In this document: positions 1 to 64,000 of the stretch, piece after piece
How the letters are laid out: each line of letters starts with the position of its first letter
Position numbering within the stretch: position 1 is the stretch's first letter
Source: Eledone cirrhosa
Taxonomy: Eukaryota
NCBI GenBank assembly: GCA_964016885.1
Contig: OZ024757.1
Location: 17,794,001-17,858,000, forward strand
DNA: 64,000 nucleotides
Reading direction: 5' to 3'
Translations under genes and position numbers: made by a program
The notes under the pieces: model-generated
The model's database searches: none
Told to the model about the DNA's origin: nothing
The model's input: only the letters and a program-made list of their open reading frames with translations

Positions 1-116
1 ATACCAACGTAGCCTTCTCTCGAGTAAACAACATCTGATCCCTCTTATTTATAATGTTTCCCTTAGTTCGTTTATGCTTTGCCATTCGCGTATATTACTA
101 TTACACATCCAGCGGA

Positions 117-118
<2 letters not shown>
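1..118 (-). mobile_element. RTE LINE fragment (same family as 8318-12310 and 23365-26210)
   Basis: Near-identical to 8695-8813. Confidence 0.85.
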
Positions 119-167
<49 letters not shown>

Positions 168-236
168 GATATTAAATAAATGAAAACTATATTTATAAAA
201 CCATATTTATTAAATATATATCATATATCATCATTA

Positions 237-690
237 TCTATAAAAGGCAGATTGTTGTTGTGTGTGTGTGTGTGTGTGCATGTTCCATGTTTATACATTT
301 GCACAATTTCAAACCGATTCGACTCAACGTCTATAAGAATGTTGTAAATGGTCTAACTTAGGTCAACGACTATTTATTTCATTCAAACTCACCCACAATT
401 ATGGAAATAAACGATAAAACTAAATACATGACGCTTTACCCCTCTAATAGAATCTGATTGCCTCTCTCTACTCCCCTTAAAATTTGATAAAACTACATAC
501 ATGCTTACAAACTTCCTTTAGGAACGCCAAAGAGAGAGAGAGAACGTTTGTTTTTGAGTGTGGAATGGTCAAACATTTATTTACTTCAATGACAAAGAGA
601 ACTTATTACATTTCACACTAAACAACAATTATTCAAAAGCAACAGACAAATTTATTCAACAAAAAAAATAGCGATAAATCTTTTTTAAAA
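237..690 (+). mobile_element. Possible non-autonomous Helitron-like 5' portion
   Basis: Starts TCTATAAAAG followed by a (GT)n tract, like the Helitron 5' ends at 21989 and 40760. No clear 3' CTAG. Confidence 0.3.
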
Positions 691-730
691 CCTCTCAACG
701 AACGTGGAAGAAAGAAGTATCAGTTTATTT

Positions 731-1258
731 ACAGACAGACAGGCGGATAGACAGATAGACAGACAGACAGAGAGACAGGTGGATAGACAGATAGACAGAC
801 AGACAGACAGACAGGTGGATAGACAGACAGACAGAGAGACATACAGGTGGATAGACAGACAGACAGACAGAGAGACAGACAGGTGGATAGACAGATAGAC
901 AGACAGACAGGCGGATAGACCGGATAGACAGACAGACAGACAGAGAGACAGACAGGTGGATAGACAGATAGACAGACAGACGGATAGACAGATAGACAGA
1001 CAGACAGACAGAGAGACATACAGGCGGATAGACAGACAGACAGGCGGATAGACCGGATAGACAGACAGGCGGATAGACAGACAGAGAGACAGACAGGCGG
1101 ATAGACAGATAGACAGACAGACAGGCGGATAGACAGACAGAGAGACAGACAGGCGGATAGACAGATAGACAGACAGACAGGCGGATAGACAGAGAGACAG
1201 ACAGACAGATAGACAGAGAGACAGACAGACAGACAGACAGATAGACAGACAGATAGAC

Positions 1259-1289
<31 letters not shown>

Positions 1290-1380
1290 TAGAGAGACAG
1301 GTAGACAGAGAGACAGACAGACAGACAGACAGAGAGACAGAGAGACAGACAGACAGAGAGACAGAGAGACAGAGAGACAA
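731..1380. repeat. (GACA/GATA/GGCG) compound microsatellite, left part
   Basis: Visible tandem tetranucleotides. The same tract resumes at 6996-7140. Confidence 0.97.
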
Positions 1381-1602
1381 ATTTCTGTTTATTTGCCACT
1401 AGGGCACAAAAGAAAGGGACATGTACATGGGTGGGGGGAGTTTACATAAAAATCGAGTAAGAAAAATATAACAAACAAAATAATAACAAGAAGATCCTCA
1501 ATAGGGAGGGATCGTTTTGGGGTCACACACACCCCCGAAAAAAGTGTGCGACCCTTCTCCACGGGAGCACAAAGAGAGGGTGCTCCCTCCTTTCTGTTCC
1601 AC

Positions 1603-4600
1603 CTACAGGCTGAGGTAGAGAGAAGGCCCATTCACACGGGCCATTCTCGCAACTTTCACCCACCTTTCATAAAACTGGCTGGAGAGGAGCACCTCTCTCT
1701 CCATCCTGATCCTTCTTCCGAAATGGTATCGGAAGAAAAGGACCAGTTGTTGGCCGGAGAGAAAGGTGTCCGACCTCAGCCCTTTCAGACGCGTCCACCA
1801 TATAGCCTCTTTTACCATGGCTATTACACAGAGGAAGACCGCCTCTCCTTCATTTTTGAAGGGGGGAGGCGGCTTGATCGTTACAATGGACTCGGTGGTC
1901 AACCTAATTGGTCCCACCCGTGACAGCAGTTGTTCAACATAGCCCCACAGATCGGCAACGCCCGGGCAGTGCACCAATGCGTGCGCGACGGTTTCCTCGT
2001 CGCGCACGCATCTGGGACAGATCTTTTTCAAGGGGTCCCTACCCGGGCGCCCGTGTCTGTAGAGCTTATCCCGAACGGGCAGAGCCCCTCGGTAGCACTG
2101 CCAGGCCAAGGACTTCTGGAAGTTGTCCATAGGTCCTGGGCCGAAAGTCCTACCGAATAGACTGGCCAGTTCGTCCTCCTCCATGCCTAGGGCTTCTCCG
2201 AGGGCGTCGTCGCACCCGCTAACCACCAGCCCTCTATAGAATGACGAGGTGGAGTCTCCGTCGATAGCCGGGTCCGCCTGCCAGAGAGCCGTGAGCGCCT
2301 GGGCACACTCGGTGTGCCAGTCGCCCAGTTTTCTCGGTCTTTGCTTCACCCAGGACTGCAGCTCGGTGAGCGAGACGAGCCTCGGGAAGGCTCGCCTCAC
2401 AAACGGGGCCCACACCGGTTGACCGGTGAGGAATACGTGGAGGTGCCTTAGCCTCAATGCGTGTTTACGCATTTTTAGCCACGGCATCCCCAGCCCTCCT
2501 TTCAAAGGGTGTTGACAGCAGATGGATCTCCTCACTAGAGGAGACCTCTTCTTCCAAAGGAAATAAAAGAGGGCGCGCTCCATTTTGGCGAGGATCTCAC
2601 CCGGGCAAGGCACGACAGTCAAGCGGTAATAGATGACGGACGCTATGTAAGCGTTCGCCACCTCCGCCCGACCTTTTAGGGATAGTTTGCACTCGGCCCA
2701 CTTCTGGGTCAGTGCAAACACCCTATTCGTCACCTCACCCCAGTTTTTCTCCACCTGGAGGTCCGGTCCGAACCAGACCCCAAGCAACTTCACCGGGCCC
2801 TCCGTCCACCGTCCGACGATACCGTCGCACGACATCGCTTTGCCCCTCCACTCGCCGAGTTGCAAAGCGACTGACTTGTCCCGGTTCAGCTTAGCCCCTG
2901 TCAACCTTTCGTACTCCTCTAGTAAGGTGCCGATTGCCTCGATTTCCGAGGCGGTCGACACCATTACTGTTACGTCATCGGCGTAGGCCGACACCGCTTT
3001 GCGCAATCCCGGTTCCAAAGAGATGCCCTGCAACAACTCCAACTTCCGCAGTAATGGCTCGAGAGTCAATACATACAGAAGGGAGGAGAGAGGGCACCCC
3101 TGTCGGATGGAGCGGGTGATTTCGAACGGCTCCGAAAGGTAGCCGTTCACCTTGATTCTAGAGCAGATGCGGCTGCTGTGCATGGCAGTGATCCAGCCCC
3201 TGAAAACGGGTCCGAACCCAGCCGCCGCTAGCACCGCATCCAGGTAACCATGGTCCACCCTATCGAACGCTTTAGACTGATCTAAATTTATCAGGGCCCC
3301 ACCAAAGCCGGGTTCGTTCCCAACCCTCTCTATGATGTATCGCATGAGGTGGAGGTTGTCGTGGATGGACCTGGACGGGATAGCGCATGTCTGCGCATCT
3401 CCCACCAGGCCCCCCACGACAAGCGCCAACCTCTTCGCTAACACCTTCGCCAAAATCTTTAACTCTGCATTTAGCAGAGTTATGGGCCTAAAATTACTAA
3501 TGTCATCCCCCTTGTTCTCGTCCTTCCTCACTAGCGAGACTACGCCCTTGGTCACAGAACAGGGAATTCTCCCGTTCTGTTGCCAGTTGCAGTAGACCGC
3601 CTCGAGGAGATCGGGGAACAAGTCCGGCATATTAATATATAGTTCGTAGGGCAGACCATCGAGTCCTGGAGATTTGCGTTTGCCGCATAGGCTCAGCACG
3701 TCCCCTATTTCAGCAGCTGAGATCGGCCCGTCGCAGGACCTCGCCTCCCTGTCCGAAAGACGCGGCAGGCCGTCGAGGTATGGACCGAAATCCACATCTC
3801 CAACCGGCTCCCCGCCCCTCCCGAACAATTGGGCAAAGTGCCTTTGAAAGGCCTCGCACATTTGCTTAGGTTCAAGGATCAGCCGTCCATCCTGGTCTCG
3901 CAAAGACCGGATAGTGGATTTAATCCCACTTTTCGCTTCTGTCACGCGGGCCCAGCTAACAGCTTTGGTCCCCTCGTTTCCCAGAGCACGTATTTTGCTT
4001 CGGACAACGCAGCCTTCGTGTTTCGCGTCGAAGAACTGGTTCAAGACCGTTCTCGACGCTTGCACTCTGGCCACGTTGCCGCTTCTCATTGCCTCTTCAA
4101 CATTAACTACCAACTCCCTTTCCTTCCTATTTCTATCTGAGGCTAACTCCTTACTAACTCCTATTGAAACTACTCTAATCTCTCTTTTTAGAGAGCCCCA
4201 CCACCTGTTGTTGACGATGGCGCCCGTCAACTGCTCCTTAACTAAGGTTCTAATCCGGTCCCTGTAAGCTCTACTTGCCGGTAAGGACAAGTTGAGCTTC
4301 CAGTAACCGGGCCCCTGCCTATGCGTTCTATCAAGGTGGACTACGCAGGTCACTAACTTGTGGTCTGAATAGCCCACCATGAGCATTTCTGGACAACTTA
4401 AAAAGTCCCTATCCTTAATTCTAACTAAGAACCTATCTAGGTACGATCTAGATTGACCACTGTTATTTGACCAGGTCCAGGTTGGTACAGTCGGAAAATC
4501 TAGTCGGTATCTATCGGCCAGGTCGAATCGGCCGATTAACCCCTTAAGGCTGTTACACCCCCCTCTATCGGGACATGCCCCTACATAGTCCCAACGTGCA

Positions 4601-5040
4601 TCTAGGATACCATTCCAGTCCCCCACTAAAAGCAAGGAGCGGGACGTCCCTAGAAAAGTCTCCAGACGATGGAAGAAGTCCGACCGCATTGCCCCAAAAG
4701 GGGCGTATACGGCGACAAGCCTAAAAGCTTCGCCTTCGCCATTGCCAAGGTCCAGAACCACGAGTCGACCCTCCGGGTCCAAGTGTACCGTCTGTGTAGC
4801 GAGACCCAGATGTTTTTGCAGCAGAACGACAACCCCACCCCCACCTCCGGGCTGACAGAGAGATGCGTGCATCTCAAAGTCATCAAAGGTGGGGGTTAGC
4901 TGTCGCATGCTGCTGATCCGGGCCTCGCAAATAACCATCACATTTACACATTGTGACCTGAGGTCACTTAGAAGTTTAGCTTGCTTCCAAGGTGAGCCCA
5001 GGCCACGCGCATTTAGACAACCCACTCTTAAGACAGCCAT
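1603..5040 (-). CDS. Element A ORF2: APE endonuclease, reverse transcriptase and C-terminal CCHC (1145 aa, intact)
   Basis: APE motifs NARGL, GDWN, SYLDR, SDH. RT motifs PGLDG, RPITLLN, KAFDRV, RQGCPLS, YADD. Zinc knuckle CPRC-x7-H-x4-C. Confidence 0.95.
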   Translation of the reverse strand: MAVLRVGCLNARGLGSPWKQAKLLSDLRSQCVNVMVICEARISSMRQLTPTFDDFEMHASLCQPGGGGGVVVLLQKHLGLATQTVHLDPEGRLVVLDLGNGEGEAFRLVAVYAPFGAMRSDFFHRLETFLGTSRSLLLVGDWNGILDARWDYVGACPDRGGCNSLKGLIGRFDLADRYRLDFPTVPTWTWSNNSGQSRSYLDRFLVRIKDRDFLSCPEMLMVGYSDHKLVTCVVHLDRTHRQGPGYWKLNLSLPASRAYRDRIRTLVKEQLTGAIVNNRWWGSLKREIRVVSIGVSKELASDRNRKERELVVNVEEAMRSGNVARVQASRTVLNQFFDAKHEGCVVRSKIRALGNEGTKAVSWARVTEAKSGIKSTIRSLRDQDGRLILEPKQMCEAFQRHFAQLFGRGGEPVGDVDFGPYLDGLPRLSDREARSCDGPISAAEIGDVLSLCGKRKSPGLDGLPYELYINMPDLFPDLLEAVYCNWQQNGRIPCSVTKGVVSLVRKDENKGDDISNFRPITLLNAELKILAKVLAKRLALVVGGLVGDAQTCAIPSRSIHDNLHLMRYIIERVGNEPGFGGALINLDQSKAFDRVDHGYLDAVLAAAGFGPVFRGWITAMHSSRICSRIKVNGYLSEPFEITRSIRQGCPLSSLLYVLTLEPLLRKLELLQGISLEPGLRKAVSAYADDVTVMVSTASEIEAIGTLLEEYERLTGAKLNRDKSVALQLGEWRGKAMSCDGIVGRWTEGPVKLLGVWFGPDLQVEKNWGEVTNRVFALTQKWAECKLSLKGRAEVANAYIASVIYYRLTVVPCPGEILAKMERALFYFLWKKRSPLVRRSICCQHPLKGGLGMPWLKMRKHALRLRHLHVFLTGQPVWAPFVRRAFPRLVSLTELQSWVKQRPRKLGDWHTECAQALTALWQADPAIDGDSTSSFYRGLVVSGCDDALGEALGMEEDELASLFGRTFGPGPMDNFQKSLAWQCYRGALPVRDKLYRHGRPGRDPLKKICPRCVRDEETVAHALVHCPGVADLWGYVEQLLSRVGPIRLTTESIVTIKPPPPFKNEGEAVFLCVIAMVKEAIWWTRLKGLRSDTFLSGQQLVLFFRYHFGRRIRMEREVLLSSQFYERWVKVARMARVNGPSLYLSL

Positions 5041-5063
5041 GTTGGTGGCAAAGAAAGAGGCAC

Positions 5064-6821
5064 TTACCTCTCTGCGTCCCGGGGTTCGGGTCGCTCAGTT
5101 TCCATGGGGCTGGTGGCGGGGTTGATGGGTGGGGTGGTGGTTTGTGGTGGTGTGGGGGTACTGGTGTGTGGAGGGGTTGGGATCTTTGGAGTTGTGTGGG
5201 TGTTTGAGGAGGGGAGGGGAAAACCTTTCAGGAGGACGCGGTTGAGTGGCCTGGTGCAGGGTGGGCCCACGTCCTCAGGGTACATGTCTTTTAAAGTTTT
5301 AAAAATGTCAAGTGGGATTTTCACCATTTTCAGGTTAGGGAGCCCCATTGCCGTTACGAAATTCGGCCCTTCGGTTTGTATCGAAGGGTTGGTTTCTATT
5401 TTTAAAGTTAGGTTTTCATTGTTTTTGTTTATGTATGTGTATAGTTTTTGTGTTGTTGTGTTTGTTTTTGCTTGTTGTTGTTGAGTGAGTTTGCGTTTTA
5501 TTGTCTGTGTTGTGTTGTCAGGTGGGGTTATTTTTGTTGTTGTGGTGTGTGTACGTTTTTTTCTTTTCACTTTTTGGAAGGGAGCCCCCTCGTCTTCCGA
5601 CGATATGAGCTCCTCTTCCGTATTGGAGGGGAGGGGTATATCTCCGGGTTGTGTATGAACTGTTTTTGTATTTGTGTTCTGTGGGGTGGGGCTGGGTGGG
5701 ACCGTGTTTTGGGTTGTTTTCTTGAGCTGTTGTTGATGTTGTTGTTGTTGTGGTGGTGGTGGTGGTGGTGTTGTTGGTTTTTGTTGTTCTGGTGGTGATG
5801 GTAGTGTATTTTGTTGTTTTTGTGATGGTGGTGCTGGTTGTTTTTGTTGTTGTTGTGGTGTTTGTAGCAGTGGTTTTTTTGTTGTTAGTAGAGGGCAGGC
5901 CGTCCTCAGGTGCCCTCTGCCAGCGCAGTGGTAACATGAGGGTCTCCTGCCTTCCACTGTGATATTTATGTAGGTTCGCCCATCCAGTAGCACTCGGTCG
6001 GGTATTCCGGAGATTCTCTCAGGTGTCATCTGTAAGAGAACCTCCAGACTTTTCCCCCCGAACAGTCCACTGGTGGACTCCCCTGCTGAAATTAGTATGT
6101 CCTTATCTAGGTCGGTAAATCCTGTTAGGACGGACCAGATGTTAATTTCTGGCGTAGGGCTCCACATTCTTATCCTTTGTGTTCTTCTTCCTTTATATGT
6201 GGGGAAGAAGGTGTAATGTGGTGACACTATAGGTGCCACCGAATATTTCTGAGCCAGCATTTCGTCCTTCATTCAGACCATAATGCTGGCATACAGCTTT
6301 CCTCTTTGAATAAAGAGTATGTCATTTTTAATTTCTTTCAGAACCAGCTCGATTTGACTTTCGGTCAATTGCGCTGGCTTTCTCGTTTCGTTGGTTATGG
6401 TTCTGTAGCTTACGGTATTCTTGTAAATCTGTTCACGCACTTCTTCTGGGGAGTTGATCGTAAAAGAACCATCCTCCCCAAAAGATACGTATTTTCTAGC
6501 CTCTAGCAAATTTTCCTTGGCGTTCGTGATGTCAATGGCTTTGTATTCCGTGGCTCTCCTAAGTGTTTGGGCAAAAGAAATTTTGTCTTTGTTTGTTGTT
6601 GTAATGTTGTTGGTTTCCTTATTTGTGGTGCTATTTTTTTCTTCAAAATTAATTTTTTCATTTGAATTGAAATTCTTTTTTTCATTGGAGAGGAGGGGTT
6701 GTTCAACAGTTTGAACTGTTGTTCCCTCTTTCCCGCTTGTTTTTTTGGTCGGCGTGGCGTTCGCTTCCAATATGGCGATATCGTTTTCGACGATATCGTT
6801 ATCAACGATATCGATAAACAT
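5064..6821 (-). pseudogene. Element A ORF1 (gag-like, zinc knuckle) split by one in-frame TGA at 6273-6275
   Basis: The ORFs 6273-6821 and 5064-6272 are contiguous and in frame. Contains the CYHC-x4-H-x4-C knuckle and is homologous to ORF1 of elements B and C across the stop. Confidence 0.85.
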
Positions 6822-6995
6822 TTCTCAAATATTTATTTTTCACCCCAAAAGGGGTGAAAATATATTTACCCGACGTCTAGAGTCCCAGACTAGGGGTTAC
6901 AGTTAATTATACAAAATAATTCAAAAAAATCCACTCACAAAATTAGCAGGTAAAAATCCAAATCACAGAGCGATATGACACACGTCTACTATCCT

Positions 6996-7140
6996 GAGAC
7001 AGAGAGACAGAGAGACAGACAGATAGACAGAGAGACAGATAGAGAGACAGACAGACAGGCGGATAGACAGACAGGCGGATAGACAGACAGGCAGACAGAG
7101 AGACAGACAGACAGGCGGACAGAGAGACAGGCAGACAGAT
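6996..7140. repeat. (GACA)n compound microsatellite, right part
   Basis: Same motif set as 731-1380. Confidence 0.95.
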
Positions 7141-7247
7141 ATACAGTACTCTTATTATGATATAGATTTATCTTATTATATTAGATTTATCTTATTATAA
7201 TATAGATGTTTTAGGAACAACATGTATAACATATATATCTCGATTTA

Positions 7248-7388
<141 letters not shown>

Positions 7389-7449
7389 TTAGGTATTATG
7401 TTACAGGGAGAAAGAGGTAAGCATACATTTATAACTCAGTGTAACATCT

Positions 7450-8002
7450 GAGAAAGGTGTGTAAGAAAGATGTGTAAGAAAGGTGTATAAGAGAGAAGAG
7501 AGGTGTGTAAGAAAGATGTGTAAGAAAGGTGTGTAAGAGAGGTGTGAAACAAACGTGTGTAAGAAAGGTGTATAAGAGAGAAGAGAGGTGTGTAAGAAAG
7601 ATGTGTAAGAAAGGTGTGTAAGAGAGGTGTGAAACAAACGTGTGTAAGAAAGGTGTATAAGAGAGAAGAGAGGTGTGTAAGAAAGATGTGTAAAAGAGGT
7701 GTGTAAGAGAGGTGCGTAAGAGAGGTGCGTAAGAGAGGTGTGTAAGAAAGGTGTGTAACAGAGGTGTGTAAGAAAGGTGTATAAGAGAGGTGTGTAAGAA
7801 AGGTGTGTAAGAAAGATGTGTAAGAGAGGTGCGTAAGAGGTGTGTAACAGAAGTGTGTAACAGAGGTGTGTAACAGAGGTGTGTAAGAAAGATGTGTAAG
7901 AGAGGTGCGTAAGAGGTGTGTAACAGAAGTGTGCAACAGAGGTGTGTAAAAAAGGTGTGTAACAGAGGTGTGTAAGAAAGGTGTGTAAGAGAGGTGTGTA
8001 AC
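7450..8002. repeat. Minisatellite, ~13-bp GAGGTGTGTAAGA-type unit
   Basis: Visible tandem repeats. Confidence 0.95.
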
Positions 8003-8004
8003 AG

Positions 8005-8310
8005 TCATCTTTCAGTAAGATGGAGCACCCCCTCAGTGAGGAATAAACTTCCACGTATTTTTAAATGAAAAGTTTCCAGGTTGTTGGATATGAAGAAGTA
8101 GCCCGCATCCTTGGCCCCTGCACTCCCCAGATATAACAACCATGACCCTTTTCTTGTGGGCTTATACGAAAGATATGTACCACACTAAAGTAAAGGACAT
8201 GGATGACTTTCAGCAAAGAATAACTGTCGCCATTGTGACTATTGATGAAGGTATGTTAAGAAAGACATGAACAGAAATTGAATAACAAATGGAGCCCCAT
8301 AGAGATATTT
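8005..8310 (+). mobile_element. Decayed Tc1/mariner-superfamily transposase fragment
   Basis: Translates to FQ*DGAPP..FLNEKFPGCWI..WPLHSPDIT..LWAY.KD, matching the Tc1-type QDGAPPH and WPPRSPDL motifs. Confidence 0.75.
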
Positions 8311-8317
8311 ACAAACT

Positions 8318-11300
8318 ATCATCATCATCATCATCATCAACGTTTAACGTCTGTGTTCCACGCTTGCATGGGTTTGGACGGGGGTAGTCCCACTTGAGGC
8401 AAGAGTGATTGTCTTGCTCGCATAGGACTGTCTGGCAGGTTTTCTACAGTTGGATGCCTACTGGCTGTAGTAGGTTTTACTATGTATTTAGGTAAGGCGG
8501 GTTTTCTCTGTTACTGAGTACCGCCAAAGGTCTCGGTCCAGTGACATTGTCTTGGAGAGGTGTAAGTGTGTGAGGTCGGAGTTTATCAGCTCGTCCCAGG
8601 TTTTTCTAGGTCTGCCTATTCCGTGGCTACCGTCTATCTTTATTGCCCTGCACTTTGTTATACAGCTATCGACTTTCATGCGCATCACGTGTCCATACCA
8701 ACGTAGCCTTCTCTCGAGTAAACAACATCTGATCCCTCTTATTTCTAATTTTTTCCTTAGTTCGTTTATGCTTTGCCGTTCACGTATATTACTGTTACAC
8801 ATCCAGCGGAGCATGCAAGCTTCGTTCCTCTCTAGTCTGCGTATATCCTCTGCACACAATGCCCAGGTCTCACTGCCATGCAACATTGCTGTTCGTATGC
8901 AGGCATCGTACAACCTGCCTTTCATTTTTAGGGAGAACCCTTTAGCAGCTAATAGTGGTATAAGCTCTCTGAACTTTTTCCAACCAGTTCTGACTCTAGC
9001 TACTGTACTTTCAGAGCATCCTCCCCCACTGCTGATTTTATCACCCAGGTAACGGAAGCTGTCCACTATTTCTATAGAACCCTCTGCGCAATTGAAAGAG
9101 CTAGTATTTTGTGGGCACTTGCTGCTACTTATTGCACCAGAGCACCGGCCACATGTAAAATCTATGTTCTTAGTTAGCTTACCTGTGATCCCACTACATC
9201 TTTTATGCACCCATACTTTGCATTTAGGACATAAAATAGAGTTTCTACCTACGCCTTTCCTACACACCGAGCACGACCATTTCCCAGAAGGGACCGGCGC
9301 CTTATTTTCTTTCCTATAAACTAGAACTTTAGTCTTAGCCAGGTTAATTTTAAGGCCTTTTGATTCTAGGCCGTGCTTCCATGTTTGGAATTTCTTCTCT
9401 AGCTCGGCCATTGATTCCGCTATGAATGTCAGGTCGTCTGCGTATAGGAGTTCCCATGGGCAGCCGGTCTTGAACTCCTCTGTTATAGCCTGAAGGGCAA
9501 TAATAAATAGTAGGGGGCTGAGAACAGAGCTCTGATGGACGCCAACTTTTACGCTAAACTCTTCACTATATTCGTTGTTAATTCTAACCTTGCTGACTGT
9601 TTCTTTATACATGGCTTGTATAGCTCTCACAAGCCATTCGTCAACGCCAAGTTTTCTAAGAGCCCACCAGATAATGGAGCGGGGGACTCTGTCGAAGGCT
9701 TTCTCCAAGTTGACAAAAGCTAAGTAGAGGGGTTTACCTTTAGCTAGGTACTTCTCCTGTAGTTGTCATACAATGAAAAGAGCGTCTGTGGTACTTTTGC
9801 CTGACACAAACCCAAACTGCATTTCATCTAGGTCAATTCTCTCTCTGATTAGTTGTGCTATTACTTTTTCCGTGACCTTCATGACCTGGTCGATTAATAT
9901 AATGCCTCTATAGTTACTCCTATCTAGGGCGTCTCCTTTACCCTTATAACAGTTAACGATGATGCTGCTATGCCAGTCCTTCGGAACAACCCCATTCTGT
10001 ACGACTTAGTTAACTATGCGGGTGACCATGGTGTGTCCCACCGTGCCAGATGCCTTCAGCATCTCAGCAACTATTTCCGAAGGCCCAGCGGCCTTACCCG
10101 TCTTCATATCCTTGATTGCCTTACTTATTATACTCCCCTCGACTAACACTGCTGGTCCCTCTATTGGGTCGATATGGGGGAGACTGTCTTTCTCCCATTT
10201 ATTCTCCTCATTTAGTAGCCTTTCATAGTGACACTTCCAAGCTACCTTCTTATCAGCGTTGGTGATGGCAAGTATGCCATCATCGTTAAGTACACACTTC
10301 TCCCCGACAATATCACGGTTTTCCTTGACGCATTGCCTAGCAATCCTGAACACCTCACGTTTTTGGTCATCGCGTTGTAGAACATGCTTGAACTTTCTTT
10401 CCTCAGCTTCCCTTCTTGCTAAGTACACTTGTCTCCTAGCTACCCTCCTGGCCACTTGATAGTCTTCTCTACTTCCCCCATCCCGCCATACTTTCCAAGC
10501 CTGCTTTTTGGCCTTAATTGACCCCTCCACCTTACTGTTCCACGACCACCATGTTACTCTCCTCCTGCCTACAGGCCTGCTCCAGCCACAGACTTCGTCT
10601 GTCGCCAACAGCAGGTTTGCTTTCAGAAATTCCCACTCTCCCTCTATATTGTCCGACTCTAAATGTTCTTCCTTACTGTCGAAAGCATCAAGTAATATGC
10701 TTTGAAATTTATTTCTGGCTGTGGGGTCCTTTAGCTTCCATATTTTTCTCCTGAGGATAGTCCTCTTCTGCTGTCGAGTACGTCTCGTCCTGACTATGAG
10801 GTCACTAACTATGAGTCTATGTTGGGAGGTGCATTTTTCATGGGGGAGGGATTTAGTGTTTACAACAGACACTCTGTCACGTCTTCTGGTAAGGATATAA
10901 TCTACCTGGCTTGTGTGTTCCCCGGATCTATAGGTGATCAGGTGATTGTCACGTTTTTTGAAGTTAGTGTTACAGATCATCATCATCATCATCAGGTTTA
11001 GCGTCCGTGTTCCACGCTTGCATGGGTTTGGATGGGGGTTTTCCCACTTGAGGCAAGAGTGGTTGTCTTGCTCGCATAGGACTGTCTGGCGGGTTTTCTA
11101 CAGTTGGATGCCCTTCCTAACACCAACCACATTTACAGTGTGGGGCTGGGAGGTTTTTACCGTGTTGCCTACACGGCCACATTACAGCGTGAACTGTCTG
11201 GCGGGTTTTCTACAGCTGGATGCCCTTCCTAACACCAACCACATTTACAGTGTGGGGCTGGGAGGTTTTTACCGTGTTGCCTACACGGCCACATTTACAG

Positions 11301-12310
11301 CGTGGACTGTGTGTTTTTTTGTCGTGACACCTACACGATCTCATTTGTTTCGGCCTGGATGTTGTGGGATAACATTGAAAGGGGCGGTGTGGATGGGGTG
11401 GAGGTGGTGTGTTTTGATAGAGATGCCTACTGACTGTAGTAGGTTTTTACTTTGTATTTAGGTAAGGCGGGTCTTCTCTATTACTGAGTACCGCCAAAGG
11501 TCTCGGTCCAGTGACATTGTCTTGGAGAGGTGTAAGCGTGTGAGGTCGGAATTTATCAGCTCGTCCCATGTTTTTCTGGGTCTGCCTACTCCGTGGCTAC
11601 CGTCTATCTTTATTGCCCTGCACTTTGTTATACAGCTGTCGTCTTTCATGCGCATCACGTGACCGTACCAACGTAGCCTTCTCTCGAGTAAACAACATCT
11701 GATCCCTCTTATTTCTAATTTTTTCCTTAGTTCGTTTATGCTTTGCCGTTCACGTATATTACTATTGCACATCCAGCGGAGCATGCAAGCTTCGTTCCTC
11801 TCTAGTCTGCGTATATCCTCTGCACACAATGCCCAGGTCTCACTGCCATGCAGCATTGCTGTTCGTATGCAGGCATCGTATAACCTGCCTTTCATTTTTA
11901 GGGAGAATCCTCTAGCGGCTAATAGTGGTATAAGCTCTCTGAACTTTTTCCATCCGGTTCTGACTCTAGCTACTGTACTTTCAGAGCACCCTCCCCCACT
12001 GCTGATTTTGTCACCCAGGTAACGGAAGCTGTCCACTATTTCTATAGAACAGTTAGGTTATTTGCATCACAGAATTCCAGGATTCTGGAGCCTTCCTCAT
12101 TTCTAGTACCAAACCCATAGCCTCCATGGATTTCGTCGTAGCCGTCACAATGTTGTCCAACGTGACCATTTAGGTCGCCTGCAATAATTATATAGTCACT
12201 GTCGGATATTTGGGAGGTAGTTAGCATCAGTGTCTCATAGAATCTGTCTTTTATAGTGCCGGGCAGTCCGGATTGGGGTGCGTACGCAGATATTACTGTC
12301 ACCGTAGTTC
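8318..12310 (-). mobile_element. RTE-clade LINE, 5'-truncated and decayed, interrupted by a second copy at 10978-12050
   Basis: EN (AYAPQ, GDLNGHVG) and RT (KAFDRV, YADD) motifs, a PHD-like finger, RRLRWYGHV and a (GAT)n tail. Contains in-frame stops. Confidence 0.9.
10978..12050 (-). mobile_element. 3' piece of the same RTE family nested in the host RTE
   Basis: C-terminal ORF at 11458-12036, a 3'UTR with a ~115-bp tandem duplication, and its own (GAT)n tail. Confidence 0.85.
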
Positions 12311-12499
12311 TATTGAGAACAAGTCGTATTTTAATCTATATCTATATAAACTTGATTATTTACTTATATATAAAGCTCTCAACCATATCTAGTTTCAGTT
12401 GTATTGACAAACGGCGCATTGACATATGGCGTTACTTAGATATTTTAAGCCTGGCGGGGCCCATCCCTCACCAGGCAGATTTCTTCCTAAGTGAGGAAG

Positions 12500-12645
12500 T
12501 ATCGACCCCAGTAGTAGACTTATACTTTTTTTATCGACCTCGAAAGAATGAAAGGCAAAATTGATCTCAGGGAGCAGAGAACCAGATTGAATACCATAAA
12601 GCATTCTATCTGGCGTTCTAATGACTCTGCCAATTCACCGCCTTA
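12500..12645 (-). mobile_element. tRNA-derived SINE (Meta-like core GCCTTTCATxC..GTCGATAAAA..TACxxG)
   Basis: Shares core and head with the SINEs at 17931, 18127 and 40762. Confidence 0.75.
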
Positions 12646-12702
12646 TAAGGAGTTACTACCTCAATAATCAATGATGAGTGATCAAACAGTTGATCCACTT
12701 AC

Positions 12703-12766
12703 CTTTAATACTAGAAGCTACTGAAGACATATTAATTATACTTCCGCCATTTTTCTGTTCAATCAT
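12703..12766 (-). CDS. BDH2: BDH2 coding exon 5 (MIEQKNGGSIINMSSVASSIK-G)
   Basis: CAG/GTAAG bounded, 64 bp. Contains the catalytic-Ser region IINMSSVAS. Confidence 0.94.
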
Positions 12767-13389
12767 CTGAGAATAAAATGAAGGATAGGAAAACATTTTC
12801 TTTATATAGAATTTGAAGGTTAATAGCCTCGATAATGTGAAATAGAGGAATAAAGAAATCAGAAGAAACAAGATTTTATTTGTTTTACTTTCATTTATTT
12901 ATATGCCCTGTTATTTCGAGATCAAAATCTCTTCTTCCGAAGGAAATAAAAGGGGAATAGATTAAGGTAAAACACATAACATCTTTCGTTTGACTTCTTT
13001 ATTCGTCCTTCTCGCATTGTCATGGCTTTCAGATGTCAAATTCTTTATACCATACACAATGTTTCAAGTAAACTATAAAGTCCTCATTTTCTTTATTTTT
13101 CTTTCGGGGTTTTACGTTTTTACAGAATATTAATTAAATAGCTTCGACAAGTACATCGGGTTTAGGAGAGATACACCCTATTCCTACACATAGTAAGAGG
13201 TGATTAAAAGTTTGGTACAAAGAATGGGAATCTGGCCATAACCTCCCAAAAACGGGCCGCATGAGGACCCACACAGGTAACCGCTGCTCTCACAAGAAAA
13301 GGGCCTTAGAATGTTTGAAGATTAATTAAAAGCTTGTAAAAGTCAATTGAGTGACCAATATTATCGACATAAATATCGATAATTTTTTC

Positions 13390-14095
13390 TGAGGGTCATG
13401 TGGGCGTAGAGTCCTCAAACACTCCCTCTAGCGGGTCCCGTCAGCAGCAACCACCCCCTACTGATCCTGTTGGATCCCTAAGCGTGACCAGCCAAGCTCA
13501 TGGATGTTATCCAACGATCTTGCTTGTCTACCCCTGGGCCTCCGCCGATTGTTTTTGCCCGTAGAATCTGTCCAGCAATTCTTTCCTGAGACATTCTAAT
13601 CACATGTCCATAATATCGGAGCTGTGATCTCTCAATACGGAAAGCGACTCTAACTGGAGAATCATCTGAATTAAAAAATCTGTTTTTAGATATTTTCCTT
13701 TAAATCCTTAACAGATGTTACTAGAAATCATTGCAATAAACTTTTCTCTTAGCTTTAACTGTATGTTTTGTTTTTATTCATCTAGCCTCATCCCAACCTC
13801 ATATCTGAGGGTCGTGTGTCATAGACCTATGGACCAGAACTCTCCATCTTTTCCTGCCTCTTGCCATTGCCGTACATTCTGCCAAACTCCTTTCTGATCA
13901 TTCCTTAATATCATCTGTCCATCTCCTTTTTCCCTGTATTCGTTCCTCAAGGATGTCGGTAGTCAAATTTTGGGCCCTGTTGACATGACCAAAATACTGA
14001 CGTTTTCTCTTCCTTACTGTTTCAACTAACAGTCGATTAACACCAGTCTCTTCCAGGACAGATTCTTTGAGCTGTCCAGCTAATTCTGAGTGCAT
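13390..14095 (-). mobile_element. Two old RTE-type LINE 3' fragments
   Basis: C-terminal motifs QLRYYGHVIRM (~13600) and RKRQYFGHVNR..RRWTDDIKE (13898-14095). Confidence 0.65.
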
Positions 14096-14174
14096 GCCTA
14101 TAGCATGGCTTATTGCTTTCGTGTCACTTAGAAACTTGCATACTGAATAACTACATTTTTTTTTTTATTTCAAC

Positions 14175-14470
14175 CCGTCTGAGGAAGGAGCCCCGCGAGA
14201 TTGGGTGACTTTTGCAGAGGGTGTCACTGGCCATCGTCCGGGGGAATGCTTTTGCTGTCATGTCAGCGGGGTCACAGCACTTCTTCCCTCTTGCCCTAGG
14301 CTCAAAGTCCAACCCCCCTCCCTTAACCCCTCTCTCTGCAACCCTTTACAATCTGAGTTCAAATCTTGCCGAGGTTAACTTTGCCTTTCATCCTTATGGA
14401 GTTGATAAATAAAGTACCAGTAATACACTGGGATAATTGCTGGCCTTGTGCCAAAAGTAGAAACAATTAT
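14175..14470 (+). mobile_element. CRE-like LINE 3' end fused to a SINE body
   Basis: QRVSLAIVRGNA motif followed by a SINE B box and core. Confidence 0.7.
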
Positions 14471-14739
14471 TTTGTAATAAATCAAGCATCTACAAAGTTG
14501 TTGATATTGACCCCTGGAGGGGGATGGGACTCCTCAAGGATATATGTTGACATTTATATAAGAAATTTACTTATAAAATACAATTTGCTGATACACATTT
14601 CAAATCTTCTACAATAACCAATGTGTGTTTGTATATATATTTATATGATGTCATGTAATGAAGGAAATATGTATGTAATGACTGAGGAAGGAAGGGGTTG
14701 GTGACAAACTATAGAAAACCAGCATTCTAAGAATTGCAG

Positions 14740-14850
14740 AAGTGGGGGGAGGGGTGAAGAGGGAGGGTGATTAGGCTTTGGGCCTAGGGCAATACAGCAG
14801 AAGTGCTGCGCCCTGCTGACAAGATGGCAAAAGCATTCCTCCGGACGATG
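14740..14850 (-). mobile_element. CRE-like LINE 3' end fragment
   Basis: Reverse-complement similarity to 14230-14330 and 17620-17725. Confidence 0.65.
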
Positions 14851-14934
14851 TTTGTTTTCTGTAAGATTGATTTGAAATACAAGTATGTTGTGAACAGGTG
14901 TCAGGATGATGTCACAAAAGATAAAGAAACTCAC

Positions 14935-15043
14935 CTTAGGAATAAACTCTGAGCAGACATGGTAGATACTCTTAACATTCAGGTTGAAACTGAAATCCCA
15001 TGACTTTTCATCACATTCCAACAAGGTTCCATTGTGTACGAAA
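14935..15043 (-). CDS. BDH2: BDH2 coding exon 4 (FVHNGTLLECDEKSWDFSFNLNVKSIYHVCSEFIPK)
   Basis: AG/GTGAG bounded, 109 bp. Matches BDH2 [23 protein letters not shown]. Confidence 0.94.
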
Positions 15044-15296
15044 CTAAAATGGGAATATATATATATACATATGAATAAAATCAGAATTTTATTTCTCCCC
15101 CTAACACACACACACACACACACATATATGAAAGAGGTATAGTGTATATTCGTATGAGTTTAATGTACGTAGATCTTTGTGTGTCTAGTACACTCCATAC
15201 CCTTCCCATAGACCAAGTTGAGAAACTGCCAGTACATATATCTATAGAAAACAAATAAGACAGAATCAAACAAAGCGCCTAAAGTGAGTTTTTATA

Positions 15297-15510
15297 ACTT
15301 ATATGGATTTAATCTCACCAGTCATGCAAAATCTTATATGGATTTAACGCTACCAGTCATGTAAAATCTTATATGGATTTAACCTAACCAGTCATGCAAT
15401 ATCTTATATCGATTTAATCTCACCAGTCATGTAAAATCTTATATGGATTTAACCTAACCAGTCATGCAATATCTTATATCGATTTAACGCTACCAGCCAT
15501 GTAATATCTG
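15297..15510. repeat. 35-bp minisatellite, ~6 copies
   Basis: Unit TCTTATATGGATTTAAxxxxACCAGTCATGxAAxA. Confidence 0.9.
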
Positions 15511-15819
15511 ACTTTTGTGAGACATCTGCTTTATTCGATTGTCTCCCTTAGGGAGTGGATTAGTTAATGTGCAGCGTAAGATGGTTATATAGCTCCTAAT
15601 TGAATGGAAGGAAGCATGGGTGGTGTGTTGGTGTAATGGTACACATTAGTCCGACAAACCAAAGATGTGGGTTTATGTCCCATCTAAGTCAATACTCATC
15701 CTTTTTTTCCTTTCAGAGGGGTTTTTTTAAATCCCAACTAACAGACTAATTCTATTTGGCCAAATACGGCGTAAGCACATGTATATATATATATATGTGT
15801 GTATATATATATGTATATA

Positions 15820-16185
15820 TATACCTTCAAATTATTGACCTTGTGCCTATACTAGAAATCATTATTTAACTGATGCTTTATTTTATCGACCTTGGAAGGA
15901 TGAAAGTCAAAATTAACCTTAAGGGGATTTGATCTGAGATGGTAAGAGTTCATAACTATATAGCATCTGTCTCATTGTTTCTACATTTGACACGAGGTCA
16001 GCAAATAGAAGGGAAGTGAAAAGTTGATTAAATCGACCCCAGTGCATTACTGGGACTTTATTTTATGAAACCCCTTAAGGATGAAAGGCAAAGCTAACCT
16101 CGGTGGGATCTGAACACAAAACATGATTATATGCCGCAAAGCATGTTGTCCGACACTCTACCGATTCTGCTAATCTATAGCCCTT
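15820..16185 (-). mobile_element. Two diverged tRNA-derived SINEs
   Basis: The core TTTATTTTATCGAC..GGATGAAAG.CAAA is seen twice. Confidence 0.65.
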
Positions 16186-16266
16186 ATAATAAAAAGAGTA
16201 AACTGAAGAATGATGATGATGATGATGGGAAGGGGGGGGGGGGGGAGGAGTATATCTATTATTTAC

Positions 16267-16363
16267 CCAGCACAGTTGAAAAGTATATCTACTTTAGGAA
16301 TGCTTTCAGCAAAAGTCTTGATTTCTACGCTGTTTGTTACATCCAGGTAGCTGGTGTGTATAC
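16267..16363 (-). CDS. BDH2: BDH2 coding exon 3 (G-IHTSYLDVTNSVEIKTFAESIPKVDILFNCAG)
   Basis: AG/GT bounded, 97 bp. Contains the SDR motifs LDVT and DILFNxAG. Confidence 0.92.
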
Positions 16364-17394
16364 CTAAAACAAATACATATATACGGTAATTATTTAGAAG
16401 TAAAACAACAAAAGGTAGGAACTAGGTGTAATTGTCAAACTCGCAATCTTCAAGTCAGTATTCGTGCCTATGGTCAGGAATCGTGGGTAATGACCGAAAG
16501 AATATGATTGCAAATACAAGTGATCGAACTGGGGATCTTCTGAAGTGTCTTCGGAGTAACGCTACTTGATAGATTGTGTAACTCAGCAGCAACATACACA
16601 ACCATGTGTTGCTACCACCAAGAATAAAAAAAATAAAATGAGTCCAAGAGAAATTACATTATAGTTATGATGATTCACATGGAACCTTATAGATATAACA
16701 CGGAGAAGTATAGAGTCCAAGTGAAGACAAAAACAACATATAATCTAATAAGAAGGTTAAAGAAAAGAAAAAAAACAACTGAAGTGAAACATGGAAAGTA
16801 TTGAAGTCCAAAAAATGTTAAACTTGACGTCGATAAAGGAAATTTGCTTACATCAGATCCCAATACTCTCGAGTTAAAAAGATTAAGGTTAGTTTATAAT
16901 GAATGTTTATCTCAAACATTTACCACGCTGCTTCATCAGTTCTAACACATTCTTAAATCAATCAATATCTATCAATATCTATTCTGTCCGAATGTTCTCT
17001 TAACGTAACATCTGCTCCAAGCTCTATTTAAGATTTGTTTACTCTACATTGATGATTTTACGCTTGGATTATCTGAATACACATTAGTCAAATATTCTTT
17101 CGTTCTAAATATTTGCGGCATTAATTCACAGTTTAATACAAGATGCTGGGAAGTAGAATGCGCTGTTATAATAGACTACACCCTAGAATGGAAATATAAC
17201 CACAAATAATAAATACTATTAACCATTGATAGGAACCTCACAAGTATAATGCACCAAAATATACGAGAAGAGCGAGAGAAAGAAAAAATAAAAGGAAACA
17301 AAAACAGAACCAACCATTAATTCACCGCCAAATAATTATTTGAATCGGATTAGAAAGCGAGAAGAAAATAAAAAGAGGGAATATTTATATTCCG

Positions 17395-17730
17395 TTGTTC
17401 CTGGAGACCGAGCACGTAGATTTGTCCCGATTAGCAGAAAGGCTGAGCCTCATTGATGCTCACCCCGCGCTCTTCCTCTTCGCACCGACTGCCGTCAAGA
17501 CTACAGGAGTACTTGGATCTCGTACTGCCGAGCTCCTCTGCAAGATCGGAATGTCGGCGGCCTGTCTGAGGAGGGAGCCTCACAAGGTTGGGTGGCTGTT
17601 GCAGCGGGTGTCACTGGCCATCGTCCGGAGGAATGCTTTTGCCGTTATGTCAGAGGGGTCACAGCACTTCTTCCCTCTTGCCCTAGGCCCAAAGTCTAAT
17701 CACCCTCCCCGTTCTCCTCTTCCCTCTCTT
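17395..17730 (+). mobile_element. CRE/SLACS-clade (restriction-like endonuclease) LINE C-terminal fragment
   Basis: FAPTAVKTTGVLG..LLCKIG..LLQRVSLAIVRRNA is typical of the CRE-clade C-terminus. Confidence 0.75.
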
Positions 17731-17930
17731 CTGCGACACCAAAGCTCTTGCAACCCCCCCCCCCCTTCCAGTTATTTTTCTTCTTTCTTTCTCTCTTTTC
17801 TTTTTTCTATATTTCCCTATACTTTCTTTCCTTTCGTTTTCCCTTTTTTTTTTAATTTCATCTTACTAAATTTTAGTTAAAAAATTAACATCTATCTATT
17901 ATATCAGGTGAACATTGCTTTGTAATAAAT

Positions 17931-18050
17931 AAGGGCGGTGAATTGGCAGTATTGATAGAGGGTCGGACATGCTTTCCAGCATAGTTACGTCCCTTTACAA
18001 TCTGAGTTCAAATCTGGCCGAGGTTAACTTTGCCTTTCGTCCTTACGAGT
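17931..18050 (+). mobile_element. tRNA-derived SINE (head plus partial core)
   Basis: A box TGGCAGTATTG, B box GAGTTCAAATC and core GCCTTTCGTCC. Confidence 0.8.
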
Positions 18051-18126
18051 CCAAGAGCTCTTGTCATCCGTTCCCTTTCTTCTTTTTTTTCTATATTTTC
18101 CTATTTTTTCTTTTTTTCTTACTAAA

Positions 18127-19440
18127 TAATTGTTTCTACTTTTGGCACAAGGCCAGCAATTACTCAGTACATTACTGGTACTTTATATTATCGACCCCGT
18201 AAGGATGAAAGGCAAAGTTAACTTCGGCGGGATTTGAGCTCAGACCGTAAAGGGACGTAACTATACTGTAAAGCATGGCGTCCGACCCTCTACCGATACT
18301 GCCAATCCACCGCCCTAATATGGCGTCCGACCCTCTACCGATACTGCCAATCCACCGCCCTAATATGGCGTCCGACCCTCTACCGATACTGCCAATCCAC
18401 CACCCTAACATGGCGTCCGACCCTCTACCGATACTGCCAACCCACCGTCCTAGCATAACTTCCGACCCTCTCCCGATACTGCCAATCCACCGCCCTAGCA
18501 TAACTTCCGACCCTCTCCCGATACTGCCAACCCACCGCCCTAGCATGGCGTCCGACCCTCTACCGATACTGCCAACCCACCGTCCTAGCATAACTTCCGA
18601 CGCTCTCCCGATACTGCCAACCCACCGCCCTAGCATGGCGTCCGACCCTCTACCGATACTGCCAATCCACTGCCCTAGCATGGCGTCCGACCCTCTACCG
18701 ATACTGCCAATCCACCACCCTAGCATGGCATCCGACCATCTACCAATACTGCCAATCCACCGCCCTAGCATGGCGTCTGACCCTCTACCGATACTGCCAA
18801 CCCACCGCCCTAGCATGGCGTCTGACCCTCTACCGATACTGCCAATCCACCGACCTAGCATGGCGTCCGACCCTCTACCGATACTGCCAATCCACCGCCC
18901 TAGCATGGCTTCCACCCTCTACCGATACTGCCAATCCACCGCCCTAGCATGGCGTCTGACCCTCTACCGATACTGCCAATCCACCGCCCTAGCATGGCGT
19001 CTGACCCTCTACCGATACTGCCAATCCACCGCCCTAGCATGGCGTCTGACCCTTACCGATACTGCCAACCCACCGCCCTAGCATGGCGTCTGACCTTCTA
19101 CCGATACTGCCAACCCACCACCCTAGCATGGCGTCCGACCATCTACCGATACTGCCAATCCACCGCCCTAGCATGGCTTCCACCCTCTACCGATACTGCC
19201 AATCCACCGCCCTAGCATGGCGTCTGACCCTCTACCGATACTGCCAATCCACCACCCTAGCATGGCGTCTGACCTTCTACCGATACTGCCAACCCACCAC
19301 ACTAGCATGGCGTCTGACCCTCTACCGATACTGCCAATCTACCACCCTAGCATGGCGTCTGACCCTCTACCGATACTGCCAATCCACCACCCTAGCATGG
19401 CGTCCGACCCTCTACCGATACTGCCAATCCACCGTCCTAA
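18127..19440 (-). repeat. SINE whose 45-bp tRNA-head segment is amplified ~26x into a minisatellite (18275-19440)
   Basis: The unit ATGGCGTCCGACCCTCTACCGATACTGCCAATCCACCGCCCTAGC matches the head of the SINE at 40908-40943. Confidence 0.9.
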
Positions 19441-20574
19441 ATAATGTTTGGTTTTTGCTTTGTTAAAAAGAAAAAAGGAAAAGGTTTCAAAAAACAGGAA
19501 GAGCATTGAATGAAACATATGTTTATGTATGTATATATTTGTATGTATCTGCATATTTATATGTATGTGTATATATATCATCATCATCATCATCATCTTC
19601 GTTTAACGTCTATTTTCCACGGTAGCATGGGTTTTATATATATGGATTTATATATGAACTCACGCGAACATTTGACCAGATGAAAGACAGACATTGTTTT
19701 GTGAATAAACCTATTGACTTATAACGAACCAATGAGTGAATACCACTAAATACCACATTGATGGAATGTGGTAAATATAAGAAAGAATTGGAAGGGATTC
19801 ATAGACCATCAGAGATGAGCTTCCATATTGAAGCATATATGAGGATCTTTCGATTCCAGAGTCAGGTTCGATCAATAATAGATCGTCTCTCGAGCTGATC
19901 GACAGTGGAAAATATGTAATATGTTATTATGATGGAACACTGATTCTTTGTTCCTTTATTCTAATACTATATACATTCATTTCATTTCATTTCATTTTAC
20001 GTCCGCTTTTCCCTGCTTGCAAGGGTGGGATATATATATATATATGTGTATATAAAATTGAATTAGATAAACTGAATTAGATGAATTTACATAGTGCTGA
20101 TACTACATCCCCACTACTTAAGCTTTCTTCCTATATACCAACAACATTTTCATTTATTTATTCAGGGGCAGTCACTTAAACAAACGGACATAGGCTTCCC
20201 CTAAATCAAATATCTCCAATTTTATTTTATTCTATTCTCTATTTTTTATTTCCTGTTGCCGTTTACCCAGCTTGTGATACCATTATTCTTTTATGATTGT
20301 TATGCAATACACCTGATGATGTCACTGGAATTCTACTGGAAATGGAAATATATAGTGTCTGCAGAAATAGATACTTTAAAGGAATCCAAACTTTCCTGCT
20401 TCTTGTAACTTTATTCAATAATATTTAACTCCGTTCACACACCACCAACATAATCTTACACCGAAGATGATTGAGTTGCGTCAAGCTGAGTCCTTTTCCT
20501 AATATTCCTTCATGGATAACTATATGGAATGACCAGTTCTATCCAGTGATGAACCACAAACTTCAATGTGTGTA

Positions 20575-20835
20575 TCATCATCATCATCATCTTCGATTAA
20601 CGTCCATTTTCCACGCTAGCATGGGTTAGACGGGAGTTGTCCCACTTGAGGCAAGGTTGGTCGGGTGACCGTGTCTCGCTCATATAGGACTATCTTGCAG
20701 GTTTTCTACGGCTGGATGCCCTTCCTAACACCAACCACATTTACAGTGTGGAACTGGGAACTTTTTACCGTGTTACCTACACGACCACATTACAGCGTGG
20801 ACTGTGTGTGTTTTTTGTCGTGACACCTACACGAT
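20575..20835 (-). mobile_element. RTE 3'UTR-only insertion with (GAT)n tail; shorter ends at ~19578-19635 and ~19975-20030
   Basis: Similar to 23365-23615. Confidence 0.8.
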
Positions 20836-21286
20836 CATGTATATATATATATATAATCATGCCTGTTGGATAAGTGGAGTGTTATACACCCCTGATCCTC
20901 TCCCTAATATACTATATATATATATATATATGTATGTGTGTATGTGTGGGTTTCGTATATCTAAAGAAATATGGTATGTTTATAAATAAACATTCTGAAA
21001 GCCACAACTATGAATATAGCACTGGTGGTCAGCGCCGCCGGCAGAAGCAAAGGGGGAAACCGTGGATACATTTCAAATTTAAATGGTCGATGTTTCCCTC
21101 TTGCTACTACCGGACTTTGAAACAGGCAAAAAAATATAGTTTTTTCGTCTGTGTAAATGAGCTGATAAATCTCATTTACATACAAAGTTGTGTAAGTTGG
21201 CTCAACTTAAAATAGAATAGAATTAGAGTTTAGCTTTGAACATAGATGTAAAACAAATATATATTTGTGTTTCGAATATAAATTAC

Positions 21287-21368
21287 CTGGATATTTCGCC
21301 GCCAATATTTCAAGTTTTTCTTTGTTTATATCTGTAGCATAAACATCTGCCCCTTCATTATGAAAAGC
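21287..21368 (-). CDS. BDH2: BDH2 coding exon 2 (AFHNEGADVYATDINKEKLEILAAKYP-G)
   Basis: ttttTAG acceptor and GTAA donor, 82 bp. Matches BDH2 AFAREGAKVIATDIN. Phases are compatible with the neighbouring exons. Confidence 0.92.
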
Positions 21369-21449
21369 CTAAAAAGGGAAGTACGTGGATTATTTATGAA
21401 ACATAGCAAAACTGGTCTTCGACTTTCTTTATAAGGAATAATTTATTTT

Positions 21450-21540
21450 TAAGAAGAAGGAGGAGGAGAAGGAGCAGAAGAAGAAGAAGAAGAAGGAGGA
21501 GGAGGAGGAGGAGAAAGAGAAGGAGAAGAAGAAGAAGACC
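21450..21540. repeat. (GAA/GGA)n microsatellite
   Basis: Visible. Confidence 0.95.
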
Positions 21541-21988
21541 ATAAATTAATTGCAAAACTAGGAACGTAGTATATAACATAAGATGTACTGAGAGACAGTG
21601 TAGGAATAAGAATATAACATACATAGGTGAAATAGGCCGTAGCATAGGGGAAAGAATAAGTGAACATTAGCGAGAACTCCAAGATGAGAGCAAATCAGCA
21701 TTTCTCCACCAACATACCAAAATGGAACATGGTGTCACACTAGAGAACATAGAATAATTAATTATATCCACACAGAAAAGACGCAATGCTCCGACAGATT
21801 ATAGGACCGACAAACGTAAAGGAACTCCAAAGAAAATTAAACAGAAAACATGAATGGGATAGCAACAATATCACAACTAGTAATTAAGGAGAAGATAAAG
21901 ACATACAGAGACACACAAGAACCAAACTAATAAAACAAATCAGACACACACAGATAGAACAAGCAACCAACTAGTGACAAGTAAATAA

Positions 21989-22982
21989 TCTATATATATA
22001 AAACTGAGGTTGTCTGTCTGTCTACTAAAACCTTCGGCACACATCTCCTCTTAAACCGTACGTTCAAATTTCGGTGAAATTGCTACACTTATAGATGAAG
22101 GTCCGGTGGAACCATCGGTCAAATAAATTTTCAAATAAGTTCTTGTTTTTGATTATGTCATCTATATATATAAAACTGAGGTTGTCTGTCTGTCTACTAA
22201 AACCTTCGGCACACATCTCCTCTTAAACCGTACGTTCAAATTTCGGTGAAATTGCTACACTTATAGATGAAGGTCCGGCGGAACCATCGGTCAAATAAAT
22301 TTTCAAATAAGTTCTTGTTTTTGATTATGTCATCTATATATATAAAGCTGTGGTTGTCTGTCTGTCTATCGATTTTTGGCACACATCTCCTCTTAGAATC
22401 TCTGACGGAATTGCACCGAAATTGCTATACTTGTACATTGAGCCCTAGCGAAGACATCGGAAAAAAAATATTTCAAATTGACCCACCCTATGTGACGAAA
22501 TCGAATCTAATGTATCGATTTTTGAACGTAAGTGACGAGTTATTTCCCTTTGTTCTGTTTACATTGAGCGTCTTACGTTCTGTTTACATTTTCTGCGTGC
22601 AAAAATTAAAAAAATTACGCTGGCTTTCTCAGCGTTTAAAATGACATTAACACAATACACGAACAGTTGTCGAGCCAGCAAAATTTTGACCTGCAAAATT
22701 CATCAGTTCGAACACTAAGCTTCCGTTTTGCTTCATTTCCATTTAAAAGCCTTTTAAAACAATATTTTTACTTGAAAACAAGTCTATTTAAAGACTACGT
22801 AAAACAAGCAAATATTTCGTAAAAAAAAGCAAAAATTATATAAGTTTATTTAAAATATATGTATCTGTAAATTTTGTGAGGCGTGCAGACAGACAGTCGT
22901 GCAGACAGACTTTAAGCCAAAAAAGAAACTTAACATTGTAACTTTAACACAGCTACTGAGCAACGCCGGGCTTTACTGCTAG
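21989..22982 (+). mobile_element. Non-autonomous Helitron with stacked 5' ends
   Basis: 5' TCTATATATATAAA at 21989, 22161 and 22333. 3' GAGCAACGCCGGGC..CTAG. Inserted between A and T. Confidence 0.75.
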
Positions 22983-23364
22983 TACCAAATAAAAACACAC
23001 ACACGGATACAACGCATGTGCAACCCAAATACACAGCACTCAGCACACAAAAACAAGATGGTGTAGGACAGAACAAAGGAGAGACACAAAAAACAAATTC
23101 GGTATTGAGGAGGTCACAGAACATGTTACAAAAGATCCTTGACAATAACCAAATAAACAAACATCCGGTTTTTAAACGAATCACCTGGAAATTTGCAATA
23201 AATTGAAGTAAAACCAACAGGTGCGTGTGTTTTTATTGGCAGCATGACCCTTTCAAAGTATAACAATACACACACACACACATGCATATATATATAATTA
23301 AGATTTAGCTTCAGGCATAGCTGTATACAGAAATTTCATATTTCTAAAGAAACACGGTATGTTT

Positions 23365-26210
23365 ATCATCATCATCATCAACGTTTAACGTCCGTGTTCC
23401 ACGCTTGCATGGGTTTGGACGGGGGTAGTCCCACTTGAGGCAAGAGTGATTGTCTTGCTCGCATAGGACTGTCTGGCAGGTTTTCTACAGTTGGATGCCC
23501 CTCCTAACACCAACCACATTTACAGTGTGGGTCTGGGAGGTTTTTACCGTGTTGCCTACACGGCCACATTACAGCGTGGACTGTGTGTTTTTTTGTCGTG
23601 ACACCTACACGATCTCATTTGTTTCGGCCTGGATGGTGTGGCACCAACACAACTTTACATAGAACGGGGTGGCGTGGATGGGTTGGGGGTGAGGGGACGG
23701 GGGGGAGGGGGGTATTTTGTTAGAGATGCCTACTGGCTGTAGTAGGTTTTACTATGTATTTAGGTAAGGCGGGTCTTCTCTGTTACTGAGTACCGCCAAA
23801 GGTCTCGGTCCAGTGACATTGTCTTGGAGAGGTGTAAGTGTGTGAGGTCGGAGTTTATCAGCTCGTCCCAGGTTTTTCTAGGTCTGCCTATTCCGTGGCT
23901 ACCGTCTATCTTTATTGCCCTGCACTTTGTTATACAGCTATCGACTTTCATGCGCATCACGTGTCCATACCAACGTAGCCTTCTCTCGAGTAAACAACAT
24001 CTGATCCCTCTTATTTCTAATTTTTTCCTTAGTTCGTTTATGCTTTGCCGTTCACGTATATTACTGTTACACATCCAGCGGAGCATGCAAGCTTCGTTCC
24101 TCTCTAGTCTGCGTATATCCTCTGCACACAATGCCCAGGTCTCACTGCCATGCAACATTGCTGTTCGTATGCAGGCATCGTACAACCTGCCTTTCATTTT
24201 TAGGGAGAACCCTTTAGCAGCTAATAGTGGTATAAGCTCTCTGAACTTTTTCCAACCAGTTCTGACTCTAGCTACTGTACTTTCAGAGCACCCTCCCCCA
24301 CTGCTGATTTTATCACCCAGGTAACGGAAACTGTCCACTATTTCTATAGAACCCTCTGCGCAATTGAAAGAGCTATTATTTTGTGGGCACTTGCTGCTAC
24401 TTATTGCACCAGAGCACCGGCCACATGTAAAATCTATGTTCTTAGTTAGCTTACCTGTGATCCCACTACATCTTTTATGCACCCATACTTTGCATTTAGG
24501 ACATAAAATGGAGTTTCTACCTACGCCTTTCCTACACACCGAGCACGACCATTTCCCAGAAGGGACCGCCGCCTTATTTTCTTTCCTACAAACTAGAACT
24601 TTAGTCTTAGCCAGGTTAATTTTAAGGCCTTTTGATTCTAGGCCGTGCTTCCATGTTTGGAATTTCTTCTCTAGCTCGGCCATTGATTCCGCTATGAGTG
24701 TCAGGTCGTCTGCGTATAGGAGTTCCCATGGGCAGCCAGTCTTGAACTCCTCTGTTATAGCCTGAAGGGCAATAATAAATAGTAGGGGGCTGAGAACAGA
24801 GCCCTGATGGACGCCAACTTTTACGCTAAACTCTTCACTATATTCGCTGTTAATTCTAACCTTGCTGACTGTTTCTTTATACATGGCTTGTATAGCTCTC
24901 ACAAGCCATTCGTCAACGCCTAGTTTTCTAAGAGCCCACCAGATAATGGAGCGGGGGACTCTGTCGAAGGCTTTCTCCAAGTCGACAAAAGCTAAGTAGA
25001 GGGGTTTACCTTTAGCTAGGTACTTCTCCTGTAGTTGTCGTACAATGAAAAGAGCGTCTGTGGTACTTTTGCCTGACACAAACCCGAACTGCATTTCATC
25101 TAGGTCAATTCTCTCTCTGATTAGTTGTGCTATTACTTTTTCCGTGACCTTCATGACCTGGTCGATTAATTTAATGCCTCTATAGTTACTCCTATCTAGG
25201 GCGTCTCCTTTACCCTTATAACAGTTAACGATGATGCTGCTATGCCAGTCCTTCGGAACAACCCCATTCTGTACGACTTGGTTAACTATGCGGGTGACCA
25301 TGGTGTGTCCCACCGTGCCAGATGCCTTCAGCATCTCAGCAACTATTTCCGAAGGCCCAGCCGCCTTACCCGTCTTCATATCCTTGATTGCCTTACTTAT
25401 TATACTCCCCTCGACTAACACTGCTGGTCCCTCTATTGGGTCGATATGGAGGAGACTGTCTTTCTCCCATTTATTCTCCTCATTTAGTAGCCTTTCATAG
25501 TGACACTTCCAAGCTACCTTCTTATCAGCGTCGGTGATGGCAAGTGTGCCATCATCGTTTAGTACACACTTCTCCTCGACAATATCACGGTTTTCCTTGA
25601 CGCATTGCCTAGCAATCCTGAACACCTCACGTTTTTGGTCATCGCGTTGTAGAACATGCTTGAACTTTCTTTCCTCAGCTTCCCTTCTTGCTAAGTACAC
25701 TTGTCTCCTAGCTTCCCTCCTGGCCACTTGATAGTCTTCTCTACTTCCCCCATCCCGCCATACTTTCCAAGCCTGCTTTTTGGCCTTAATTGACCCCTCC
25801 ACCTTACTGTTCCACCACCATGTTACTCTCCTCCTGCCAACAGGCCTGCTCCAGCCACAGACTTCGTCTGTCGCCAACAGCAGGTTTGCTTTCAGAAATT
25901 CCCACTCTCCCTCTATATTGTCCGACTCTAAATGTTCTTCCTTACTGTCGAAAGCATCAAGTAATATGCTTTGAAATTTATTCCTGGCTGTGGGGTCCTT
26001 TAGCTTCCATATTTTTCTCCTGAGGATAGTCCTTTTCTGCTGTCGAGTACGTCTCGTCCTGACTATGAGGTCGCTAACTATGAGTCTATGTTGGGAGGTG
26101 CATTTTTCATGGGGGAGGGATTTAGTGTTTACAACAGACATTCTGTCACGTTTTTTGAAGTTAGTGTTACAGATAAACATTTTGAAGTTAGTGTTATAGA
26201 TAAACATTTA
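23365..26210 (-). mobile_element. RTE-clade LINE, 5'-truncated, with an open 815-codon RT/PHD-like/C-terminal frame (23760-26207)
   Basis: YRGIKL, QFGF, KAFDRV, GVHQGSVLSP, YADD and RRLRWYGHV motifs. (GAT)n tail. Confidence 0.93.
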
Positions 26211-26366
26211 GAAAGCCGTAGCTATGCAAAAGACACTGTGCGTGTGTGTGTGTGTGTGTGCGAATATGCAGTTTATGTTTTACTGTTCGTTTAAACTTTC
26301 ATGATAACATTTAAAAAAAATTTCCTATTAAGTAATTTATTTAAGGAGAAAGTAATGAGAACTCAC

Positions 26367-26438
26367 CAAAGCTGTTGCAAACCCGATCCCTTGAGCTGCC
26401 GCCGTAACTACCGCTACTTTACCATTAAGTCGCCCCAT
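26367..26438 (-). CDS. BDH2: BDH2 coding exon 1 (MGRLNGKVAVVTAAAQGIGFATAL)
   Basis: ATG at 26438. Carries the SDR Rossmann motif in the BDH2-typical form TAAAQGIG. Donor GTGAGT, phase 0. A ctttCAG acceptor 9 nt upstream of the ATG implies a further 5'UTR exon. Confidence 0.93.
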
Positions 26439-26504
26439 TCTTTCTCTCTGAAAGAAGAATTAAAGATATCTATAATTTTATTTTACATCAATAACCCCTA
26501 GTGC

Positions 26505-26760
26505 GGTCCTTCTTCTTTTCGTATCTTCGAAGCATGTGGTTATATGACAGTTTCCCCATTTCTTTACAAAGTCCTTTGAATTATTATTAAATTCTGCAAG
26601 ATCTTTTAAGCTGCAATGGTTGGGTAGTAGAGGGCAAACAAGGCAGTGCTGCATTGTATGGTCCTCCTCTCTGCATTCGCAGATGGTTGGGCCCCGGTCT
26701 TCTAGCCCCATCTGGCCATAGCAGCTTTTGATCGCCCCTCTCCTAGGAGCAGCATTATGT
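26505..26760 (-). mobile_element. I-group (Ingi/Vingi-like) LINE 3' fragment
   Basis: GRSKAAMARWG..CEC..HTMQHCLVCP zinc-knuckle-like C-terminus and a (GAA)-type tail. Confidence 0.5.
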
Positions 26761-26869
26761 CATACAGCGTTTCTCGAGCATTTTTAAACCAGGCGGAGAC
26801 CATCATCTCTCCAAGTCTGAATACAATAGATTTGTTCCAAAGAAGAGAGTGAGAAAGAGATATAGAGGA

Positions 26870-27025
26870 ACAACCGACCCAGTACTTGGCTGGTACTATT
26901 TTATCGACCTCGAAAGGATGAAAGGTAAAGTTGACGTTGGCAGGATTTGAACATGGAGAGCAGAGCATCGGACCGAATAGACACCACAAAGCCTTTTTAT
27001 CCGACGCTCTAACAACTCATCGCCT
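26870..27025 (-). mobile_element. tRNA-derived SINE
   Basis: Core and B box GTTCAAATCC on the minus strand. Confidence 0.7.
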
Positions 27026-27099
27026 GTTATTTCAAGTTGCTCCAGTCAATACATTTGTCATTTAATAATCCATTAAGTTAGCATTGTCAAATCTCGTGG

Positions 27100-30000
27100 A
27101 GGGTTTACTTCGCGAGAGTAAGGTCGTCAGTTCAATTCCGGGCGATGCATCGTGTAAGACATTTTACGTTGTGTCCTTGAGCAAGACACTTTATTTCACG
27201 TTGCTCCAGTCCACTGTGCCCTTGAGCAAGCCACTTTATTTCACATTGCTCCAGTCCACTGTGCCCTTGAGCAAGCCACTTTATTTCACATTGCTCCAGT
27301 CCACTGTGCCCTTGAGCAAGACACTTTATTTCATATTGCTCCAGTCCACTGTGTCCTTGAGGAAGACACTTCATTTCACGTTGCTCCAGTCCACTGTGTC
27401 CTTGAGCAAGACACTTTATTTCACGTTGCTCAAGTCCACTGTGTCCTTGAGCAAGACACTTTATTTCACATTGCTCCAGTCCACTGTGTCCTTGAGCAAG
27501 ACACTTTATTTCACATTGCTCCAGTCCACTGTGTCCTTGAGCAAGCCACTTTATTTCACATTGCTCCTGTCCACTGTGCCCTTGAGCAAGACACTTTATT
27601 TCACATTGCTCCAGTCCACTGTGTCCTTGAGCAAGCCACTTTATTTCACATTGCCCCAGTCCACTGTGCCCTTGAGCAAGCCACTTTATTTCACATTGCT
27701 CCAGTCCACTGTGCCCTTGAGCAAGACACTTTATTTCATATTGCTCCAGTCCACTGTGTCCTTGAGGAAGACACTTCATTTCACGTTGCTCAAGTCCACT
27801 GTGTCCTTGAGGAAGACACTTCATTTCACATTGCTCCAGTCCACTGTGCCCTTGATCAAGACACTTTATTTCATAATGCTCCAGTCCACTATGTCCTTGA
27901 GGAAGACACTTCATTTCACGTTGCTCAAGTCCACTGTGCCCTTGAGCAAGACACTTTATTTCACATTGCTCCAGTCCACTGTGTCCTTGAGCAAGACACT
28001 TTATTTCACGTTGCTCAAGTCCACTGTGTCCTTGAGCAAGACACTTTATTTCACATTGCTCCAGTCCACTGTGTCCTTGAGGAAGACACTTTATTTCACG
28101 TTGCTCAAGTCCACTGTGTCCTTGAGCAAGACACTTTATTTCACATTGCTCCAGTCCACTGTGTCCTTGAGCAAGACACTTTATTTCACATTGCTCCAGT
28201 CCACTGTGTCCTTGAGCAAGCCACTTTATTTCACATTGCTCCTGTCCACTGTGCCCTTGAGCAAGACACTTTATTTCACATTGCTCCAGTCCACTGTGTC
28301 CTTGAGCAAGCCACTTTATTTCACATTGCCCCAGTCCACTGTGCCCTTGAGCAAGCCACTTTATTTCACATTGCTCCAGTCCACTGTGCCCTTGAGCAAG
28401 ACACTTTATTTCATATTGCTCCAGTCCACTGTGTCCTTGAGGAAGACACTTCATTTCACGTTGCTCAAGTCCACTGTGTCCTTGAGCAAGACACTTTATT
28501 TCACATTGCTCCAGTCCACTGTGCCCTTGAGCAAGACACTTTATTTCACGTTGCTCCAGTCCACTGTGCCCTTGAGCAAGACACTTTATTTCACATTGCT
28601 CCAGTCCACTGTGCCCTTGAGCAAGACACTTTATTTCACATTGCTCCAGTCCACTGTGCCCTTGAGCAAGACACTTTATTTCACATTGCTCCAGTCCACT
28701 GTGTCCTTGAGCAAGCCACTTTATTTCACATTGCTCCTGTCCACTGTGCCCTTGAGCAAGACACTTTATTTCACATTGCTCCAGTCCACTGTGCCCTTGA
28801 GCAAGACACTTTATTTCACATTGCTCCAGTCCACTGTGTCCTTGAGCAAGCCACTTTATTTCACATTGCTCCTGTCCACTGTGTCCTTGAGCAAGACACT
28901 TTATTTCACATTGCTCCTGTCCACTGTGTCCTTGAGCAAGCCACTTTATTTCACATTGCTCCTGTCCACTGTGTCCTTGAGCAAGCCACTTTATTTCACA
29001 TTGCTCCTGTCCACTGTGTCCTTGAGCAAGCCACTTTATTTCATATTGCTCCAGTCCACTGTGTCCTTGAGGAAGACACTTTATTTCACATTGCTCCAGT
29101 CCACTGTGTCCTTGAGCAAGACACTTTATTTCACATTGCTCCAGTCCACTGTGCCCTTGAGCAAGCCACTTTATTTCACATTGTTCCAGTCCACTGTGCC
29201 CTTGAGCAAGACACTTTATTTCACATTGCTCCAGTCCACTGTGTCCTTGAGCAAGACACTTTATTTCACATTGCTCAAGTCCACTGTGTCCTTGAGCAAG
29301 ACACTTTATTTCACATTGCTCCAGTCCACTGTGTCCTTGAGGAAGACACTTTATTTCACGTTGCTCAAGTCCACTGTGTCCTTGAGCAAGACACTTTATT
29401 TCACATTGCTCCAGTCCACTGTGTCCTTGAGCAAGACACTTTATTTCACATTGCTCCAGTCCACTGTGTCCTTGAGCAAGCCACTTTATTTCACATTGCC
29501 CCAGTCCACTGTGCCCTTGAGCAAGCCACTTTATTTCACATTGCTCCAGTCCACTGTGCCCTTGAGCAAGACACTTTATTTCACATTGCTCCAGTCCACT
29601 GTGTCCTTGAGGAAGACACTTCATTTCACGTTGCTCAAGTCCACTGTGCCCTTGAGCAAGACACTTTATTTCACATTGCTCCAGTCCACTGTGCCCTTGA
29701 GCAAGACACTTCATTTCACATTGCACCAGTCCACTGTGCCCTTGAGCAAGCCACTTTATTTCACATTGCTCCAGTCCACTGTGCCCTTGAGCAAGACACT
29801 TTATTTCACATTGCTCCAGTCCACTGTGCCCTTGAGCAAGACACTTTATTTCACATTGCTCCAGTCCACTGTGCCCTTGAGCAAGCCACTTTATTTCACA
29901 TTGCTCCAGTCCACTGTGTCCTTGAGCAAGCCACTTTATTTCACATTGCTCCTGTCCACTGTGCCCTTGAGCAAGACACTTTATTTCACATTGCTCCAGT

Positions 30001-32860
30001 CCACTGTGCCCTTGAGCAAGACACTTTATTTCACATTGCTCCAGTCCACTGTGCCCTTGAGCAAGCCACTTTATTTCACATTGCTCCTGTCCACTGTGTC
30101 CTTGAGGAAGACACTTTATTTCACATTGCTCCAGGCCACTGTGTCCTTGAGCAAGACACTTTATTTCACGTTGCTCAAGTCCACTGTGTCCTTGAGCAAG
30201 ACACTTTATTTCACATTGCTCAAGTCCACTGTGTCCTTGAGCAAGACACTTTATTTCACATTGCTCCAGTCCACTGTGTCCTTGAGGAAGACACTTTATT
30301 TCACGTTGCTCAAGTCCACTGTGTCCTTGAGCAAGACACTTTATTTCACATTGCTCCAGTCCACTGTGTCCTTGAGCAAGCCACTTTATTTCACATTGCT
30401 CCTGTCCACTGTGCCCTTGAGCAAGACACTTTATTTCACATTGCTCCAGTCCACTGTGCCCTTGAGCAAGACACTTTATTTCACATTGCTCCAGTCCACT
30501 GTGTCCTTGAGCAAGCCACTTTATTTCACATTGCCCCAGTCCACTGTGCCCTTGAGCAAGCCACTTTATTTCACATTGCTCCAGTCCACTGTGCCCTTGA
30601 GCAAGACACTTTATTTCACATTGCTCCAGTCCACTGTGTCCTTGAGCAAGCCACTTTATTTCACATTGCGCCAGTCCACTGTGCCCTTGAGCAAGACACT
30701 TTATTTCACATTGCTCCAGTCCACTGTGTTCTTGAGCAAGGCACTTTATTTCACATTGCTCCAGTCCACTGTGCCCTTGAGCAAGACACTTTATTTCATG
30801 TTGCTCCAGTCCACTGTGTTCTTGAGCAAGGCACTTTATTTCACATTGCTCCAGTCCACTGTGTTCTTGAGCAAGGCACTTTATTTCACATTGCTCCAGT
30901 CCACTGTGTCCTTGAGCAAGACACTTTATTTCACATTGCTCCAGTCCACTGTGTCCTTGAGCAAGCCACTTTATTTCACATTGCTCCTGTCCACTGTGCC
31001 CTTGAGCAAGACACTTTATTTCACATTGCTCCAGTCCACTGTGTCCTTGAGCAAGACACTTTATTTCACATTGCTCCAGTCCACTGTGTCCTTGAGGAAG
31101 ACACTTTATTTCACGTTGCTCAAGTCCACTGTGTCCTTGAGCAAGACACTTTATTTCACATTGCTCCAGTCCACTGTGTCCTTGAGCAAGCCACTTTATT
31201 TCACATTGCTCAAGTCCACTGTGTCCTTGAGCAAGACACTTTATTTCACATTGCTCCAGTCCACTGTGTCCTTGAGGAAGACACTTTATTTCACGTTGCT
31301 CAAGTCCACTGTGTCCTTGAGCAAGACACTTTATTTCACATTGCTCCAGTCCACTGTGTCCTTGAGCAAGCCACTTTATTTCACATTGCTCCTGTCCACT
31401 GTGCCCTTGAGCAAGACACTTTATTTCACATTGCTCCAGTCCACTGTGCCCTTGAGCAAGACACTTTATTTCACATTGCTCCAGTCCACTGTGTCCTTGA
31501 GCAAGCCACTTTATTTCACATTGCCCCAGTCCACTGTGCCCTTGAGCAAGCCACTTTATTTCACATTGCTCCAGTCCACTGTGCCCTTGAGCAAGACACT
31601 TTATTTCACATTGCTCCAGTCCACTGTGTCCTTGAGCAAGCCACTTTATTTCACATTGCGCCAGTCCACTGTGCCCTTGAGCAAGACACTTTATTTCACA
31701 TTGCTCCAGTCCACTGTGTTCTTGAGCAAGGCACTTTATTTCACATTGCTCCAGTCCACTGTGCCCTTGAGCAAGACACTTTATTTCATGTTGCTCCAGT
31801 CCACTGTGTTCTTGAGCAAGGCACTTTATTTCACATTGCTCCAGTCCACTGTGTTCTTGAGCAAGGCACTTTATTTCACATTGCTCCAGTCCACTGTGTC
31901 CTTGAGCAAGACACTTTATTTCACATTGCTCCAGTCCACTGTGTCCTTGAGCAAGCCACTTTATTTCACATTGCTCCTGTCCACTGTGCCCTTGAGCAAG
32001 ACACTTTATTTCACATTGCTCCAGTCCACTGTGTCCTTGAGCAAGACACTTTATTTCACATTGCTCCAGTCCACTGTGTCCTTGAGGAAGACACTTTATT
32101 TCACGTTGCTCAAGTCCACTGTGTCCTTGAGCAAGACACTTTATTTCACATTGCTCCAGTCCACTGTGTCCTTGAGCAAGCCACTTTATTTCACATTGCT
32201 CCTGTCCACTGTGCCCTTGAGCAAGACACTTTATTTCACATTGCTCCAGTCCACTGTGTCCTTGAGCAAGCCACTTCATTTCACATTGCCCCAGTCCACT
32301 GTGCCCTTGAGCAAGCCACTTTATTTCACATTGCTCCAGTCCACTGTGCCCTTGAGCAAGACACTTTATTTCATATTGCTCCAGTCCACTGTGTCCTTGA
32401 GCAAGCCACTTTATTTCACGTTGCTCAAGTCCACTGTGTCCTTGAGCAAGACACTTTATTTCACATTGCTCCAGTCCACTGTGTCTTTGAGCAAGCCACT
32501 TTATTTCACATTGCGCCAGTCCACTGTGCCCTTGAGCAAGACACTTTATTTCACATTGCTCCAGTCCACTGTGTTCTTGAGCAAGGCACTTTATTTCACA
32601 TTGCTCCAGTCCACTGTGTTCTTGAGCAAGGCACTTTATTTCACATTGCTCCAGTCCACTGTGTTCTTGAGCAAGGCACTTTATTTCACATTGCTCCAGT
32701 CCACTGTGTTCTTGAGCAAGGCACTTTATTTCACATTGCTCCAGTCCACTGTGTCCTTGAGCAAGACACTTTATTTCACATTGCTCCAGTCCACTGTGTC
32801 CTTGAGCAAGACACTTTATTTCATGTTGCTCCAGTCCACTGTGTCCTTGAGCAAGGCACT
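27100..32860 (+). repeat. 45-bp minisatellite (~126 units, 27170-32860) grown out of the CORE-like segment of a tRNA SINE
   Basis: Unit GTGTCCTTGAGCAAGACACTTTATTTCACATTGCTCCAGTCCACT, preceded by a B-box-like GTTCAATTCC at ~27130. Resembles the CORE-SINE motif TGTGACCTTGGGCAAGTCACTT. Confidence 0.9.
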
Positions 32861-33289
32861 CAAATTCATATTGAAACACTTTCTTGAGTTTGGAAATATA
32901 ACGTTGGTAGTCATGGTAACGATGAGACGTCAATAACATCACCTCCACCGACTCACTTAGCGCTAAAATAGAAACATGATGCTTTACATGTGGCATGGAG
33001 GTCATTTTTGTACCTCCTCGACCACATTCATCTGGAACTCCTTTCCGCTGCCTCTGATATTGCCTTTAGGGATTTGGTCCTTGTCTTTCCAGAGTAGAGA
33101 AGGCCGGTACAAACACCGACGCTCTAATAGCTTTGTCAATTCGTCTCCTGTAATATTCGCACACAATTGCTGTTTCAGTGTAGTTGTACAGCTTCAGTAT
33201 AAATTTATCAATAATACCTATATTGAATATATTAATGGTTAAGGAAGAATTAAGCAAAGATTACATCAACCGGGTGTTTTGTGGGAGAA

Positions 33290-34052
33290 TAGCAGTCATC
33301 ACCCATGCATGCTCTCTCTCCTCTTCACGACACTGATGTTGTCCAAGGAAAATCAGAGGCTGTCATAGCTTCACGGTAGTGTTGTCACAATTGATTTTAT
33401 CCCCTTGAGTGTATTGGAGTGCAAAGACATCACGTGAAATAAAGTGTTTGGTTTAATGACATAACGTGAAGAAAAGTGTCATGTTTAAGGACATAACGTG
33501 AAGCAAAGTGTCTGGTTTAATGACATAATGTGATGTAAAGTGTCTTGTTTAAGGACATAACGTGAAGTAAAGTGTCTTAAGGACATAACGTGAAGTAAAG
33601 TGTCTTAAGGACATAACGTGAAGTAAAGTGTCTTGTTGAAGGACATAACGTGAAGAAAAGTGTCTGGTTTAAGGACATAACGTGAAGTGCCTTAAGGACA
33701 TAACGTGAAGTAAAGTGTCTTGTTGAAGGACATAATGAGAAGTGTCTTGTTTAATGAGATAACGTGAAATAAAGTGTCTTGTTTAATGAGATAACGTGAA
33801 ATAAAGTGTCTTGTTTAAGGACATAACGTGAAGAAAAGTGTCTGGTTTAAGGACATAACGTGAAGTGTCTTAAGGACATAACGTGAAGTAAAGTGTCTTG
33901 TTGAAGGACATAACGTGAAGTAAAGTGTCTTGTTTAAGGACATGGCATGAAGTAAAGTGTCTTGTTTAAGGACATAACACGTTCTCTGGTCAAGGACTCA
34001 AACTCCTGACTGACGACTGTAAAGCCAGCAGCCTAACTAATCACTAAGCCAG
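33290..34052 (-). repeat. CORE-like SINE with a ~32-bp internal minisatellite (33430-33980)
   Basis: Minus-strand unit GTTATGTCCTTAAACAAGACACTTTAxTTCAC. tRNA-like head TGGCTTAGTG..GAGTTTGAGTCC at 33990-34052. Confidence 0.8.
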
Positions 34053-34680
34053 ACTGTTTATGTTGATTTCTTAAAATGATCTTTAAATGGCCAGAATCAC
34101 CATGGATTTTATCTCTGAAAGATTGAATAACCGCAAGTATGAGGATCAGCTGGAAAGATGATAGGCTGCCCAAAATACTCTCATGGAATGACCAAATGAA
34201 GTTTATTTTTTAAGTATATTTGATCTTTGGTAATGGGTTATGGGTGTAGGTGGTAGGTGATTGTTTTATAGATACCATAAGTCTCTTATCTGTGCCAATG
34301 TATGTCACCTCATTTTCATTCAATTTGTTATCAGTTTGTATCAGATGTCTACGTAAACTTTGATTCCCTTCTTTAAGTATCACTTTAGAAGGAGAATCAG
34401 AGTGGAGAGAGAGGCACTGCACCCCAGTAAATTTACTGGAAAAAAACAATGCAGTTATTAAGAAGAGTTGAAATTAATGCATGCAAGATTTCACAACCCT
34501 AGCATCACCCCTTCATAGCCAGCCAGTCTCTGGAAAGAAACAACGCAGTTATCAATAAAGAATAGTTGAAATTAACGCATGCAAGATTTCACAGCTCTAG
34601 CATCACTCCTTCATAGTCAGCCTAATGAACTTTTCATGTAAGTGATATAAGTTAACTATACATATATTTGTATAACAAAC

Positions 34681-34864
34681 TATAGCGAGGATACTGGGTT
34701 GTATGAATGTAACAAAACGAGACATGGTTTGTGTGTATAATATTTAATTAACTGTAGATAGTATCTTTGACATGTCAAGTATACTATCTACCATTAATTA
34801 AATATTATACACACAAACCATGTCTCGTTTTGTTACATTCATACAACCCAGTATCCTCGCTATA
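34681..34864. mobile_element. ~184-bp palindromic MITE-like element
   Basis: Two arms of ~70 perfectly complementary bp around an imperfectly paired centre. TA at both ends. Confidence 0.75.
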
Positions 34865-35404
34865 TTGGTAACCCTGACGTGATACGAACACGCAGCCGTT
34901 CATCGCTATAAGTGGTCACCCCCCCCCCCCCCCCTCCCCAAAAAAAAGAAAAAAATAGCACATCTGGTTTTGTGAGTAACATTACGAATACACAGCAAAT
35001 TTAGCTACAAACAATGAAACTACTCAAGGACACGCACATGTGGAATTCGCACAGACATACTTTTTCTCTCACGCATCAGTTAACAAAACAAATAAGAAAC
35101 TTACATAAAATATATATCCTGTTGAATGTTTCTGAACTTGTAGCTATTGTTTCCCTACATTCAGTTATGAACGGCAACTACAGAAAATGATGGGATTATT
35201 TCAGAAATGTTAATAGTTACTGTAAAAATTAGAAAAAAGTTCATTTGATCTTTGGTAATGGGTTATGGTGTAGGTGGTAGGTGATTGTTTTATAGATACC
35301 ATAAGTCTCTTATCTGTGCCAATGTATGTCACCTCATTTTCATTCAATTTGTTATCAGTTTGTATCAGATGTCTACGTAAACTTTGATTCCCTTCTTTAA
35401 GTAT

Positions 35405-35764
35405 CACTTTAGAAGGAGAATCAGAGTGGAGAGAGAGGCACTGCACCCCAGTAAATTTACTGAAAGGTGGGTGAATGAAGCGAAAATGGTCCGAGTGATT
35501 GAGCCTTCTCTGTTTATAAGCCTGTAGGTTAAAGAAGAGAACAAAAGGAAGAAGGGAGCACTTGTACAACACGCTCCTGAAGTTGAGGGTTGTTCTATCG
35601 ACGGGGTATGAAACAACCCATTTGTGACGCCTCCCCGCTATTGGGGATTTCGATTGTTGTAATTGTTTGTTTCAATATTTTTACACGACTGTATGTAAAA
35701 TCCCCGGCATGTGTCTTTGTATTGTCCCCTTTTCTTGTGCGCCCTTGTGGCAAATAAAGAAATC
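35405..35764 (+). mobile_element. 5'-truncated Tx1 3' end (ORF2 tail plus 3'UTR) ending in (TATC)n
   Basis: RRRIRVERE..ERWVN.AKM.RV..PSLFISL* and terminal CCCTTGTGGCAAATAAAGAAATC. Confidence 0.88.
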
Positions 35765-35809
35765 TATCTATCTATTTATCTATCCATCTATCTGGCTATG
35801 CATCTCTCG

Positions 35810-35840
<31 letters not shown>

Positions 35841-36079
35841 ATAATAAAATGTGGAGAAGGAGCACACGAGTTAGAATATATATATATATATATATATGAA
35901 AACGGAGTAAAAGATGATTATTAGGAAGAAAAATATTTTTTTTCTTTTTTCTTTTTTTCTGGGTTAGAAAATGATTAAAACAAAATATTTTACTTTGTGT
36001 GAAGTGTTAAGGTATTAGTTAATTAATTTATTAATTAACAATGGCATTTATTTATTTATTTATATATTTAATAATTGTC

Positions 36080-38075
36080 TATTATCGGTTTCAGCATTTT
36101 TATGCATTATCAAATGATATGTATTGATGTAAAATGGTGGTGGTGAACATGTTAAGAAAATGGTGAAGAAAGAATAATGTTATTTACAAACAAGGGTTAT
36201 GAAGTGAAAAGAAAAAAGAAAAAAGAAAAAACAGGGGCGTAATAGGACAATGTGAAAGGAAAAATAATATTATTTACAGGCATAGTTCTTGAAGATAAGC
36301 AGATCAAAATGTGTTAATATAGCAAGAGCGCTTAGTTGATCCATGATGGAGGAAAATGGTAGTCTGGGGTTTGATATGATTTCGCTTTTTAGAGAGTTAA
36401 TATGGAGGGGGAGGTAATTCAGGGTGGTCAACTAGGGGGGTGGAATGATGGATGGTATTTAATTTATATAAGAAAAAGGATTATGTAGGGTGTAAGGGAC
36501 GTAACTCTTTAGAGAACGTAGGGATTTGGGATTATGGTTCATTGTTCGTTCCAGTTTTAGTTTAGTATTTCATTAACAAATTCCAGCCTCTGCTTAATGC
36601 AGAAGTTGGAATTGTTAATGAAATACGTTTCCTTATTGGTACGATGGATGAAAGTAGCGTTGTCTATGAATTTGTAAATGGGGAAAAATTTTAAAGTTTG
36701 GATGTTGGTTGGGTGCACAATTGACGATATGTTCAAGAAACGCAATCTTTCTGTATTCCTGTATTTTGATTTGTGATCTATGGACGGTCATACGTTGTCG
36801 GAGGCTGTTTTTTGTCTGACCTATGTAGTGGAGCAGGTCAAAACAGATTAGGTTTTCAGATGCACATGTAAAGTTGTGTTTAACTGTGAAATGTTGTCCT
36901 TGTTTAAAATGGAATGTTGAACCTTCTATTAGATTTATGCATATGCCACAGTTGGGCCTTCCGCATTTTTTTACTGTAGGGTTCATTGTGAGGGTTGGTT
37001 GGATTTTGGCTTGTGTGAGGATGTTTTTTATGGATTTAGGTTGTCTTTTGCTCTTTATGATGTGTGTTTAGAGGATTTTGTTCATTCTTGGGTCTCTTTT
37101 TAGTAAAGGAATGTTCTGGAGCAAAGTTTCTCAACGGGAGGCATATGCACCCCCGGGGCGTTTCGGAACTCCAGGGGGGCGTTTGGGAGCAAGGTCGCGT
37201 TAGGGGGGGGGGGGGGGGGGGGGGGGCATTTAGAGCTGGGGGGGGGGGGGGGGTCAGGGGGGGGGGGGGCTCTTTATTTTGGTAAGTTTTATAAGCCATA
37301 TTTGTATGTCTTTGAGACAGCCAGTGTGAATGCATTTGAATGAGCTTGCATAACTATAGTCTGACCGCAGCTGTGAGCAGGTGTGCAGGCATGTCCGGTA
37401 ATTGAGATCATAAAAATGGAAAAACCCACAGTCAACTGGGTCAAAGACACTTTGGACGCAGCCAGTTAAATCTTATCTTTCCTTCACCGATAACAATGTA
37501 TTTCATGTCTGAAATTATTGACTTAACTGCAACGAGTTAACACTATGTAGATCTATTTTATTCCCTATTGTTTAATTAATATTACAAATAAAAAAAAAAA
37601 AGAAAAGAAAAAACAGAAGCGAGTAGCACACACATCTAGGACCACATACAACACATAATCAGATAATACACACAACTTTGGAATATTGTTAATCAATTTT
37701 TTAGTAATCTACTGATATAAAAATCAATAGTATATTGAAAAATGGAAAAATAGGGGGGGGGGCGTTTTGTGGCCTAAATGGGTTGAGAACCTGTGTTCTG
37801 GAGGATGGTGTCGAATGCATCATTGTTGAGGGGGTTGTGTATGGAGATGTATGGTAGAGTTTTCTAAGGGAAATCATATCAAACCCCAGACTACCATCTG
37901 CCTTCATCAACTAAGCACTCTTGCTATAACACATTTTGATCTGCTTATCTTCAAGAACTATGCCTGTAAATAATATTATCTTTTTTTTCAGATTGCTCTA
38001 TTATGTTCCACATTACGCCCCCGCCCCTTTTTTTTAATTGCCAAAGGAGAATGCGAGACGTGTCAATAACAACTA
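36080..38075 (-). mobile_element. Penelope-like element remnant (GIY-YIG endonuclease) with an inverted terminal duplication
   Basis: CGRPNCGIC..FTCASENLI..YIGQTKNSLRQRMTVHRSQI. 36265-36385 is the inverted copy of 37870-37980. Confidence 0.8.
37122..37795. mobile_element. hAT (Charlie-type) non-autonomous element inserted in the Penelope remnant
   Basis: TIRs CAAAGTTTCTCAAC and CACAGGTTCTCAAC. 8-bp TSD TTCTGGAG at 37114-37121 and 37796-37803. Confidence 0.85.
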
Positions 38076-38299
38076 TTTATTGCATAATTGTTACTTTCAA
38101 AGTGATAAGCGACATTTTTCTAATCCTTGTGTGACTTTGCGTTAAAAAATCTCCATTAGAACTGCCGTAAGTAGGAACGCGGTTGAGAAAGAGAAGGAAG
38201 TAGAAAGTGCAGAGTAGAAGAGAGAGAGGGACAGAAAAAGAAAGAGAAAGGATCTCTGAAGGAGGGAAACAGCGACAGAAAGAAAGAGACAAAGAAAAA

Positions 38300-38300
38300 G

Positions 38301-38379
<79 letters not shown>

Positions 38380-38490
38380 CTGTGTGAGAGAAGGGACTGG
38401 CAAAAAGAGAGAGAAAGAAGAGGCTGTGTGAGAGAAGGGACTGGCAAAAAGAGAGAGAAAGAAGAGGCTGTGTGAGAGGGGAAAGAAAGA
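38300..38490. repeat. (GA)n microsatellite plus short tandem duplications
   Basis: Visible. Confidence 0.95.
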
Positions 38491-39089
38491 GAGAGTGAGA
38501 CAGTAAGTAACCACATGTTGTGAGAAGAGAAGCAGACGACAATATGAAATATTAAAAATATTTGAAAAATATTTTTGCAAATATGACAATATTTTATATA
38601 TACATACATGCATAGATAAATCTACATATACAATTGCATGTGTATAGTAAAAAATATATGTGTATGTATGCATATGAAAACACGTATACATAAATGAAGG
38701 TAGAAGTAAAATACGTATATAGTAGTTGATAGACGACTATATACGCACATATAAATAAGAATATATACATACATTAAAATATAAAAATTAAATGGTAAAA
38801 TAATATAATAAAAATTAAAGATAAAAATTAAAATTAAATTAAAAATAAAAATAAAACACCTTATGCAAAAATATACATATATAAATTATAAATGAATAAA
38901 AGCAAACATAAAATGATCAAAAAGCTAATAAAAATGAAATAAAACAAGCATGGACACTTACGGACGTAAAGACAAAAAACATAAACAAAAGGCGAAGAAA
39001 CAAAAAGACTAAAACTAAAACACAAAAAAACACACTCATAGAAAAGCATGATATACATATACATAAAAAGTTAGGGCTAAACACACAGT

Positions 39090-40618
39090 ACACACACATA
39101 TATACATGCATATATGGCGACGTACACAAATATACATATACACACACATATATACATGCATATATGTGTGTGTATATGTATATTTGTGTACGTCGCCATA
39201 TATACATGCATATATGGCGACGTACACAAATATACATATCTATCTATCTAAGGCGGGTAAAATTCCCGAGATCCATGGACGAGTTCTCTCCTGCGGTCTC
39301 TGTCCCTCATTATCGCTGCCATGTCCTGCATCTCCAACAGACCAGTGTCTGTCCTTAGGGCATCAACATATGTTAACCTTGGTCTTCCTCTTCTAGTGTG
39401 TCTATGTAGGGGCTCTGACCAAGAAACTCACTCAGATGGTGGATGGGTGCTACACGAGAATGCTGAGGATGGCTCTGAACATTAATCAGTATACACTGAG
39501 GATGAAAAACTCAGAGCTGTATGGGAGCATCCCAAAAGTCAGCTCGAAAGTGACACAGAGGAGACTGAGGTTGGCTGGACATGCTCACCGACATCCAGAG
39601 TTGACAAATATACATATACACACACATATATACATGCATATATGGCGACGTACACAAATGTACATATACACACACATACATACATGCATATATGATGACG
39701 TACACAAATATAGATATACACACACATATATACATGCATATATGGCGACGTACACAAATATACATATACACACACATACATACATGTATATATGGCGACG
39801 TACACAAATATACATATACACACACATACATACATACATGCATATATGATGACGTACACAAATATACATATACACACACATATATACATGAATATATGGC
39901 GACGTACACAAATGTACATATACACACACATACATGCATATATGATGACGTACACAAATATACATATACACACACATATATACATGAATATATGGCGACG
40001 TACACAAATATACATATACACACACATATATACATGAATATATGGCGACGTACACAAATATACATACACATACATACATGTATATATGGCGACGTACACA
40101 AATATACATATACACACACATACATACATACATATATGATGACATACACAAATATACATATACACACACATATATACATGAATATATGGCGACGTACACA
40201 AATGTACATATACACACACATACATGCATATATGGCGACGTACACAAATATACATATACACACACATACATACATACATGCATATATGATGACGTACACA
40301 AATATACATATACACACACATATATACATGAATATATGGCGACGTACACAAATATACATACACATACATACATGTATATATGGCGACGTACACAAATATG
40401 CATATACACACACATACATACATACATATATGATGACATACACAAATATACATATACACACACATATATACATGAATATATGGCGACGTACACAAATGTA
40501 CATATACACACACATACATGCATATATGGCGACGTACACAAATATACATATACACACACATACATACATACATACATGCATATATGATGACGTACACAAA
40601 TATACATATACACACACA
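39090..40618. repeat. ~50-bp minisatellite (TATGGCGACGTACACAAATATACATATACACACACA...), interrupted by a LINE fragment
   Basis: Visible tandem units, with one inverted unit at ~39160-39205. Confidence 0.93.
39237..39605. mobile_element. RTE-type LINE 3' insertion with a 5' inversion
   Basis: Minus strand 39400-39250 reads HTRRGRPRLTYVD.. then a stop and an (ATAG)n tail. Plus strand 39410-39605 reads DGCYTRMLR..RRLRLAGH. Confidence 0.8.
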
Positions 40619-40619
40619 T

Positions 40620-40761
40620 TTTTGCTCAGAACACTCCCTGAAACATAAGTAGTATTACATGTGTAAAGTTTGAAAACAGTTGGTTGGGTGGTTCTCGAGT
40701 TTTAGAGATTCGAACTCTCACACACACACAGACAGACATCCTCAGTTTTATATATATAGAT
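40620..40761 (-). mobile_element. Helitron 5' fragment
   Basis: TCTATATATATAAAACTGAGGATGTCTGTC matches the start at 21989. Confidence 0.65.
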
Positions 40762-41165
40762 AATTGTTTCTACTTTGGCACAAGGCCAGCAATTACCCAG
40801 TACATTACTGGTACTTTATTTTATCGACTCCGTAAGGATGGAGGGCAAAGTTAACCTCGGCGGGATTTGAACTCAGACCGTAAAGGGACGTAACTATGCT
40901 GGAAAGCATGGCGTCGGACTCTCTACCGATACTGCCAATCCACTTAAATAATGATTTCTAGTATAGGCACACGGTCAGTAATTTGGAGGAGGGGAAAGTC
41001 GATTAAATCGACCCCAGTGCATGACTGGTACTTTATTTTATCGACCCCATAAAGATGAAAGGCAAAGTTAACCTCGGCGGGATTTGAACTCAGATCATAA
41101 AGGGTCGTAACTCTATGCTACAAAGCATGGAGTCTGACTCTTCCGATACGCCAATCCACCACCCT
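40762..41165 (-). mobile_element. Two tandem tRNA-derived SINEs
   Basis: A/B boxes, Meta-like core and 3' end GGCCTTGTGCCAAAGTAGAAACAATTA. Confidence 0.85.
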
Positions 41166-41279
41166 TCTTTTATCTTAAATAATACCACACCTTACACATT
41201 GTTGCAGCCTTCGAGTTACATACTCTCTTATACTTAACACGCAATGTTTCAAACAAACTACAACAATCTATCTATCTAT

Positions 41280-43350
41280 GTCGAAGAGGCAATTAGAAGT
41301 GGCAACGTAGCCAGCGTGCTAGCAACGAGAACGACCTTGGACTAGTTCTTCGACGCAAAGGACGAGGGCTGCGTTGTCAGAAACAAAATACGTGCTCTGG
41401 GTAACGAGGGAGCCAAAGCTGTTAGCTGGACCCGGTTAAAGGAGTCTAAAAGTGGCAACAAGTCCACGATTCGGTCTTTGAAGGACCAAGACAGACGCGT
41501 GATACGTGAGCCGAAGCAGATGTGCGCGGCCTTTCAGCGGCACTTTGCTCAGCTGTTCGCGCAGGGCGGCGCGCCGGGAGGGACTATGGATTTCCGACCA
41601 TACCTCGACGGCCTGCCGCGGCTCTCGGACAGCGAGGCGAAGTTCTGCGAAAGGCCGATTTCAGCCTCTGAGATAGGGGACGCGCTGAGCCAATGCGGCA
41701 AACGCAAATCTCCAGGTCTCGACGGTTCTCCTGGAAGCGGTCTACTGCAAGTGGCAGCAGAACGGGAGAATTCCCAGTTCTGTGACCAGGGGCGTAGTCA
41801 CGCTAGTCAGGAAGGACGAGAATAAGGGGGATGACATAGGCAACTTCCGCCCCATAACTCTGCTAAACACAGAGTTACAGATTTTGGCCAAGGTGTTGGC
41901 AAAGAGGCTGGCGCATGTCGTCAAAAACCTGGTGGGAGAAGCGCAGACATGCGCAATCCCGACCAGGTCCATACACGACAACCTCCACCTCATGCGATAC
42001 TTCGTAGAGAGGGTTGGGTGTAAACCCGGCTTCGGTGGGGCCCTGATCAACTTGGATCCGTCTAAGGCTTTCGATAGGGTTGGCCATCGTTACCTGGATG
42101 CGGTGCTCGAGGCGGCAGGCTTCGGACTCGTGTTCATGGGCTGGATTGCTGCAATGCACAGCAGCAACATCTGCTCAAGAGTCAAGGTGAGCGGCTACCT
42201 CTCGGAGCCGTTCAATATCACGCGATCCATCCGACAGGATGCCCTCTCTCCTCCCTTCTGTATGTACTGACTCTCGAGCCACTACTGCGGAAGTTGGAGC
42301 TATTGCAGGGCATCCCCCTGGAACCGGCATTGCGGAAAGCAGCGTCGGCCTAGGCCGACGACATGACAGTAATGGTGTCGAGCACCTCGCAAATCGAGGA
42401 AGTCGGCACACTACTGAAGGAATACAAAAGGTTCACAGGAGCGAAGCTGAACAAGTCCATCGGTTTGCAACTCGGATCGTGGAGAGGAAAACCGATGCCT
42501 TCCGATGACGTCGTCGGACGCTGGGCGGAAGGACCGGTGAAGCTGCTCGGGGTCTGGTTTGGTCCGGATCTCCAGGAGGAGAAGAACTGGAACGAGGTGA
42601 CGGCCAAGGTGTTTGCACTCACCCAGAGGTGTGCCGAGTGTAAACTATCCTTGAAAGGTCGAGCGGAGGTGGCGAACACTTTTATAGCGTCCGTCATCTA
42701 CTACCGCTTGACCGTTGTGCCTTGTCCAGCCAAAACGCTCACCAAAATGGAGCGCGCGCTCTTCCAATTCCTTTGGAAGAAGCGGGCTCCTTTGGTGAGA
42801 AGATCCATCTGCTGCCAACACGCTTCCAATGGAGGGCTGGGGATGCCGTGGCTAACGATGCGCAAACACGCGCTCAGGCTGCGGCATCTCCACGTATTCC
42901 TCACCGGTCAACCGGTGTGGGCTCCGTTCGTAAGGCGAGCCTTCCCACGACTCGTTTCGCTGACCGAGCTGCAGTCCTGGGTCAAGCAAAGACCAAGGAA
43001 AATGGGCGACTGACACATCGAATGTGCTCAGGCGCTCACAGCCCTCTGGCAGGCGGACCTGGCGATCAGTGGAGACCCCACTTCGTCATTCTATAGAGGG
43101 TTGGTCCGCATCAAATGGGACGACGCGCTCGGAGAAACTCTAGGCGTAGAGGAAGACGAACTGGCCAGTCTGTTCGGTAGGACCTTCTGCCCGGGACCGA
43201 TGGACAACTTCCAAAAGTCCCTGGCCTGGCAGTACTACTGAGGAGCTCTACCAGTTCGAGACAAGCTCTTCAGACATGGACGCCCGGGCAGGGACCCTTC
43301 TAAAAAGATCTATCCGAGATGCGTGCGAGACGAAGAAACCGTTGCGCACG
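41280..43350 (+). mobile_element. Decayed Tx1 ORF2 fragment H (family A-like), truncated at both ends
   Basis: Strong similarity to element A ORF2, including GRPGRDP. Frameshifts and stops. 5' junction in (ATCT)n. Confidence 0.9.
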
Positions 43351-46300
43351 TGAAACTTGAAAAAGTTAATTAGGGATTCGCCGAAGAGGAAAGTGTCTGT
43401 CTTTAACCCTTTTAACCTTGTCCACCACACAATCTCTTTCGCCATGGCCACCAGGCAGATGAAAACTGCCTGCCCTTCCTCCTCGAAGGAAGACGGCGAG
43501 ACCATCTGCACAATGGACTCAGTCGACAACCGGATCAGTCCCACACGCGACAGCAACTGTTCGACATAGCTCCACAAGTCAGCAATGCTCGGGCACTGAA
43601 CGAGTGCGTGCACAACGGTTTCGTCGCTCTGCGTGCATCTCGGACAGGCTCGGCTGACGGCACTTCCATGCCTGTAGAGCTTATCTCGAACCGGCAGCGC
43701 TCCCCGGTAGCACTGCCAGGCCAGGGATTTTTGGAAGTTATCCATAGGCCCCGGGCTGAAAGTTCTCCGGAAGAGAGCAAACAGCTGATCTTCTTCGACG
43801 CCCAGGATCTCTCCGAGAACGTCGTCGCTCTTCCCCTCCACTAGTCCTCTATAGAACGCCGAGGTGGATGTTCCACTGATACTGGTGCCCAGCTGGGAGA
43901 GGGCATTGAGCGCCTGGAGACATTCCAGTTTCCAAGCGCTATCCCTCGGTCTTTTTCTGACCCAGGACTGCAGCTCCGTCAAGGAGACGAGCTGTGGGAA
44001 AACATGCCTGGCGAACGGCGACCACAACCGTTCACCATCAAGGAAGCACCAGAGATGTCGCAGCCTCAGCGCATGTTTGCGCATCATCAGCCATGGCATG
44101 CCCAGTCCTCCACGCAACGGGTGTTGATAGCAGATGGATCGTCTGACCATGGGAGCGCGTCCCTTCCACAAAAAGCGGAAGAGGAGGCGCTCCATTTTGG
44201 TGAGAGTTGGGCTGGAGCAAGGGACGACGGTGAGGCGGTAGCAGATGACGGATGCGATGTACGCATTCGCCACCTCCGCCCGGCCTTTCAGGGACGGCTT
44301 CCTCTCAGCCCATTTCTGGGTGAGGGAGGCCACCCCGCTCGTCACCTCGTTCCAGTTTTTCTCCATCTGGAGGTCCGGTCCGAACCAGACCCCGAGCAAT
44401 TTAACCGGTCCGTCCGTCCAACGCCCCACGACGCTGTCGGACGGCATGGACTTGCCTCTCCAGGTGCCGGGCTGCAAGCCCACCGACATTTCCTGGTTTA
44501 TCTTTGCTCCTGTCACCGCTTCGTATTCCTTGAGAGCGGTGCCGAGCATCTGGACGTGTCTGGTGCTCGACACCACCACGGTGACGTCGTCAGCGTAAGT
44601 CGACTCGGATTTCCCGCATCCTAGTTCGCGTGGGACGCCCCTCATCGCCCCCAGTTTGTGCAGTAACGGCTCGAGAGCCAATACATTCAAGAGGGACGAG
44701 AGGAGACAACCCTGGAAGACTGAGCGCATGATGCTGAACGGCTGCTATAGGTGACCGTTCACCCTCACAACTGAGCAGATGTCGCTGTACATTGCTGCGA
44801 TCCAACCCCTGAAAACGGGCCCGAAACCGGCTGCCTCGAGGACCGCCGCCAGGTACCGATAGTCGACCCTGTCGAATGCTTTGGATTATTCCAAGTTGAT
44901 CAGGGCCCTACCCTTGCCAGGTACCTTAACCACCCTCTCTATGGTGTATCGCATGAGGTGGAGGTTGTCGTGTATGGATCTGTCCGGAATGGCGCATGTC
45001 TGCGCCTCTCCCACCAGACCCTTGACGACAAGCGCCAACCTCGTTGCTAACACCTTGGCCAAAATCTTGAACTCTGCGTTTAGCAGGGTTATGGGCCTGA
45101 AATTATCGATAACATCCCCCTTGTTCGGGTCTTTTCTCAGCAGCGCTACTGCTCCCCGGCTCACAAAACTGAGAATGCTCCCGTTCTGCTGCCAGTTGCA
45201 GTAGACGTCTGCCAAGAGGTCACCGAACAAGTCTGGCATAAATGCATAAAGCTCGTAGGGCAGAACATCTAAACCTGGCGATTTACCCCTTGTGCAGTTA
45301 GCCATCGCTTCCCGTATTTCACCGGCTGTTTTTGGCCTTTCGCAACACAGTGCTGCGGTCGTCGAGAGCCGAGGCAGTCCGTCGAGTTATGCACTGAAGT
45401 CCATGCCCCGATCCGGGTCGCCGCCGCTCCCGAACAGTTCAGCAAAGTGCTGCTGAAAAGCTTCACACATCCGCTCGGGTTCGAGCATCACGCACCCGTT
45501 TTGGTCAGACAAAGACCGAATTGTGACTTTGTTGCCACGTCGCGCCTCTGCCACCCGGGCCCATTGGACGGCTTTTGTCCCCTCGTGTTTCAGAGCACGC
45601 GCTCTAGCTCTGACAACGCAACCTTCGTGTTTTGCGTTGAAGAATTGGTCGAGTGCCAATCTCGCCGCAAGCACGTCGGTTGCGATGCCTGTCCTAAACG
45701 CCTCTTCTAGCTTTCTGACTAGCTCTCCCTCTACTCTATTTTCCTCTATGACTACTCCTTTGCTAAACCTAATCGACTCTACTTTAATTGCCCTTTTCAG
45801 GGCAAACCACCACCTGTTGTTGACGTCCGCTCCCGTCAACGCCCGCTTAACTAATACGCTAATCCGGTCTCTGTAGGCTTTGCGCACCGGGAAAGACACG
45901 TTTAGCTTCCAGTAACCAAGCCCTTGTCTATGAAGTCTGTCTATGTCTATCTCACAGATCACAAATTTGTGGTCTGTGTAGTCGACTATTTTAAATTGTG
46001 GACAACTTATACTAGCCTTATCTAGTTCTCTGCAGAATACCCTATCGAGATACGATCTGGATGACCCGATACGGTTTGTCCATGTCCACATTGGCACATT
46101 CGGGTGATCCAGTCGATACCTGTCAGACAGTTCAAAACGTCTGAGCAGATTGGTGAGGCTCTTGCACCCTCCTCCCCTATCCACTAGCCCCACACGATCC
46201 CAGCGTGCATCCAAGATACCGTTCCAGTCGCCCACTAACACTAAAGAGCGGGACGTTCAAAGAAAGGTCTCTAGACGTCTGAAGAAATCTGGCCGACCTG

Positions 46301-47220
46301 CCCCTGTTGGGGCGTAGACGGCTACTAGCCTGAAAGCATTGCCTTCGCTGCCGGTCACGTCCAGCACCACCGACTTACCTTCTGGGTCCAGGAAGATGGC
46401 CCGTATCGCGAGATCCAAGCCTCTCCGAAAAAGGACGGCAACCCCTCCCCCCGATCCTGGACGGTTGGGAGATGCGTATACATCGTAGCCGCCGAAGATC
46501 GGTGCGAAAGCTTGTGCTTCGGAGATTCTGGTTTCACTGATGGCCACCACATCTATGTTTAGTGACCTGAGGTCATTGAGCAGGTAACCCTGCTTCCAAG
46601 ATGACCCCAGGCCACGTGCATTTATACTGCCTATTCTGAGTACAGCCATGTTGGATGAGAAACGGGGCAAGTGAGAAAGGGTCACTTACCTTGTTCGTGT
46701 GGTGAAGGGACAGTAGAACCGCCCCTTTCGCTGGTCATGGGTGTTTCCAAGAGGATGTCAGTGTATATCCTCTTGGTAACCGACCGTCTGAAGTCTCCAA
46801 CTGCGTTGGGGAATTTTTGTTTTAAAGGTTTGTACTGTTCTATTGAGATTTCAATGATGCTTATGTTTGTCGGGAGAGTTCTTGGTGTTGGTGGGGTGTA
46901 GTAGTTTTTTTCTGTGATGTCTGTGTGTTGCTTTATATATTGTATGAGTTCTTTTTTTGCCATGTTTATGGCTGTGTACTTTTTGGCGGGAGGGGTGATT
47001 TTGTTGCTGTTTTCTTCTTGTTGCTGTTTGGTGTGTGTATCTTGTTGTGTTTGCGTTGTTGGTGTTTGTGGTGGTGATGGTGGTGGTGTGGCTGCAAGTT
47101 TCCTTGCTGCCTTTACCCCTCTTTGTATGCCTTCGCTTTTGGAGGGTGAATCTAAGGGTTTTTTTGTTTTTTGTTTTTTGTGGCAGACCGTTTGCCACTT
47201 GACAGTTTGCACTTGACCGT
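43351..47220 (-). mobile_element. Decayed Tx1 element D (ORF1 C-terminus plus frameshifted ORF2), 3'-truncated
   Basis: ORFs 46682-47251, 46257-46649, 45387-46241, 44886-45305 and 43248-44729 together tile a B-like element. Confidence 0.9.
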
Positions 47221-47880
47221 TTGCATCTCGGACAGGCTCGGATGACGGCACTTCCGTGCCTGTAGAGCTTATCTCGAACCGGCAAGGCTCCTCGGTAACA
47301 CTTCCAGGCTAGGGATTTTTGGAAGTTATCCATAGGCCCTGGGCTGAAAGTTCTCCGGAAGAGAGCAAACAGCTGATCTTCTTCGACGCCCAGGATCTCT
47401 CCGAGAACGTCGTCGCTCTTCCCCTCCACTCGCCGAGGTGGATGTTCCACCGATACTGGTGCCCAGCTGGCAGAGGGCAGTGAGAGCCTGGAGACATTCC
47501 AGTTTCCAAGCGCTATCCCCCGGTCTTTTTCTGACCCAGGACTGCAGCTCCGTCAAGGAGAAGAGCTGTGGGAAAACGTGCCTGGCGAACGGCGACCACC
47601 CCTGTTCGCCGTCAACGAAGCACCAGAGATGTCGCAGCCTCAGCGCATGTTTGCACATCATCAGCCATGGCATGCCCAGTCCTCCACGCAACGGGTGTTG
47701 ACAGCAGGTGGATCGTCTGACCATGGAGCGCGTCCCTTCCACAAAAAGCGGAAGAGGAGGCGCTCCATTTGGGTGAGAGTTGGGCCGGGGCAAGGGTCGA
47801 CGGTGAGGCGGTAGCAGATGACGGATGCGATGTACGCATTCGCCACCTCCGCCCAGCCTTTCAGGGACAGCTTCCTCTCG
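47221..47880 (-). mobile_element. Second D-like ORF2 internal fragment joined to ORF1 of D
   Basis: Near-duplicate of 43635-44305 with small deletions. Confidence 0.85.
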
Positions 47881-47977
47881 GAAATAATAATAATAATAAT
47901 TGTTTCTACTTTTGGCACAAGGCCAGCAAATACCCAGTGTATTACTGGTACTTTATTTTATCGACCCCACAGTGATG

Positions 47978-48034
<57 letters not shown>

Positions 48035-48295
48035 TTTCTTTATTAACCACAAGGGTTTACATAAAGTAGACATTAAGGACAGTGCAGGACAATGCAGGAC
48101 GGTACAAATGGGCATTTCTGCGTGTAAAAAAAACAAAAACAGAGGATGTAACAAAAATAACAATGAAAATAACAATGAAAAATTCCCCAATAGGGGGGAG
48201 ACTTCGGAGGGACATTTGTGGAGAAAGCCCAGTAAAAAGCCACAATGACCCTGACCACCAAGGCAAGTGCCCTCTCCCAGTTTTCCACCTTTAGT

Positions 48296-51200
48296 TTACA
48301 GATATATACTCAGAGTCGGCCCATTCACTCGGGCCATTCTTGCTTCTCTCACCCATCTTTCAACAAAATGCTGGGAAGAGAGCACTTCCTTCTCTACTCT
48401 GATTTTCCTTTTCAAATGAAATTTGAAAAAGTCAATCAGAGCATCACCGAAGAGGTAAGTGCTCGTCTTCAGCCCTTTCAAACGTGTCCACCATACTATC
48501 TCTTTCGCCATGGCCACCAGACAGATAAAAACTGCCTGCCCTTCCCGGCTAAAGGAGGAGGGCGGGGCAATCCTCACGATAGACTCAGATGATAGCTGGA
48601 TCCGTCCTAAACGCGACAGCAGGTGTTCGACATAAACCCACAAGTCAGCAATTTTCGGACACTGGACGAGTGCGTGCAGGACGGTTTCGTCGCCCTGCGC
48701 GCATCTCGGACATGCCCGGCTGACGGCACCTCCATGCCTGTAGAGTTTATCCCGAACTGGCAAGGCTCCTCGGTAGCACTGCCAGGCCAGAGATTTCTGG
48801 AAGTTGTCCATAGGCCCTGGCCCGAAAGTTCTTCCGAAGAGATTGGCTAGTTGATTTTCGTCGACGCCTAGAGTTTCCCCAAGTACGTCGTCGCTCTTCC
48901 CCTCCACTAATCCTCTATAGAACGCCGAGGTGGAGTTTCCACCGATCACATTGCCCGATTGGTCGAGGGCTGTGAGCGCCTGAAGACATTCCAGTCTCCA
49001 GGCGCTCCCTCTCGGTCTTCGCTTGACCCAGGACTGCAGCTCCGTCAAGGAAACGAGCTGGGGAAAAACGCGTCTAGCAAACGGCGACCACACCTGATCA
49101 CCGTCGAGGAAGAGGTGGAGATGTCGTAGCCTGAGCGCGTGCCTGCGCATCATCAGCCACGGCATGCCCAGCCCTCCACGTAGCGGGTGTTGACAACAGA
49201 TGGACCGCCTGACCATCGGAGCACGTCCCTTCCACAAAAAGCGAAAGAGCAAACGCTCCAGCGCAGTCAGGCGAGGCTTAGGACAAGGTACGACGGTTAG
49301 GCGGTAGCAGATGACAGACGCAATGTACGCGTTAGCCACCTCCGCTCGACCTTTCAGGGATAGCTTCCTCTCCGCCCATTTCTGGGTGAGAGAAGCCACC
49401 CTGCTCGTCACCTCGTCCCAGTTTTTGTCCGTCTGGAGGTCCGGACCGAACCAGACCCCTAGCAATTTAACCGGTCCGTCCGTCCAGCGCCCGACGACGC
49501 TGTTGGACGGCATGGACCTGCCTCTCCAGGTGCCGAGCTGCAGGCCCACTGACTTTTCCTGGTTGATCATTGCTCCTGTCACCGCTTCGTATTCTCTTAG
49601 TGTAGTGCCGATCGCCTCGATGTGTTTGGCGTTCGACACCACTACGGTGACATCGTCCGCATATGCTGACACGGATCTTCCGCATCCTAGTTCGCGCGGG
49701 ACCCCCCTCAACGTCTCCAGTTTGTGCAGTAATGGCTCGAGAGTCAATACGTACAAGAGGGACGAGAGGGGACATCCTTGGCGGACCGAGCGCATGATGT
49801 TGAACGGTTCCGACAGGTGACCGTTCACTCTCACCACAGAGCAGATGTCGCTGTGCATGGCAGCGATCCAGCCTCTGAAGACGGGCCCAAAGCCAGCCGC
49901 CCTCAGGACTGCCGCTAGGTAACGATGGTCGACCCTATCGAAAGCTTTCGACTGATCTAAATTGATCAAGGACCCACCCGTGCCAGGTTCCCTAGCTACC
50001 CTCTCTACGATGTATCGCATGAGGTGGAGGTTGTCGTGGATGGATCTGTCGGGAATGGCGCATGTCTGCGCCTCTCCCACCAGACCACCAACGACAAGCG
50101 CCAACCTCTTTGCTAGCACCTTGGCCAAAATCTTAAACTCTGTGTTTAGCAGAGTTATGGGCCGGAAATTTTCTATGTTATCCCCCTTGTTCGGATCCTT
50201 TCTCAGCAGTGCCACCGCTCCTCGGCTCACAGAACTGGGAATTATCCCGTTCTGTTGCCAGTTGCAGTAGACGTCCGCCAAGAGGCCTCCGAACAAGTCT
50301 GGCATCTGTACGTAAAGTTCATAGGGCAGACCATCCAAACCAGGCGATTTACCCCTTGTGCAGCCAGTCATTGCCTCCCGTACTTCAGCGGCTGTTATCG
50401 GCTTTTCGCAACACTTCGCCTCAGTGGCCGAGAGCCGCGGCAGTCCGTCGAGGTAGACACTAAAGTCCATCCCTCTACCCGGCCCCCCGCTGCCCCCGAA
50501 CAGCTGAGTGAAGTGTCGCTGAAAAGCTTCACACATTTGCCCGGGATCGAGTAGCATGCGCCCGTCGTGGTCCACCAAAGACCGGATCGTGGCTTTGTTG
50601 CCACGACGCGCCTCCGCCACTCGGGCCCATTGAACGGCTTTCGTCCCCTCGTCTCTGAGAGCACGCACCCTAGCTCTGACAACGCAGCCTTCGTGCTTTG
50701 CATTGAAGAATTGGTCAAGGGCCAATTTCGCCGCAAGCACGTCGGTCGCAATGCCTTTGCTAAGCGCCTCGTCTAATTTTCTAACTAGTTCTCCCTCTGC
50801 TCTATTTTTCTCTATTGCTAAAGCCTTACTAAACCTAATCGATTCTATTCTAATCGCTCTTTTCAGAGCAAACCACCACTTGTTGTTGACGATGGCCCCC
50901 GTCAACGCCCGCTTAACTAGTTCGCTAATCCGGTCTCTGTAGGCCTTGCGCGCTGGTAAGGACGCGTTTAGCTTCCAGTAGCCGGGTCCTCGTCTATGAA
51001 GCCTATCTAAGTCAAGCACACAGATCACGAATTTGTGGTCCGTGTAGCTGACTATCTTGAATTGTGGACAGCCTATGCTAGACCTATCTATTTCCCTACA
51101 AAATAATCTATCTAGATATGATCTGGATGACCCTATGCGGTTTGTCCAAGTCCACATTGGCACATTCGGGAAATCCAATCGGTACCTGTCAGACAGTTCA

Positions 51201-51715
51201 AAACGCCTGAGCAGGTTGGTGAGGCTCTTGCACCCTCCACCCCTATCCGCTAATCCCACACAGTCCCAGCGTGCATCTAAGATCCCGTTCCAGTCGCCCA
51301 CTAACACTAAAGAGCGCGACGTTCCAAGAAAGGTCTCCAGACGCCGGAAGAAATCAGGCCGCCCTGCTCCTGTCGGGGCATAGACGGCCACTAGCCTGAA
51401 AGCTTGCCCGTCTCCGCTGGTCACGTCCAGCACCACCAGCTTACCCTCTGGGTCCAGGAAGATGGCCCGTATGGCGAGATCCAAACCTCTCCGAAAAAGC
51501 ACAGCAACTCCTCCACCGGATCCAGGACGGCTGGGAGATGCGTACACATCGTAGCCGCCGAAGATCGGTGCGAAGGCCCGTGCTTCGGAGATTCTGGTCT
51601 CGCTGATGGCCACTACATCTATGTTTAGTGACCTGAGGTCGTTGAGCAGGTGACCCTGCTTCCATGACGACCCCAAGCCACGCGCATTTATGCTGCCTAT
51701 TCTGAGTGAGGTCAT
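48296..51715 (-). CDS. Element B ORF2: APE, RT and CCHC (1139 aa, intact)
   Basis: APE and RT catalytic motifs present (GDWN, TDH, YADD) and CPRC knuckle. Confidence 0.95.
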   Translation of the reverse strand: MTSLRIGSINARGLGSSWKQGHLLNDLRSLNIDVVAISETRISEARAFAPIFGGYDVYASPSRPGSGGGVAVLFRRGLDLAIRAIFLDPEGKLVVLDVTSGDGQAFRLVAVYAPTGAGRPDFFRRLETFLGTSRSLVLVGDWNGILDARWDCVGLADRGGGCKSLTNLLRRFELSDRYRLDFPNVPMWTWTNRIGSSRSYLDRLFCREIDRSSIGCPQFKIVSYTDHKFVICVLDLDRLHRRGPGYWKLNASLPARKAYRDRISELVKRALTGAIVNNKWWFALKRAIRIESIRFSKALAIEKNRAEGELVRKLDEALSKGIATDVLAAKLALDQFFNAKHEGCVVRARVRALRDEGTKAVQWARVAEARRGNKATIRSLVDHDGRMLLDPGQMCEAFQRHFTQLFGGSGGPGRGMDFSVYLDGLPRLSATEAKCCEKPITAAEVREAMTGCTRGKSPGLDGLPYELYVQMPDLFGGLLADVYCNWQQNGIIPSSVSRGAVALLRKDPNKGDNIENFRPITLLNTEFKILAKVLAKRLALVVGGLVGEAQTCAIPDRSIHDNLHLMRYIVERVAREPGTGGSLINLDQSKAFDRVDHRYLAAVLRAAGFGPVFRGWIAAMHSDICSVVRVNGHLSEPFNIMRSVRQGCPLSSLLYVLTLEPLLHKLETLRGVPRELGCGRSVSAYADDVTVVVSNAKHIEAIGTTLREYEAVTGAMINQEKSVGLQLGTWRGRSMPSNSVVGRWTDGPVKLLGVWFGPDLQTDKNWDEVTSRVASLTQKWAERKLSLKGRAEVANAYIASVICYRLTVVPCPKPRLTALERLLFRFLWKGRAPMVRRSICCQHPLRGGLGMPWLMMRRHALRLRHLHLFLDGDQVWSPFARRVFPQLVSLTELQSWVKRRPRGSAWRLECLQALTALDQSGNVIGGNSTSAFYRGLVEGKSDDVLGETLGVDENQLANLFGRTFGPGPMDNFQKSLAWQCYRGALPVRDKLYRHGGAVSRACPRCAQGDETVLHALVQCPKIADLWVYVEHLLSRLGRIQLSSESIVRIAPPSSFSREGQAVFICLVAMAKEIVWWTRLKGLKTSTYLFGDALIDFFKFHLKRKIRVEKEVLSSQHFVERWVREARMARVNGPTLSIYL

Positions 51716-51750
51716 GTTTAAAATAGAGTGGAAAAGATGGGAAAGACCAC

Positions 51751-53847
51751 TTACCGTACTTTTGGTAGAGGAGGGATGGTTTTTACATCCCTTTTCACTT
51801 GATCGTCTGGTGAAGGGACCGTTGAATCGTCCCTTCGGCTGGTCGTCGGCTCTTCTAAGAGAATGTCTGAGTATACTCTTCGATTGATGGTTCCTCCTAG
51901 GTCCCTGAAATCACCAACTGCGTTGGGGAATTTCGTTTTAATATTTGTGTATTGTTTCTGTGCTATTTTTAGCAGTCTTATGTTAGTTGGCGTTTTGATT
52001 GGTGCTGGTATTATGTAGTCCTGTTGTGAAATGTCTGTGTGTTCAATTATGTAAGTCATTAGTTTCTTGTTGTGTGTATTTATTGCCGTGCATTTGTTTT
52101 TCTGGGGGTGGGGTGTGGTTCTGCTATTTTCTTGTCGTTGTTGCTGGGTGTGTGTGTTTTGTTGTTGTGTTTGCGATGTTGGTGCTTGTGGTGGTGGTGT
52201 TGAAGGTGTTGTTGGCGGTGGGGTTGTCGCCGGTGGTGATGGTGGCGCTAGTGTGGGTGGTGATGGTGTTGGTGTTGTTGCTGCTGTGGGTCTCTTTGCA
52301 GTAGACTTTACCCTTTTCTCATTTCTTTCCTCCCTTTTCAAAGGCGACGATGCGCTGCTTCTGCGTTTGTGCCTTCTTACGACCTTTTGCCATCTCTCTC
52401 CCACCTCACACTCCATGTCTGGTTCTGTGAGGTCGGGGAGGGGTACCAACTCCACTCTTTCACTTGTTGTTGTTGGTGATGTTTGCACTGGAGTCTCTGT
52501 TGCAGCTGCATTTGGTATTGCTGTTGTTGTTGTTAGTATTTCCACTGCTGCTGCTGTTTTTGATTTCCGTGGAGTGGGTATGGGTGCCACGGGCCTATCG
52601 TTCCTGGTTGCCGCTTGTCCTGTTGCTGGTAGCCGTGGAGCCGGATTCGGAAGGAGGGGGGTTTTCTCCTTTCTCAGGGTCTTCTCGTTGCAGAAGGCCC
52701 TGAGGTGAGTCTTCGATCCACAGCGAAAGCATTTCGGGCGTTTGCCCTCAACACTTATGGGCAGTTGAGTGCCGTTATCGAAGTCTATCACATCCGGGAT
52801 AGCTTCGATGCACTCCTGGTTGGTTTGGATTAGCATCTCAATGGAGGAGCCGACCCAATCTTCTCTTACTTTTTTCTGTACTTGCAGTACAGTTGTTTTG
52901 TCCTCGATTCCGACGAGGACAGACGCGGCCAGCCAAGAAGGGGTCATTCCGGGGGTGACGTGGGTCAGTTTGACCCTCACAATTTTTTGCCCGCAGTAGG
53001 AGGGCACCAACACCATTTCCTCGCTCCTTAGGGTCACTACTGATTGGGCCTTTGCCTCCTGGGGTGTGGCAAAAAGTACGTCTACGGTGGCGTATTTTTT
53101 GCCTCGGGTGATGTGCGTTTTCCGCTGCCACACAGACCCCAAGGCTTTTTGTATTTGGGCCTCTGTGGCTCTTTCCACCCTACGGGATTTTGTACTTACT
53201 GTACGGTACGTGACCGTACAGTGCTCTTGGGTTTCGAAAAAATTTTTCGCTGCCTTGCAGATTGCTCGGTGTCCGTTCTTTGTCACCATCTTCTTCGCTT
53301 CCTCTAATTCCTCATTTGTTATGAGGATTGTTTCCAAGTTTTTCGCAATACCTGCAAATGAGATTGGTTTTTCTCTGCTGTTGTTGTTGTCGTCAGAGCT
53401 GCTGGTACTTTTGTTGTTGCTGCAGGTACTACGACTACTGCCTCCGCCGCTGTTGCTGTGGTTGTTGTTGGTGTTGCTGCTGCTAATGCTGTTGTTGTTT
53501 ATGCTGCTGGTGATGCTGTTGCGGCTGCTACTGTTGTTTTCATTGTCACTGTTGCTGTTGTTATTACGGCTGCTACTGCTATTATTCCTGACGTCAGACG
53601 AATGAACTGGGTTTTCGTATTTCCCGCACACCTGTTTCGTCGCTGTCGTCGTCGTCGTGGAGAAACCTTGCACGCTTTGCACGAGACTTTTCTTTTCTTT
53701 CGTCACTTGCGAAAGAGAAGGGAGGGAGAGAGACACATTTAAAGAAGGGAGGGAGAGAGACAATCTTCTCTCTGCTGTAGTGATGATTGAGGAAGAAGAA
53801 GACGGAATGAGTGGGAGTGACGTATGAAATTTCTTTTTCGTAGCCAT
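51751..53847 (-). CDS. Element B ORF1 (gag-like, CFRC-x4-H-x4-C knuckle, S/N-rich and P/T-rich tracts)
   Basis: Open frame. The first ATG (MATKKK) is at 53847. Homologous to ORF1 of A and C. Confidence 0.85.
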   Translation of the reverse strand: MATKKKFHTSLPLIPSSSSSIITTAERRLSLSLPSLNVSLSLPSLSQVTKEKKSLVQSVQGFSTTTTTATKQVCGKYENPVHSSDVRNNSSSSRNNNSNSDNENNSSSRNSITSSINNNSISSSNTNNNHSNSGGGSSRSTCSNNKSTSSSDDNNNSREKPISFAGIAKNLETILITNEELEEAKKMVTKNGHRAICKAAKNFFETQEHCTVTYRTVSTKSRRVERATEAQIQKALGSVWQRKTHITRGKKYATVDVLFATPQEAKAQSVVTLRSEEMVLVPSYCGQKIVRVKLTHVTPGMTPSWLAASVLVGIEDKTTVLQVQKKVREDWVGSSIEMLIQTNQECIEAIPDVIDFDNGTQLPISVEGKRPKCFRCGSKTHLRAFCNEKTLRKEKTPLLPNPAPRLPATGQAATRNDRPVAPIPTPRKSKTAAAVEILTTTTAIPNAAATETPVQTSPTTTSERVELVPLPDLTEPDMECEVGERWQKVVRRHKRRSSASSPLKREERNEKRVKSTAKRPTAATTPTPSPPTLAPPSPPATTPPPTTPSTPPPQAPTSQTQQQNTHTQQQRQENSRTTPHPQKNKCTAINTHNKKLMTYIIEHTDISQQDYIIPAPIKTPTNIRLLKIAQKQYTNIKTKFPNAVGDFRDLGGTINRRVYSDILLEEPTTSRRDDSTVPSPDDQVKRDVKTIPPLPKVR

Positions 53848-54081
53848 GTTGTTTTTTTGTTTAAAATGAAATTTTGGGTACAAAACCCCAATAACTGGTT
53901 ATTTAACCCCGAAGGGCCAAATAACGGACAGAAAGACCCCTCTCACGAGGAGGAGGGTGTCTTTATCAACAATTTGGTTCAAGTTTTAAACAATTTACAA
54001 TTGTTTTAACGGTTAAAAATTACTATACCTTACAGAGCCGAGCCTCCGTCAACCATGGCATTCAATAATAATAATAATAAT

Positions 54082-57000
54082 GATTTCATTTATTAGCCAC
54101 AAGGGCCGACATGTAGGGGACAATACAAAGACAGGGACAGTGGGGGTTTACAATAAGGTCGAGTAAAAGTGCACAATGGCAAGACTAATTTAACAATGAA
54201 AATATAAAATATAAAATAAACTATGCAAAATACAACAAAATAAATTCCCCGATAGGGGGTGGACGACCCTGGGGTGATTCGGGTACCCCACCAATCCTGA
54301 ACCACCCTGCGTTTCTAGGGCACCCAGGAGAGCACCCCTCTCCTCAAGTTAGCTAGCCTATAGGCGCATGGTCAGAGTAGGCCCATTCACACGAGCCATT
54401 CTCGCCACATTCACCCACCTTTTAGCAAATGTACTGGGGGGCAGCACTTCTCTCTCCACCCTCACCCTCCTTTCCAGGTGAAACTTGAAGAAGTTGATGA
54501 GGGATTGGCCGAAGAGAAAAGTGTCTGTCTTTAGTCCTTTCAACCTGGTCCACCATATAATCTCTTTCGCAACTGCCACCAGACAGAGGAAAATGTCCTG
54601 CTCTTCCTGACCTAAGGAAGGTGGCGGCTCGATCTTCACTATGGACTCGGCCGATAACTGGATTCGTTCCACACGCGACAGTAGCTGTTCGACATAACTC
54701 CACAAGTCAGTAATGCACGGACATTGGACAAGTGCGTGCAGAACGGTTTCGTCGTTCTGTGCGCATCTTGGGCAGGTCCGTCTGACAGCACTTCCGTGCC
54801 TGTAGAGTTTATCCCGAACCGGCAGTGCCCCCCGGTAGCACTGCCAAGCGAGGGATTTCTGGAAATTGTCCATCGTCCCCGGCTCAAAAGTCCTCCGGTA
54901 CAGACTGGTCAGTTCGACTTCGTCGAGGCCCAAAGCTTCTCCGAGTGCGTCATCGCACTTGCCCACCACTAATCCTCTATAAAACTTGAGAGTGGAAGTT
55001 CCACTGATCGCATTGCCCGCTTGGTAGAGGGCAGTGAGTGCCTGGCAACATTCCAGGTGCCAGTCACCCAGTCTCGGTCTCTTCTTGACCCAGGACTGCA
55101 GCTCAGTCAAAGAAATGAGCTGCGGAAAGGCCCGTCTGATAAACGGCGACCACACCTGTTCACCATTGAGGCAGAATATCTGGAGATGTCGCAGCCTCAA
55201 CGCATGTCTGCGCATCATTAGCCACGGCATGCCCAGCCCTCCGTGTAGAGGGTGCTGGCAGCAGATGGACCGCCTCACCAACGGAACTTGTCCCCTCCAC
55301 AAGAATTTGAAGAGGAGCCGTTCCAACTTGACGAGGCGCGGACGGGGGCAAGGCACGACTGTTAGGCGGTAATAGATGACGGACGCGATGTACGCATTCG
55401 CCACCTCCGCGCGACCTTTCAGTGATAGCTTCCTCCCAGCCCATTTTTGGGTGAGACTGGCTACTCTGCTCGTTACCTCGTCCCAATTCTTTTCCACCTG
55501 GAGGTCTGGTCCGAACCAAACCCCGAGCAACTTTACTGGTCCGTCCGTCCAGCGCCCCACGACGCTGTTGGACGGCATTGGCTTGCCTCTCCAGGTTCCG
55601 AGCTGCAAGCCCACCGACTTTTCCGGGTTAAGTTTGGCTCCTGTCAACCTTTCATATTCTTTCAATAAGGTGCCGACCACCTCGATTTCTGAGGTGTTCG
55701 ACACCATCACGGTGATGTCGTCCGCATAAGCCGACACCGCCTTTCCACGTCCCGGTTCGAGCGGGATGCCCTGCAACAGCTCCAGCTTCCGCAGTAAAGG
55801 CTCGAGAGTCAATATGTACAGAAGGGAAGAGAGAGGGCACCCTTGACGGACCGATCGGGAGAGCCGAAATGGTTCCGAGAGGTGGCCATTAACTTTGACC
55901 ACCGAGCGTGTGCCGCTGTGCATTGCAACGATCCAGCTTCTAAAGACAGGGCCGAAGCCAGCTGCTTTGAGGACAAACTCCAGATACCGATGGTCGACCC
56001 TATCGAATGCTTTCGATTGATCTAAATTGATCAGTGCCCCACCGAAGCCAGGTTTACACCCTACCCTCTCTATGATGTATCGCATGAGGTGGAGATTGTC
56101 GTGTATGGACCTGGCTGGGATTGCGCAAGTTTGCGCCTCCCCAACCAAATCCTCGACGACAAGCGCCAATCTCTTTGCTAAAATCTTGGCCAAAATCTTA
56201 AACTCTGTGTTGAGCAGAGTTATGGGCCTGAAGTTGTCTAATGTATCCCTCTTGTTCTCGTCTTTCCTTATCAGCGTCACCACTCCCCTGCTCACAGAAC
56301 TGGGAATACTCCCATTCTGCTGCCAGTTACAGTAGAGTGCTTCGAGGAGTTCGGAGAACAAGTCTGGCATATTTACGTAAAGCTCGTAGGGCAGGCCATC
56401 CAAGCCTGGTGACTTGCGCCTCATGCAGCCGACAAGGGCGTCCTGAATTTCGGCTGAAGTAATCGGCCTTTCGCAGCGCTCAGCGTCGACCGTCGAGATG
56501 CGCGGCAAGCCGTCAAGGTAGGGACTGAAATCCGCTACTCTCTCTGACCCGCCACTCTCCCCGAACAACCGAGCAAAGTGCTGGCGAAAGGCCTCACATA
56601 TCCGCTTGGAATCGCTTATCTCGTGTCCGTCTCGGTCCGCCAAAGACCGAATTGTGGTTTTATTACCACGCTGCGCCTCCGCCACACGGGCCCATCGAAC
56701 AGCTTTAGTTCCCTCGTTTCTCAGCGCACGCGCCTTAGCTCTGACAATGCAACCTTCGTGTTTGGCATTGAAGAAATGGTCTAATGCCATTCTCGCCGCT
56801 AGCACGTCAGTTGCGATGCCACTACAAATAGCCTCGTCTAACTTATCTACCAGCTCCCCCTCCTTTCTATTTTTCTCTAACGCTAGTTCTTTGCTGAACT
56901 CTATCGAAGTTACTCTAATCTCTCTTTTGAGAGCCCCCACCATCTGTTGTTGATGATCCCCCCTGTCAACTTTTGCTTAACTAACTTATTGACTCGGTCC

Positions 57001-60000
57001 CTGTAAGCCTTACGTGCCGGAAATGACATGTTCAGCTTCCAGTAACCCGGTCCTAACCTACGCGTTTTATTTAGGTCGACCGTACAGATCACAAATTTGT
57101 GATCTGAATAGGCGACCGTTTTAAAAAGTGGACAGCCCACACTATTTCTATCTATTTTTCTAATGAAGATTCTGTCTATATACGATCTAGATGACCCCAT
57201 TCGGTTGGTCCATGTCCATACTGGCACATTGGGGAAATCTAGTCGATACCTGTCAGACAGTTGGAACTGGCTGAGTAGGTGCTTGAGGCTATTACACCCC
57301 CCGCTCCTATCGGCTACTCCCACACAATCCCAGCGTGCGTCTAAGATGCCATTCCAGTCCCCCGCTAACAGTAAAGTGCGAGACGTACCCAGAAAGGTCT
57401 CCAGGCGCCTAAAGAAGTCAGGTCGTCCGGCCCTTGTAGGGGCGTAGGCGGCCAGCAGTCTAAAGGCACCACCTTCGCTACTGCTCACATCCAAGACCAC
57501 CAACTTACCGTCCGGGTCCCGGAAGATCGACCTTACCTCGAGATCCAGTCCTTTCCTAAACAGCACTGCCACCCCACCCCCCATTCGCGGCCTGCTAACA
57601 GATGCGAAGATCTGATAGTCATCGAAAATGGGGGCTAGTGCACGAGTGTCGGAAATTCTGGTCTCGCTTACGGCAATCACATCCATTTCCAGCGACCGGA
57701 GGTCGTTGAGCAGGCGACCCTGCTTCCAGGGTGACCCCAGACCGCGAACATTTAAACTTCCTACTCTTAATATGGCCATATTGGTAAGCTAAGAGAGAGA
57801 GAGGGAAGGTTTACTTACCTCCCGGGTCTTGTGAAGGTCGGGTGGTTCGACCTCCATGGTTGGTGGGGTTTCTTTTGGGAACCCCTTTAAAAGTCTTGAT
57901 GTGGGTTTCACATTCGGGTTTCCCACGTCTTGAGGAAAGCTCTCTCGAATTTCTTTGAAAGAATTGAGTGACATTCGGACCAGAAGCAAATCTTCTGGCA
58001 CGCAAAATGTGCTCATTTCAAAAATCTCCCCCTCTGTTTGAATGTCCTCGCTTCGCGCTAAGAGGGCCATCAGTTTATCGTTGGCCCTTCTGACAAGCAC
58101 GAAGTTTTTAACATTTTGTTGGTGTGGTTTTATTTGTTTTCGTTTTGGTGAAGGTGGCGGCGATGGTTTTGGTGGTGTTGTTTCGGGTATGTCTATGTTT
58201 GTTGTAGGTGTGGTGTCTGCAATTTCAGGTATTTGTGTGTTTATTTGTACTTGTGTTTGTTTAGGTTGTTTGCGTTTCGGGGATTGTGGAGGTGGTGTCG
58301 ATGTTGCTGATGGTGCTGATGTTATTGGGGAAGTGTCTGCGTTAGTGGTGTCTGTATTTTTTGTTGTGTGTGTTTTTGTGTTTTGTAGGGGCTTTTTTTT
58401 TGTGTGAGTTTTCTCTGTTCTTTTGCACTTTTGGGTTTTCCTTCATCTTCGCTGCTGGAAGACAAAGGGTCTGTGTCTGTGAGTGTCTCTGTGTCTGTGT
58501 GTGCGTTTATTTTTTTTTTTTCTATGTATATAGTTGGGGGGGGGGGGAGAGCTTTCCTCGTTTTCTCCTTGGATTGGTTTTGGTGTTGGTGGTGATCCGG
58601 CTGCTTTTGATGTTGGTGTCCGTGTTTTTGTTGATGTTGTTTTTGGTGGTGGTGGTGGTGCAGCTTTCCGTGCTGACACTGGCGTTGGCAACAAAGGAGG
58701 TTTGCGACCCCCTGCATTTTTGCGCTGAGGGCAGAAGGCTTGAAGATGCGTGGCTTCCCCGCAAACGAAGCAGCGTGGCCTTCTTCCGTCAATCATTAGT
58801 TGGATTGTTGTCCCGTCCTGCAGGCGGGCAAAATCTGGGATGTTATTTATATCCTCCGGTTTCATTTGGAGAAGAATCTCCAAATCCATTCCGGACCAGT
58901 CTTCTCTCTCTGTCCTTTTGATGTCCAGGAGGGTGGTGTCTGTCCCCTCCTCGATTACGCATCCCAGCAGCCACCATATGTTCATTCCTGGTGGGATGCT
59001 GGGAATGCGTACCTTCACTGTCCTTTTACCCATATAGGACGGATGCATGATAATGCGTTCCGTTCTGCAGGGATCACCGAGTGCTTAATAGCGAGGGCCT
59101 CGGATTTGAACAGTACCGAGATGGTACCGAACTGTTTGCCTCTTGCTTTGTACTCTATGTTACTTCCGATGTACTCCAACGCAGCCTCTACCTCTGCTTG
59201 GCTCGCAAGTTCCACTTTTCGTGTCTGCACCGAAATACATCGAAAGAGCACCGTCCTCCTTTGCATGGCCGCTATTGCCTCGTCCGGGATGGTTAGGTTT
59301 GCCCAGGACTTCTCCCGTTTAATTAGCCTCCACGCTTTGGCTAACTGTTCGTCTTAATCGCTAATATCAATATCGATATTCAATAAGCGCTTTGTTTTTG
59401 CTGCTGCTGCTGCAGCAAATGTGGTGTTTCTGATGCTCTTATTGTTGTTGTTGTCATTCTTGCTGTTGCCACCGCCATCCTTGTTTACATTGAAGCTGTC
59501 GGTGTTTTTGTCGTTATTGCTCTGAGTTGTTGTGGTGGTGGTGGTGGTGGTGGTGGTGGTGGTGGCGGTGGTGGTGATGTCGTTTTCAGATGATTCTGCT
59601 GCTATGCCAGAAGATTATGATGGTAGCTTTTTAGTTTTGCCTTCACATTCAGTAGAGTGGATGACAGGCATGACTGTAGCCGTCGTAGTCGTGGTGAAAT
59701 CTGCAGTGGCTGCCTTTAAACTTTTGACCTGAACGTTGTTTACCGTTTCAAGGTCGAAAATTTCTATAATTTTCTTTTGGTGAATTTGAGGAGGAGAGGG
59801 TGCCTATTATTATATGGCCGCACATGTGTGAAGACAGACAAGTCTGCGGGGGAAACGGTTCGTAGCTTTAAGTTGTTTTAAAGTGTCTTTTTTTTGTATT
59901 TTCTTGTCATTAACGAAACTTAAGGTACACATCTTGATTTAAAGAGAGGGATACCTCTCAATATTCGGGTTTTAAGCCCGAATATTCAGATTTATTTTTA

Positions 60001-60010
60001 AAATCTTCGA
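54082..60010 (-). mobile_element. Tx1/L1-clade element C, near full length, frameshifted in ORF2 (~56940) and ORF1
   Basis: ORFs 56910-57779 and 54358-56943 tile ORF2. ORF1 pieces at 57789-59700 include the CFVC knuckle. 3' end CCCTTGTGGCTAATAAATGAAATC. Confidence 0.92.
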
Positions 60011-60053
60011 AAAAAAAAAAAAAAATAAAATAAAATAATAATAATAATAATAA

Positions 60054-60985
60054 TGGTTTCTTTATTGACCACAAGGGCTAATATGAAAAAAAAACATTAC
60101 CGACGGCACAGAACGATACAAAGTGGGTTTGGCCATGTAAAAAAGGTTATAACAAGATAGAAATATCAAAAAAATTCAAACAACCGGACCAGATTCGCCA
60201 CTTTCACCCACCTTTCAACAAACTTACTAGAAGACAGCACTTGCCTCTCCACCCTGATTTTCCCCTTCAAGTGAAATTTGAAAAAGTTAATAAGTGTCCG
60301 TCTTCAACCCTTTCAACCTTGTCCACCACACAATCTCTTTCACCATGGCCACCTATTTCACCATGGCCACCAATTGTCCCCTATATGTCGGCCCTTGTGG
60401 CCAATAAATGAAACCATTATTAAAGAGGAGGAAGGGCAGGCAGTTTTCATCTGCCTGCCCTTCCTCCTCTTTAATAATGGTTTCATTTATTGGCCACAAG
60501 GGCCGACATATAGGGGACAATTCAATAGACAGGGACAGTGTGGGTTTTACACAAAAATCGAGTAAAAAATAGGAAAACAAGAAAAATAAACAAGAAAAAA
60601 AAAAACAATGAAAATTCTTCAATAGGAAGGATAACTACCCAAGGTTGATTCAGGTACCCCACCAATCCCGAACCACCCGACGATTCGAGGGTACCCGGGA
60701 AAGGCACCCTCTCCTCCTCAAATTCACCAGCCTACAGGTGCATGATCAGAGTAGGCCCACTCACACGGGCCATTCTCGCCACATTCACCCACCTTTCAGC
60801 AAATGTACTGGGGAGGCAGCACTTCTCTCTCCACCCTCAGCTCCCTTTCCAAGTGAAATTTGAAAAAAAGTTGATGAGGGATTGGCCGAGAGAAAAGTGT
60901 CTGTCTTCAGTCCTTTCATCCTGGTCCACCATACAACCTCTTTCGCTACTGCCACGAGACAGAGGAAAATTGCCTTCCTGAGCAT
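60054..60985 (-). mobile_element. Cluster of 5'-truncated Tx1 3' ends (60054-60365 and 60478-60985) with a fold-back between them
   Basis: ORF2 tails (WWTR.KGLKT, RWVNVARMARV) and the conserved terminal motif followed by ATT repeats. Confidence 0.85.
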
Positions 60986-61019
60986 AAGCCAGGGTCAGTG
61001 AAAGAAAACCATCAGTTGA

Positions 61020-61375
61020 AAGTACTGTGATATTTCAGGATAAAACAGATAAAGAATTAGAACAGCATAGCTCTGACCTGGATTATAGATGTAGCTTACC
61101 TCTTTGACACAAATGTGCAAGAAAAGGAGAAGGTGAAAATTAATCGGTACCAGGATCTAAATAGGGAACTGAAAAGGATTTAGGACTGTCATGAGATCAA
61201 GGTTGTCCTGATTGTCATAGGAGCACTAGGCATTCTCTCGAAGAGTTTCCAAGGTTAACGAACATCAGGCCAGGTCCAGTTTTTGGAATACTTCAAAAGG
61301 CATGTCTACTGGGAACAGCAATGACCCTCCGGTACGTTCTGAATATCTGAGGCTGCAGGTAGCAGCTTGATGTCG
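61020..61375 (+). mobile_element. R4/Dong-like (restriction-like endonuclease) LINE C-terminal fragment
   Basis: IIDVA..DTNVQEKEKVKINRYQDL.REL..IVIGALG..LQKACLLGTA. Confidence 0.7.
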
Positions 61376-61436
61376 ATTTGGGCAAGTTTTCCGTTTAAGT
61401 AACAACAATGACTAATTTAAAGATTTAAATAGATTA

Positions 61437-64000
61437 AATAGGTGTGTTGAGAATTAAATAGAGATTGCTAAAATTGTAATGATAGGTGTGTTGAGAATTA
61501 AATAGAGATTGCTAAAATTGTAATGATAGGTGTGTTGAGAATTAAATAGAGATTGCTAAAATTGTAATGATAGGTGTGTTGAGAATTAAATAGAGATTGC
61601 TAAAATTGTAATGATAGGTGTGTTGAGAATTCAATAGAAATTGCTAAAATTGTAATGATAGGTGTGTTGAGAATTAAATAGAGATTGCTAAAATTGTAAT
61701 GATAGGTGTGTTGAGAATTAAATAGAGATTGCTAAAATTGTAATGATAGGTGTGTTGAGAATTAAATAGAGATTGCTAAAATTGTAATGATAAGTGTGTT
61801 GAGAATTAAATAGAGATTGCTAAAATTGTAATGATAGGTGTGTTGAGAATTAAATAGAGATTGCTAAAATTGTAATGATAGGTGTGTTGAGAATTAAATA
61901 GAGATTGCTAAAATTGTAATGATAGGTGTGTTGAGAATTAAATAGAGATTGCTAAAATTGTAATGATAGGTGTGTTGAGAATTAAATAGAGATTGCTAAA
62001 ATTGTAATGATAGGTGTGTTGAGAATTAAATAGAGATTGCTAAAATTGTAATGATAGGTGTGGTGAGAATTAAATAGAGATTGCTAAAATTGTAATGATA
62101 GGTGTGTTGAGAATTAAATAGAGATTGCTAAAATTGTAATGATAAGTGTGTTGAGAATTAAATAGAGATTGATAAAATTGTAATGATAGGTGTGTTGAGA
62201 ATTAAATAGAGATTGCTAAAATTGTAATGATAGGTGTGTTGAGAATTAAATAGAGATTGCTAAAATTGTAATGATAGGTGTGTTGAGAATTAAATAGAGA
62301 TTGCTAAAATTGTAATGATAGGTGTGTTGAGAATTAAATAGAGATTGCTAAAATTGTAATGATAGGTGTGTTGAGAATTAAATAGAGATTGCTAAAATTG
62401 TAATGATAGGTGTGTTGAGAATTAAATAGAGATTGCTAAAATTGTAATGATAGGTGTGTTGAGAATTAAATAGAGATTGCTAAAATTGTAATGATAGGTG
62501 TGTTGAGAATTAAATAGAAATTGCTAAAATCGTAATGATAGGTGTGTTGAGAATTAAATAGAGATTGCTAAAATTGTAATGATAGGTGTGTTGAGAATTA
62601 AATAGAGATTGCTAAAATTGTAATGATAGGTGTGTTGAGAATTAAATAGAGATTGCTAAAATTGTAATGATAGGTGTGTTGAGAATTAAATAGAGATTGC
62701 TAAAATTGTAATGATAGGTGTGTTGAGAATTAAATAGAGATTGCTAAAATTGTAATGATAGGTGTGTTGAGAATTAAATAGAGATTGCTAAAATTGTAAT
62801 GATAGGTGTGTTGAGAATTAAATAGAGATTGCTAAAATTGTAATGATAGGTGTGTTGAGAATTAAATAAAGATTGCTAAAATTGTAATGATAGGTGTGTT
62901 GAGAATTAAATAGAAATTGCTAAAATCGTAATGATAGGTGTGTTGAGAATTAAATAGAGATTGCTAAAATTGTAATGATAGGTGTGTTGAGAATTAAATA
63001 GAGATTGCTAAAATTGTAATGATAGGTGTGTTGAGAATTAAATAGAGATTGCTAAAATTGTAATGATAGGTGTGTTGAGAATTAAATAGAGATTGCTAAC
63101 ATTGTAATGATAGGTGTGTTGAGAATTAAATAGAGATTGCTAAAATTGTAATGATAAGTGTGGTGAGAATTAAATAGAGATTGCTAAAATTGTAATGATA
63201 GGTGTGTTGAGAATTAAATAGAGATTGCTAAAATTGTAATGATAAGTGTGGTGAGAATTAAATAGAGATTGCTAAAATTGTAATGATAGGTGTGTTGAAA
63301 ATTAAATAGAGATTGCTAAAATTGTAATGATAGGTATGGTGAGAATTAAATAGAGATTGCTAAAATTGTAATGATAGGTGTGGTGAGAATTAAATAGAGA
63401 TTGCTAAAATTGTAATGATAAGTGTGGTGAGAATTAAATAGAGATTGCTAAAATCGTAATGATAGGTGTGTTGAGAATTAAATAGAGATTGCTAAAATCG
63501 TAATGATAGGTGTGTTGAGAATTAAATAGAGATTGCTAAAATTGTAATGATAGGTGTGTTGAGAATTAAATAGAGATTGCTAAAATTGTAATGATAGGTG
63601 TGTTGAGAATTATATAGAGATTGCTAAAATTGTAATGATAGGTGTGTTGAGAATTAAATAGAGATTGCTAAAATTGTAATGATAGGTGTGTTGAGAATTA
63701 AATAGAGATTGCTAAAATTGTAATGATAGGTGTGTTGAGAATTAAATAGAGATTGCTAAAATTGTAATGATAGGTGTGTTGAGAATTAAATAGAGATTGC
63801 TAAAATTGTAATGATAGGTGTGTTGAGAATTAAATAGAGATTGCTAAAATTGTAATGATAGGTGTGTTGAGAATTAAATAGAGATTGCTAACATTGTAAT
63901 GATAGGTGTGTTGAGAATTAAATAGAGATTGGTAAAATTGTAATGATAGGTGTGTTGAGAATTAAATAGAGATTGCTAAAATTGTAATGATAGGTGTGTT
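61437..64000. repeat. 44-bp AT-rich satellite, at least 58 highly homogeneous copies, runs off the window
   Basis: Unit ATAGGTGTGTTGAGAATTAAATAGAGATTGCTAAAATTGTAATG. Confidence 0.97.

What the first reader, a model, noticed from the sequence alone, without database searches (positions are those of the whole stretch)
1603..5067. Tx1 ORF2 appears to be bracketed as an intron: conserved GTAAGT donor at the ORF1 end, 3' splice site at the ORF2 stop
Seen: all four elements with an ORF1/ORF2 junction carry GTAAGT there. These are A (AG|GTAAGT, 5067-5062), D (AG|GTAAGT, 46689-46684), B (CG|GTAAGT, 51754-51749) and C (AG|GTAAGT, 57818-57813). The flanks are unalignable and the motif falls in three different ORF1 phases, so it is conserved as nucleic acid rather than as protein. 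At the other end, ORF2 stops at an acceptor-like site: A ccttctctctacctcagcctgTAG|G (1603), C ctctgaccatgcgcctaTAG|G (54358), 35527 ccttctctgtttataagcctgTAG|G, and 60732 ctctgatcatgcacctgTAG|G. B has a weaker ctaAAG|G (48289) 7 nt past its stop. Inference: splicing removes the whole ~3.46-kb ORF2 to give an ORF1-only subgenomic mRNA. This would set the ORF1p:ORF2p ratio, as the spliced gag RNA does for copia. I do not know of this being described for L1/Tx1 LINEs. An alternative is that the donor is a U1-binding regulatory site only.
Basis: partly seen in the sequence, partly recalled or inferred. Interest (0 to 1): 0.88.

Follow-up and report, generated by a model that had tools for sequence, protein, structure and literature searches.

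The report
LINE splice donor and ORF2 zipper
An abundant group of octopus-type jumping genes (LINEs) keeps a splice-donor signal exactly where its first gene ends, next to a stretch predicted to pair with the RNA just behind its second gene, which together would likely let the cell either cut the whole enzyme gene out or keep it, although no spliced RNA has been seen.

Summary
The donor is real. It is kept across 17 lineages of this L1/Tx1-type clade in three ORF1 phases and varies only at +3/+4 (GTAAGT, GTGAGT, GTAGGT); 60 of 68 unselected ORF2 starts carry it. The acceptor is weaker. The first AG near the ORF2 end (A 1610, B 48309, C 54358) gives an in-frame stop within 4 residues in 17 of 18 lineages (9.7 expected; about four independent clades), but B's is a poor GAG and silent sites show no extra constraint. 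No spliced genomic copy was found (152 hits from 12 pattern searches, thousands of copies), and RNA could not be tested. Best reading (0.45): a zipper-gated, copia-like ORF1-only splice. Main rival: a U1 site that does not splice. This scan noted the same architecture on other pieces of this genome; the zipper lead came from those notes and was re-tested here.

The parts
1381..6995 (-). Element A (lineage A1), full-length L1/Tx1-type LINE between (TCTG)n microsatellites; very young family
   Evidence: the 40 best genome hits are 99-100% identical, often in ~5.6 kb tandem arrays
5064..6821 (-). ORF1 of A with a CCHC knuckle; its stop TAA lies inside the donor motif; one private nonsense codon at 6275-6273
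   Evidence: the other 30 of 31 loci have a sense codon there
5062..5069 (-). 5' splice-site motif AG|GTAAGT of A, ORF1 phase 2
5044..5076 (-). 5' arm of the predicted zipper in A (ORF1 end, donor, pyrimidine spacer up to the ORF2 ATG context)
   Evidence: duplex -34.7 kcal/mol, z -3.1; not formed in the global MFE fold of A
1603..5040 (-). ORF2 of A, 1145 aa, APE endonuclease, RT, zf-RVT; the candidate intron runs from 5067 to 1610 or 1603
   Evidence: Pfam
1603..1612 (-). Two candidate acceptors in A: CAG ending at 1610 (adds 2 residues, reuses the ORF2 stop) and the stop TAG ending at 1603 (adds 71)
1568..1603 (-). 3' arm of the predicted zipper in A, purine-rich, directly behind the ORF2 stop
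48033..54063 (-). Element B (lineage B1), intact ORF1 53847-51751 and ORF2 51715-48296, between (ATT)n repeats
   Evidence: 1,222 genome copies of its ORF1-end 20-mer
51727..51755 (-). Donor CG|GTAAGT (51754-51749, phase 2) and 5' zipper arm of B; here the whole donor is predicted to be paired
   Evidence: duplex -40.7, z -4.9; 33 long-range pairs in the global MFE fold
48262..48311 (-). ORF2 end of B: candidate acceptors GAG ending at 48309 (adds 4 residues) and AAG ending at 48289 (adds 77), stop TAA 48298-48296, 3' zipper arm 48289-48262
54083..60010 (-). Element C (lineage C1), full length, with a broken ORF1 and one frameshift in ORF2 in this copy
57783..57827 (-). Donor AG|GTAAGT (57818-57813, phase 0; ORF1 stop at 57791-57789) and 5' zipper arm of C; the donor core is largely looped out
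   Evidence: duplex -45.6, z -3.8; not formed in the global MFE fold
54322..54360 (-). ORF2 stop and candidate acceptor TAG of C (54360-54358; adds 2 residues) and 3' zipper arm
46647..46691 (-). Donor AG|GTAAGT of D (46689-46684, phase 1), spacer and ORF2 ATG; this copy's ORF2 breaks off near 43350 before its 3' end
   Evidence: the D-type 3' arm was taken from L077 (duplex -47.2)
35500..35570 (+). 5'-truncated 3' end of lineage A5 (stop TAG 35525-35527, purine arm behind it)
   Evidence: full-length A5 copies L304 and L306 carry the donor
60690..60780 (-). 5'-truncated 3' end of a C-type lineage (stop TAG 60734-60732, purine arm behind it)

Best explanation
These LINEs keep a U1-type splice donor at the end of ORF1, and their RNA is predicted to zip the donor and spacer onto the stretch just behind the ORF2 stop, which likely works as a switch between cutting out all of ORF2 and keeping it. 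Shown in the sequence: the donor, the complementarity and its lineage specificity, and an AG near the ORF2 end that would close ORF1 within 4 residues. Inferred: U1 binds the donor while ORF2 is still being transcribed. When the ORF2 end emerges, some transcripts commit to splicing at the first AG in the last ORF2 codons or at the stop TAG. They become a ~2 kb ORF1-only mRNA with a short 3' UTR and the element's own poly(A) signal, which would raise ORF1p over ORF2p as the spliced gag RNA does in copia. In the others the 3' arm, made seconds later, pairs with the spacer and covers the donor and the acceptor's G. Those stay full length, with the ORF2 start and stop held side by side, and serve for ORF2 translation and retrotransposition. 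Spliced RNA has lost the 5' arm and ORF2, and would not be copied back into the genome under strict cis preference.
For: Donor: G-1, G+1, T+2, G+5 and T+6 are invariant in 17 lineage representatives, and family-level change occurs only at +3 and +4, to the other purine. It is kept in phases 0 and 1, where TAA is not the stop, and in C lineages, where it is bulged out of the helix. ORF1p relatives from other sources end as the donor would dictate: GK or GKS in 4 of 24, among them Argonauta hians GAB1605864.1; R in 3; and GE followed by spacer read-through in 2 (indirect, protein level only). Acceptor phase: with the first AG, 17 of 18 lineages add at most 4 residues in their own phase against 9.7 expected for random phase. 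Phase-2 lineages have an in-frame AG 7 or 13 nt before the end of the ORF2 stop; the phase-0/1 C and D lineages lack it and have an in-phase stop 1-2 codons after TAG. Zipper: the post-stop window is the best partner of the 5' arm among ~720 windows in 15 of 17 elements, with z -2.1 to -5.8 against 300 shuffles each, and own-clade pairing ranks 1 of 120 clade permutations. Precedent for both U1 roles in a retroelement: PMC5580714, section 8.
Against: No spliced genomic copy among 152 hits of 12 exact-pattern searches covering lineages A1-A6, B1, B2, C1-C3 and D. The junction would lie only ~270 nt from the 3' end, and the genome holds 7,004 ORF2 starts and 7,343 3' ends of A3-A7 type alone. 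The very abundant B clade has no YAG at its ORF2 end, only GAG or AAG. Silent sites in the last 12 ORF2 codons are not unusually conserved (0.70 against a mean of 0.55; 17% of windows are as high). The phase test rests on about four independent clades (roughly 1 in 13 to 1 in 81 by my hand estimate), and A4 fails the first-AG rule (46 residues). ORF1 has its own stop in unspliced RNA, so splicing is not needed to make ORF1p. The helix appears in the global MFE fold in 1 of 3 elements folded, the short A arms pair better with B's 3' arm than with their own, and the 3' arm has competing local hairpins. The 3' arm is exonic, so the helix would not bring donor and acceptor together in the usual way.
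Confidence: 0.45

Rival explanations
1. The donor binds U1 snRNP but is seldom or never spliced. U1 would protect the long transcript from premature cleavage and polyadenylation, or otherwise stabilise it, and the zipper would keep the site from being spliced.
For: It explains a perfect donor beside a weak, unconstrained acceptor and the lack of spliced copies. AATAAA or ATTAAA hexamers lie within 500 nt upstream of the donor in 15 of 20 representatives. U1 suppresses premature termination in EVD (PMC5580714 section 8). Suppression of an upstream poly(A) site by a downstream donor in HIV-1 is recalled, not checked here.
Against: ORF2 itself is almost free of poly(A) hexamers (0-3 per element, none at a position shared by all), and A2 and A4 have none within 500 nt upstream. 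It does not predict the phase-matched stops.
Confidence: 0.25
2. The zipper is the functional unit and acts on translation or RNP assembly. It makes the whole ORF1-ORF2 spacer double-stranded and sets the ORF2 stop beside the ORF2 start, throttling re-initiation or marking complete RNAs for cis use. GTAAGT would persist as stop codon plus helix, not as a splice site.
For: The inner end of the helix always sits about 4-5 nt before the ATG and at the ORF2 stop whatever the spacer length (27-47 nt), except in B. In phase-2 lineages the three donor variants spell the three stop codons, and A/G changes at +3/+4 also keep pairing with U. RNA structure affects ORF2 initiation in SART1 (PMC3894237, passage).
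Against: The rest of both arms diverges freely with compensation while GT..GT does not. The motif is kept in C lineages, where TAA is neither the stop nor paired.
Confidence: 0.17
3. The donor is spliced, but to some other acceptor: a cryptic site in ORF2, the U-rich 3' UTR, or flanking DNA.
For: The donor is much stronger than the ORF2-end acceptor. Single lineages have good-looking AGs further down the 3' UTR (B near 48117).
Against: No such AG is shared: the 3' fragment at 60732 has none between its U-rich tract and the poly(A) signal. None of 22 distinct internal deletions starts at the donor.
Confidence: 0.08
4. A short intron (41-59 nt) from the donor to an AG in ORF2 codons 4-7 removes the ORF1 stop and the ORF2 ATG and fuses the two proteins.
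For: A pyrimidine tract follows the donor, and in-frame AGs exist for phases 1 and 2.
Against: Phase-0 family C1 has no in-frame AG. In D the first AG is out of frame. A's intron would be 41 nt. The ORF2 ATG is conserved. Such RNAs could retrotranspose in cis, yet none was found among the 75 B and 11 A hits. The one junction of this kind is a microhomology deletion (L333). The pyrimidine tract is explained by the zipper.
Confidence: 0.05

Closest known systems
Ty1/Copia shGAG subgenomic splicing (Arabidopsis EVD; PMC5580714, abstract and section 8 read). Drosophila copia spliced gag RNA recalled.
   Same: A conserved U1-type donor at the end of the structural gene; splicing would give a short mRNA for the structural protein; U1 can also act without splicing.
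   Different: Those are LTR elements with one gag-pol frame, where splicing creates the gag stop and is coupled to early termination. Here a bicistronic LINE already has an ORF1 stop, the intron would be the whole 3.46 kb ORF2, the element's own terminal poly(A) signal is kept, and a long-range helix is predicted.
Tx1-clade microsatellite-targeting LINEs Kibi, Koshi and crocodilian Tx1 (PMC4494074, passages)
   Same: L1-like ORF2 architecture and insertion at microsatellites, here (TCTG)n/(TCTA)n and (ATT)n.
   Different: No splice bracket or zipper is mentioned in the passages seen; clade membership was not tested against named references.
Human L1 splicing and SpIREs (PMC5860796, passages)
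   Same: Functional splice sites inside an L1-type RNA.
   Different: Those lie in the 5' UTR and ORF1, are treated as dead ends and leave genomic copies (131 of 6,609, about 2%). Here the donor is at the ORF1 stop, is conserved across lineages, and no spliced copy was found.
HAL1 (half-L1) ORF1-only non-autonomous elements (recalled; search listing only)
   Same: ORF1 without ORF2 is what the spliced RNA would encode.
   Different: HAL1 are genomic families; no ORF2-less family with this junction was found here.
ORF2 translation control in SART1 and L1 by termination and re-initiation (PMC3894237, passages)
   Same: RNA structure near the ORF1-ORF2 junction modulating ORF2 output.
   Different: The known structures are local; here the partner lies 3.4 kb away, behind the ORF2 stop.

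Membership tests
L1/Tx1-type LINE | ORF2 with APE endonuclease, RT and C-terminal zinc-binding domain, closest to L1 ORF2p | tested here: met
   Pfam PF03372, PF00078, PF13966; PDB best hits are L1 ORF2p at E 2e-53 against R2 at 9e-21
L1/Tx1-type LINE | Separate ORF1 with a CCHC knuckle, upstream of ORF2 | tested here: met
   CX2CX4HX4C read by eye in A's ORF1; no Pfam hit; Atlas lead to CCHC clusters at 0.90 only
Tx1 clade | RT phylogeny grouping with named Tx1 references rather than L1 | not testable with these tools
Tx1 clade (Kibi/Koshi type) | Preference for microsatellite targets | tested here: met
   12 of 20 representatives are followed directly by (TCTG)n, (TCTA)n or (ATT)n; both flanks in window copy A; empty sites were not compared
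Spliceosomal GT-AG intron | 5' splice site matching U1 (consensus MAG|GTRAGT, recalled) | tested here: met
   8-9 of 9 matches in 18 of 20 representatives; the other 2 are damaged copies
Spliceosomal GT-AG intron | YAG acceptor with pyrimidine tract and branch point | tested here: inconclusive
   CAG, AAG or TAG in A, TAG in C and D, only GAG or AAG in B; 8-13 pyrimidines of 17; no excess silent-site conservation; no shared branch point by eye
Spliceosomal GT-AG intron | Spliced RNA exists | not testable with these tools
   No run on record as RNA was available
SpIRE-like spliced retrocopies or HAL1-like family | Genomic copies lacking exactly the intron | tested here: not met
   0 of 152 hits in 12 pattern searches
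Ty1/Copia shGAG system | LTR element with a single gag-pol frame in which splicing creates the gag stop | tested here: not met
   Bicistronic LINE with its own ORF1 stop; at most it works like copia
Ty1/Copia shGAG system (functional likeness) | Spliced product closes the structural ORF at once | tested here: met

The most novel reading that the evidence does not exclude
A whole clade of octopod LINEs treats its entire reverse-transcriptase gene as an alternative intron and gates it with a co-evolving 3.4-kb RNA zipper that hides the donor and sets the ORF2 start beside the ORF2 stop. It would be a LINE version of the retroviral and copia choice between spliced and genomic RNA, decided by RNA folding.
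Probability: 0.38. Interest if true: 0.82.

Novelty: new variant of a known kind. Interest (0 to 1): 0.62.

Why it matters
How bicistronic LINEs make much ORF1p and little ORF2p, and how they pick the right RNA to copy, is only partly understood; in mammals it is put down to inefficient re-initiation (recalled). A conserved donor plus a long-range helix around ORF2 would be a third route, reached independently of copia and retroviruses, in a very young and abundant family. It gives exact junctions and exact base pairs to test. Even if splicing is absent, a co-evolving zipper joining the ORF2 start and stop was not found in the papers searched. A strong donor carried by thousands of copies could also affect host transcripts.

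Tried and rejected
RNA evidence: no RNA holder listed (5 runs of unrecorded kind). Contigs of 4 of these runs laid on element A showed no joint from the donor to the ORF2 end among the 15 joints shown (111 not shown). One contig of run X4 (268 nt, depth 14.5) bridges the donor unspliced, but the run's kind is unknown, so this counts neither way. Spliced ORF1p C-termini in protein collections: two word-based searches found nothing. The profile search gave 24 relatives, two of which (P0083, P0084; Logan) end in Gly-stop, which fits either a spliced product or a phase-2 donor. Distant L1/Tx1 loci from metagenomes (23-35% identity in those with an ORF2 start): 6 of 36 have a GTRAG in the 130 nt before ORF2, about 9 expected by chance, and none shows the donor-tract-ATG layout; the viral collection gave one irrelevant hit. 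My idea that C's phase 0 was a copy error was wrong. The short fusion intron was considered and largely rejected. Candidates that looked like spliced copies were not: L031, L033, L034 are point variants, L032 and L333 are small deletions, L107 is an insertion, and L344 is a deletion into the endonuclease region. The silent-site test for an acceptor signal was negative. Literature: 10 full-text searches listed no paper on ORF2-as-intron or a start-stop zipper in a LINE. The two octopus repeat papers have no occurrence of 'splic' in the main text (PMC13282606; PMC9115989). Supplements were not read, and Repbase and most subscription papers are not searchable, so absence from print is not established.
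Full report
Setting. The window is G000:C18:17794001-17858000 of a 3.0 Gb animal genome. ORF1p relatives are named from Octopus sinensis and Argonauta hians, so an octopod host is inferred, not determined. It holds three full-length L1/Tx1-type LINEs (A, B, C), a partial one (D) and several 3' fragments. ORF2 has endonuclease, RT and zf-RVT domains and is closest to human L1 ORF2p among solved structures. The families are young and abundant: 40 of 40 best hits to A are 99-100% identical, B's ORF1-end 20-mer occurs 1,222 times, and a degenerate ORF2-start motif 7,004 times. A-type copies end in (TCTG)n or (TCTA)n, and B, C, D in (ATT)n (12 of 20 representatives clearly), like the microsatellite-targeting Kibi and Koshi (PMC4494074, passages). 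The name Tx1 was not tested by a tree.

The donor. All four motifs and all five ORF2-end contexts are as stated. Of the first 30 loci in genome order, 29 carry GTRAGT at the junction. Of 68 distinct ORF2 starts from loci not chosen for donor variants, 60 carry GGTRRGT; seven misses are damaged sites and one is a truncated copy. After fetching more lineages I chose 20 representatives by hand. Three (A4b, A7, D2) were left out of the helix test and two (A7, D2) out of the phase test because the donor or the frame is damaged. In the 17 with intact donors, G-1, G+1, T+2, G+5 and T+6 never change; family-level variants are GTGAGT (A4) and GTAGGT (A6). With the frame set from the shared ME-x-x-x-P motif, the donor is in phase 2 in A1-A3, A5, A6, A8, B1 and B2, in phase 1 in A4, C1b, C2, C3 and D, and in phase 0 in C1, which is a true family state. 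Only 20% of 456 silent ORF2 sites are invariant across these clades, so four or five invariant non-stop bases are unlikely by descent alone (about 0.2^4 to 0.2^5, my estimate). ORF1p relatives elsewhere often end as this motif would dictate: GK or GKS in 4 of 24, R in 3, and GE plus read-through of a spacer in 2. Much more distant L1/Tx1 loci show nothing above chance (6 of 36). One caution: Gly-Lys codons create a second good donor about 310 nt into ORF2 in five representatives.

The acceptor. It is much weaker. Pyrimidines fill 8-13 of 17 positions, and the B clade ends ORF2 with TAA. Silent sites in the last 12 codons are only a little above average (0.70 against 0.55; 17% of windows are as high). 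A pattern does appear if the first AG in the last 20 nt of ORF2 is used. Phase-2 lineages have an in-frame AG 7 nt (A clade, CAG or AAG) or 13 nt (B clade, GAG) before the end of the stop and would reuse the ORF2 stop. The C and D lineages lack those AGs and have an in-phase stop one or two codons after TAG. The lineages are related, so this amounts to about four independent tests: suggestive, not decisive.

The zipper. Earlier notes on other pieces of this genome (e1-8674120, e1-8673698, e1-9550555) pointed to complementarity between the spacer and the post-stop tract. I tested it. For 17 elements the duplex energy is -24 to -49 kcal/mol, z -2.1 to -5.8 against 300 dinucleotide shuffles each, and the post-stop window is the best of about 720 windows in 15 (A5b and A8 fail). 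Arms differ between lineages, yet each tends to fit its own partner: mean diagonal residual -8.6 kcal/mol, and rank 1 of 120 when pooled into five groups. Against it: the short A arms pair better with B's 3' arm than with their own; the 3' arm has local hairpins, although the net gain stays 9-28 kcal/mol; and a global fold of 3.9 kb recovers the helix in B (33 pairs) but not in A or C (3 of 6 planned folds ran). The helix spans the whole spacer. It pairs the donor fully in B, D and A5 and leaves TAA bulged in A1-A3 and C2-C3, and outside B its inner end puts the ORF2 stop next to the ORF2 ATG context. Because the 3' arm lies after the acceptor, the helix would hide splice sites rather than join them.

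Search for spliced copies. Twelve exact-pattern searches asked what follows the ORF1 end when it is not the donor, or what precedes the 3' UTR: searches (1 hit; 0; 3; 28; 75; 11; 10; 5; 0), 80 (19), 81 (0), 82 (0). All 152 hits are point variants, small or internal deletions, an inversion, insertions or another lineage's longer ORF1 end (and the printed matches). Copies with changes in the 16-24 nt anchor would be missed. This counts against abundant, trans-mobilised spliced RNA, since the junction would lie about 270 nt from the 3' end. It is softened by signs of strict cis preference: 22 distinct internal deletions were seen in the fetched loci, none at the donor and none recurring at a second locus. 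In human L1, spliced copies are about 2% of full-length ones, but those keep ORF2 (PMC5860796, passages).

Mechanism. The best-supported reading (0.45) is a kinetic switch. The donor is bound by U1; at the ORF2 end a transcript either splices to an ORF1-only mRNA or zips up and stays genomic. The donor, the complementarity and the phase fit are shown; U1 binding, helix formation in cells, splicing and the effect on protein ratio are inferred. Rivals are U1 binding without splicing (0.25), a purely translational or RNP zipper (0.17), another acceptor (0.08) and a short fusing intron (0.05). In Arabidopsis EVD, U1 both enables the gag RNA and blocks early termination (PMC5580714, abstract and section 8), so the first two readings need not exclude each other.

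Novelty. Introns in LINE transcripts are known (L1, Tad, TART antisense; PMC1636488, passages), as is subgenomic splicing in copia. Ten full-text searches listed no report of ORF2 removed whole, or of a start-stop zipper, in a LINE (listings only, except the seven papers opened). Supplements, Repbase and closed journals were not seen. I class it as a new variant of a known kind. The sequence architecture is solid and unusual, the splice is unproven, and the scan has met the same architecture repeatedly on other DNA of this genome.

Noticed in passing
window 6275-6273 (-): Private nonsense codon splits ORF1 of copy A; the other 30 of 31 loci checked have a sense codon.
   Followed up: yes
Probably a by-product of the U-rich 3' UTR, since A3-A6 do not keep it open, but it would be a membrane-anchor-like tail if used.
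   Followed up: partly
window 46378 and 57508 (-): Second AG|GTAAGT or CG|GTAAGT about 310 nt into ORF2 in D and C (also B2), from Gly-Lys codons; absent in A and B1.
   Followed up: partly
window 41300-43350: Copy D breaks off near its 3' end and joins an oppositely oriented A-like ORF2 fragment; an inversion or nested insertion.
   Followed up: no
window 47980-60050 and G000:C2:402.73-402.76 Mb, C3:358.73-358.78 Mb, C1:423.36-423.42 Mb: Elements form head-to-tail arrays, of mixed families in the window and of one family elsewhere (5.6-6.1 kb period), consistent with insertion into each other's microsatellite tails.
   Followed up: partly
L061, L065, L076, L086, L089, L094, L102, L118, L130, L139, L230 and others: Large one-off internal deletions, often at short microhomologies, are common in B and C copies (22 distinct).
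   Followed up: partly
L336, L338 (G000 C1, C2): A ~75 nt tandem duplication of the ORF1 C-terminal segment in some A3-like copies; the donor is present only after the last repeat. B1 likewise has its donor about 37 nt further on than sister lineage D.
   Followed up: no
L330, L319, L320 (lineage C2): The sequence after the ORF2 stop (TAGGTAGGTAAA) nearly repeats the donor context (GGTAAGTAAA), so a splice there would regenerate a donor-like site.
   Followed up: no
   Followed up: partly
window 8488-12057 and 23760-26207 (-): Two copies of an unrelated RT element with a PHD-finger match (for the second), probably RTE type (recalled), sharing an identical 3' part.
   Followed up: no
window 27069-33065: About 6 kb minisatellite array with three very long open frames (1,900+ codons); further arrays at 18172-19081, 39400-40700 and 61450-64000.
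   Followed up: no
window 60380-60500 (-): Inverted duplication of the 3' end of the 60732 fragment, forming a hairpin around the poly(A) signal.
   Followed up: no
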